The notes beneath the pieces are model-generated. The model ran no database searches, was not told the origin of the DNA, and saw only the letters and a program-made list of their open reading frames with translations. Below are positions 1 through 64,000 of a stretch of 64,000 nucleotides of DNA, piece by piece; the stretch's first letter is position 1, and each line of letters begins with the position of its first letter. The position numbers and the translations under genes are program-made. The DNA is from Balanoglossus misakiensis (Eukaryota; Animalia; Hemichordata): NCBI GenBank assembly GCA_040954595.2, contig CM082589.2, positions 6,507,186 to 6,571,185 on the forward strand, written 5' to 3'.

Positions 1-1075
1 CAAGGGTTTTTTTAAACATTTTGTTACATGTGCACGAACTGCAAGCTTGCTTGACGCCTCACATCATAATGACCAACTTTCCAGTCTGTAGGTCACGACG
101 GGGTAACACAACTCACGAAACGACCGTAGTGTGATTGAATTGTTTTATTCAGCGGGCTTCATGTACATGGACGGAAAGCCAATATAACCCTGCTTAACAT
201 AACCAGAAGTCACATACAACCAGAGGGCTCTAGACCGCCAACATCTTGTTAAACAGGGCCAAAAAACATATGTCAAAAACTTATCCTACATTGGACATCA
301 TCTATAACCGCTAAGCCACTGTTAAGAGTCAACTTGCATGCATGGCATGTTTTCTACCAACCTAACAGCCTTGTCGTGCATTGTTGCACAAGCAGCTTTC
401 AGCAGTATACATTTCATGACATTTACATATAATATGCTAAGCGGTGACACAAATTGAAAATGTAATAAGCTGAAGTTATAAATCGCGCCCCCATTGTCTG
501 TAGTACAACTTTTTTCTTTTTTAATAATTTCACGTCAAGGCATATAAAATATATATTTTTCAGTCTATATCACTTTCTCATCGATATGCTACACCAGTAC
601 CTGAAAGTCTACATATTCCAAACAATACTGTTTCCAATATAATTTTATAACACTGCGAATAATAGTTCTCCTGCTCTGGTGTTTTAAGTGCCTTCATTTA
701 TGTGTATGACTGGTGCTATGGAACATATACTTGCATGGGTCCCTCAGTCATTTCTGTGCTGCTTTGCAAGTGCCTATAAGCAGCATTTGTTTCAACAAAC
801 ACACTCACACAAACACACACACACACATATTTAATACATGTACAGTTCTGCATTTAAAGGATGATTTATTTTGACATTGGAAAATTTAATTAACTACGGT
901 GTACGAAATAGTTGAAATAAAGGAATTTAACCAGGAATGCTTTAAAGTGCGACAGTATTCACTACACCGTATGCCCACATATTTCGAAACATATCATTTC
1001 ATAGAGATTTCTTTGTTGCCTACTAAAGACTGTATGTTCTTCTTCAACAGCAATAGTGGACCTAACTTCATTCAT

Positions 1076-3887
1076 CTACGAAATGGCTGTGTATTATAAA
1101 AAAAGAAATAATGGTTAAAGAATAAGATTGGGAAAACATATCTACATACTGTTTACACACGTATAAACTAAGTCTTGTATTTGACATGCCTTATTTTAAG
1201 CAATGTGCATACTGTATACCAGTATACATGTATTATAAGCATTGTGCGCACATATTATATAATGATCTGTGCTATGCATGAATCAAATAAGACACGTATG
1301 TCGCACCTGGTTTTTCACAGATGTACCAAGAATCAGGCAGAGGGCCCCAATCAAGAGGACGGTCATTCCATTTAAAGTTAGAATAGTCGCTGCTTCTCAA
1401 CTCGATTTCCCCAGACTTCTCAACCTCACCATTGTTGGGCTCGCCAGGTTGCCATGGCATGAAGCTTTCGTCGACAGCTGTTCCATCTGACCATTTGTAG
1501 CCTTCACCAGGCTATTGAAAATAAATCAAAGAATATCAGAAATGGGGCGAAGAAAAATAGAGATCTAGGTTTTAAAGTAGAATCATCAAAATAATCTTTA
1601 ATACCTTAGATAGTTGTTGTATCCTGTGTAAACAGATTCTCCACTAAATTATGATACTAACCCTATATATCAGTCCAATGAATAGATTGCATTTGTAGTT
1701 AGGATCACAACCACTTATGTCCAGCTGGGCCACTTCTGAAGAAAGCCAGCTGTGTACATCCTGTGTATCTTTTGCCAGGTGACCTCCTTGGCTTTGACAG
1801 TAATTTTCAGCGTTTGTCCAGGTCAGCTTGTTTGTACCAAAGTAATAACAGGTAGTACAAAACAGCTTCCATCCTTGCGGACATGTGAAGGCTTTAAAAA
1901 TAAAAGCATGTGATACTTTAATTAGAGTGGTCAAAACGTTCAAAATTTGGCTGAAAGGGAAATCAGCCTATCTACAGAAGATTTTTAAGGATTTTTTTCA
2001 AAAGGCTGCAAGTTTGTGTTTTGCAGGGAATCGCTCAAACATTCAACAACAAATCACAACCAAAGAACCCGATTATACCAACTGAAGTGTAAATCATTGC
2101 TTTTTAACTGCTATATGAATGATAAGAGATAGGGGAAAGATACCACACCTTGTCTTTCACAGATGTACCGGGCGTCGGGCTGAGGTCCCCAATCAAGAGG
2201 GCGGTCGTTCCATTTAAAGTCAGAGTAGTCACTACTTCTGTATTCCAGTTCAGCAGACTTTGCAACATCGCCATTGTTGGGCTCGCCAGGTTGCCATGGC
2301 ATAAAGCTCTCATCCACAGTTGATCCATCTGACCATTTGTAGCCCACACCAGGCTATGCAAAAAAAAAACGTACAAAATCATGAACGGGACAAAGAAAAA
2401 TAAAAACCATAAACAATAACAGATATTCATTTGTAACTATAAGGAGCTTACTTAAATGGCAAATTCAAATCTCAATGTATTTCTGCACAATATCATTACT
2501 ACCGATTTAACCGATTCTTTTGGAGGAAACATTTACCCACAGACATTATTGAAATTCCACAGCCGTTACACCTCTATAGGTGTATGGTTTAATGCTTGGG
2601 TCATACATTATTAAAACTAACCCTATAGATCAACCCAATCACAGGGTTGCATTTGTATAATGGATCACAGCCACTTGTATCAAGTTGTGCAACCTCAGCA
2701 GACAGAAAACCGTGTACATCTTGCGTGTCTTTGGCCAAGTGTCCAAACACACCCTGGCAATAATCTTCTGCTTCGTTCCATGTCAACAAGTTCATGCCAA
2801 AGTAGTAGCAAGAAGATCCAAAAACCTTCCACCCGTCATCACAAATATAAGCTATAACAAAACACAATTTGTTAATTATTAAGAAAGATACCAGCAAGGT
2901 TGTTGGTACAGATGTATGATTTAAGTATAAACACAAGTGGTGAATTGTTAAAGCATGAAAGCAATGTTGTCGGTACAGATGTAATTATTTAAGCATTGAA
3001 CTATGACACACCTGCAATGTGCACACATAACGATTATATACTGGTATACCCGGTATATGATCTGTACCATGAACAAATATATCGCACCTGGTTTTTCACA
3101 GATGTACCAAGAATCAGGCAGAGGGCCCCAATCGAGAGGACGGTCATTCCATTTAAAGTCAGAATAGTCACTGCTTCTCAACTCGATTTCCGCAGACTTT
3201 GCCACATCACCATTGTTTGGCTCACCAGGTTGCCATGGCATGAAGCTTTCGTCAACAGCTGTTCCATCTGACCATTTGTAGCCTTCACCAGGCTATTGAA
3301 AATAAATCAAAGAATATCAGAAATGGGGAAAAGAAAAAATACAGACGATCTAAGTTTTAAAGTAGAATCATCAAAATAATGCAAAATATATCTTTAATAC
3401 TTTTAGATAGTTGTTGTATTCTGTGTACACAGATTCTCCACTAAATTATGATACTGACCCTATATATCAGTCCAATGAATAGATTGCATTTGTAGTTAGG
3501 ATCACAACCACTTATGTCCAGCTGGGCCACTTCTGAAGAAAGCCAGCTGTGTACATCCTGTGTGTCTTTTGCCAGGTGTCCTCCTTGGCTTTGACAATAA
3601 TTTTCAGCATTTGTCCAGGTCAGCTTGTTTGTACCAAAGTAATAGCATTTACTGCCAAACCCTTTCCAGCCGGTTTGACACTGTGCTATTTGGCCAAAGA
3701 AAAAATGTTTAATGTAAACATGCTAGTACATTTTTGTGATATATTTACACAGGAAAGAGTGTTTGTTAAGTATGGTGTACATTTTCACTGACCTAAAAAA
3801 TTGATTCATAACATGTTTTTTTTTACCTCTTACAGTTACTGTCCAGGTGATGGATAAAATCACAATGAGGAGACTTCCAACAGTCAT
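1076..3887 (-). CDS. Secreted C-type lectin, gene A: signal peptide + 3 tandem CTLDs (EPN/WND type)
   Basis: Phase-compatible GT-AG exons: 3887-3827 (MTVGSLLIVILSITWTVTVR signal peptide), 3685-3459 and 3292-3088 (CTLD1), 2851-2622 and 2353-2149 (CTLD2), 1891-1662 and 1511-1307 (CTLD3), 1086-1076 (AIS*). Motifs C..GW..F...CY.F, W..A..YC...GGHLA, (F/V)IGL, W.DG, WQPGEPNN, WND, YICE. Confidence 0.9.
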
Positions 3888-4394
3888 GTTTGAGTCGGTT
3901 CACCTACATAAACAGAAACTTTTAAAAATGGAAAAACATTGTATTATTTGACATCTGATAGCATAATGTTTGCTCCTGTATGTGATGATAACAACTAAAA
4001 ATTAAAAACAGTATATATATAACCATCTTGCACCAGGGTAAATAAAGGGACAACACAACCTAATTGTGACATCGTTCTGATTATTTTCAGTTTCTTCTGA
4101 TACATTTTTTATTTAATTCAGGTGCAAGAGTAGTACTGCAAAATTAGCACAATGTTTGAAGTGGAGCATTTAGGGATTGCATTCGATAAACTGGATAACA
4201 ATACAGGAAGCCAACAACACCCAATGAAACTTGAACCAGCAGAACCAATTCAAGTGGAAACCAAGTCGGTACACAAAACGACTCTGCCAGTGTTCAAACT
4301 ATCCAACAGTCAGGTTGCTATCATGCACTGTTGGCTAGAACATATACTACAATGTAGACCATATCAGAAATGCACAATAACATACACCACTCAC

Positions 4395-4500
4395 CTACTC
4401 TTGCTTCTGTTGTCTTGTGCAACAGTTGTGACAATATTGCCGACTTATATTGCTACAGCTTTGTAAAAATAGAGACAAAAAACATAGGAGCTACGTCACA
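4395..4500 (-). promoter_or_regulatory. Probable promoter and non-coding first exon of lectin gene A (paralogous copy at about 8474-8580)
   Basis: Strong minus-strand donor AG|GTGAGT at 4395/4394. ATATAAG TATA-like box at 4450-4444, about 50 nt upstream of the donor. TGACGT CRE-like site near 4493-4498. All three are conserved in the gene B copy. Confidence 0.5.
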
Positions 4501-6058
4501 ACAACAAGGAGAGACACTATAAATTTTATTTGAACTGTTTGAACTTTCTATTTTACAGTCAGTGGTAATAATTTATGTTCTGTTTGCAAGACTGTTTTAG
4601 CGATCGAGAGTAAGAATATGCTGGTACATGTAAACTGACAAAACGCACCTAAACTTAAAAATGTTCTTCTCTGGGTCCCATATTGTACCAATAAGACAGT
4701 ACCCTACAAACACAAGCATCTAATCAAATATGACTCCCTTTATAGTACCTTGTAGAAGTATTTGTTTGGTGACAATTGTTCCTGCAGTATAAATTTATTC
4801 CCATACACAAGAACTCGACGTAACAAAGTCTTTATAGTAAGAACAGTTTTAAATATTTGAAATATACCAGTAAATCTGGTCATACAGAAGATACAACCAC
4901 ATCTTAATTTTCTCTGCAATTTAATTCAAATGTTGAACACTACCTGAGATACCAATGACACAGGAAAGTTATGCTTGACCAGTATACACTTTGCAAAATT
5001 CAGGAATTGTAAAAGTCTGTCATGGCATAAATTCCCTTCCTGTGTTAAGTTTGAGCGAGGTCAGCCAGGGTAAGCATGGTCTGGATCAAACAGCATAACT
5101 GATGTATTGCTTTGGAGGTACTGCTGGTAGGGGTACTTTCATGTTACAGCATCTGAAATAGCTAGTGGTCGTATGATTGACAGACCTAGTTTTTGTATGC
5201 AGTCGAACCAATCCATCAACAACTTAGAAACATCCATCTCTAACACATTTTTCTTCTTGTTGATAACCAAAGTCTGGCAGACTTGCCCGGCTTTAGTTCT
5301 TTCTAAACTCTCTTGTGTATTTGCCTGCCTGCTATATTATGCTTTATCTGTTTCAGACAGACAAGCCTGTGTCTGTAGCATTGCCTGCTTGTCTGTCTGC
5401 AACGGGTTTGATGGGGACTCGCATTAAAAACTATAGGTCTGCCGATCGTTCGATCACTAGCTATTTTAAAAGCTCTGAAGTGCCTGTACCACTACCAGCA
5501 TATTTTTCGTCAAAAGGGATACATTAGTTATGCTGTTTTCTGACAGAAAACAATATTTTGCCCGTCTTCCCTGGAGTCTCGTACAAAATGTAACATTTAA
5601 GTCCAACATCCTTCAAAAAATTCAAACAATACTGTTTCCAATACATTTTTTATAACACTGCAAATAATAGTTCTCCTGCTCCGGTGTTTTAAGTGCCTTC
5701 ATTTGTGTGTATGACTGGTGCTATGGAACGTATACTCAGTCATTTCTGTGCTACTTTGCAAGTGTTTCAACAAACAAACTCACACACACACATATTTAAT
5801 ACATGTACAGTTCTGCATTTAAAGGATGATTTATTTTGACACTGAAAAATTTAATTAACTACAGTGTACGAAATAGTTGAAATAAAGGAATTTAACAAGG
5901 AATTCTTTAAAGTGTGACAGTATTCACTACACCTTATGCCCATGCATATTTTGAATATCATTTCATAGAGATTTCTTTGTTGCATGCTAATACACTGTAT
6001 GTTTGACAAGGTTCTTCTTCAACAGCAATGGTGGGCGTCGAATTCTAACTTCATTCAT

Positions 6059-8022
6059 CTAATGGACGACTGTGTATTATAAAAAAAGAAACAATGGTTG
6101 AGGAATGCATATCACACATGTATATATATTTTACACGCCTTATTGTGCATAAACATAAGCAATGTTCACACACATGGATTATATATGAGTGTACCATGCA
6201 CAAATCATAAAAGACATATCGCACCTGATGTTTCACAGATGTACCAAGTATCCGGCGTTGACCAATCAAGAGGACGGTCATTCCATTTAAAGTCAGAATA
6301 GTCACTGCTTCTCAACTCAATTTCCCCAGACTTCTCGACCTCACCATTGTTGGGCTCACCAGGTTGCCATGGCATGAAGCTTTCGTCAACAGCTGTTCCA
6401 TCTGACCATTTGTAGCCTTCACCAGGCTATTGAAAATAAATCAAAGAATATCAGAAATGGGGCGAAGAAAAGTACAGACGATCTAAGTTTTAAAGTAGAA
6501 TCATCAAAATAATGCAAAATATATCTTTAAGACTCTTACATAGTTGCTGTATTCTGTGTAAAACAGATTCTCCACTAAATTATGATACTGACCCTATATA
6601 TCAGTCCAATGAATAGATTGCATTTGTAGATAGGATCACAACCACTTATGTCCAGCTGGGCCACTTCTGAAGACAGCCAGCTGTGTACATCCTCTGTGTC
6701 TTTTGCCAGGTGTCCTCCTTGGCTTTGACAATAACTTTCAGCATTTGTCCAGGTCAGCTTGTTTGTACCAAAGTAGTAGCATTTACTGCCAAACCCCTTC
6801 CATCCGGTATGACACTGTGCTATTTTGTCAAAGAAAAAATGTTCAATGTAAACATGCTAGTAGCTGTGAAAAAAATTCTTGAATTGAGATATTACTTCAA
6901 TGCCATATGCAATATCAACACATTCTGAAGTATCACTCGATTGTGAACTTTAACAAAAACAACCTAGTGTGTTTAAGTAACACAACACAAGTGGTGAATT
7001 GTTAAAGCATCTGTAGCAATGTTTTTTGTGTCGATGAATTCTTTAAGCTAACATTGACCCATTCAAGTGGTGAATTGTAAAACCATAATGGCGATGTTGG
7101 TACAGATGTATTATTTAAGCATTGAACTATGACACACCTGCAATGTGCACACACATGGATTATATACGAGTGTACCATGCACAAATCATAGAAGACATAT
7201 CACACCTGGTTTTTCACAGATGTACCAAGTATCAGGCGTTGACCAATCAAGAGGACGGTCATTCCATTTAAAGTCGGAATAGTCACTGCTTCTCAACTCA
7301 ATTTCCCCAGACTTCTCGACCTCACCATTGTTGGGCTCACCAGGTTGCCATGGCATGAAGCTTTCGTCGACAGCTGCTCCATCTGACCATTTGTAGCCTT
7401 CACCAGGCTATTGAAAATAAATCAAAGAATATCAGAAATGGGGCAAAGAAAAAATACAGACAATACAAGTTTTAAAGTAGAATCATCAAAATAATGCAAA
7501 ATATATCTTTAAGACTCTTAGATAGTTGCTGTATTCTCCACTAAGTTATGATACTGACCCTATATATCAGTCCAATGAATAGATTGCATTTGTAGTTAGG
7601 ATCACAACCACTTATGTCCAGCTGGGCCACTTCTGAAGAAAGCCAGCTGTGTACATCCTGTGTGTCTTTTGCCAGGTGACCTCCTTGGCTTTGACAATAA
7701 CTTTCAGCATTTGTCCAGGTCAGCTTGTTTGTACCAAAGTAATAGCATTTAGTGCCAAACCCTTTCCATCCGGTTTCACAATGTGCTATTTTGCCAAAGA
7801 ATAAAATGTTCAATGTAAACATGCTAGTAGCTGTGATATCAACACATTCTGAAGTATCACTCGATTGTGAACTATAACAAAAACAAACTAGTGTGTTGTA
7901 CAGTAATCGTTACCAACAACAGCAAGTATGGTGCATATTGATTCATTTCAACGTTTTTTACCTCTCACAGTTACTGTCCAGGTGATGGATAAAATCACAA
8001 TGAGGAGACTTCCAACAGTCAT
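6059..8022 (-). CDS. Secreted C-type lectin, gene B: signal peptide + 2 tandem CTLDs (paralog of gene A)
   Basis: Exons 8022-7962 (same signal peptide as gene A), 7785-7559 and 7407-7206 (CTLD1), 6819-6593 and 6426-6225 (CTLD2), 6069-6059 (VVH*). All splice phases are consistent and the CTLD motifs match gene A. Confidence 0.9.
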
Positions 8023-8632
8023 GTTTGTATCGGATCACCTACATAAACAGAAACTTTTAAAAATGGAAAAAAAATGTATTATTTGACATCTGACAGCAAA
8101 ATGTTTGCTCATGTATGTGATCATATCAATCAATTGTTCAGTGGCACCCGATGGCTGTTCACACACCATAGACTTTTTCAAACAAGTCTTCAGTTTTCTC
8201 TTAAAAGAGTCTAGACTGGGTGCTAGTCAAAAGTCATCAGGCAGTGAGTTCCAGAGAAAATACTGTAGTTGTGCTGAATCAACGGTAATCAAACTTGAAC
8301 CAGTAGAACCAATTCATGTGGAAACCAAGTCTGTACACGAAACAACTCTGTCAGTGTTCAAACTATCGAACAGTCGAGTTGCTATAACCATGCACTGTTG
8401 GCTAGAACATACTTCTGTTGACGATGTCGATGTAGACCATACCAGAAATACACAATAACAATTAGACCACTCACCTCTTCTTGCTTCTGTTTAACTGTGC
8501 AACAATTGTGGCAATGTTGCAGACTTATATTGCTACAGCTTTGTAAAAATAGAAATAAAACTTAGCAGCCACGTCACAATAAACATTTACGAAATTTTAT
8601 TTGAACTGTTTGAACTTTCTAATTTAATTGGA

Positions 8633-9200
8633 TAGTTTGGGCGAGGTTAGCCAGGGTATTAAGAATGGCCTGGATCAAACAGCATAGCAAGACCCGGTCA
8701 AACTAATCCATCAATAACTTAGAAACATCCATCTCTAACCCATTTTTCTTCTTGTTGATAACAAAAGTCTGACAGACTTGCCCGGCTTTAGTTCTTTCTA
8801 AACTCTCTTGTGTATTTGCCTGCCTGCTATATTATGCTTTATTTGTTTCAGACAGACAAGCCTGTGTCTGTCTGCAACGGGTTTGACCGGGTTTCGCATA
8901 AAAAAACTAAAGGTCTGTCGATCGCTCCATCACTAGCTATTTTAAAAGCTCTGAAGTGCCTGTACCACTACCAGCAGAAAAGCCTGTCTGCCTGTAGCAT
9001 TGCCTGCTTGTCTGTCTGCAACGGGTTTGACCGGGTTTCGCATAAAAAACTAAAGGTCTGTCGATCGCTCCATCACTAGCTTTTTTAAAAGCTCTGAAGT
9101 GCCTGTACCACTACCAGCATATTTTTCGTCAAAAAAGATATATTACCTATGCTGTTCGATCCTGACACATACAATGCTTACCCTGGCTGATCTCAAACTG
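8633..9200. mobile_element. TIR-bounded non-autonomous element with an internal ~140-bp tandem duplication; degenerate copy at about 5048-5588
   Basis: Left end AGTTTGGGCGAGGTTAGCCAGGGTA...GGATCAAACAGCATAG is inverted at 9147-9199 (CTATGCTGTTCGATCC...TACCCTGGCTGATCTCAAACT). Internal repeat 8860-8975 vs 9010-9118. No clear TSD. Confidence 0.55.
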
Positions 9201-11721
9201 AATTTATACCATGATACACTTATACCGGTCAAGCATACTTTTCTGAGTCTTCGGTGTTTCAGGAAGTGTTCGACATTGTATAATAAGTGTGAGATATGTA
9301 ATTATTGAATTGTGACAGTGCCTTTGAAAAAAGGGCCCATGCGTTGTTTATGACGACATGGTGTGTGATTCAACTTCATAAAGTCAGGTTCCTGCCTTTT
9401 AACCCTTTCAAATTGGATGCTAAAGAGGGAACTGGGGGATGGAAGGGTTAAGTGGTCCATTGTTTCGTTATCATTACATTCCTCACAATAATGCATTTAC
9501 AAATGCCAACCACTTAAACATTTTTGTTTTTCATTTGCTTTCTTTCATTTACGTTGCATAGTTTACACATTGTTTACCTTTGATTTCCACACAGAAAGAT
9601 TTATTCTGTCTGTCTTTTACACACAGCGTGGTGTGGGTTGACTATGGAGAAATATCTCAAATGGCCTAATATAGTGGACACTGAACAATAAAATATTGCG
9701 TGGTGGAAACCCTAATAAAATATTAATTTAAATGTAATAACTGTTGAGAAAGTTGTACTCTCTTGTTGCGGACCACAAATATAGAAGAATTCCTCACACA
9801 TCCTTTCCATATGGTGAGTGGCTTTTTAACAAAGCTCAGTTGTGTGTTTTAACTTCAGGCACCTGGTGTTCTTCCAAAAGTCATTCACCCCAGAATGATT
9901 TATTTGCTTATGGTTTAAAAAAAAACAGGGACGCAATGACCTTACTCTACCAGAAATAAACACAATAAAAGTAAATTGTGTTTGCACATGCAGGCCGTTT
10001 TGGTGACATGGATATATGCTTTCCATATGGAAAGTAGCTTTATATGATTTCATTTCTGTTGTTTACAGTACAATATTGATGTAAACTTGTCAACAATAAA
10101 CATGCTTGTTATTACACTTGTAGTCATGTAAATGTTAAATTAAAAAAAAACGGAAAATATCTAAACAGCTGACCATTGGAAAGGTTAGATGCACTTTATT
10201 AGTATAGCGATGAATCCAGTACAGTACATTGACACGTTCAGCTGAGACTGCTCTAGTATTTCTCTATTGTGATTAATAGCTTTAGTGTACTGCATGACCC
10301 CGACTGCCGACCTGTCAGCCAACCTGGATTTAAGTTTTGAAGCTGATGGATTAGGCTTGAGGTGATATTCTGTCATATGATATCAGTCTCACCAAGGATA
10401 GAGGGCACACAAAGCCTGTGCCCCACCCAAAAAATAAAAAGCTTAATTTATGGCTTTTTAGTGCTTTTTAGAACTGTTTGTAATTCACACTATTTTTTTA
10501 TAATCATTTACACTGTTGATATCAACAGCAAGACTGTCAAATTATGTCAACACAACTGAGTCTACAAGTAGCCTTGAATATTTTTAATCATACGGTGTTA
10601 TTGGGAAATCAATCAAACAGGTCAAGTTACATCTCGCTTCTATTTCTCGTATAAACGAAAAATTCATTTCATGATGCTACACATATACAATGACTGTAAA
10701 ATTGAGTGTTATACTGCTGTTTGAATAGATTTTCCAAAAGGTCAAATATGCTTCCCTAGCAGTTTGTTGTGTCATTTGGTCTTAAGTTAGAACTTTAACA
10801 AAACCAATTACATCATTACTAGACTGGCTGGCATTCGCTTATGGTTTAAAATTCCCTTTCTTAACAAAAAATGAGTGATTGTTTATCATTTGTGTCAGGT
10901 TGAGCTTGGAGCTTGTCGCTAGCTTTTCGCGCAACTACGATCAACTGGCACTGGATTCATGTTAATGTGGTTACCAATAGAAATGTATGGTTAGCAACAC
11001 ACATTGCATGTTGATGACCTTATTTGTGCAACCAGTCCTGGACGTGATGGAAAAAAAAAACTGCACTGATGTGTGAGGGCGCTATCCACAATTTATACAT
11101 GAATGATGTACATTATGATTTTTCTTTGTTTTGCAAACTGACATGTTTTAACATATGGTGATATTTATGACAATAGAAGACAATGATCGATACATTTCAA
11201 CTAAATTCAATTCAGTTGAATACTTTGTTGGCCTTGATTAGTCTGTATTGTCATTATTCATGACTCTCTTCACTATCTGTCATTCTAGTTGTCCTTTTTG
11301 TGTTTGGCTGTAGATTATTAAGCAGTAAAGCATAAATTCCTACATGCGAGGAAAATGGGAAATTTTTCAAACAAGAACACATTTTTGTACCACTCATGTA
11401 AATTTTATACTAACATTATTTTTATGAAAAGTGTTTTAACCAGTTATCTATGTAAAGATGTGTGTATCCTTCTATTATCATAGTCTTCACCAAAATCCTT
11501 GTTTTTATTTGTGTGGGTGGGCAAGAAAAAAATTGCAACAAATTAATACTGTAATAATAGCTTACAATAACGCAGAGCACATTAAGAGAAACAAATAAAA
11601 GTCTGAAGTCTATAACCAATTGTTTCCCTTTTCACATATGTTAAATTTCATTGAAGGTCTTTACGTCATACATTGTATTCTGACGTCATAATATCTCCAA
11701 GCACATGGCTCATTCCCCATC

Positions 11722-14700
11722 ATGTCGCTTCACCGACATTTAGTTCTGCAACTTTGGATCAGTTTAGTTGTTGTGTGCTGCACTACCACCGCAATTTCAA
11801 CCGTAACCCCGTTGGTTAATTTAACCGCAGCATCCACAGAGAACTACACCCTCAATGTCACGACAATTCAAACCACCGAGGCACCTCCGTACATGGAGTA
11901 TCCAAACGACGTAGTGCTTGACGACAATGGCAACTATCGCCTGTCCTGGGCGTTTACCGATACCCACATCACGTTTGAGGTTCGCGCCAAGACCCTCGGG
12001 TACATTGGACTGGGATTCTCCCCTACAGGACGGATGATCAACGCAGACATTGTCTTTGGCTGGGTGAAAGATGGAGTAGGCTTTCTAAGTGTAAGTCTTC
12101 ATATTTTAATGCCATTTTGATATTTGAAAGCAAAAATAGAACGGCGTTACACTGTAAGGGCTAAAAATACACCCAAAAAATTATGCAGGTTTTTGTGTGA
12201 CGCACATTTGTTAAATATCCATCATGGTTATAAATGGTGCCATTCCTTTTCATAAAAACCTCTACAGTTGTCACAATTAATAATCTAATTAACATTTTTG
12301 GCATATTCACCAATTAACTTACTATCGGTGAAACCTCCTGAATGTAGAAATGTCTTTTTTTCTGCAATAGGATCGCTTTGCTACTGTAAACGGAGAACCG
12401 AGCATTGACGAAAGCCAGGATTACACCCTACTTTCTGCACAGGAAACTAGGTCGCATACCATATTGACATTTTCTAGGAAACTCAGAACATGTGATCACA
12501 GAGATGTGGATATCAAGGTGGGTTCTTATACTTCAGCCCATCATTTTGACCCTGAGAGCTGGGTTGCACACACATGGCAAAGGGTATGGGTAAATACCAC
12601 TGCACCATTGATATAAGAAGACATTCGTGTAAATAAACACTAAAAGGCACATAAGCTGCAACTTTTGGGATAATTATCATTGTTTCAAATTGCACTACCA
12701 TTAGTCCATGCAGATGAAGGCAGTCAACTAAACACAAGCATTATAAACCCTAAATATGAGTGCATATGCAAGTTTTAACCAGATAAATAATAAAGCTTTG
12801 CTGCAAGCCCTGATGGACTCTTATGTAGGAGATCAGTAGGCATGCAATACTTGGATTTATTGAGATAGTAACACATGAGAAGAGAAGACAATAGGGATGG
12901 TAGGTTTTCATGCCATGATATTTTTTAAGCCTGCCCCAGGGGAGAAGGTATAATCAATTGTCTGAGTGGGTTTTCAGATCTGAATTTGCATAGACCGCTG
13001 ATTGGAAATTTTGAATATGAACTACATGTATTACAGAGGGGGGGGCATTCACACAAGGCCAGGTACTTAATAGATATTTGATACATCCAAAGAAACAGAT
13101 GTATATATACCACTGTAAACATATAGACAACCAACACAAAGCAATAGAGAGAAACAGCTTTGTTACATTGACAATGATTACTACCATTGGAATATTAAGT
13201 TTTCATCTCATCTTTTACCATCAAATGATGTACATGTAAATGTGGATGCTATGCAACTCATGAAACCTATAATATCTATAACCTTATAGGAAAGTGTGCT
13301 GTCCATAATATGGGCCTATCATACAGAGGACCCAGCCATTTCGCCAATGGTTATGGGGATTCCATATCACGGAACAGACAGACGTGGCACAAAGGAAGTT
13401 TACTTGCTGGATTATGCCAGTTTAATTCCTGACATTTCCAGTGATGATCCAGGCATAAAAGTTATGGATTTTCGAAATCCTAATGTAGGTACTTCCTTGC
13501 ATCCACTTGTAGTTGGGCTGTTTTTTCTTACTTTCTACAACTGTGGATATCATTAATGAAAGAGGGTGCAAAGCGTTTTTGAACACATAATATGAAAAGA
13601 CAGGTTCCAATTACATGTACACTTTTGTCTGAGTATAGTCCCATAAGTGTGGGATAGAAAGCAGTAGAATATAGCAATTGAAACATTTGGTATTAGCTAA
13701 TCAACGGATGTACCGGTAAATCAATTTTGAAAATTTCCAAATAAAGGGCAAGTTGCTTACACATAAAGAGGTCTACACTCTGATGAATATGGTGGTAAAA
13801 TTCAGTGGAAACTGAAAAGCCAAAGAATGACTTTGCATGTTTCTCATTCAGATCACTATGCCATGGGCACAGGAATCAACAAGATGGTGCCAAGTGTTCA
13901 AAATTCCACAACTGAATGGGAAGCACCATGTTGTTAAGGTTGGTAAATTCAAACCTACATCTGCAAATGTATGTGAACTATAGCTTTCAATTCAAAAGTG
14001 CAATATTAGGTTGAATCCTTATTGAGTTCTGTGTGTGGGAGTGGGTGACTGAAAGCTAGGGCAGTCCTCAAACAACTGATGAAGCAGGGCGAGATTATTA
14101 ATTCAACAGGACATGTTAATTTTGATTGAAGGCTCTGGTTCCATTATGATATAATAATTGTATAGCCTTGACTGTATTGAAAGACACTTCACGAGTTGAA
14201 CATTACAGTAAAATTGCATCTTATATTAGTGTATGGAGATCTGCAGCATCAGGTCTCAACTACATACACAACTGAAAATAACTTTGTCATTTTAGTCACT
14301 ACAACTGAAAATACTTTATTTGTATATTTGTATACAGTACGAACCAATTACTGATTCTGATAACCAAGAATATGTGGAGTCCATTAAGATGAAACTATGT
14401 CTTGATGAAGATATCAATGGTCTATTTGATGGATTTGGCTATGAATGCTACACACAACAGGAATTGCATGTGCAAACCAACCTGTCTTTGTGTCACTCGC
14501 TATTTGTTTTGTGGACTGCAGGAAACAGGGTACAGTATATTCATATAGACTAGTATACACATAGATTTGCTCTCTGTCTGTCTGCCAATCCATTATAATA
14601 GTGACTGGTTTTATTTTGGTTATATAAGCCTCAGTAAAAGACGAATTCATGCTAGCGTTACTGTTCATCATGAAAACTTTCCAATTAAAGTATTATGTAA

Positions 14701-17700
14701 ATGTATTGTGCAACTCATTCTGCCGTATTTGATCATTTTTCAGGGATTCAACTTTCCAGAAGAAGCAGGCTTTCCTTTGGGTAACAACAACAACAACACA
14801 GAATCTCCACAATTTGTCGTTATGGAAACAGCCTTTCACCATGGCTATAACTCAAGTAAGGTGATTTTTTTTTTCAAATAGTTATAAAGGGTTGTGAAAG
14901 TTGTTTATTAGAAAAGAATTGAAATGCAGACAATTAAGCTGTATTAATTATTAACTGTTGGGTAGGAAATCTGCAGTTACAGTACCTAAATGATTAACTG
15001 ATGAATTGACTGGCTTGCCTATAGAATAAACAAGTGAAAATATCAAAAATACAAAGAAAAAAAATGACTGCATAAATGGCATTTTTCAGGAGTATGTTTT
15101 AATAACTGGTAAACATCATTCAGAATTGATGCAGCTCCCCCATTTGATCAGAATATATGGGATTGTCGAGTTGCTGTGAGGGCGCTGCTTTTTTGACTGG
15201 AAGTGTGGTCAGTTTTTTGCTACGCATGGCAATAATCAATAGGCGATAACATGCCAAATTTGTACAGTTATACAACCAGTTGTGATACAGTGGTGCAGCA
15301 ATTGATGTAATCGTTTAAAATGCATGAGAAACAAAACAAACATGGGTTTTGCACTGATCTGACAAGTCAGATCCCGTGAGGAGTACGGTGCCCAGAGTGC
15401 AAACACCTAAGGTTTTTTTGGTCTCTTTTTGCATACAAATTAACTATACAGGACAGTCACAGAAACAGCATTCATGATGCGTGAATACAAAATCACCAAT
15501 CAGTGTTCTCCCCAGGAGAGACAAGCTGAATGAAAAACATTTAAATGTAACAAGACAACAGCATCAGACCACTGGCCTTTAACTGGAGATTTTACTCCAT
15601 TACATATCAGTGCAATCATCATCACTGCCACCACCACAAAAACCACCAACACCACCCCTTTGCCATATAAAACAATAGATACCTTAGATTAAAGACAAAT
15701 CATGACCCCTTGCTATATGTTGATACAGTGTACTGTATATCATGGCATAAAATGTCCTAAAGCGGTGGGATGGGGAGGGGTCAGGTTTTACAACGTCGAA
15801 CAAGGGGGAGGGTCACATTATAGAAGGGAGGATATGGGGGAGGGTCACATTTTAGAGTCCAGGTGTATGCTTGATTTAATCACCCTGGCCCACCCCCCTG
15901 TAAATACTGAAGGGTCCCTAACAAGGATGAGTTCCAAAACCCGAGGTATAGCACTGATCCGAATGATCAGATCCCGTGAGGAGTACGGTGCCCAGAGTGC
16001 AAACACCTCTATTTTTATTTCTATACGAGCCAGAAATTCTCATTTGACAAAATTAAACTTTTCGGGGTTTTTTACATTTTTGATGCATTCAGATGGGCAG
16101 TTGAATTCATATATGTTGTTACATCCAACCCAAACCCTTGTCAATTAGCAGAACCTGTCTCTACATATATCAGAAAACCTATCCACACGCGAATTACTTA
16201 TTCGAATACATGTATAAGGAACCCCCCCCCCGAAATAATATCGTCCCGACCCTGAAAAAAGTACCCAGTGCGTTATTGCAGTCTGGTGTGTGAGGGCGCT
16301 GTCAACATATTGTATTTATGTGTACTATGAACACGCCCTAAAATTTGCCTCACCATTTTCTACAAATGTTTGAAGTTGTTCTCATTGAAAGTCACACTGC
16401 CATATCACAAACTGATCGTTCCGTAGTATCTAAATCATCCACCGTGGTTGATATCTTGTAACTCCCCCCCCCCCTGGAAACCCTACCATTCCTCAACTAT
16501 CCCGTAGAAACGACTGAAATTTTCGAGGCCAAGTCAGAAATGACAGTACATTGAGTGTCTGTCAACTCGAATCCGGAATCAAATTTCCTGCCCTCGCCTA
16601 GCTGCAATAATTGTAGCCTTGGTGGGTTGGGTGATCGCTGTCGGCCCCACAGCGATCACCCAACCCACCAAGGCTACAATTATTGCAGCTAGCCCTCGCC
16701 CTGTGATCAACTCGTTTCCCCCATGGGAGAACCAATACTGGAAAATTACCGGACACGGATGATTATGGAGAAACGCCATTCATTTTACATGTAAATTAGA
16801 TTGTAAGCGCAGAGACCTGACCGGACATTGACTGAATAAATTGAACCCTGAACAGTTCTCAAAAACACAGTAAAATGGATGAGAAACAAGACCCTCGGGT
16901 GGTTTTGCGCTGATCTGAAATTATCACTCAGATCCCGTGAGGAGTACGGTGCCCAGAGTGCTAAAACCACCTAGAGATCCCATCTCTACCACCAATTTGT
17001 GACGGAAGCACTACACGGTCAGGGACCGAACGAACGTTCAACGGGCCTCTCACACACAACACGTGCCATCTCTCGGCAGTAGAACCACTGAAAGCAAGCG
17101 TCCCTGACGAAACTCTGGCCAATTCGGACACGCTAGGGTAAACAGCACTTCTGACCCTAAGATCAGTAGGCCTGGAGTTGGCTACCCAGTAGTCAAGAAG
17201 CAAGAAATGAGGCAAAATATCGGCGCCGAGTTTTGGCCACCCTCTCCGAACGACGCCATCCAAAATCTAAACTAATCACGTGACCCAGACCGCACTTCCG
17301 ATTGGTGTTCGACAGGCTATGATGTCACCCACCAGTAACATGATGGAAATTTCCCCCACCTGTATCTTCTGGGACACACAGGTCATCCTTAGCAACGACC
17401 GCCATAGCAACACAACACTCATAAGTGAGGAAGCCATATATGATACATAAACACCTTTCCTACAGGATAAGAAGTGAATAACACTAAGCACTTCTATAAC
17501 AATATATTAGACTTTATCTATTATCCCATTAGATTATGGTCTGAGGCTCATTGATTCTCTTGACAATCATGGACCATGTTCATCAATGTTCAATCAATTT
17601 TGTTTCGTCACAGCCATGGTAGACTCGTCGGGAATACGTATCTTCTACACCTCGGATTTGCGGGAAAACGACGCTGGTGTACTGGTCACAGGACATGAAA

Positions 17701-20138
17701 CCAACGACGCATTGGTGGTACCACCCGGAGCCACAAGTTTTGTTGCAAAAGGATACTGTTCCAAAGCATGCACTGATTACGTGAGTACACAAGGACCAGC
17801 TTAGCGTGTTTATCAGTTATTATTTGATTATTAAAAAGTAAATATTATTATAATATGGTGGCTTCGTCAACAGGGCCTTTACAACCAGTCTATCAACGTG
17901 TTTGCGTCTCTTCTGGATGGTAATGAGGCCGCAACAACGATGCGCACACGCCATGTGCGCGATGGAAGAGAACTGAAACTCATCGCCGAGAACGTGGATT
18001 ACAATTATAACTTCAAAGGTCTGAAACACCTCAAGGTAGTTGCCTTGGTCAAACCGGTACGTAAAATTGTGTACAAACGCACACATATTTGCCATTTTCC
18101 ATGTGTTGCTTGCACTTATTAGTAATTTCTTACCCAGAATGATGATGCTATTTGAACCTGATTTGATGTCATATTCTCACATAGGCCTACCTGGCGTCAA
18201 AAAAAAACTGTCTTCATTTTTTGGTTTCGATTATTTCCAACATCCTGCAAGGTAAACAGCGGCGCGCGTGCTTTGTTTAATATGCGCTAGCCTAAGACTT
18301 TGTCGTTGCAATGAAGGATTGTTTGAATAATCTACATTTGTGGTCAGATTACTGTTGAAATACAGAACCTTTAAATTCACGAGCACCGAGAAGGTATGCC
18401 TTTGATTGACGGTTAGTCCCATTCTGTCTTTTTTTTGTATCATTTCGGTACATGTACTTGAAGGGAGACGAATTCATCACAGAGTGTACGTATAACACTG
18501 GAAAGAATACACAAGTCAAGTACGTAAGTAGTAAGAAAATCGCCACTTGCTGGCAATTGAACAATGGTGTGATATGGAACCAAAAATTCAATCGCAAGTG
18601 TCTAATAACAGAGCTTAGTGCAAGCATTCGGTGATAAGATAACTACTCAACAATTCACCATGCCTAAGGAGGTCGAACAAGCAACATACAAACAGAGGAA
18701 AATAAAATACCTAAGAATGGCCAACCGACATAACTAATGGTATATCATTCCATACTACCCTGTTCAACATTTAGGGTGGACGTGGCATACAAAACGAAGC
18801 ATGTATCAACTATTTATATTACTACCCTCGGAGTCGACTGATGCGGTGTCAGAGTACTATTGATTGGCGCTTTGGCATGTATGCCGTAGCAAAGATCACG
18901 AAAATGGATAACTCGTAAGTAATAGGCCATTTCCATGACCTCTTTATGATCTTACTCAACGGTGTAGCTCCGGTGGTATGGTGGGGTTTTCAAAATTCAA
19001 CATTTTATAAATGTGTATTATTGCTTGAAAAAGATTCACCTTGCTTGGTAATTCAGTATGTAATTCATTGAATACAGCTGCATTGTGTAGAGTTTTTGCA
19101 TGTAGAATGTTTTAATCAGACTGATGGATTTACGCCAACGGAAGTACGAGGATGGACGGTCATGTGGGGTCATGGAAGTGATCTATTGTTTCCATGCATT
19201 TCTCCTAAAGAGCAAACAAATTTCCTCTCCGACCAAAAAAGCCAACAAGCGTGCGATGTACGGTAGCCCAATCCATTTACTGGGTGATAGCTCGCGAATG
19301 ACAGAATAATGTTGTTTAGTTAAGAAATCCCTTTATTCTGCTTTCCGTGTGCATATTTCCAATACATGTGTACCCCTGAAGAGTTTCAACTTTAATTCTG
19401 TGGTTACAGGTGGCCGAAAATCATATTAGAGCCAACAAATCACGCGGGAAAATCCATGTTTGAAGTTTTTAATGGATTGGAGTGGAACCCCGGGGAGATA
19501 GATAGTTTGGAATACGTGTACTCCACTTACTTTGTAAATAAGTGCGACCGACACGGGGGACCACGCCCGGTAAGTTTCAATAAGAAAACCCTGATATAGT
19601 TATATTTTGTAATAAGCCATGTTAGTATATATTCGGATTAGATGACAGCAATACCTTCCCGGTAGAATACATTGTGATGAAAACAGAAGTTTGGTCAAAA
19701 ATACAAAATATTTTCCTCTGCGAGAATATGCGGCTATATCTCTCACAATTCAAAGCCGACGATCGTCTTGTGCCCATGTGCGTTATTTCGTGTGTATAGA
19801 CATTACGTCCAATCAAAATGTTCTGTAAATTTTGCGTTCAACGCATTCAAATAGTGGTCATGCGCACCGTATGAGTAGATTTCAGTTTTGTCCCTTCTTT
19901 TTTTACCCAGTTTTCTGTCTTTTCCCGATCTTCGGCACGGGGTTTATTTGAAGATGTTAGGTGACACGTTGTTTTCCTCCGTTTGCAGGAGTTTGGACCC
20001 TTTTCCTTTGTGCCTGAAATAAGGCAGCCGTTCATTGGTGAGGACCCTTGCGCAGCATGCGCAACAATGTGTGTGGGCCTGTGGAAGATGTCTGCGATGG
20101 TTCTGTTCGTTTTTCACCTACTGAACCGGTGCTGTTGA
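11722..20138 (+). CDS. DBH-like monooxygenase (MOXD1/DBH family fold): signal peptide, DOMON, two Cu-type-II monooxygenase domains, hydrophobic C-terminus; copper ligands absent
   Basis: 12 phase-compatible exons: 11722-12090, 12371-12517, 13290-13484, 13852-13938, 14338-14529, 14744-14855, 17614-17780, 17874-18056, 18464-18523, 18775-18914, 19410-19569, 19989-20138 (653 aa). Family motifs GYIGLGFSPTGRMINADIVFGWV, FSRKLRTCD, IIWAYH, KHHVVKYEP, FPEEAGFPLG, DSSGIRIFYT..LRENDAG, RTRHVRDGREL, GDEFITECTYNT, YYPR. Confidence 0.92.
15345..15407. repeat. Structured three-way-junction motif, copy A
   Basis: GGTTTTGCACT-GATCTGA(caag)TCAGATC-CCGT(gaggagt)ACGG-TGCCCAG-AGTGCAAACACC. The core is identical in copies B and C. 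Confidence 0.85.
15765..15920. mobile_element. Fragment of a G-rich MITE-like element abutting motif copy B
   Basis: Three GGGGAGGG(G)TCA subterminal repeats, ending in CCCCCCTGTAAATACTGAAGGGTCCCTAA, which looks like a DNA-transposon terminus. The other end is not visible. Confidence 0.4.
15943..16009. repeat. Structured three-way-junction motif, copy B
   Basis: GAGGTATAGCACT-GATCCGA(atga)TCAGATC-CCGT(gaggagt)ACGG-TGCCCAG-AGTGCAAACACCTC. Lies exactly 600 bp after copy A. Confidence 0.85.
16599..16691. mobile_element. 93-bp foldback MITE with perfect 43-bp TIRs (TAG...CTA) and a 9-bp TSD
   Basis: TAGCTGCAATAATTGTAGCCTTGGTGGGTTGGGTGATCGCTGT, 7-nt loop CGGCCCC, then the exact reverse complement. 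Flanked by GCCCTCGCC at 16590-16598 and 16692-16700. Confidence 0.9.
16898..16971. repeat. Structured three-way-junction motif, copy C
   Basis: GGTGGTTTTGCGCT-GATCTGA(aattatcac)TCAGATC-CCGT(gaggagt)ACGG-TGCCCAG-AGTGCTAAAACCACC. Confidence 0.85.
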
Positions 20139-20574
20139 AGCGTCAATGAGCTGAAAGAAATCACAGCTGATAACAAACGCCCGTGCAATTCACGAGTGAA
20201 AGTGACCTCTTTCACACTCGGCATACTAGTAACTCTAACAAAATTGCAATTACGCATGCTCATGAACGTATTATAATGAAGGTGGTGCCACCCTCAAATG
20301 CCCGAGTTCTATCAAGCACGCACACGTTCACTTATTATATAACCTACTAGTCTACACGAAAATGCTGTCATTGTGCAGCTGGCCTTCAGATGGCACGGGA
20401 CAATAATGCCCATTGAGCTTGTTATAAAAGTCTCTCAGTTCACTAAAGAAAACCACAGTGGAGAACCCTTACACCTATACAGTTCACAGTTCCGTGTCTT
20501 TCATAACTGAATTTTTTTATTTCAATGTTTGTACGTCACCAGTACAGGTTGTCACATGTCTGCTCAGAACGTGG

Positions 20575-23500
20575 TTAAGTTTGCGTTTCGACGTCATTTA
20601 CATATACATGTATGATATCCTGTTGGTGTTTCGCTTCCATGATTGTGGCCGCGTCAGCCTTTTCCACCCTTCTTGATGATATTCGACGTTGTCTGGAAGT
20701 CCAGTACTCCATTACCAACATCACAATGCCGCCCAGTGATACGAAACACCCGTAGAAATAGAAAGAGTTGTTGTAATCCCCGGTGACATCATATATGTAA
20801 CCTGCAAAATTCCAAATATTACTCAAGTTATAAATCTAATATCCAGGCGTTTTGTTTGAAATCATTTCAATGTGATTTCATCTTTTTCGTTTAGATACCA
20901 ACAAAGTGTTATGTTTAGTGTGTATGTTAGAGCAATAAACGAACTACGAAAACATTAAATCAAATGACTGACCATTATCCCTACTCAAAGGTCCAGCAAC
21001 GAGCTCCAATTATATGATTCTTTTCTCATTCTCAGATTTATTGTTTTGGGTATCAACTGTTATTTCTCGTTGTACTCTTCAAAACATAAAGAATTGCTCT
21101 GGATTTTAATACAACCGTTTTGTAGTAATCAGCACTCTCTGTCTGTCTCTGTCTCTCTGTGTGTCTCTCTCGCGCTCTCTCTCCCTCCCTCCCTCCCTCC
21201 CCCCCCCTCTCTCTCTCTCTCCCTCTCTCTCTCGTATATAAACAAATAACGACAAGGGATCTTATTTAGAGCAAAATCAACGTCACCTGCACAGAGTGGT
21301 CCTAGAAATCCTCCCACCGCTAATACACAAACGCAAAAACCAAATCCCGCCACGAAAAGTCGATGAGATAATGTGTCCTTGATAACAACCCCAAATAAGG
21401 TATACATCAGTCCACTCAGTAAACCGATGATGGATGAATATACAGCAAACACTGTGTACGTGTTTACTACTTGCACGAGAAGAAGCAAGACTCCTCCGAG
21501 AAGCATGACAAGGCCGTACCAAAACCCGCTTGTTCGATGTTGCCATCGACAGCACGGTTCGAGGGATGGTAGTAGTCTGCCAACGATGCTGCCTATCCCA
21601 AGCAACGAATTGGCGAACGCAATCTCCTCGGGGCTTCCCAGATGCAAGTCTTTCGCACGCGCTACCAGGTGCACTGTCACGCCGACGTATCCCACGCCAA
21701 GACATAGAAACGACGACGCGACAAACACGATGAACGCTGGGTACTTGAATAACACGTGGCAGTCGCACATTCGCAAAAAGCTCTCAAGCCTCCCATTGCC
21801 TTTGACACTCTCCTCTCTCTCTTCTTCATCTGACACGCCCGTCGGCCTGAACAAGGCGGCAGAAATGCCCATGTGCGCGTTGATAGCAGCGAAGACCATC
21901 GCCGTTCCTCTCCATCCGTACATGTCGATGCATCCTTGTAGGATAGGCGGGAAAATGAAAATCGCAACTCCGCCGCTCATCACAGTAAGGGCGTTCGCGA
22001 TCGCGAAACGTTTCTTTATGAACAAAGCAAAATATCCCACGCCCGGCGGCAGAATTATACCATATCCAAGTCCTTGTAAAACAAAACAAAAACAGCAAAA
22101 GTCCATTCAGAATACACATATTACATATATTCTGGTACCAGCGCTTTAGCTACAAGCGCTGGGTCGGCTAGTCACAGTAGGCCTAAGTACACTTCAACAT
22201 GAGTAAATACAAGAAATGACCCTTTAACCCACAGTGTGCAGAAATATGCAGTGCTTTGTACGTATATATTTACCAAAGGGGTCGAAGATCGCAGACAGTC
22301 GATTTCATTCAGGCTGTCAGACCCAGTCAGCCAATACTTGTTTATATCAAAGCAAGGTCACTTGTGTGGAGTGACCGTGATCAAAGTGACCTGGAAAAGA
22401 GGTTCCAAAATAACGACGGGCGGACGGGCCACAGTAAGGTCTTCATTGAAGTACATAGACAGTACTTACCAACAAGAACTCCAAGGCTAAAATACAAATA
22501 CTCGATACTTGTTGCAAAATAACTCAAAAGGTATCCAGTAGTAGAAATGGCTGTTCCAATCATGACCGTCATCCTAGCTCCGATCATTTTAACACACACA
22601 TTTGATAACGGACCTGTGCACAGAAATTTGTAAAATAAACTCAAGTAGTAATGATTCAGTTTATTATTTTAATAAAATAGAAATTAACACTTGGAAATTA
22701 TATCTCTTGGCAGGGGCAATTGGGCAGCATTTGCACTACGTATTTTCGTAGACAGACGCAACGATATATCTTGATGGAGGAAGAGCTTACATATATTACA
22801 GCGCCAAATATAATCGCATAACAAACCCGACACTGGTATTTAGAGCGGGCAGCTGCAGTTGGTAGTTTAATGGTCACTTGATCCGCTTTGAAGCGTTCTA
22901 ATTCATAGTGGGACAATGTCCCTTTATGTTCCATGTACGTAATTGTAGTGCCCTAGTTTCATTCTACGACACAGCAGTGCGGAACCACGACCTTCGCTTT
23001 GGAATGCAATGTGATATGGGGATATCATTAAAGGGAGTAAGTCTCTCTCTCTCGTTGCCCTTTTTTCCATTAATTATATTTGATACGAGACACCGTTTGT
23101 TATTCTACATGTGGATATATAGTGAATGAACGTTCAACCACACACAACTTCCATCCCTCTTATAGACAGGAGAGTGAAAAAACTCGCCAAAATGAATAAT
23201 CGTTCTTTACCATTTATTCATTTTGGGCGTGTTTTTACTCTCATATCATGCAAGTGGGATGGAAGTTTTGGGTGGTTGATCATTGATTCACTATATATCC
23301 ACATTTACATTAACATAACCAGTGTCTTGTATCAAACATAATTAATGGAAAAGGGGCAGCTGGAGAGAGACTTTGTCCCTTTAACCCTATGGGTATGGCG
23401 AGAGTGTCCGGCTTTGGCTTTACGCGGCCTCACTGGGTATGGTGACCAGGCTACCCTGCTCGCGGCGCATACCAAAGACTGGGCACTCTCGACATACTAG

Positions 23501-23791
23501 TAGGGCTGGGGATACCATGTACAAAAGAAGCGTACCTAAACCCCACTCCAGCAACATAAGCAGTGAGAGAATCCACGACGTACGAAGTGCATTCGCCTCG
23601 AAGGAAGTCTGAATCGCAACAAGCAGTGGTCCAATAGCTGAGAAGACGCCGAATTCAAAAAGGCAGCAGACACATGATCCGAGCACAACAAGCCAACCTC
23701 GTAATCCACCATCTCGACCACTTTCACCATGGTTGGATTTGAGATATTCCTTGCTTTCCCCCTTCTCTTTGGCGCCAGTATCAGGTGCCAT
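20575..23791 (-). CDS. Monocarboxylate transporter family (SLC16/MCT, MFS) protein
   Basis: Exons 23791-23536, 22613-22470, 22072-21287, 20801-20575 (470 aa) with the phase-1 introns typical of SLC16. Motifs DGGLRGWLVV, GPLSNVCVKMIGAR, YLYFSLGVLVGLGYG, KKRFAIANAL, YGWRG, LFRP, GPLCAGYIYDVTGDY. Confidence 0.92.
21135..21232. repeat. (CT)n/(CCCT)n microsatellite in MCT intron
   Basis: ctctctgtctgtctct...ctccctccct...ctctctctct. Confidence 0.9.
23032..23380. mobile_element. Kolobok-type MITE (TTAA TSD, AGGG...CCCT termini), family K1 copy 1
   Basis: TTAA at 23028-31 and 23381-84. Imperfect ~65-bp TIRs AGGGA.AAGTCTCTCTC...TTCCATTAATTAT.TTTGATAC.AGACAC. Second copy at 57047-57322. Confidence 0.8.
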
Positions 23792-24448
23792 GGTGTACAA
23801 CGGCACTAACGGTCCTTGTGTGTTAGCAAATGATGAAGGTTTCTTGCGTAGAAAATATTACTTAACGCGCTGCTGACCGGACAGACAGTGTGGGGTATTT
23901 GTTGCACGAAATGGAAACCACTGCATTGACCCATATACATTATGTACTAATACACTTTCCAAAGAGATGATGAAAACTATTCTTTGATTGAATGTGCGCC
24001 CTCAACAATGAAGATCGGCTGCCAGCTGGCTCAGCTCGATAAGTTGTTTTCCCTATTAAAGATGGACGAACGTAGAAGAGAGGGAGAAGAAGAAAATTAG
24101 CCCAAGGTGGAACTTTTCCAGAAATGAATACCGAGAATTTCGAAATAATTGTGACGACATACTGCATGTAGTATTACTTAATACAAGAACTTATGTTTGT
24201 AACTTAAGGTGGTTGGAAAGGCTATTTTTGAAGCAAATTATTTCAATGTTTGTGATTTTATTCTCACAAGTTCCCAAAATTTACCACAGTAAGCCTAATC
24301 GTAATCGTAGCATCAAACAGCAATGAAACCAATTTATTGTGAAACTGATAGCTGGCCATATCATACACTGGCATGTTGCACCAAATCCTTTGTATATTTT
24401 TCAGTGTTTCTTACCTGTATATTTGTTATAATTGATACATGTATATGT

Positions 24449-24501
24449 TAGCCCGGAGACCATGGCGTCGGGGAAAAGATCGACGCCTGGTCTCCGGGCT
24501 A
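24449..24501. mobile_element. 53-bp TAG...CTA foldback mini-element
   Basis: TAGCCCGGAGACCA(T)GGCGTCG-loop-CGACGCCTGGTCTCCGGGCTA. Flanks are only partly similar (TGTATATGT / TGTAAAACA). Confidence 0.6.
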
Positions 24502-25246
24502 TGTAAAACAATCAGATTGGGTAATGTAATCAGATGACATTGTTTGTCAATAAAATGTAAATAGCGAAATAAACGTGAATTGATTTGAATATGAGTCAGT
24601 GTGATTTTCATCAATTTTTTAGAACCCAGATATTTTCAACCCAATTATGTTGGCAAAACAAACTACATCAGATACTGATAGGCCTAGGCCCGGCCTATTC
24701 GTTTTAAATTGACCTCATGTCTGAATGTATAGGCCTATTATAGACTATCAAATGTGACGAAACTTGCTATGAACTATCGTGAAATACGCTCCCGCAGTGT
24801 TTCGTAAATTGAAAAGTGTGTGTGGAATGGCTAGAACATTGAGGTACACGCATTACGTGGAAGATGGCCACAGAAATTTGGACCTGTTCATTTGTGTTGC
24901 TGAGTGTTTAAAAAATTCCCATGATGCAGTTCTGTGCGTAGACGGGTACATTACAGTCATGACATTTGATTGGCTAATACCTGAACCTGTTTGAGGTGCT
25001 CATATCGTTTTATCTATAGAGCAGCAAATGTTCAGGCTTCAGTAGTTTGAATGATCGAGCTAGAGTTTCTAGGAGAAAACATAAACATCATGCCGCGGGT
25101 GTTTTTTTTAATAATATCATGAAAATCTTGTCGTCAACCACAGCTGCATAAGCATGTATGTTCTTTTATCCAATCACAATACGTCTTACGGAATGTACTG
25201 TTAAGGCCCCCTAACGGATATAAGTTTAATCCAAATACTAACAAAC

Positions 25247-28200
25247 ATGGAGGTTGAAGGTAGGAATTATTTTGAATTTTTTGCTATATTATGCGATCCC
25301 TGTCGATGTGATACCGCTGAACAGTTTTGAACATCGCTTTATAATAGGCTGTTGAACTGTACAAATGGTCTTGCTTTCAACGATCGGAATGCCGTAGCAC
25401 GGAGCTTTTTTCACCGACCACATATATACCGTATACGCGATGACAAAGTCCGAGGGGTGATTCATTTCCGAATCCGACACATTTGACAGCTTCTGTTGCG
25501 TCATCGTCAACATGGTTTATAAATATTGTCTGGAATAGATCGTTGTAACACTGGCGTGGAAGAAATTGCAGCCGTTTGTCCGTCGATCACGAGCGCACAC
25601 TGAAGTTTCACTGCCGCCAGTGCAGTGGTATGGCCTGCAGGGGTCATGGGGTCAAGAAAAGGACGCTTTCCCAGGTTGTCCTAGTTACGTCGGAGACCAA
25701 TCGGCCCTATTATTATTAATACTCACGGCCGTACCCGTGGCCCTACTACAGTCTTATCAGTCCTAACTTTACTATTCTGTGACATATGTGTCCAAAGTAT
25801 GTACAATCCAGCTGTCAAAATCACAATAAACAACAAACACTGCGCATGAAATAGACAGCGACTGCCACTCCCATACCATCTGAAATCCACATGAACCCAG
25901 TGTTTATACCCATACCCTACATAGTTTTTGTAGCTATGATATAAATTAAAATACCTTCTTCATATCCCTGGACATAAAATGTGCACCTCAGCACTCTATA
26001 ACCTGACAGTGACACAAAAGTTGTCATTAATTCCACATCATGCATTCACAAAACAACATGATCGTAAATCACAGATTCATCACATATATGATTTTTCTTT
26101 GATCATTATAAATCACCAGTTGACCAAAGAGCGTTGCCAAAGAAAAAGAAGAAAAAGGGAAAGGCTACAGCCAAGGAAAATGATGATGAAATTGGTTTAT
26201 GTAAGCACCAAGTATATACTCATATTCAACTTCAAAGTATGATTTAAAGGCACATGAGCTGCAACTGGATAAAAAAACTTAAAGTTTTAAATAATCTCAT
26301 ATATGCTTTTAATTATGTCTATCAAATGATATTTCATGATAATATATCAAGCTCAACACTTATTTATGACAAAATTGTCAAAAATTAAAGAAAAACGAAA
26401 ATTCAGGACTGCAATTTTTAAAAAAGTGCAATTACCTGAAGTCATGGTTTACTTTCAGCGCCTGATTCAGAAAACACAAAAGCTAAATTAGAAGAACTAT
26501 TGAAGGCAGCGGTTGATCAGTCTAAAAGGTAAGACAGTTTATTTTTAAAAGTGTCAGTGTTTTTGATTTGGTGGTATGTACTATAGCCTGGTGATTATTG
26601 CCACTAGTCTATAATTGTATGATATGGGACAAAGTATAGAAGAAATTATTTTTTGAAAGATGACATTTTGACAATGGTGTTAAAGGGTTTAACTTCACTG
26701 TCATGTGAGCTATATTTCCTGTGGAAGAGGTATATTTTCAGGTCATACTGAAGAACTGTGCATGTACCTGTGCAAATACACACTGCTGCACTGAAATACA
26801 TTGTACACATCCTGGATATTTTGACATTTTAATACCAGGACAAACACAGCTACATAACAACTACCACATGTAGTTTATACAATGGAATGTAGTCTCTGTC
26901 CTAGAGCCATCTCTGTTTACTCTGCATTTTTTTAAACTTCAGTGATGGAAAGAAGAAGAAAACAAAAAAGAAAACACAGGAAGAGTTGCTGGTAAGTTCA
27001 CTAATCTCTTTGAAATCAGTTCAACCAGGCAGAGTGCCCTCTAAGCCCATGTGATGCGTTACTGACTCAACAAACTCACTGATGACTCAAGAAAGTTACC
27101 CACACTACATGCAAGGGTATAGGACTGACTCAGAGAAATTTGTAGAAATCCTCAAATTGACTCAAAGCTTTTAAAAATTATGTTCGTTAGAGGGCACACT
27201 TTCCTCTTCTTTGTTTGGTGCAGGTCCCATTGTCTTCAGTGGGCAAGCTGGACCTGTACACTGAAGCAAAGCAAACTTAATTTACTTTGGGGATTCAAAA
27301 CAACCATATCTTGTATCCTGTTACAGCTGCAAACTATCAAATCAGGAAAATCGATCAAAAAGGACACAGAGGACACGTCCATGGCTGCTAATACTTACAA
27401 CGAAGATGAATCACCACGGACGAGAAAGAACACCAAAAACAAGAAAAAGTCGCATGCCAAGGAAATGGGCGTGGAAAACGATGGCTACATTGAAGAAACA
27501 GCTCTGGACAGTCAATTAGACACACCAAAGAAATCTACGAAGAAGAAAACAAAGAAGAAGACAGTGCTTTCTGATGATGGGTAAGAAATGATAGGGGCTG
27601 ACTCTTTCTCAGTTTCTGTGAAGTATCTTGAAAACACTGTACATGTATATCAGTGGGTGCTTTTACATAATTACATGGTGTACAGATCATTCCATTTGCT
27701 TGAGGATGCTACCTTATTAAAGGCAAAACATGTTTATTTATCCCTTTCACCGCCGTGGTATGGTCCAAATCCATTGTTTTCTATGGTAAAGATGGACCTC
27801 TTAATAGGGAACTGGGGGTGAAAGGGTTAAGGATTATGGGCAATGCATATACTTCACCAAACAATCCTCACATGTGTTACCATCTCAACAGTGTGGTTCC
27901 AGGATGCACTGAATTCCATGCTGTTTGTGACATGTGAACCTTTATATATACCATTCCCCACAACTTCCGGTAAGGGTTTTAACTAATTCAAATTTCATTC
28001 CAGAGGCGAGATGACAATATCAGAGCTCGAAGACACCCCTAGAAAGAAGACCAAGAAGAAGAAACCCAAAGCGGGCTCACCAACTCCGGACGATGACAAG
28101 ACCGGAGATGAAATAGAAAGAATCAAGTCGGCGGATGAAGCCACTAAAACAGAAGACGATGGTGAACGGACGGATGCAGCGGGCACTCCGAGGAAAGTGA

Positions 28201-31200
28201 AGAAGAAGAAGAAAAAGAAAGGTGCGTGGTCATGGTAAACGCTATATTTTAGCATAAACTTTGATGTCAAGGAGAATAGAAAAATGCTGAGTCAACATTT
28301 TTTTTCACTGACTCTTTTCCATGAGCAACATGATCGATGGAGTTTATCTCAAAGTTGAGCGAGACGATCACCGAAAGCGGTTTCTTTTGAGTGAGCAGTG
28401 TGGAAATTGTCATAATGCAAATAGTAATACAGTCAAACCTACAGTATAGTGACCACCAATCAAGGAACTCGTAAACTATAGAGAGGTGGCCTCTATAGAC
28501 AGGTCAATTAATGCACATGTATGTAAATTACACAGGGACTGTCACTAAGTGGCCACTGCATAGAGGTGATCACTAACACAGGTTTGACTGTAGTAGACAC
28601 TTGTAATTCTCAACTCAAAATTGAGCCTATGAGGAGTGACGCATCCGACATCCTTCATCTGGTGTGACAGATCTTCATTCACACTACAGTCAAACCTCTC
28701 TATAGTGGCCAGTCAAGGGACTTTCCTAAACTGGCCTTTATAGAGAGGTGACCTTTATACATGTATAGAGGTTCATGTGAATTGCACAGGGTCTGTAACA
28801 AAGTGGCCACTATATAGAGGTAAACGCTATATACATGTAGGGGTGGCCACTAACAGGGGTTTGACTGTACTGTCATCCTCCTTGCAGCTGCTACTGTAGA
28901 TGAAGAGGCCACAGCTGAAGAGGTGCCAGCCGCACCTGTAGATGACCAGCGTGTCCTGGGTGTCTACATACACAGATCCGACAGACTGAAAACAGATCTC
29001 AATCTGACGCATCCAGTTGTGAGGGTTCAAATTGTAGATCTGGAGACGGGGAACTACGTCAAGAAGAAAGACAGGTACAGAGATTGTGTTTCCCTCCCCC
29101 CCCCCCCAAATCATACTTCTACTGATATCAGGAGAGATACCCCCTGGCACACCAGGACTGAGGTATGTGGATAGCATTGGGGACTGGGTTTAGAGTAAAG
29201 GGTAAGTGTCCAGGGGGGTAACTTCCCTAGAATTATTCAACCCAGACAGCATACGTGTAACAAATATACATAATTGTGTGAGTCTAAAACCACAGTTTTT
29301 AGCTGAGCCTAGAAAAATGCCTCAGCAAAAGAACTCATCGTGCACTTAATGAAACTACATGTATGTGTGTTTCGACAAACACAGCTGAAATTTTAAAGTA
29401 CATGTACTTTCTGACAAGACCACTGTGACTGACTCTGTATCATTTTCTATTTCCAGCTCCCGGGCTGTGACATCGTATTACGAAAAAGAAAACGACAAGG
29501 TGGACTTCATCCTTCCGATAATGACACAGCCGTTTGACTTCAAGAAAAGAAAGTAGGTTTTCTGTTTTTCCATGCGCAATTCATAATTTAGACTTTCGTA
29601 ATTCTTGAACCGCTTGAATCGTTGACATTTCATTTTGATTGCTAAAGTCAGTTTAGCCTATGCACAAATTTTCTTTGCAGGAAAAGTGATTCAGTTAACT
29701 AACGACCGAAATGATTTCAGAAGTTGCATTGTCTTCTCACAGAATCCAATCTTAGCAGTTTATTGCAGTAACTTTCACCCTATGATCCAAATCACAATCT
29801 AGGTTTCATGTTGGGTGCGTACATGAGTATGTTTCCCTTAGAGATGGCTACATGGGGCAAACTTTTGATGCATCGAACTAACATCTTGTTTCTGTTATCC
29901 TTTACTTTTCAGAACTGTTATTCCAGCCTGGGAGGAGTTGCTTCTCTTCAATGAAAGTTACCTCTATTTCATACAAGCACTTGAAAGTTATCCAAAGGTT
30001 ATAGTTTTCTTCGAGGTGAGTCAAAAAGAATTTTTAACTATCTTACCATCACTGGGATGTGAATAATGCCAGGATAGTAACAATGTTTGGTTCAGAAAAT
30101 GTTAGTGAATAACTACATGTACATGCATTCTGGCATTTTTCAACTCAGCTTGCTTGTATTATGTGTGAGATGTGGTTACCCAGACTGTTGTAAAGTCAGT
30201 ACAGTTTGGTTCAACACCCCATCTTTTATCCCTTCACAACATTTCCCCCTTTCTCTTCTCAGTTGCTAGATTTTGTCAGCATGAATGCCGCCAGTGTGCG
30301 GTACAACAATGCAACGACCGAGGGCGGCTGGCACCGGATCGCCTGGGCTTTCCTCAAAATCGTGGGGACCAACGGCGCTCCGAACACGGAGAAGAAGATC
30401 AGGCTTCAGCTGTTCCATCCGCCGTTTAACTACAGGAAGAAACCGGGTTCCAGTGAGGTAAGCGCGTTAATTCTTTACTAAACAATCACGTGATCTGGCC
30501 ATGTGTCCCATGGCGCTGTCATTTCCAAGCAACATTTCGGCATCCAGTTAAAGTTTTTTTCCGAGTATGTTTTTACTTTAGAACTGCCAGACACGTAACA
30601 TGTATCGGGTATGGTGCCTTATCAGCCTCGTGGAGTTTCGTCTGCACAGTCTTTGTCTTCACCACCATGTTGAAGTTGCCCGTCATCTGGAAATTTGAAT
30701 GCGAACGTAACTGCCGCCTGAGCGCGTCTGACGTCATTTGATATCGAAGAATTGCAAATAGCGTGTGACTCAAGTGCCAGTACTGTGTATGATGTGATGT
30801 GGTGTGGTGTGGTGTGGTGTGGTGTTATCATAGAACATCTCTTTACGCTTGCATATACATCTTTCTGACAGGTTTACCAGTGGTGGATGCATCTACCTCG
30901 CCAAGCTTATCCATCCACGCTCTACGTCACCTTGAAAGGAATTCGGCCGCCGGACAATATCCGGCCATCCGTCAGATCCATGTTTGCAACTCAGATGGTA
31001 AGTTCATGCAACTCAAAAACTTGTACATCATTTCTCATGTCTCTTGAAAACAGGACGTAATTGTATTCGTAAAATGAAACCTCAGACCAATCAATGGCAA
31101 GATTACATCAGAGTCGATACAAATGTGAGTTGTGCTTTGTAAGGGCATTTGCCATTAGCCACTTGGTTGGCACTGTTCAATTTGTATTCTACACCACAAA

Positions 31201-34200
31201 TTGTGATTTAAACAAAAAGTGTTTTCCCTTCCTCTGATGAGGGAGCCCCTGATAAAATCTACACACGAGCAAGATCAAATTTGGTCTTATTTCACCAACA
31301 AAACGATAACAGCTGCGTCTTGAAGAAATTGTAAAAATTGATCAAGTCGGCCACTCTGCTAATGGCTCGTCAGTTGCTGCTACTTACACTCATAGTAGCC
31401 ATGGCAACCAAGTCAGGCGCTCGTAATCTCCTGGTGTCATCAGAACTCGTTGATCAGATCTCGTGTTTGTGGAAAGTTCGTTTGGAAGGGCAGACGATAA
31501 CACAGGATGGCCATCGTCATTGGCTGAGTGGGTGGTTGATTTTTTTTATTTTTGCCATTTTGGCAGAAAAAAATAAAAGGAACTACTATGCCATTCTAAT
31601 TTCCAGAGAGCTACACTATGTTTTTTAGATATTCAGCTTAAATGCTGTCAACAGTCAGACAATGTTACGTTTACTAGTAATATAAATAAAAAATATTTTC
31701 ACTTAACCTGATTTGACTTTTTTGAAAAAGCAAACTAAAATCTATATGAATCACGGTAAAATCACAAATTCTGTTCTCTGATGCATTGCCTTATATCTTC
31801 ACATGATCTTGCTTAAAGGGGAAATCCGTCGTAGCTGATTTCTACATAATTTGGTAGCTTTGATGTCACTCTTTCAGAAAAAAACATATTCGCCATGTAT
31901 AGGTCGCGCGATTTTTTACAAAATCTAGGGAAAGTTCCAATATGGCGTTTACTGTAATTTGAATCATGGGAAAAAAAGCGCCAGGACCAACTTCCGCCCA
32001 CCATGGTGTGGGTGATACCATTCTCCGATAGGTGTCACTGGGCGACAGACTAGGCGTATTTTCATAGCTATTGTTTGTTCTTTGCATCAGTTGATAAACA
32101 ATCATCAGCAAAGTCGAAAATTTGTCATCTATTGACAGTTTTCATGAGCTATAACCCATGGTAAATATGCAAATACGCTTAGCTTGTGACGCAGTGACAC
32201 CAATCGGAAAATGGTATCACCCACACTAAGGTGGGCGGAAGTTGGTCCTGGCGCTTTTTTTCCCATGATTCAAATTACAGTAAACGCCATATTGGAAATT
32301 CTGCCAACTTTCCCTAGATTTTGTAAAAAATCGCGCGACCTATACATGGCGAATATGTTTTTTTCTGAAAGAGTGACATCAAAGCTACCAAATTATGTAG
32401 AAATCAGCTACGACGGATTTCCCCTTTAACTGATAACAAAATTATTATCATGTTTGTAGTAATTTTCAATAGCTGCTTGTTTTTCCTATACTGTGCTTGC
32501 CCAATCTCTTATCTGAGTCAAATTTCACTTGCCTCTTTCCCATGAGCAGCCATACATGTTAATGTGGACAGTGTGTGTAGGGGTGTAAATTTCAGTATGA
32601 ATATTTTCCTAGTGGCTGTATAGGGAATTTTATTTTTTTTCAATTTGCAACCGATTGCCTCTAGCAGAATATTTTACCTGCGTCATTCCCTGAGCTGATA
32701 AACAGAAATCAGAGGAGAGTGAAATTGGGGTTGCAACACAAGCAATCAGTTCTGTGTGTTGAAATGAATTTGTGTTTTTTTTCCCCGTAAAAAGTGCAGG
32801 TCAGGTCGTTTCAGTCAAGTCATGCCAACTGAATACTTATTGGGGAAAAAGCTAGGAAAAGTGTCAAAAAAATAAATATATATGAGAACAATAAAGCTTT
32901 GGTTAATCATAATAAAATGACAATCCTTACCAGAGGATTGAACTAGTGACCTGCCCTACTTGTTGGGTTTTGTAACTTGTTATACATATTATTTTATTTG
33001 TAGTCATGTAATTTATTTTGCAAGTGGAATGTCGAATTTTAATGTCTAGATTACCGGTAATTTGAAAAAAATTCATGTGAAACACCAGCTGTGTTTATCA
33101 TGGCCTGATAATCATTGACTCATCAACGATCGCAAGTGTACACTCCCACCTTAATGCCTTAGTTAAGATGTAGCCATCGCTATATTAGTAATCCAATGAG
33201 AGCGAGGAATTACTGATGACGTTTTTAAGGAGGGACTGTTGATGATGAAACTAAAATCAATGACTGCACCTGATGACAAGCCTAGCCAGACATGATGTTT
33301 TATTCATGTCTGGCTGTTGTGTGATGACTGTGTGACCCCAAAAAGGGAAGGGGCCCTCGCAGTGACTGCTCAGTCGGCAGATGGACAGTCGTGTCGGGAA
33401 TGAGCTCTGGATTATAACATGCGTTAAAGTGTGCCGCACCTACCAGGCCATAAATGTGACGTTCTATAGCTGAGAGCTCGCGATAGAAAAAACATCGTCC
33501 AATATGGATTATCACCGACTGACGTTTGTGGAAGATGACTTTGATGTATGTATAAGTTTATCAAACCCCGTGTTTCGGTGAAAAATATGTGTTACCTTTT
33601 CGTTTTCTGAGAGATGTGGTTTCGACAGTGTCTGTTAAAGTAGAACATCTCTCGCAGGTTGAATACTAAACCTGAAGCCAGACCAGTTCTTGTGTGTAGG
33701 AGAAAGTACCGGCACTACATGTCTCAGAGGAATGCTGCACTTTGAGTAGGGGATTACCCAGAGCTGATGTGTGGTCAGCACATTCCTAGCTTTGTGCATG
33801 TGGAATTTTACGCAAAATGCCATTGTGGTACATGTACATGTATTGCCATTTTTCTTGAAATTTCCACAGAAGGTGCCAAAAGAGTGTAGCAACACCTGCT
33901 TTTCTATTTATTTATTTTTGTTTTTTGATAATCCAACAACATACATTATTATAAGTAAAACTCAGGAAAATAATATTTTTAATTTTCAGCAGTACATCGC
34001 CTTTTAAAGACAGTTTTATCGGAAAAGGGATATTCAAATGTACTGTACTGGCATTTCAAATCGAGCTATTTTGAGTCTGGAATAAGATAAAGTCTTCTGA
34101 TAATAATTCTTTTCACCATTTTTTTAAAACTGTTCTAAGAATCCCAGCGTTTTGTTTTTAAAAAAAAATAGGTTTACCAAGAACAGAGGATGTTCTTTAT

Positions 34201-37200
34201 CGATTGTCAGTGAGGCAGTATCTGTTTTATGGATCATTTGAAACCTGTTTCCATGGATACTGATGTGTGCTATCGGTCATTTTCACACCTGCCATGGTTC
34301 AGTTCGACAGTTTAGTGTCAAGAATTCTCTCCTTTGACAAATATATCGGATGTCACCTGAAAACGGACATGTCTTTGCATTTATTTTGTAGCATGATAGA
34401 GACACAATGAAAGCTATGCAGGGAATGTTAATGAAGAATACAGAAAATATGTAGTTAAAATATCTATCATGTGACGGGCATATTCTTGCTATTATTTGAT
34501 GAAAAATTACTTGAAAATAAAACTACACAGTTTGCAAATTTTTTAACCATGTAAACGTTCAGTTGGAGCCACGGGTATTAAATCATTCATAAAGATTAGA
34601 AATTACTGTCTTATTTCTACGGGACTCAAAAAAACTGTCTGTAATGTTTAAATATTTGTACCATGCATGCAAAACAGGTGTAACAACATGTCGCACTCAT
34701 GGCAGTGAAAATAATCCTTCCTGAATTGCTCTTGTCCGGTTATTATTCCCTTCATTTTATGCCAGGATATTGTATGGAAATACGGTCAGAGCATAACATG
34801 CTTGTGGCAGGCACTCAGACTGTTAAATATCACAGGTCTGTTTCCCAAACAACTCTGTGTCTCTGGTGAGCAATGTGTCAAAATCGTTCATGTCTGATGA
34901 TTTGATTTCAACTGCATTCCCGCTAGGTGCCCTGTGGCGATCTGTGGGCTACTGATGCTAGGCGTGACTGGAAACATGATTTTAATATGAGAATGGGAGA
35001 TAAAGGTTGATAAAGGTTGAAAATACAGTATAGTCTTCTTATCTTGCTACAAATAGTATACATAATTATCAGATAACTACTTTGCAAAAAAATCAATATA
35101 TTAATATTATGATGGATATTGATCATAACACAAAATACAGTAAAACCTGTCTGAACTATCCCCCATCTATCTGGAAACCTGCCTATACCAAACACCTTCT
35201 CTTTGACATAGAACCACATTTTTGAAAAACCTCAACAAACTGGATACTCTGCAAACTATACAGTTTCTTCAGTCCCTTTGGTGTTCGTTTCAGACAGGTT
35301 TACTGTATATTCAACTCATGGTGTTGTTTCTTGTAGTGTATGTAAATTGTTTTACATGCTGCGATTTGATGTGTTCTGATTTTCAGGAGGAAGGTTCCAC
35401 AACTTACAAAGATCTCAGGAAGAGTATTGAATGGGGAGGGAAAATGACAGCCAGGTCAGTGAAATGTCAAACAGTGATTATTAGAGAACAGTTATTCCAA
35501 AGACCACTTGGGTCATCTCTGCTTGTCTGTGGTCTATTGATCTGAGCTACAGAAGATAATTAGAGAGATTTCCTCTTTTTCTGATTTGATGACCTCAAAA
35601 TATTTTCCAATGTTGAAGAAATTATACAGCAACTCCCAATGGAGGATGTGCAGTGCTGTGAATTCCAATGGAGACACATTTATTTCTATCATGGATGTAT
35701 CATGTATTATGTTTTTACAGATTTGCATGGTGGCGACCATATATGTTATATCCTGTTCACACTTCCACAGTCAATAGCTCACATACATACATGTACCTCA
35801 GCATAAGTAAATTGACATAATAAAATATCAGTTTGAAACCACAAAAATAGTTTGTTGATTGATAAACAATGCAAAACACTGCAGCTTTCAGATCTTCAAA
35901 AGTCTAGTACCAGTAGTAACATTCTAATAATTTTCTTCACTGCAACAGAACCTCAGCAAAGACGAAGTCCCTTGCCATGTGGTCGAGGCTTCCAGGGCAG
36001 GTGTGTCACATTCCAAACAAAACAATTTTCCAACTGAACGCTGGCAGGAAAGGATGCTTTGTTATCAAGTTCTCACACGATGGAAGGTAAATTTACATGC
36101 ACCTTTGAGTTCCTGTTTTGTCTTTTAGCTCTATCACCCCTTTTCCCTCTTTAGGAGGTCCAACTTTACCATAGAAAACAGTGGAATTGGACTGAACCAT
36201 GATGGTGAAAGGGTTGAATCTCCAGAATGACATCTGCTTGATATTGCCTCCTTATTATCTATACTTACAACTTGTGCTGTAACCCGTGGAAATCTTTCAT
36301 GCAATACATATTACATTACAGTAATACACTGTACAATAAGTATGCAAATGAGTTCCAATATGGCTGACGTGTTTCAATGTTATAACATACAGGTGTCACT
36401 GATTTGAATAAAACAGTTGTTGCGAGAATACTCAGCCAACATTTATGTTTTCTTCTCTTTACAGCTATCTTGCCTGTGGTGGAGGAGATCGAGAAGGGTA
36501 TCCTATTTCAATTTTCGATGTAAGTATAGGAAAATCAAATGGTAATTTTGGCATTCGTTTAAAAAGGCGTTTTGATGCCAACTCTAATCAGATAAGACAG
36601 TGACAGTCATAACTTTCATCCACCTTCTGTACGTGTTGTCATACATGTATGGACTAATTAAGGACTGATTGTTTTATCCAGTTAACCTGTACATATGTAA
36701 TTAATTTCCAGACTCTGCCCATCAATTGTTAAATCTCTTTTTCATATTTCAGATGCCATCGGGTAGACTGCGTGGGCAACTGCCTGGGCACTACAGCATT
36801 ATCTATGACCTGTGTTGGTCTCCAAGCGACACTGAGATCCTGTCAGCGTCATCAGATGGAACTGCCAGGTAGGCCATGGAAGAGTCCTCTTGATTGGTTG
36901 ATTTTTGGCCATAAGACCAGCTTTGCGATGTAGCGACCAATAGTTTGACAGGAAAGAAGTAGTAGTACTTCTGAAATCCCTATGTGTTGTTGTAAATTGT
37001 TCAGTTTACAGAAATATGTCTGGTTGGTACAGGATCTTCGAACAGTATCATACAATCTATGTAAATTGTTCACTTTATACAGGTTTCTGGATTAGACAGT
37101 GTTTAGTTTAGACACATTTCACTATATTCAAACAGAGCAATAAATTACACAAGTCTGGGGATTTTGATTATTTTCTTTCTTTCCCACAGGATCTGGGATG

Positions 37201-40200
37201 TTGAGTCGCTGAGTTCGTCGCCTAGCCGTATATTCCCACATCCAGCGTTTGTATACACAGCAAGGTACCACCCGGCAAATGAGAACATCATTGTGACTGG
37301 TGGGTACGACCACGTTGTCCGAGTCTGGACCAAACAAAGTGAACAGCTCCATGGAGAGGTAAGTTTATAGTCCCTTGCACTCTTTAAGTACACAGTATTT
37401 CCGATGCCTTCCCTGAAAATAATGACTTCCCAGTCATTTTTATACCGTGTATGTATTTTCGTGTGTGTTAGTATATCTGTGTGTATATCTGTCTCAATTT
37501 TAAGCAGTGTATGCATAATTTGGTAGGGACTGTAGCAGTTATCTAAACCACCATTGTAAAGTGTTCAGTGAATTTAACAGACCAGAAATGCCTCTTTAGA
37601 ATCACAGACAAACAAAGTAAACCATCACTGTTTAGTTACTTGCCTATCTAGGCCACAGTGAATTGCTTCAAGCTGACATACATGCATGCATGTACACATT
37701 AAATACTTGAAAAGAAATTTCTCAGTTCAAGGATCAGGTGTTCTAAAGAACATGTATTAGATGGCTGTAATGAGAGAACAGAATCACATCTGTTTGCCTC
37801 AGGGAATAACTAGTTTAACCGTGGTCATTTACCATCTAGAAAAATTACCCACCTGCCAGACACATTGTGACCTGTTAGTATAGGTCTATGGTGGATTTGC
37901 TAAGATACTGTAAAACACTTTATTTTCGCGAGTTAAATTTTACACGATATCGAGAGAGGCCACTGTTTAGCGAGTATTAATTTTCGCGTTCTCTTATCTC
38001 TTATTTCATTCACTGCATCGTTATCTCCAAAAATAATTATGCGACTTTTTATTTTCATGCTATTTTGGCTCTCGCGTATTTGGCGAAAATTTATTGCTCT
38101 CGAAAATAAAGTGTTTTACAGTATCTCCTAGGATTATTCTGGGCTGGCTGTAGCCTCATGCATCATGTTTTTATCTGTTCCACACAGCTACTCCATGAGC
38201 TTGAAGGTCACAAGGGCTTCATCAACTGTCTGTGTTTCAGTCTGGACGGAGATAAAATGTACACTGCAGACAGCATTGGAACCATCATCATATGGAACTC
38301 GGAGGTTGGCAGCAAACCAAAGGCAAAGGGTGAGATATTAGAATATTAATTGATCAGCACACCTGGCAATTGTCCAAACAGTTAGGCTATCCAAAGTAGA
38401 GCAATCAACTGGAGTTGACACATGGAAGAAAAAAAACTCCAAAGTTAGAGTGATTGGGGCTTTGAAGTTAAAGACACTGGGACATCGGTCAGTTGCAGAT
38501 TTTTAATTGATATCAATGAAAAATAAAAACTGCATAAAAAGAAAAAATATCAAAGTTACAAGAAAGCAGGAAACTACAGCCCCAGATGTTAAAGATTGGT
38601 TAACTTCCAAAATTCTCTTAATAATAACAGCTCATATTTTTTGAAATCACTCTGAGGCCCTGCATTATGTAAAATAAATAAACTGAAACTGAAATATTCT
38701 TCAAAGGTTTGAAAGGTGCCTGGAAGATAGAGAAGATCATTGCAGAGAGAGAAATGGAAGGAGTGATTATCAACAACATCAAACTTCATCCAAGTGGGAG
38801 AAGACTTCTGGTGCACGGAAGAGACAACAACATCCGGATGCTAGATCTGAGAATGTAAGGAATTCTCTTTGATCTCCTCGTTTCACTGCAGACAGTGGAA
38901 TCGTACAGATGAATGACAGATTCGACAATCTTGTAGTGTGTTAAAGTACATGTATCCATGACACTCTGTACATCAATGAATGCTAATGTATCTTGCATCC
39001 TGTGATGCTCAGCCAAATTAGAGGTGATTGTATTCTGTTAAATGTCAAATTTTGACTGACTGAAGAATTTTCTAAGTTAATGCCAGCAGATTATGGTGAA
39101 AGGAACTCAAACATGTAGTTTCATGGAAAATCTATGAATGAAAAAAATTATTAGTATTCAAGTCTCAAATAGTGAAATTAAAAATCAATGTGTTTCACAG
39201 TATCTGATGCTGGTGCTTGTTGGTTATGTCATTGAAAATGAATATCTCTCCAGCTACCTCCTCTTCATCAAGTAGAAGCAATTCATTACGAATTTGACAT
39301 GAGAAATCTATAATCCTTAGTGTTTGTCGTTCCCTCCAGTGTGTATAGACAGTGTGGCACCATGCAAATGGGAATTCCTATCGATACATCTCTCTGTCGC
39401 AGCCTCCAGTCAAATCTGATAGAGCACTGAAAAGTGATTCTCTGTGAATCCCAAGCACGTCTTTCCTGAAAGCAATCAGTCGAGTCACTGTGTGTTCGTT
39501 TCATATTCTCTCGCGTGGTTGACTGTTGACCTTTGATTTCATGAACGTCATGTCAGCTCATTACCCGGAGGTTTTGTTCATTGATGTGTTTTTGCGAGTC
39601 AACTGTGCGTCATACCAAATGAATGAAAAAAAAGAATCACCACTATTTTCATTTTAATGCATGTACTTACACTGGACTCTTCTGAATTTAGATTCACCAT
39701 TATGCAGAGATACCAAGGAGTACTGAATGTCAAAGAACAGATCCGCAGTACTATGTCGGCGTGCGGCACGTTCGTCATCTCTGGCAGCGAGGACCGGGAG
39801 GCTATAGTTTGGAACACAGACACTGGTATGTGCAATAGCATTGTTCACAAAATACTGTGAAACACTTTATTTTCGCGAGTCAAAATTTTCGTGATATCGA
39901 GAGAGGCCACTGTTTCGCGAGTATTAATTTTCGCGTTCTCTTATTTCATTCAATGCATCGTTATCTTCAAAAACAATTTACGCGACTTTTTATTTTCACG
40001 CTATTTTCGCTCTCGTGTATTTAGCGAAAAATTAATTGCTCGTGAAAATAAAGTGTATTACAGTATGCCCACGTACGGAAAGTGTAGTCACAAAAAAATC
40101 GACATGTTACAGTCAAACCAAGATTTGAAGATTTATATAAGAAATTGCTGAAAATGCGCTTTTTTTCTGTTTCAGGTGACCGAGTTGCTACCTACTCAGA

Positions 40201-43200
40201 CTTTGGATACAAACATCCGGTTTCTGATGTAGAATACCATCCCCACGATCACATCATCGCATTCTGTTCATTCGGGGAAAATCACCTTGTACGTGTTTAC
40301 ACCTATGATGCAAAAGGTAACGTCATGGATCTCTCATCAAAATGAATACAACTGTTTTCCAGTGAATTGTTTTTTTTAAGGGCAATACCAGGTCCCCCCA
40401 GTCATTTTACAAGGGTTTCCCTGGGTATATCACTGCAGTCATAGTAGTACATGTAGATACTAAAAGTGTTACTGGGGTTCCAAGATCATTTACTGTTGAG
40501 TGTTTTTGTTAAGGGCGGTACCTAGGTAAAATCTACCGGAGTTCCCCAGTCATTTTACCGGGGTTCCCCTGGGTGTATCAATGTAGTTATATTAGGGGGT
40601 TGTAGAAATGTTACCGGGGTTCCCAAATCCATTACCAATGTTCCCCAACCTTAGCAAAAACACCTCCCCAACTTTAGCCCCCCCCCCCAAACACCTCTGC
40701 AGCATATCTGTCAGATTGTCTCCAGAAGGAAATAGTCAACATTACATGTACAACAGAGAATCTGAGGTTTTTGTCGTCCTTCAGAGCTAAACTCCACCCT
40801 TTCTTTCCGGTTTCTTTCCCCTTTTTGCGTAGTTGCCCAAATCGAACTCGGAATAAGGCGGCAGGTGAAAGAGGCCAACGCCGACACAGACGAGAAAGAC
40901 GCCACGCTGGGAAGCACCAGAAAGTCCGATCTGCAGACGATGCTGGCGACCAAAGAACGTGCGTCGGAAGCGCTGTCTCTACAGCAGGCCAGGAGAATGG
41001 ACTCGGTGTCGAAGAAACTGGCTTCAGTCAGTGTAAGTCTGATTAAAGTCGATATTCAGGTTGGCTGATAACAGTTGTCACTGTCCTGTCTCGTTCTTTC
41101 CTGTGGAAAGGGGAATGACTGTGGTGTGGATGGAATGTAACCCCGACTTTGAAGACTATTTACTGTGTGACTGCTTCCATTTGTGTCTTATGCCTAATTG
41201 ATGTATGGCAGGTACCGCATGTGGGGCAGGGTACGCTTACTATTTTCGAAACACCTGATATCACTTCCTGGTCTTTTGTTGCCGGAAATCCATATACATG
41301 TTTCTCTCTTTCCAGAAGTTTGCCTTTGTTCTGTGTGTTATGTTATTGCTTGTCTGTGCTGTTTTGTGACTGTCTGTCTGCATCTTTGACCTATGAACTT
41401 TAAAATATTATTTTACACACATTTCACACACATTTCAGAGTTATTGCTTTAAATTACAGGCGTTCAGCAGCTTACTGGATGATGTACGGAGTAGGCGGTC
41501 CCAGGTTGCTACTAGATTTATTTTTTAAAGTCATATATATTCTCCCTTCCAGCCTTGCTAAGCAGCATCTTTGTAGCCCTAAATGCAATACGCTGTGGTC
41601 AAAATGTTCATTTACCTCCAAAGTCAGGAAAGCTGTCAATATACCAATATACCATGAACATTGTTTTTATCAAAGACATTGTCACAGTTTCAAATAGAAG
41701 CAAAATGGCTCAGCTAAATTCTGTACACATTTTAAAATAAGAATAGTCTGGATATGATTGTACAAGATTATACAAAAATAATACAAGAAAAGAGCGGTCT
41801 CTGGGTGGCTTTGACAGCTTTTCTGATAATGGTTGTAACATCACAGCAGACCACTGTAATAATCATCTGTATGCAATTCTGTGTGTGGTAGCGGTGGCCG
41901 AGTTCACACATATTGACTAGCCATGAGGGTAACAGTATACGACTGTTTACCCGAGGGAATGTAAGTCAATCTTACACAGTCTGTTTTCTGAGAGTGAGGG
42001 AACAGACCATTTGGGGGGGGGGTGGCTCATATGCCGGAGGAGGGGATAGACATCCTCCAGGCTGTTACTTGAATATGGCCAGTCAATATGTGTTTCGTAA
42101 CACACCTCATGGAACCTATCATCACTACAATGTACATAGGTTCTGCATGTGCAAATATGCACAGATAAATGCTGGGTAACAATTTGAAAAACATTCAAAA
42201 GATACACTCACACAGCACAAAACTAAAGCATCCCCATGTGACAGTGTTTTGACCAATCACAGCACGGCGAACAGACGAGGTGTGTTACGAAGACCCGGCC
42301 CCCCATAGCATGGCGTGGTAGAGATCAGAACCTTGAGCAAATAGCAGAGGGACTAATTCCGACTGTAGTTGTGTAGATTATGATTTGACTTCGGAGTGAC
42401 TGGATGTATTTATGATGCAGAGTACTAACCACTCTTTCAGCAAAGTAATTTTTCTCTTTTTGTAGTATAAGTTTCAAAACTTCTCTCCCACTCAACTAAA
42501 ACAGAATATCATCTCACATACATTGTAGGACATAAAATACCATACACGGTAACACTATGCATTCAAACATGGTGCATTAATTAATCTACAGTAAGGTCTC
42601 CTACTCATACATATAGTATCACCAACCAAGCAAATACATGTTATGTTCACCCCTAAATTGACATTGGTTTAGTCCACCTGACTGTAGTATTAACCTGCAG
42701 GGGCTTCACTGGTCCATCGTATTTTGGGAAGGGGGTGTAAAGGCTGATATTGTTACCACCAGTATTTTTAATATGGTTTGCACTGGTGCAAACAAGTTTG
42801 GCTATATGTTGAAAATAGAGAATTACCGAAAAATGGGGAAAAATTACCTGAAAAAAAAAACATGGTAAATTTTCCAAATACTGGAGTTATTACTACTTGT
42901 ATGCTAAAACTGTTTTGCATCAGAAACCACATCAGAAACCATACTCCTACAGAAGCAAGTGACAGATCTCTGTGATATTGTAACAAGATGGGTCCCCAAC
43001 AAACAAATCTTTCCATAGACTGCATTCTGCCTTAATTACTCTCAAATTCTGAAAGCGATTAACAAATATCTTCCTAATAACCAGTAGACTGATTTAAAAG
43101 TATGAGAATTTGTTCAAAATACATTGTATGGTTGTAATCTTTCTTGTCTTTGTACCCTACAGATGACTGGTACAACTGGTGCTTTGGGGGAAAGCTACCT

Positions 43201-46200
43201 GCAACACAGTACTATCATGACGGCAGCCGACGTCACCATGAACAGTACGTGGGGTTCAACGTTTGATCGCACCTGGCAGACGCCCACCACGGTAAGTGTT
43301 GCATTGAAACAGCGAAATAACATGACAGTAGGCCACCATGGTTGCAAAATACTAGTATACTGGATTTGTATTATTGCATATACATGTACGGTAGTTTATG
43401 CCATGTTTATTCTCAAGCTAGACGTGTTCTGGCTAAAACTGCCAGTTTCAAACTGTCGAAACACAATTGGTGTCTGGGTAAGTTGATTCGTAGCTCTACG
43501 CAATTCGTAAAATCTCTGAATCAGGAGATACATGTACGAACTGCCCCATAAAAGGTGTACATGTATGTACCAGTCCCATATAAAGGGAGTATGTGACTTG
43601 ATCTTTCTCTTCTTACTGAATTATATCCCAGGACCAAAGCAAGCCACCTAAACCAGAGTCCAAGTTGAAGGTATTACCCTGGGTTATTACTAACCGTGGC
43701 ACAACAAATTTCATGTGTGGTTAAATCAAGTGCCATTTATACAAAAACCACCGTCTCCACCCATCATTCTGCAACACCCAGTGTAATAAAACCAAGATGC
43801 GTGTTCCATAGCATACTGTTGTTCACACAAATCCCTGTTCACCCCCACCCCACTATCATTGCATTTGGATTGTATTCTCAACAGTAATATAAAGGGCCAT
43901 GCATATTTTATTTGGTAGTGATAAAACGGGGGTGGCACTTTGTTGTCATTATCATGATCGATGAAGCATGTTTATAAGTAGGGGGAGTGGGGACCATTTT
44001 TGGTGTATTTGGAGGTGTAGGGTGCCCCCGGACGTGATGCTCATTAGATTAGAACCAGAAAGGGCACATCTAATGGTTCCCCTGTCCTCAGTGGCAGTGC
44101 CCTTTTTATATGTGACCACCCAATGGAACATACAGATGCAAGTGGAGTTGCAGCACAGAATAGAGTTGGAAATAGGACTGCATGCTGTACTTTGGGAGAT
44201 GTCAAACATAAATACTGGTGTCTACACTCTCACAAAGACAAGACATCAGGTGTTCACGGGCTTCTGCATTTAATTTTGCTGCACATCTGCTCAGCCTTTA
44301 TCCTCACATTATGCTATTCCACAAAGCACCTGGTCCAAGACATCACACCATCATCAGTCCATCCACCATTTTGGCTGCACCCAGGGAATTGTAAAGCCGG
44401 CATTTGGGGTATTTGTTGGGTGCCATTATGCTTGCAACTGACGAAAATCTGTTTAACCTGCATCTGTCCAAATGCTTGGTGTGTCATATAATTGAACACT
44501 GCCATTCCACAAGAAAAATTTTGACAATGGACCACTTTTATGACTTCACATTCTGGTATTCTCATTGCTGTACACTCTTTCGACGTTCAGGTTTTTATTC
44601 TTGATATCAACGAAACTTGTTCTTAGACAAGATAAAGTATTCAGTCAGGATACAAATCTCATGGTTGCAAGACTTTTGTGGTTTGATATTAAACTCACAG
44701 ACATATATACCAATGAAAATTCCAGGATGTAAAGTTCATACAAGGGTCATGTCAATGGCTTGCATGCAATATGTTTGGTGATGGCGTACGCTATAGCTGC
44801 CAGCGGTGACTCAGTTCATGTATGCAGACCTTTCTTTATTTTCTAGATTTTGGATGCTATTATCCGGAAAAAACGTGTGGTAATATTCTGCCTTCAGTTT
44901 ACGTTTACCGCATGCAAGATATTTTCTTTGCTCAATAATCCATTTCTAATGCTTTGCTCTCTTTTGTTTTTTCGTGTGTGTGTGTATTCCTGTTTGTTTC
45001 CTGTGCTTGTCAATTTCTCATTTGCATTTAAACGTGACGCTGCTCATTTCACTGCTCACCACGGCCTGCATTGACCATGATGATTTCTGTGACACTCGCT
45101 ATGCCGTCGTGTTTCTGGGATTTTAAACAGAATTACCTCCTACAAATGCCGACTCCCAGTAAACCAATGCAGGTACCAAAGCTGCTGTTTCACTTCAGCA
45201 TTGTCTTGTTTATAGTCTGCGTTCACATCATTCTAAATACAAAGCCCCATGTGTGATGTAGAATCAATATGGTACATGTACATGTAGTAAATGCCAAATG
45301 CTTCATGCTGTACTCTTCACTGAAATTTGATGAATTGTAAATTGAGCCATGTGGACTTATCAAGTTGTCAGACTGTAAATCCTTGCGTTAAGTAACGTTA
45401 AGCCCGCTCCAATAATGCGACAAGAGTGTTTGTTGCTTTAACATAAGAGGGGCTTTTTTCCACTTGTGCCACAAGATACATAGTAGACGCGAAAACCGTT
45501 ACAAGTGGCCCTGAGCAAATTAGGAATCAGGATGGGAGGGTCTTATTCTTGTGATCCACAGTTTTGTAAATCTAGCTGAAAAGATATGTACCACCACAAA
45601 GTAACCTATGATGCATTCTAATATGGTGGCATTGTGATATACAGGAAGTGAATGAACCCCCTAACCATGCTTAATTTTTCTTTCTGATTTACCAGGGACC
45701 CAGACCGGCATTCATGGCACCGTCATTGAGTATGGGCCCTGCCCACCTCGAGCAGCAGTACCAAACAGGTATGGAACAGGGTAGCCATGAGGATGCTGGG
45801 TAGTAGACTAGTGACCTACATGTAGCTGTGGTATATCTGAGTTTTGATTATCTGCCCAATTGGACATGAGCTAAATACATTATCTCATTACTTTTGTGTG
45901 GCAAGGGGATTTCATTACTGTTTTCAACAAACTTTATTTTTTTTCATTTCAGCAACTGCTTGGAGAAAAGGGCCTAACATTTCTCTTGGTACTGTAAGTA
46001 TTCCCTGTCTAGTCAAAGGCCCATATTTCTTTACATCCATGGACATTTCAATAGAACTAAAGTTAATTTTGTCTGTGTACAGAACTGTTGATCTGCATCT
46101 TACAAGATGTTTCAACTGATATGATGGAACAGTTGGATTGTTTGTCAAACTCTATGAAGCAGATGTTAGCATACGTTACACACAGCCTTATAATTTGGCA

Positions 46201-48146
46201 CACATGTAAACCTAGCTGTGGTACGCAGCTGTCAGCCTCCCCACCCCCACCCCCCAAACGGTACAGCTGCGTACCACAGCAAATGTAAACCATGCATCTT
46301 AATCACTTCGGTTTACATACAGGGACCGGGCGGTAAGGCACAGTTCACGTACAGCGGACTTCCACAGCCGCTGAAGGACATCAAGTACCGGCGGGTGGTC
46401 GCCATGTACGACTACTTCGCCCAGCGATCGGACGAGCTGAACATCAAGAGGCATGATGTCATCACGGTGCTGCACCAGGACAGTGACACCTGGTGGATGG
46501 GAGAGTTGTCCAATGGACAGCAGGGTTACTTTCCGTCGAACTACGTCACACCCGAAGGTGAGAGGGGGGTGCATGTCTGTTTTGAAAGATCTTCAAGGAA
46601 AATATTTTGTTGGTGGAGGGAGGAGTATTAGAGGGTTTGAACATTGGGCCCATTTGATTCAGTCCTGCTGTACATAATTCCATAACACTCCTGTTATTGC
46701 AGATTACACAATTGTTGTATCTGTTATCTCAAATAAATATGTTTCTCAAAATTCTCAGCTCTATATATGTTTACATGATTACTGAACTACAGAAAGACCT
46801 GTGTGTGTATGTATGTGTTAGTGTGTGTGTGTGTAAGATATGAGTATGTGTGTTACCCTGTATGTATCTATGTACCCTTATGTGTGTGTGTGTATGTATG
46901 TATGTATGTTGTATGTGTGTATGTATGTATGTATATGTGTATGTATGTATGTATGTATGTATGTATGTATGTATGTATGTATGTGTGTATGTATGTATGT
47001 ATGTAAGTATGTATGCATGCATGAATGCATGCATGTATGTATGAATATATGTGCAAATGTATGACTGCACATATTATATACTAATGTCCGTATCACATCT
47101 CCATCAACAGAAGAGATAGAGAGAGATAGAACAGATGGTGACACTCAGGACGAGATAGAACAGGTCATCGAGAGACCATCCCTTGCAGTACTACCTCCGT
47201 CAGAAAGTGACGACCTCTTGGATGACGCGGCCAGGCCGAAGAAGAGAACCAAGGCGAGGACCAAGACTCAGGTATAGTCAACTTTCTCACTTTGGTCAAC
47301 TTTATCTCTTGGGCCAGTCTCTCATTGAAAACAATTGTGTCAGTCCAGAGTATGGGCGAATGGTCACTAATCAGGGACGGGCCAATTTTTTGGGAAAAGG
47401 TGGAAGATTCAAACTGGCTAATTATTTTATTATTAATTTTTCAGATGTCAGCTGTGGTTTCTAAGAGTGGAGAATTTAAAATCCTGTCAGGAGCTGAGGA
47501 GACAGGAAGTGATATTGACAGACCGACTGCACCGTATGTATTGTCATCGCTGTAGTAACACTCATTCATACCTATGATTGTAATGTACATGTACTTCCTG
47601 AAAAATGAGATATGGAGAAATGTAATGGAATCAGTGTTTTCATATTCATCATATGACATGGTTTGAATAATGTCTGAAATCCTAAGTAATACTGTTATTC
47701 ACAATATCCTGTATAGATGCTGCAATGTTTCCAGCCAAAATTGGCGTGATCAGTAGTTGTTTCAGCAATCCTGGATACTGTGTCTGAAATTTTGCCTGTG
47801 TTCGCATAGTATCTAGAATTATTCAGAAAATACAGTCGTGTACTGACAAGATCTATACATGGCTGTATTTTGTGTGCAACCCTATCATAATACACCCTAA
47901 TAGAATGCATTCTTTCATGGCACTCACAGGACCAGGAGAAAAAAGAAGAAGCAACCAGTCGTATCCGACGCGGCAGAGGCAACCACAGACGGTGAAACTC
48001 CAAGAAAACCAAGAACGAAACCAAAGAGGCGAGGATCGAGAGAAAGTCTTCTCGATGACGACGATGCTCCGCCCGTCACCACGGACACAGAGAAGAAAGG
48101 AGGCAAGCGAAAGACAAAGACTAAACACGTCGAGAGAACGGTCTAG
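25247..48146 (+). CDS. AHI1: Jouberin / Abelson helper integration site 1 (basic N-terminus, C2-like domain, WD40 propeller, SH3)
   Basis: About 30 phase-compatible exons: 25247-25259, 26120-26200, 26459-26528, 26943-26991, 27327-27580, 28004-28221, 28888-29074 ([25 protein letters not shown]), 29457-29552 ([12 protein letters not shown]), 29913-30015, 30263-30457 ([10 protein letters not shown]), 30872-30997 ([11 protein letters not shown]), 35387-35454, 35949-36086, 36465-36519, 36753-36868, 37190-37358 ([13 protein letters not shown]), 38188-38329, 38716(or 38707)-38854, 39692-39825, 40176-40316, 40833-41032, 43163-43291, 43632-43670, 45131-45172, 45696-45768, 45953-45993, 46323-46557 (SH3: [14 protein letters not shown]...WWMG...GYFPSNYV), 47111-47271, 47445-47533, 47930-48146. 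The start exon and the microexons are less certain than the core. Confidence 0.93.
27030..27201. mobile_element. hAT-like MITE carrying four TGACTCA repeats
   Basis: TIR CAGAGTGCCCTCTAA / TTAGAGGGCACACT. TGACTCA at 27063, 27083, 27126 and 27158. Confidence 0.6.
27742..27826. mobile_element. Short piggyBac-like MITE family (TTAA-CCCTTTCACC...GGTGAAAGGG-TTAA); further copies at about 9402-9447, 36125-36217 (inverted), 48281-48366, 55998-56087
   Basis: Shared ~85-bp body CCCTTTCACC.CCATGGT.TGGTCCAA.TCCATTGTTTTCTATGGT...TGGACCT...GG.AACT.GGGGTG.AAGGG, with TTAA at one or both ends. Confidence 0.7.
28430..28590. mobile_element. pogo/Tigger-like MITE (TA TSD, CAGTCAAACCT TIR), copy 1
   Basis: TA|CAGTCAAACCT...AGGTTTGACTG|TA with internal AGAGGTG(G/A)C repeats. 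Confidence 0.8.
28687..28867. mobile_element. pogo/Tigger-like MITE, copy 2
   Basis: TA|CAGTCAAACCT...GGGTTTGACTG|TA. Body homologous to 28430-28590. Ends 20 bp before an AHI1 acceptor. Confidence 0.8.
31395..31408. promoter_or_regulatory. RFX X-box match in AHI1 intron
   Basis: GTAGCCATGGCAAC fits GTHNYYATRRNAAC exactly. Confidence 0.45.
31817..32425. mobile_element. Young Kolobok-type foldback element, 609 bp, with ~200-bp near-perfect TIRs and TTAA TSD
   Basis: TTAA|AGGGGAAATCCGTCGTAGCTGATTTC ... GAAATCAGCTACGACGGATTTCCCCT|TTAA. The arms (about 31817-32040 and 32192-32425) differ by one small indel and a few substitutions. This explains the mirror ORFs 31813-32004(-) and 32211-32429(+). 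Confidence 0.9.
34247..34260. promoter_or_regulatory. Second RFX X-box match in the same AHI1 intron
   Basis: GTTTCCATGGATAC; the reverse complement GTATCCATGGAAAC fits GTHNYYATRRNAAC. Confidence 0.45.
35138..35305. mobile_element. pogo/Tigger-like MITE, related family
   Basis: TA|CAGTAAAACCTGTCTGAAC...TTCAGACAGGTTTACTG|TA. Confidence 0.75.
37908..38121. mobile_element. Tc1/mariner-type MITE (TA TSD), copy 1
   Basis: TA|CTGTAAAACACTTTATTTTCGCGAG...CTCGAAAATAAAGTGTTTTACAG|TA with internal TTTTCGCG repeats. Confidence 0.85.
39855..40063. mobile_element. Tc1/mariner-type MITE, copy 2
   Basis: TA|CTGTGAAACACTTTATTTTCGCGAG...GAAAATAAAGTGTATTACAG|TA. Collinear with 37908-38121. Confidence 0.85.
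40370..40640. repeat. Degenerate tandem repeat (about 135-150-bp unit with ~21-bp subunits)
   Basis: TACC.G..T.CCCCAGTCATTTTAC..GGGTT.CCCTGGGT.TATCA.TG.AGT.ATA at about 40386 and 40534; TGTTAC.GGGGTTCC.A at about 40467 and 40609. Confidence 0.65.
44020..44520 (+). pseudogene. Possible highly decayed PIF/Harbinger DDE transposase remnant in AHI1 intron
   Basis: Fragments in different frames resemble Harbinger-type motifs in the expected order: [12 protein letters not shown] (cf. SIN.Q.VCD), SGVH (cf. PGSVHD), [20 protein letters not shown] (cf. FN..LS..R..IE). Resemblance is weak and judged by eye. Confidence 0.25.
46800..47062. repeat. (TATG)n/(TG)n compound microsatellite
   Basis: Long run of gtatgtatgtat interspersed with gtgtgt. 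Source of the spurious MYVC/HTYI ORFs. Confidence 0.95.
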
Positions 48147-51100
48147 AATCAAATTCTCAAAACAAGAGGCATTCTTTCAGGCACTTGTATCAAACTAACG
48201 CTCAGATTTGACTTTGCTGTGGTCGAGTTAGTACTTAATTTACAATTCTGTATGATGTGCACAATCTTCTGCAGACTTAACCCTTTCACCACTAATGGTT
48301 CAGTCCGAACCCAATGTTTTCTATGGTGAGTTTGGACCTGTATAGAGGAAACTGGGGGTGCAAGGGGCATATCCACAGGAATGCACATCTATGCATTTTT
48401 TGCTTTTGTACAACAGTACTGACTTATGCTTAGAGAGCATTGCCACTCCTGCTGTCTTCCCAAGTCATGATCGTGCATATACATCAGGTTTATTTTTTTC
48501 ATCCAATCGACAGAACACATCACTGTTACTGTAGATAATTACTGCACCTGCAGTCCAACTAGAATGTTTTGTATAGATTGTAAATAAGTTACAGTGTTGA
48601 ATATGTAGAGAGGCTGAACCTCAGTGTTGGGAAATGAGATATCAATTTACATCGGACAATTTGTGTGAGCACATCATTCAAGATTAATTTGCTCCGCTGT
48701 TTTGAAATATTCAGTTTCACTAAACAAGATCAAACATTTCTTGTTAAACTTGTCTGTTGTCACCCATTTATTTTCATGTACAGATACAGAGATTTCAAGT
48801 TGCTAGAGTTAAAGCCCCAGTTTCTGTGTGACACTTAATTTAGTGATTTACCCTTTTCAAACACAGAACATGTACTTACTAGTAATATTCCACCCTGTTT
48901 TTAACGTAAAATTGTCTGGTCCAAGTAGCAAACAATAGGATCATTCTAAGTGTGTTTTGGAATGAGGGATGGCAGGGTACTAACAAAGATGATGAAAATC
49001 ACAAGCAGGTGTTGTAATTTTCAATCAATAATTTATGCCTTCTTCTTGAATAATGGGTGCTAAAATTTATAATCATAAGAATAAGTGAACTGAAATGATG
49101 TGATTGTTTGTATAGTGTAAATTTCAAGTGTATATCATGTATAGCAATGTAAAGTAACCTTGAGTAAAATTTATTTTTATGCCCTGCTGAGACTTATATT
49201 GAAAAAGTAGAGAACGCAAGTTCTTAATGTTAAGTTAAGTTATATACTCAATTTTGCTTTATCAACATTTTCAAACTGACAAATTTAAACTTTTTGTAGT
49301 GTTTGTAGGTTAAACTTAATGCAGCTACTTAGTTTTGTAATAGTTTTAAGAAAACATGATGAAAATGTATGTTACAGTTATTGTCCCTTTAATCACATTT
49401 TCCATTTATTGTTCACAAAGCCTTCCATTTTATAAAATAAATACCTGATTCTTAAGTTTGTGTTAATTGAATTTGCGATTCTGCAGACGAATAATTCAAT
49501 TTTGGGCTATTTGCACATGCAGAGGTCAACGAATATACAATGAGAAATCTGTCTACTTTGCAACTGTGATTTTTTTCACTCTAGTTGCGAAGCATGTATT
49601 TTTAGTTTTCAATAGAAAAATGTTTCAGTTTAATGTTTCTGTTGTATTATAACCACTAAGACTTAGCTTTAATTGTAAACCAGTACATTGTAAATAATAT
49701 TCCATTACCTTGTGGATCAGTTAAATTATAAATATTTATAACTTTTTCAGGAGAGAAAAAAATTGTCATTGTCTAGTTCTTGTTTGTATGCTAGAAATTG
49801 ATGGACACTTTCAGTTTATTTTATTCTTTTTGTTTTGTTTCAAGTTGACTAGAAGTAAACTGTTTCTCCGCATTTACCACTGTGTCAATCCAACCATGGC
49901 ATCTTGTTTTCAATGAAACTCCATCAGTGAAAATTTGTGATTTTGCTGTTGCAGTGGTGTTGGTCGCATATACCATATTAGGACAATCTCTTCCTTGCGT
50001 ATATTGTTACTCAAAACAGACATATGGTAGACTCCAATATGAAGTTTCCATACATTCCTTTTCCATGGCAGTGCTAGAGACAAAGGCTTAATTTTTTTTC
50101 ACGATCTTCAAGTACGGAGACATAACCAAATGCAGTAAACTGAGCTTGTGTACTCTACTGTAGTTTCGTCCTTTGCATTATGAAGTAACTGTAGTCTGAT
50201 CTGGCATGTACTATAATTTCACTTTCCTGTTGGTTAGGTTTTCTGCAACGCTTATACGTCACACATATCTAGATTTTTTTTTGGCGACATTTATCATAGT
50301 TTTGGTCTTTGTCTTTTTATTTGTAAAGATTTTCTCAGTGTCATTCTTTCTGTACCAGTGATTGCAAAAATGATGTAAATCTTGCCAACGATAACAACTC
50401 GATCGAGTACTCTTGATTATTGTATAATGCACTTGTCTACTATATTACCGACCTTACCGCAACGATGCTTTTTTATTTTTATATCAAGAAAATGGGATTT
50501 AAGTCTGTAAATAGTAAATAAACTCAGAAATGAAATCCATAACTTGCCTGCGGAAGTATGTTAACATGGTATCTAAGATGTTCCAGCATGGTTTATATTG
50601 TCCTTGAGCAACTTGAAGGCATTTTAGCCCACACTGTTCGTACTGTTGTTTGCACTAAACTATTTATACTATCACAGCAACAAGAACCAAGTGGAAACAA
50701 CACTGGGTTTTGATGATATGCTGCGTATTATGCCATGTAATGGATACCAGAAAGTAATGATATACAATGTACACCAAAGATTGGAAAAAAATGTTCTTTT
50801 TAATCTAAATCAAATATTTGTATAGTCACAATGTATTTAAGTTGGATACGAACATAAAATGACAAACAGTGCCATGATGTACCTGTTATGAGACAATTAT
50901 ATCGGCATGTATTTGGAACAAAAATACAACATTGATTGGTTGCAGGATGTGTATTTCTTTTCCAGGTCTTGACTGATAAATATCTCTCGAGATAATTTCA
51001 GAAAATAATATGCATGGTCTCCAAAGAAAGGAAGGAACTTTTGGGTCATTTTACCCTGAAACAAGCATTATTAATAACGAGTTTCTATTGTGTAGCCCAA

Positions 51101-51216
51101 ACTAAAGACAATTGGCCAAAACTCTGGACAGAACGACCCGTTCTCCACCAAGGGGTGATTTATTTCTTGCGGTATGGCGCCTCCAACGTTTATAAGAATC
51201 TTGCTTTTGTTTATAA

Positions 51217-53186
51217 CTATACTGCCATCATGTCCTCTGGTTCTGCTGGTATCGATGGTAGATTGTGCACGCCATCTTTGTCAACTATCCTAACTTTAAA
51301 TGATGGCATATTCACAATAAACCTTTTCTGAATCTGTAGACAAAGACAGAAATTCAGCATTGACTGATCATGACAATTTTTGCACTGGACTATTGTAATG
51401 TATAGCGTCTTGAAAGATGACAGTAAACATTTACAAAATGACTCTCTCAAAAATATTATGTTGATGGGTAGGGACCTGGATCTCACACAGCCGGCAAATT
51501 TCTGAAATAGCGTCATGACTATTTTCGTAGTAATATAAACAGAATTGAAGTTTATACAACATACTTATGAGTTTTCAATCCTTCCATGCAATCAAAAATA
51601 AACAGCTATCACCTGATCTAAAAACTTAAAGATCCAAATTCGTACATACCTCATCTATACACTGTCGGAGTAGCTGAACTGCATCGTCTCTTGATAAGCC
51701 TGAAAGATACATGCAAATGGCAAAAGAATAATTATCACAATGTAGAACTTGTATTATGAGCTTTACATGTACTTATGAAATTCCAGTTTTCCTCATAATT
51801 TAGATGTAATGGACACTGGGCTCTGTAATTGTTCTGGGGAGAGGATGCCAGAAAAGTGAACCCACCTTCCTTATAATGTCTGTCCATTACACTGAGTGTG
51901 AAGAATGAGCCGTAACCGTGTGCAGCGTATGGTACTTGACTGCTCGACGCCAGGTAGTCCATGTAATAGAGCGCTGGGCCCGATTTGTCGTCGTAGCCTG
52001 CTAGTAGCATGTTCACCATGTATGGTGTCTGAAAACAAGAAGGACAAGTCATCCGTATGTTGTACAGTGATGTAGCTATGTGTTGTGGTAAACTGGCCAG
52101 GGCACAAATTTGTATGTATATGTTAAAGTGTTAACGGCACTTGCAAAGATTTATAGCCAGTCACGTGCCGAGATCAGACCACATTTCAGGGACGGAATCT
52201 TGAACAAAATCAATACTGCAACTACCATATGATATGTACTGTGTCAGTTTCAAAAACTCACCCTACTACGCAAGTAGTATGCCATGTTTGCTCTGGTAAA
52301 GTTTGCCGCTGCATGAGGTGACAACTCGTAGCCTGTAAATGAACAGAAACCACAACGTGTCATGCACTACTAATCAGCTGCACACTGCAAGCTCAGTTGA
52401 CCACTCACTATGCAGTCACCTTTCAGCAGGTAAAAAATAAGTAGCAAAATATTACAAAACAACATATAAACATTTTTATTTGACCTTTTCAATTGTTTCT
52501 TTTCCTCCAGAATGCTTTCTCAATCAGGAGACATCAAATCATATGATGAGATGCAAAACTTACCATTCCTCATCTTGTAAAGCTGGATGTTCTTCTGGAT
52601 GTATTCTGCAAACTGTACAGTGTCTCCAGACTCTCCAACACAACTCATGAGAAGTTTGTCACTTAACTTGAACATCTTGTCTTGATCTGAAACATTCAAA
52701 ACAGACACCAAGCTATTAAGTCGTTGAAACTTATACCATTGCAACAGATCCGCAGCACTAACACTCCCTCCAGTGTTAGTGTTGGGGAGACACGTTGGGA
52801 TACAAATCCACAGAAAGATGAAACATACATGATACACTGGCAAACTGCAAAACGGACAGTGACAAATGTGGTTTGGTCACAATTAGCGTCCATAAATGTT
52901 AAATACATATTTAATCTCCACCTTCGTTACACTTCGGTACTGAAAATTACATTCTAACAATGCACATGCATAACGTGAAGTAACATCATTACATGTGTAT
53001 TGTAAACACGTGAAAATGCAAGTCACAGACAGGGATCGGAGAGGCAGACACTGTCAGGTCGCAAACACTGATGAAAAAGCTACGCTGCCACATACCTGTC
53101 TTGAAGACTAATACACTGCGTGCGGCTACTGTGTCTGATGCGACCAGAACAAAATCTGGTCCCTGAATACCTATCAAACACTCCAT
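51217..53186 (-). CDS. PSMB2: Proteasome 20S subunit beta type-2 (beta4)
   Basis: Exons 53186-53096, 52686-52564, 52332-52262, 52028-51866, 51699-51650, 51333-51217 (204 aa): [104 protein letters not shown]. Confidence 0.97.
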
Positions 53187-53189
53187 TCT

Positions 53190-53590
53190 GGCATACACGA
53201 TGGATCCCTTTCAGCAGAAAACTCAGAGCTATGGTTCTTCTGCTGATGTCTGTGTGTCCTTCCGGTTACCATCGAATCTCGCAATCAATATAATCACGCG
53301 AGATTGTACTTGGGTTATTCAAGAAAAAAATAATTCGACGAAATTTAGACAATGATATTATTCAGAGTTATAAACAATCCTAAAAATACAAATTTCCATG
53401 CATTATTCACCTAGTCTCTGCAGATGGAAGATTCCAGGGCTGACGTTCTATTTTTAGCTACACCAATGATGTCACTGTCTCGTGACCCTAGTGACGTCTT
53501 TGCAAGGGTTTATCACTGGCCTCAGCAGGAAAACAGTCATTTGTGAGGCGTTTGTCGTACCTTAGTTTCGAGGAATATTGCAAGGTAGGT
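53190..53590. promoter_or_regulatory. Candidate shared (bidirectional) promoter between head-to-head PSMB2 and SDCBP
   Basis: Divergent gene orientation. TTCCGGT ETS-like site near 53260, TCTCGC/CGCGAGA motifs at 53277-53303, GTGACGTC CRE-like site near 53491. A plus-strand donor CAAG|GTAGGT at 53584 could end a non-coding SDCBP exon 1 (acceptor at 54790). Confidence 0.45.
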
Positions 53591-54834
53591 GAGCTGTGAT
53601 GATAATAAGTAACATGTTACTTGCTGGTCTATGATTCCAGCTGGTATGTTCACGTCCACCGAAACAAGAGTTAGCGTATTTTGATGCGATCGATTTGCTT
53701 TCTGTTTCAAGACTCTTCTTCCTCGACCACAGTGACGTACACATCAAAATGTACATTTCAGTCCCCTGCTAAAGTACACGTTGATGAAACACCGGTGCAG
53801 CTGATTCGTAGGCAAAGACGGTAGTCACCTGTCAAAGACGAGAAACATCCAAATCACCCTTTAGTCAAGTGTATATGACCATTTTAGTTAATCATGCCAT
53901 CGTACTCATATATTCAATCATTTGATAAATCATGGATCTAGCCCCATGTATAAATCGATGGACGTTCATGCAGTATTCACCAAGTACAGTAGATCCGCTC
54001 ATCGATTTGAAATTTCTATAAGTTGTTTGAACGTTGAGATCAGTTCAGGCATTCATGACAGACAGAATTGCCGCTGATGTTGAGAATACAATGTAATTCC
54101 CTATATTGCAATCGCGTGACCGTACCAACACTTCTCTAAGTCATATATTCGGAGTTACGAGTGACACTCATTGCATGTGTGACAGTGAGTCATGGAGATA
54201 GGTTATATACAGTTCGCTGTGAATGCACCATATAAACTTGCTGCTTCGATTTTTAGTACCAGTAAATTTATGTTTTTGCAAAAATAGATTTCACTTATCA
54301 CATTTGACTGTGACTGATTGTTTTGTATTCTGTGTGTAACGCTTCCCCTCAATGGATTAGCATATTATTGCTGCAGAAATATTGGACTTCTTCTAAAAAT
54401 GATAAGGGTGCCACCATAAATGGATATCTGACAACCATATGTAGATGATATTTACATCGAAGATTTGAATTAATGATTTCTGTTCTGTTAATGTTTAAAC
54501 AATTTCTACTAAAAGGATGTTCTAGTGTCACTAGGTGAAAAATTAATCTGAAAATGTGACAAAGGAATCAGATATCAAATTATAGTTATCAAACACTATG
54601 GATAGTACCAAATAGCGAGGGGTGTGGCAAATCCGTATAACAATTGAAATCAGAGTGTGTATACCTGTTATGAGTTGTTTTTGTGTAAAAGACGGGACAT
54701 CCATCCTTGACCCCCTGTGTCTCCCCTTGATCTCATTGTTTGCATGTCATTGAGTTGGTCAATCCCACATTCTTTTTTTTCTCATTGTAGGTATTTATTT
54801 TTGTTCAAGCTTTAAAACCCAACAGAAAAGCAAC

Positions 54835-57800
54835 ATGTCGTTGTACCCATCATTGGAGGACATGAAAGTGGACCAGATGCAGAAGGTATGTGACACCAAG
54901 AAAAAAATAAAAGACAAGAAATTCTGAAAGAAAAACAATCAGAATACGTGTAGAAAAATATTAGTATCTGTGTATACACATACTGTGCAGTCCTAAATAG
55001 CTAAAATGAAAGTGACTCCTGTGTGGTGGTTCTGTCATGTGACACTGACAGTGTGTGCGACTATCACTTCCTCGTGTGTTATTATTAATATCCAGATTGG
55101 GGTTTACCATTCCCTTCAACAGGTAGGCTTTACGTGGGTCAAAATTCATGTACCAGCTAGGCTGTAAAACAGATCATTAGCCAAACCACCAATCTCTCCA
55201 GTCTCTTCTACAATGTAGCTAGTTGATAAAAAAGGCTAATTTTTTTGTCTACATATTTGAACAATTAATAATCAGTCATGGTAATATGTACAGGTACATG
55301 AAGCTAAAGAATATTGCAGATACAGGGTTTGTTATATAACGCGTTTGCAGTGTTCTCCCAGGAATTACTGAGACTACATCAGCTAATTTACAAGTATAAC
55401 CTTACAATAATAATGTGAACAAAATTATCGATTTCTAATTTGCAAATTGCAACCTTTGTACACCTAAATGAAAAATACATGGGGTAAGGGGGTAAGGACC
55501 AACTTGGTAAGGTTGAGGGCACATACCTTTATCATTATGTATGGCACAAGCTGCCCTGTATTTTTTTTAATAAAGAGAACGATCTGTCGAACAAAGAGAA
55601 CCAAAAATACCCTCACATTTTAGCACGTCAATGGTGCCTGTCAAAACGATCATTTACGTTCTAAATAATGAATATCTATATGTAGTTGTGATTCATACGT
55701 TGACTATTGAGTGAGACACTAATTTAGTATTAAAGCTTAGTAATTAAAGTGAGACAAGATTCACAGAATGTAGGCCAGTTAAATTATTTAAGAAGTTCCA
55801 TAGCAGATATGGAGATGTTGTATCCAAATTTGACGTCTGTTACTCAAACGATGATTGCCAGCCTTCCTGGCTTGGAGTTGGACTTGTAACAGCAATCTGC
55901 TGGCTTCGCCAAATAACACGAAAAAGTTTTCTCTCTTGGGTCAATGTTGATAGCAGGGTGTGTTTACCTACATGTAGTTAACCTTTTGTATCATCAGTTA
56001 AACCTTTCACCATCATGGTTTGGTCCAAGTCCATTGTTTTCTGTGGTATAGGTGGACCTCCATAGAGGGAACTAGGGGTGGAAGGGTGTAAAGATGCTAT
56101 TCTTATTGTTATTTCTATATGTGTGTGTTGGATGTGGTTATTATGAATGGAAATGCTTATTTGACCTGTTTCGGTGTCATTTTATCACAGGCCCAGGTCC
56201 AACATCACCATGCTGCTCAGGCGGCCATTGCAGCCAGCCAAGCACAGGCTGCAGGTCCGGGTTATCCGGCACAGCCGACAGCACCGGGATACCCAACACA
56301 GCCGGCTGCACCCCAGTCATCCTTGTATCCGTCCCTGGATGAGTACATGGGATTGAATCTGACGCCGGAATTCGTGGCTCACAATATGCCAGTCGTGGCG
56401 CAGAACCCACAGGTATGTAGTATGCATAAATGTTGATAACTTAAACACTGTTTATTTGACCTATGAACTTTGGAATATGGATGGGTATGATGATCGCAGA
56501 TATTTGAAATATCATCGGGTAGATGCCATAGTATATCAAATTTGTAGTTGACAAATGAGATGGTTCTATAAATCTTGATACCATGTATTGCAATAGAATT
56601 AGATGAGAAAAGAAATAAGGATGTTTAATCAAAAAAGGCAAAAAAATTAAATGTGATACAATACTGATGAAGTATATAATGTGTAGTTTGGACCAATTGA
56701 ATTTGTGATGTAGATGAGAAATATTGGGATATAAAGTTTTCCAATATAAATATGTTTAATTTAGATAATTTTGTAATTTCTGTTTTCCAGCAAGCTGTAG
56801 CAGTCAGGCAAAGTGCTGGCATGGTCGCCCCGGTTACTGGTAGTTCTAATTTGGGTTTGATGCGAGCCGAAGTCAAACAGGGTGTGCGTGAAATCACCAC
56901 ATGTAAAGATGGCGACGGCAGAATTGGGCTCAGAGTTCGGGCAGTTAGCAAGGTGAGATTGCAAAACGCCCCATTTCATGACATTTGAAGAAGCATTGGA
57001 AATGACATTGGTATTGTCATTACTTTGATTTGCATATTTGTATTAAAGGGACAAAGTCTCTCTCTCGCTGTCCTTTTTCCATTAATTATGTTTGATACAA
57101 GACACCGTTCATGTTATTGTACATGTGGATATATAGTGAATCAATGTTTCAACCACACAACAGCGAGTTTTTCACTCTCGTGTCTACAAGTGGGATGGAA
57201 GTTGTATGTGGTCGAACGTTGATGCACTGTACATGTATACCCACATGTAGAATAACATAAACAGTGTCTTGTATCAAATATAATTAATGGAAAAGGGGCA
57301 GCTGGAGAGAGACTTTGTCCCTTTAATTATTACTGCACTAGTTTATGAATATAAGGTATAAACTTTGTGTTGTCAATATCTCACTTTTTATGCTTATTCT
57401 TAAAAAATCTGCCTTTTCTTGTAGGGAGTCTTTGTCCAATTTGTGCACAAGAACTCGCCAGCTTCCCTGGCTGGGCTCCGGTTCGGTGATCAGATCCTGC
57501 AGATAAACGGCGAGACGGTTGCCGGCTGGGATACCGATAAGACCATGAAATACTTGAAGAAATGTGGCGCGGAGAGGATTGTATTTGCTGTCAGAGATAG
57601 GCAAGTCATAGAGTCACTATCCCTTATTAACTGAATGTTTTAAAATGATGATTATGCGTTGTATGATGATAATGTGAACTGGATAGTCTCACTGATAAAA
57701 AAAAATCAGTGAGGTCAGAGGTCACGCCAAACTCACCAGAAGGTTCAGATGATTAATAAATGTCTTGTCTTTTAAACTTTCAGGCCGTTTGAACGTACCA

Positions 57801-58823
57801 TTTCCCTGCAGAAAGACAGTGCTGGCTACGTCGGCTTTGTTTACAAAAATGGAGAAATCACAAAAATTGCAAAAGACACGTCAGCTGCCAGGAACGGCCT
57901 GCTTATTGATCACATGATACTTGAAGTGAACGGGCAGAATGTTATCGGACTGAAGGTATGTATTCCAGTTGTCGTAAATTCATTTATACATCATGCACAT
58001 TTTAGATCAAGCATTGAGGCATCTGAGTGAACCTTGTCCATCTGTGTTGTAACCAGTAGCTTTCTTGTTGCAAGAATACCCACATGCCAGTGCTCAGATC
58101 GAGAACTTCTCTACTCATCCATATAAAAAAGGTCCTTCTTATCTCTGTTCTCTTAATTTTGTTACCCGAAGATGCAACAAAGAAGTTAGGGTTATACATT
58201 ACAAGCCATACCTTTCACCAAACTAAAACTGTGTGATATGAATTATTTGTGATTTCAACCATGTGTTTTATCTCTGGTCTAAAGAGAGAGTCTCTGCTTG
58301 TTAAACTGTGTGTACCCAGTAAAAGATGACTTACCCTGTGCTTTCTAAACTCTCTTCAGGACTCTCAGATTGGTGAAATTATCTCAGTTGCTGGACAAAC
58401 AATCACACTCACTATTATTCCCAAATTCATCTACAATCACATGATGAAGAGGTAAGTCCTGACCTGGAAATGCCGTTGTCAGTAAACTTAGGGGGTCCTG
58501 AAAATAAATTTGCATATTTTACTACACCTTCGAGTCCCCCAAGTGTGATTTACATTCATTTGCTGCTGAAGTGTACATGTGTATTCAGGAAATATTGTAT
58601 GACCATACTAAGGGGTCTAAAAATTCCATATCTATGTTTTAGATCGAGCATGTGTCACGCAAATGTATTGATTACCAAATAAGAGTTATTGTCCCTATTT
58701 CAAATGTTTTACACAGTATATGCCAATATTCTTCCACACATTGAATCTTTTGTTATTTCTCATTTCAGCATTGGAGATTCCCTCGTCAAAAAGAACATGG
58801 ACCATTCCATTCCTGATGTGTAG
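54835..58823 (+). CDS. SDCBP: Syntenin (syndecan-binding protein; tandem PDZ)
   Basis: Exons 54835-54885 ([15 protein letters not shown]), 56191-56412, 56791-56952 ([21 protein letters not shown]), 57425-57600 ([19 protein letters not shown]; GC donor), 57784-57955 ([19 protein letters not shown]), 58360-58451, 58769-58823 (MDHSIPDV*); 309 aa. Confidence 0.97.
57047..57322. mobile_element. Kolobok-type MITE, family K1 copy 2
   Basis: TTAA|AGGGACAAAGTCTCTCTC...GAGAGAGACTTTGTCCCT|TTAA. Homologous to 23032-23380 but with a shorter interior. Confidence 0.85.
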
Positions 58824-60918
58824 AGCCACAGCGCTGACCATAACTGAAAGGAAAGACCAGCCCAAACAATCGAGATTATTGCGTCAATAAGACACAAACT
58901 ACATATGTACATCTCCACTGTATCATAGACTCAAATGACACATAAAAAAGCACCATTAGGGTTCATATGCTAGTAATCCTAGAAAGCCCCAGGGGGGGGG
59001 GGGGGGTTCAGCCACTTATGCTACCACAATTTGTTGATGTTTGCAATTAAGAAATGACAAAATACCACACAATCACCTCTCTTGGCCCAAAAAGTCCTGG
59101 TGTTTTTTATGGCTTTGAGCATATGAATCATGCACCAACATGAACATTATTTACAAATACAATAGGAGTCTTTATATTTTTATCCAGTATAAGTGGTGAA
59201 TTAAGATAGATATTTCATTTAACGGAACAAAGTCATTGGCGTTTGACAATAAATAAGTAGCATCAAAAAAAAATTAATAGAACGAAGAGAGACATGTTGG
59301 CAGTTTGACAGTAATGGAAAGAAAGATGCAAAGCTGTTTGTATTAGTGTGTAAGGTGTAAGAATTGATGACATGACGAAGGAAATGAGATTTGCTCTCTG
59401 TTTATTGTACTCACTATAGTAATATTTTAGAGTAAATAAAAGGGGGTATGTACACTTTGCTTCATCTTACTAATCGTTAGTCTGAAGATTCCTTGATTTA
59501 CTTAAATTTTTGTGATATGTACTGTATTTTTATTTTGCCTACTTGTTAAGAGCAATGTTCAGTCGCAGACTCAAGTCTCCATAGGTGTTGACAGCAAAGA
59601 CAAACCTATGATAGGAAACCACAAAAGTATCGAAATTTACCACTCGTGTTTATCCTGTTTATATTCTCTTTATTATGAAAGTTATTAAATGACATCTTGA
59701 AAATGGTTTCTTAAAGAAAATATTGTCATAGTTGTTTTTTTACATTTATTTTCCATTTTAAGTTAAATCTTTTTGTAGGTGTTGCTTTTTACATCTTTGC
59801 TGTTGTGTATTTTGAGAGATGTTTTCTTGCCAAGTCCTGACTGTTATCTTCTTGTTACACTACCCCAAAAGATCCACATTTTATTTGTTCTTGGCAAATT
59901 GACAAAACTGGTTTGCTGGCAAGTTATTTAATCGTTTAAAATGTATTTTTGTTTTAGTGCCATAAAAGAAAAAACTAGACGGACTTCATTTGTGAAGAAA
60001 ACCTTTGACATTAGCCACTTGACCAGCTGAGTGCTGTGGAGTTTTAAATAATGAAGATTTTGCTGTACGAAAATTTATTGTACTTCACAGTGCCAAAATA
60101 TTCAAGACTCATCTCTCATCATAGCATACGTTAATAAAACGTAAAAACCTTACCAGTTGTTGCCAAGGTGTAAATTAATATTTTGCCATGGGCCACACAG
60201 GAAAGCTTTCATAGCTGTAACAGTCACATGGTCATCACAGAATTGTGCACACCTAATGGAGATACACACCCTTTGTTCCATATACATAACTTTAAAAATT
60301 CCCAAATATATGTCGCAGTACATGGAGGATGCAAAGAAAGAAAATTGGTGAAAATAAATGGTGAAAATTTGACATTCTAATGCCAGTTGTTATCAACTAC
60401 ATCTGGGACAACAAGTCCTACGGGGAAGAGTCTCTGAGTATCTTGGATAGAAAGGGTGGTCTGGTCCCCTTCACTGTAACACATACACATATGAATATTG
60501 TAATTGATTTATTTTCATCAGATGGAACTCGCAAACATTTTAGGGAAATTAGAGTAAATATAACTTTCATATGACTGGATATAGAAACACTGTCACTCGA
60601 TAACAGTGCGTGATCAGCACATGATTAGGGCATGATCACTATATTCACGTTTTCCTTTTGAAATATTCATGTTTAGTCGTTTTAACATGAAAGGGGGTGT
60701 GACAATGTGCTGTGCAACACAACACTATATGACTCAAGGGTATGAGGTCACCAGCAGGACCTATTAAACTTGGTCTATCCTGTCAGGTTTGGCGCATTTG
60801 GAACAGAAGTGCACTGTAACGACCACTTCGGTGTGATTCAGCACCAAACTGTTTTGTTTTGGAGGGACCCGTAGAGTCGATTGTTCATCAGATGTCGCAA
60901 ATGGTAGCTCACAGTATG

Positions 60919-62355
60919 ATGGCTCGTCATCTGCTTCGATTTGCAAACTTTCATCGAAGTGCAAATAGGAGAATGGTGTTTCTTGCAAGCCCTTTGCACA
61001 CATCTTTTCGTCACCTGCCGTATGACAGACACGTTAACATGGAGGAAACCAAGACCACGGTCATACTGAAGGCAGGGTTGCCATCGGATCTAATACGTGA
61101 CTACAGTAGTGAGTAATAAACTATTTTTTTCTTGGAAGGAGCCAGATTGTACAAACTTGTGCCTGTCGGGTATCATAGACACCTACTTAATATATGGGGG
61201 GTGAGACTTAAAAACGGAGAGGGAAGGCTAGTTATATCTCAATACACGGTAACTCCTAGCTCTGTGTACAGGTCTGTGTGTTCCCGGCGTTACACGGCCT
61301 GCAAATTAAAGTGTGGGGGACTGCAATATATAAAGGCTGAAAGACAGTAATACCCTCATTCACCCTTTATTATAGAGAATGGTGTCCTCGTTTTCCCTCA
61401 CAGTCCTTCGTTTTACCCTCTGCTCTACATGGGTCCATTTTGGCCCATTCCTTTGTTTAGACATATAGCCACACGCCGAAAGCTATGAAAAATATGTTCT
61501 GATATGAGAAAACATACATACGGGATTTGATTTGCAATTGAGCGTACGAACATTCTCTATCACTACATGTCATGAATTGATATCAGTGTTTTATCTTCAA
61601 GTATTTTCGTGTATTATCTTACAGAGAAGCCGAGTGCGCATAAGATGTTTTATCACGTCCATCTTCCATTCAAAATGTCGGGCGCGCCATTTGCGGTCCA
61701 CGATGCGTACAGACTCCGGCAGGAAGACCACACTGGTTTGTTTGTTTTAGGCTCCCTAACTCACTCCTCGCCAACGATGCATACTATACTCGAAGAGCGC
61801 CCTCACACGCCAATCGTCCTGACGTCATTCATCAAAGCCGTCGGGACAACATCGTACGACATGCGTCAACAGATTTGCAGCCTGTCGGACGGCGAGCCAC
61901 TGAGTACAGAGGACTCGAAGTTAGTCTTGGTAGACACAAGAACACAGACCCCAAAGCCGCACCCTGACTGGTTCCTCCAGAAGTATGCACACCTACGAAA
62001 ACAACCCGGGGTAAGAGTGATGGCACCACATGAGAAAACAGTACGCGGATTTTCTCACAAAGTGAAAATTCTGCCCAGTGATACTATACTCTGTTCTTTG
62101 ACATATTATTCATATTTTCGATTCTGCGCCGAATGCTTGACTAAGGCCTTTCAAAGCAAGGCTATGGAGAAGTTTACGGTTAACTACCAACTGCGCAGAG
62201 TTAAGGAAGTGTCGGCCTTGTTCACGGTTAAAGGAAAGACAACTGATGAGCTTACGGTCACTATGTGGGAAGATAAAAACCAGTTAAATACTCTGAATTT
62301 TATCATCAAAAGGGGCCAAGATGACATATTCCATTGTGGTGTACAATTCACATAG
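60919..62355 (+). CDS. Double hot-dog fold, acyl-ACP-thioesterase-like protein (paralog 1)
   Basis: Exon 1 runs from ATG 60916/60919 (or the downstream ATG 61039) to 61108 (A|GTGAGT). Exon 2 is 61625-62355 (phase 1). Motifs VGTTSY..RQ.I, VLVDTRTQTPKPHPDWFLQKY, KVKILPSD, DELTVTMWED, F.IKRG..DIFH are shared with paralog 2. Confidence 0.7.
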
Positions 62356-63060
62356 TAAATATCATCTGTCTTTAACTGTTTTTTTTATCAGGGAGATACA
62401 TTCATTTCACTCTCGCGAGACAACAACAAATTTCTCACTACATTTGCTGCATGCTACGTGATCGACAGAATTTCAAGATGGCGGATTTCTTTGACTTCAG
62501 TGGAATAAGCAGGCGTTAATAACCCCTGGCAAATTCCAAAGGGGGATGGCTCCCTCCCGCCCGAGGTTCTCCCATAATGGGGACTCATCAGCATAACAAT
62601 ATTAAACAATGCAGTGTAACGTAAATTAGACACTGACTCCATCAGAAGTTTACAAGGAGAAATTACCCGTACCCCTCCACCCACCAAACGTCACGAGTCA
62701 ATGCTGAAAAAATGGTTCTCTATATGTTATACGGAGGGGGCGTTTCAATCACAATTCCGGTATTACTGTTTCTTCAAGTCTGCTTTATTTTATGCATTTA
62801 ACGAAATGTTACTACACAGAGGAATGTGTAATAAACAGCAAAGTAGTTTTTGTGCAATGGTTCAATGTATAATTGTTTGTTGTATTATTCAATGTACAAT
62901 TGTTCGTTGTATATTGATTCATGGTTAAAACGAATGCGAAGACACAGGCTGGTGTACAAACCGTTGGCGTAGCCGCAGGTAAAAACAACTATATATTACA
63001 TAACCGGTTCTTTGTTTTTAGAAAAAATCGTGAATGGTTTGGCGCATTTTATTATCTCTA

Positions 63061-63806
63061 TCATGCACGTTCATAAAGCCGAACAGAACTATGAAAGATG
63101 TCCCGTCCACCTTTGCTGATGATAAAGTTCAATTGATCTGACCGCTTTTCATCTTCCCACATATTTACATCCAGTTCATCGCCAACATTTGCCTCGGCTA
63201 GATACAACGTCGACACTTTCTTAACTGTGTAGCCTTCAAAGTCACCCGTGAAGTTCCTCAGCTTGGTGCTATAGAACGCCAGAGATGCGCAGTCCGAACA
63301 GTAGCGCAGGTAACATAGGTAAGACACGTGGTTGTTCAAATCGACGTCACTGTGTGGAACTTTTTGTTTGTGTGTAAAACCGTCGCCCTTATTCTTGTGC
63401 GCCTTCATCAACACTGTCCCGGGTTCTGGCACTAGAGGGGAGTATTTCTCCACGAACCAATCGGAATGCGGCAGGGGGCGACGTGTTTCCTCGTTCACAC
63501 AGACGTTTGTCACATCCAGGCTGCACAGCGCTTCGTCGTTTTCCAGAATGCGAAGCTCTTGCCTAAACTGCAGGGACGTTCTCCCGACCCCAGTTAGGAA
63601 AAGTGTCATGACAACAGGCGTTGTTGGGCTGCTTCGGATAACATCGTAAAATCTCGGAGTTGTGTCAACCTCAACACCTAAAATGAATAGCAAACGCTTC
63701 CGTTCTTCCAACATCCTCTTCATCTGACAGAATCTGCCATCAACAACCAATAAGTGGAAGCGTACCGCTTGAATAGCCCGCTGCAAGCGCCACAAATGTG
63801 GTTTTT
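63061..63806 (-). CDS. Double hot-dog fold, acyl-ACP-thioesterase-like protein (paralog 2), 3' exon; 5' exon not identified in window
   Basis: Acceptor TTCCCTTTCAG| at 63807, at the same position and phase as in paralog 1 (x-K-P). Motifs VGRTSL, VCVNEETRRPLPHSDWF, VPHSDVDLNNHVSYLCYL (the D-x-N-x-H-V motif of acyl-ACP thioesterases), YLAEANVGDELDV. Confidence 0.8.
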
Positions 63807-64000
63807 CTGAAAGGGAAAACATGGCGGCAATGTTCAAGTTTATATGACTATCCGACAGTGGCGCCGTTTACCTTTTTCAATAACAAATTAAATGCCTGGG
63901 GTTTAAATGACACCCAAACCACGGTAACCGAGTCCTACAACAAGTCTAGTGACGTGTATCCATACCCAGTGTTATAGATAGACTCGCACACCAGGTCTAT

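What the first reader, a model, noticed from the sequence alone, without database searches (positions are those of the whole stretch)
15329..16975. Unclassified three-way-junction structured motif repeated three times in direct orientation within one intron
Seen: three copies (15345-15407, 15943-16009, 16898-16971) share a 34-nt invariant core TCAGATCCCGTGAGGAGTACGGTGCCCAGAGTGC, while the DNA between them looks unrelated. Each copy folds the same way: outer stem P1 (GC[A/G]CT/AGTGC plus an extension), hairpin P2 (GATCTGA/TCAGATC), hairpin P3 (CCGT/ACGG with invariant loop GAGGAGT) and an invariant single-stranded joiner TGCCCAG. Variation falls where pairing tolerates it. The P2 loop is CAAG, ATGA or AATTATCAC, and the outer P1 extension differs per copy yet stays largely complementary (GG../..CC, GAGGT../..ACCTC, GGTGGTTTT../..AAAACCACC). 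Copies A and C share an upstream TAAAATG[C/G]ATGAGAAACAA, and all three have AACAA 12-25 nt upstream. Established: the motif lacks the hammerhead CUGAUGA/GAAA core and does not resemble HDV, twister or pistol consensus. Tandem structured motifs 0.2-1 kb apart are the architecture of retrozymes, and hairpin-rich ends finishing in CTTGTT occur in Helentron/Helitron2-type rolling-circle elements. Inference: a functional ssRNA or ssDNA structure, either a candidate new self-cleaving RNA or a cleavage/recombination origin shared by otherwise unrelated non-autonomous elements. B-to-C (about 1.05 kb) may be one unit bounded by direct structured repeats.
Basis: partly seen in the sequence, partly recalled or inferred. 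Interest (0 to 1): 0.85.

Follow-up and report, generated by a model that had tools for sequence, protein, structure and literature searches.

The report
Hammerhead-shaped repeat end, acorn worm
Three copies of a roughly 100-base repeat lie in one intron of a likely acorn-worm gene and share an identical 34-base core; the family probably has several hundred genomic copies, is predicted to fold like a hammerhead ribozyme without its catalytic letters, and likely marks the RNA end of small retroelements, which makes it a cheap candidate to test for a new self-cutting RNA.

Summary
Real, but unclassified. Contigs of one sample show a high-copy family (roughly 300-1,300 copies; bounds 50-2,600) in which a 30-nt core is near-invariant and the flanks split into many small subfamilies. 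The fold is predicted on both strands, but the 16 inner pairs show no two-sided change in the three copies. On the minus strand the layout is that of a type I hammerhead (stem, 7-nt CUG...A joiner, 4-bp stem, variable stem, AUC/GUC, then a 35-nt tail), yet the catalytic core fails (CUGGGCA, no GAAA) and Rfam finds nothing. Best reading (0.40): 3'-end RNA signal of non-coding, Penelope-like or LINE-dependent retroelements. Main rival (0.27): head of Helentron-type rolling-circle elements. No partner ORF, target-site duplication or prokaryotic/viral relative was found. Earlier scan notes hold no look-alike sequence. Self-cleavage is untested (about 0.12).

The parts
15316..15408 (.). copy A: 35-nt terminal segment (left on +; tail on -), outer stem, three-way junction
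   Evidence: a multi-copy contig begins at 15317, marking the left boundary (X1 record 2)
15368..15397 (.). 30-nt family-wide invariant core (one arm of P2, hairpin P3 with 7-nt loop, 7-nt joiner, two bases of P1)
   Evidence: summed contig depth 70,000-88,000 (X1) and 190,000-340,000 (X2) here, about 20-fold lower 6 nt outside; no variant at 1% or more listed inside
15412..15434 (.). imperfect inverted repeat of copy A's terminal segment, extending the outer stem to about 120 nt
   Evidence: fold z -4.0 (+) and -3.3 (-) for 15316-15436; outer part alone p 0.03-0.06; not seen for B or C (p 0.3-0.8)
15919..16008 (.). copy B; core at 15967-16000; folds much better on the minus strand
   Evidence: RNA z -3.2 (-) against -1.5 (+)
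16871..16971 (.). copy C; core at 16928-16961; 9-bp outer extension
   Evidence: RNA z -4.2 (+), -3.7 (-); arm pairing p about 0.01
17272..17410 (.). second, lower-copy repeat block that follows the motif here and at one or two other loci; holds promoter-like words (E-box, ETS, CCAAT, CRE-like, two RFX-like half sites)
   Evidence: depth and joints 15406>17272/17274 and 15433>17273; word positions (the word labels are recalled)
14856..17613 (+). host intron (2,758 nt, GT..AG, phase 1) of a DOMON + copper type II monooxygenase (DBH/MOXD1-like) gene
   Evidence: Pfam hits on flanking exons; splice sites read

Best explanation
The motif is the conserved end of a high-copy repeat family and likely acts as a folded RNA signal, read on the minus strand, at the 3' end of small non-coding retroelements that would be copied by a Penelope-like (or LINE) reverse transcriptase. 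Shown: three copies in direct orientation, a sharp shared boundary 35 nt beyond the stem, a near-invariant 30-nt core within many small subfamilies, unrelated DNA on the other side. Predicted: the three-way fold. Inferred: a transcript runs through family-specific sequence into the structure; the structure sits where canonical Penelope-like elements and retrozymes carry their hammerhead, and either cuts the RNA by a non-hammerhead core or is simply bound by the reverse transcriptase; truncated copies then land in partial tandems, leaving the motif plus a 30-40-nt tail and different upstream remnants.
For: Minus-strand order is stem I (5 bp), 7-nt joiner CUGGGCA, stem II (4 bp), stem III with a loop of variable length, AUC, stem I' in 3 of 3 copies; of 187 relaxed three-way-junction matches in the window only these 3 have a CUG...A joiner (a post-hoc test, about 1 in 256 per match). 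A P2 variant seen in loose ends or differences of all three runs turns AUC into GUC and gives a G.U pair on - but a C.A mismatch on +; copy B's own change does the same. Family structure (invariant core, many subfamilies, single motifs and close pairs) matches what PMC4209133 describes for Penelope-like ribozyme motifs (passages). Naiad Penelope-like elements occur in two other acorn worms, lack canonical hammerheads, form partial tandems and carry a 30-40-bp tail (PMC8557442 passages); their published consensus ends show conserved structured motifs with variable but complementary stems (supplement; read by eye). Clustering is far beyond random placement (expected triples genome-wide 0.012 or fewer for 60-2,000 copies in an assumed 0.5-1.2 Gb). 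Nearest named homologues of a window protein are Ptychodera flava, 2 of 2 hits, 47% identity.
Against: The hammerhead core fails: A6 and G8 are changed (no C3-G8 pair), GAAA is reduced to GA, stem II closes C-G (numbering recalled, C3-G8 and G10.1-C11.1 named). No Rfam match. Likeness to the Naiad 5' motif is not significant (best edit distance 7 on +, reached by 243 of 1,882 window tiles; 6 on -, 57 of 1,882), and no core 9- to 13-mer hit a Naiad, Chlamys or Hydra terminus in that supplement (exact words, line breaks can hide hits). No RT or GIY-YIG remnant in 170 window ORFs. No target-site duplication, no (TA)n target. Two P1 changes favour the plus strand instead (copy C; X1 record 2). Inner stems show no two-sided change. 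Spacers are not tandem repeats as in retrozymes, and a preprint reports retrozymes excluded from introns in Xenopus (abstract and methods).
Confidence: 0.4

Rival explanations
1. The motif is the left end (plus strand) of non-autonomous Helentron/Helitron2-type rolling-circle elements: the terminal segment pairs with a downstream inverted repeat, the branched tip is bound and nicked as single-stranded DNA by an HUH Rep, and the 17272 block is the other conserved module.
For: All three units start with T at a sharp boundary. Copy A's terminus pairs with a downstream repeat, and loose ends of other genomic copies hold short complements of the A/C-type and B-type termini and a T-run behind the stem. 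A second conserved block follows at variable distance at 2-3 loci, as in HINEs (PMC7492417 passages). No duplication at the boundary fits. The P3 loop plus two bases matches NANTANTAC at 8 of 9 positions, 3 of them wild cards (consensus recalled). Two unreviewed scan notes report self-nesting Helentrons in this genome.
Against: No inverted copy of any terminal 14-mer in the window at 2 mismatches or fewer; one 12-mer at 16776 is at chance level (7 such hits in 64 kb). T|T flank in 1 of 3. In described elements the terminal repeats are the conserved part and lie 1-22 bp from their internal complement; here the termini vary, the inner core is fixed and the gap is about 80 nt. Terminal pairing is absent in B and C. 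Sequence look-ups do not link this motif to the reported nests. No RepHel ORF in the window.
Confidence: 0.27
2. An ordinary short foldback or MITE-like DNA element of about 100-120 bp: arms stay complementary through template switching in palindromes, the core is a protein-binding site, and the fold has no RNA role.
For: No two-sided change in the inner stems; strand evidence is mixed; the window is rich in palindromic repeats; imperfect terminal complements in A and in loose ends.
Against: B and C lack terminal inverted repeats; no duplication; termini vary while the interior is fixed, the reverse of MITEs (general knowledge); same-strand clustering and the linked 17272 block are unexplained.
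Confidence: 0.15
3. A dispersed, clustered family of small non-coding RNA genes (plus strand), with an upstream element about 29 nt before a G start, paired ends and a T-run terminator, in the manner of Y, stem-bulge or vault RNA genes.
For: Fixed spacing of the terminal segment to the stem; T-runs behind A, B and several genomic copies; unrelated spacers and an invariant body are typical of RNA gene arrays (general knowledge).
Against: No T-run behind C or behind several loose ends; no A/B boxes or Rfam/ARAGORN match; hundreds of copies in many subfamilies are more like a mobile family.
Confidence: 0.1
4. The core is a site for a tyrosine recombinase (two 11-12-bp arms around a 7-bp spacer), and the arrays are cassettes exchanged at these sites.
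For: A 30-34-bp invariant site in direct orientation between unrelated DNA; A shares its left side with C and its right side with B.
Against: Arms match in only 5 of 11 positions (read); flanks pair within each copy, which free exchange would break; no recombinase ORF; no joint that skips from one copy to another in the contigs (absence in contigs is weak).
Confidence: 0.05

Closest known systems
Type I hammerhead ribozymes of Penelope-like elements (PMC4209133, PMC6155905; passages read)
   Same: Three helices in the same order on the minus strand, 7-nt joiner beginning CUG and ending A, NUH triplet before stem I', short stem I, high heterogeneity around a fixed core, single motifs and close neighbours.
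   Different: Core CUGGGCA instead of CUGANGA, no GAAA, no C3-G8 pair, long stable stem III, invariant stem II and loop; no linked RT ORF seen.
Naiad (N-terminal endonuclease) Penelope-like elements of acorn worms and molluscs (PMC8557442; passages and supplement look-ups)
   Same: Same host group; no canonical hammerhead; direct partial tandems; 30-40-bp tail; published consensus termini carry conserved structured motifs with variable complementary stems (my reading of the supplement).
   Different: Sequence of our core does not match those motifs above chance; no ORF, no (TA)n target.
Non-LTR retrozymes of animals (PMC7229834 passages; bioRxiv 10.64898/2026.07.22.740005, part 1 of 5)
   Same: Non-coding, structured motif repeated in direct orientation a few hundred bases apart.
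   Different: Units here are not repeats of one another, spacing is 600 and 961 nt, and the motif is not a hammerhead.
Helitron2 / Helentron non-autonomous elements, HINE and DINE-1 (PMC3627910, PMC4067079, PMC7492417, PMC11417382; passages)
   Same: T start, terminal hairpin by a downstream complement (copy A), T-run, no duplication, two conserved modules with variable middle.
   Different: No matching subterminal inverted repeat found, T|T flank in 1 of 3, conserved part is the inside of the hairpin rather than the terminal repeat.

Membership tests
Type I hammerhead ribozyme | three helices in the order I, II, III with helix I open | tested here: met
   minus strand, 3 of 3 copies
Type I hammerhead ribozyme | core CUGANGA with C3-G8 pair | tested here: not met
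   CUGGGCA in 3 of 3
Type I hammerhead ribozyme | GAAA between helices II and III | tested here: not met
   GAUC follows helix II directly
Type I hammerhead ribozyme | NUH triplet before helix I 3' strand | tested here: met
   AUC in 3 of 3; GUC in a family variant; predicted paired, not flipped out
Type I hammerhead ribozyme | match to Rfam hammerhead models | tested here: not met
   no hit at E up to 5 or 10
Type I hammerhead ribozyme | self-cleavage | not testable with these tools
   needs an assay
HDV-like, twister, pistol ribozymes | family core words and pseudoknots | tested here: not met
   no Rfam hit; loose recalled patterns gave 0 hits on the cores, only scattered hits elsewhere in the intron; no partner for loop or joiner at a fixed offset in all three copies except the stem's own flank
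Non-LTR retrozyme | tandem units of like sequence, 150-450 bp, each with a hammerhead | tested here: not met
   spacers unalignable; spacing 600 and 961
Non-LTR retrozyme | circular RNA | not testable with these tools
   only DNA contigs were on hand
Penelope-like element (Naiad type) | RT and GIY-YIG ORF next to the terminal repeat | tested here: not met
   0 of 170 window ORFs; genome not held
Penelope-like element (Naiad type) | direct partial tandems with a 30-40-bp tail | tested here: inconclusive
   direct orientation and a 35-nt shared segment in 3 of 3, but no element body to place them on
Penelope-like element (Naiad type) | sequence likeness to published Naiad termini; (TA)n target | tested here: not met
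Helitron2 / Helentron (HLE2) | 5' T and terminal hairpin through a downstream complement | tested here: inconclusive
   T in 3 of 3; hairpin in A only
Helitron2 / Helentron (HLE2) | 11-17-nt asymmetric inverted repeat at the far end, followed by a stem-loop | tested here: not met
   0 hits for terminal 14-mers at 2 mismatches or fewer; far end may be deleted
Helitron2 / Helentron (HLE2) | insertion between T and T, no duplication | tested here: inconclusive
   T|T in 1 of 3; no duplication; no empty site seen
Helitron2 / Helentron (HLE2) | autonomous RepHel partner sharing the terminus | not testable with these tools
   none in the window; genome not held

The most novel reading that the evidence does not exclude
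A new self-cleaving RNA: hammerhead architecture with a different, invariant core (CUGGGCA joiner, no GAAA, fixed 7-nt loop on stem II), cutting after AUC/GUC, present in several hundred copies and doing for a hammerhead-less Penelope-like family of acorn worms what hammerheads do for canonical ones.
Probability: 0.12. Interest if true: 0.85.

Novelty: new variant of a known kind. Interest (0 to 1): 0.5.

Why it matters
Naiad-type Penelope-like elements dominate many invertebrate genomes yet lack the hammerhead of their relatives, and what replaces it is open (PMC8557442). A fixed 30-nt core in hundreds of copies, with hammerhead geometry and a predicted cut site, turns that question into a one-day assay. 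If it cuts, it is a new small ribozyme or a far variant of the hammerhead; if it does not, it is still an undescribed terminal signal of an abundant acorn-worm mobile family, which is of modest interest.

Tried and rejected
Whole genome: not held, so no genome-wide alignment. Sequencing runs: 3 listed, one sample, DNA contigs only; no RNA holder listed. These runs may be the sample behind the window and are not independent support. Exact core in viral contigs: 0; shorter form: 1 hit with no flanking structure. Metagenomes, 22-nt core: 0. Degenerate loop-and-joiner pattern: 7 metagenome, 13 viral, 15 prokaryote hits; 2 of 35 pair all four P3 positions, and by eye none has P1 and P2: chance. Rfam: 0 at gathering score in 64 kb; E-value scans gave only microRNA models on the 95-bp palindrome and E 4.9-9.7 noise. 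ARAGORN: 0. Literature: six core words in full text gave 2 unrelated papers; topic searches listed no description of this motif; subscription papers, Repbase and Dfam were not searchable. Naiad 5'-motif homology looked persuasive by eye but failed the test. Telomerase CR4/5, C/D snoRNA, SL RNA, tRNA-like and xrRNA readings were considered from recall and dropped: no template, boxes, donor or loop partner. A strict 10-bp kB pattern did not match in the 17272 block. In-place purifying selection: alternative-allele contigs suggest A and C are on both haplotypes, but 0 changes in 102 core bases against roughly 2 expected is not significant (my arithmetic on selected rows). Replitron and Paramecium Helitron passages gave no matching terminus. 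The supplement of PMC8557442 was searched as wrapped text by exact words, and bioRxiv supplements were not seen; either could hide a match.

Full report
Observation. The 34-nt core lies at 15367, 15967 and 16928 on the plus strand with no mismatch; 100 shuffles gave no match at up to three mismatches. A covariance model of the three finds no fourth copy in 64 kb. The spacers do not align with one another. The copies sit in a 2,758-nt intron (14856-17613) of a DOMON plus copper-monooxygenase gene. The only two homologues of a window protein at E 1e-10 are from Ptychodera flava at 47% identity, in line with unreviewed scan notes that call this genome an acorn worm.

Fold. The three-way junction is the minimum-energy RNA fold on both strands of all three copies (z -1.5 to -4.2) and of 4 of 6 as DNA. 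Folding alone cannot choose strand or molecule. In the 16 inner pairs there is no two-sided change among the three copies, one one-sided change and one broken cell of 48. The outer extension pairs better than shuffled arms in A and C (p about 0.003-0.02) but mostly not in B (p 0.12-0.70), and A's right arm pairs with all three left arms, so it is not copy-specific covariation.

Family. No genome is held. Contigs of three runs of one sample were laid on the intron and on copy A (two runs). Summed depth over 15374-15391 is about 88,000 (X1) and 340,000 (X2), against 40-55 and 130-220 on single-copy contigs. The tool warns that summed depth is no copy number; dividing by an overcount of 1 to 31 overlapping contigs gives 50 to 2,600 copies, and 300 to 1,300 for the plausible overcount of 2 to 5. 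Depth falls about 20-fold within 6 nt outside 15368-15397, partly because 31-letter contigs end there, partly because flanks differ. No variant at 1% or more is listed inside that stretch; the nearest is 15398 T>C (15-22% of depth there), which would pair with copy C's P1 variant, though the two cannot be phased. Flank-specific contigs have depths of only a few copies each: many small subfamilies around one core. One multi-copy contig begins at 15317, confirming the left boundary. A few paralogues follow copy A's right flank for 30 to 140 nt. Three joints link the motif to the repeat that starts at 17272, so motif and block lie together at one or two other loci besides this one. With a few hundred to 2,000 copies in an assumed 0.5-1.2 Gb, a same-strand triple within 1.7 kb is expected 0.012 times or less: the copies cluster.

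What it resembles. Rfam gives nothing; prokaryotic, viral and metagenomic collections give only chance hits; ten literature searches list no description. On the minus strand each copy reads: 5-bp stem, CUGGGCA, 4-bp stem with ACUCCUC loop, 7-bp stem with variable loop, AUC, closing strand, then about 35 shared bases. That is the register of a type I hammerhead; only these 3 of 187 relaxed junction matches in the window have a CUG...A joiner. A recurrent family variant makes the triplet GUC and a G.U pair on this strand, and copy B folds far better on it. But A6 and G8 differ, GAAA is missing and the triplet is predicted paired, so this is not a hammerhead and hammerhead chemistry should not be assumed. 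Two P1 changes favour the plus strand; one is explicable as CpG decay (inference).

Best reading (0.40). The motif is the 3'-terminal RNA signal of non-coding retroelements. Passages of PMC8557442 say that Naiad Penelope-like elements occur in Saccoglossus and Ptychodera, lack canonical hammerheads, are heavily truncated, form partial tandems and carry a 30-40-bp tail; PMC4209133 describes Penelope-like ribozyme motifs as heterogeneous families, mostly single, some 100-700 bp apart (those on opposite strands). Our cluster fits that pattern. In the supplement Naiad termini carry their own conserved structured motifs, but our core does not match the 5' one above chance and none of our core words hits a terminus. 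No RT remnant (0 of 170 ORFs), duplication or (TA)n target was found, and a preprint reports retrozymes excluded from Xenopus introns. So it works like such an end by inference; membership is not shown.

Rivals. A Helentron/Helitron2 head (0.27) explains the T start, the long hairpin of copy A, T-runs and the second block, and two unreviewed notes report self-nesting Helentrons in this genome; against it, no far-end inverted repeat, T|T in 1 of 3, no terminal hairpin in B and C, and no sequence link to those notes (definitions). A plain foldback element (0.15), a small-RNA gene family (0.10) and a recombinase site (0.05) are set out in their sections.

Verdict. A real, abundant, apparently undescribed structured repeat end. 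Its function is not shown; only three copies were read whole, from one sample, with no RNA data. The hammerhead-like register gives a precise and cheap test. Interest 0.5; new variant of a known kind; a new self-cleaving RNA about 0.12.

Papers seen: passages only of PMC3627910, PMC4067079, PMC10288648, PMC13085455, PMC6155905, PMC7492417, PMC7229834, PMC4209133, PMC11417382; passages, four word searches of the supplement and its part 26 for PMC8557442; part 1 of 5 of bioRxiv 10.64898/2026.07.22.740005; search listings for the rest. Hammerhead numbering, transcription-factor words and the nonanucleotide consensus are recalled.

Noticed in passing
window 17871-18056 (host gene exon): The host DBH/MOXD1-like gene has DGN where dopamine beta-hydroxylase has the copper-binding HTH (E 0.067 for this short exon); it may be a non-catalytic paralogue.
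   Followed up: partly
window 16598-16692: Near-perfect 95-bp palindrome, high-copy with sharp ends at 16599 and 16691: a MITE-like element; its microRNA-model hits are far below gathering score.
   Followed up: partly
window 15740-15918: Another multi-copy G-rich element that ends directly at copy B's left boundary.
   Followed up: no
window 16972-17270: GC-rich, single-copy, structured stretch between copy C and the 17272 block, with a 9-bp inverted repeat enclosing several hairpins; no Rfam or tRNA match.
   Followed up: partly
window 15336-15350, 15937-15947, 16890-16900: By eye, the left arm of the outer stem can instead pair with bases just upstream to make a small hairpin in each copy, an alternative to the outer extension; not tested.
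   Followed up: no
supplement of PMC8557442 (Naiad consensus termini): Mollusc and acorn-worm Naiads share a conserved 5' motif (an 11-nt and a 9-nt block inside variable complementary stems) and a conserved branched motif in the 3' UTR; the passages read do not describe them. They are themselves candidates for the missing RNA signal.
   Followed up: partly
window 619-8129: Tandem C-type lectin exons on the minus strand, 70-92% alike.
   Followed up: no
window 23024-23384, 57042-57330, 31813-32429: Long palindromic elements; the first two are related.
   Followed up: no
window 27736-27834, 36125-36227, 48267-48366, 56000-56095: A dispersed 90-bp repeat family in both orientations.
   Followed up: no
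window 61576-62355 (+) and 63061-63867 (-): Two single-exon ORFs that look related, the second with a thioesterase-like Pfam match and homologues only in Ptychodera at E 1e-10.
   Followed up: partly
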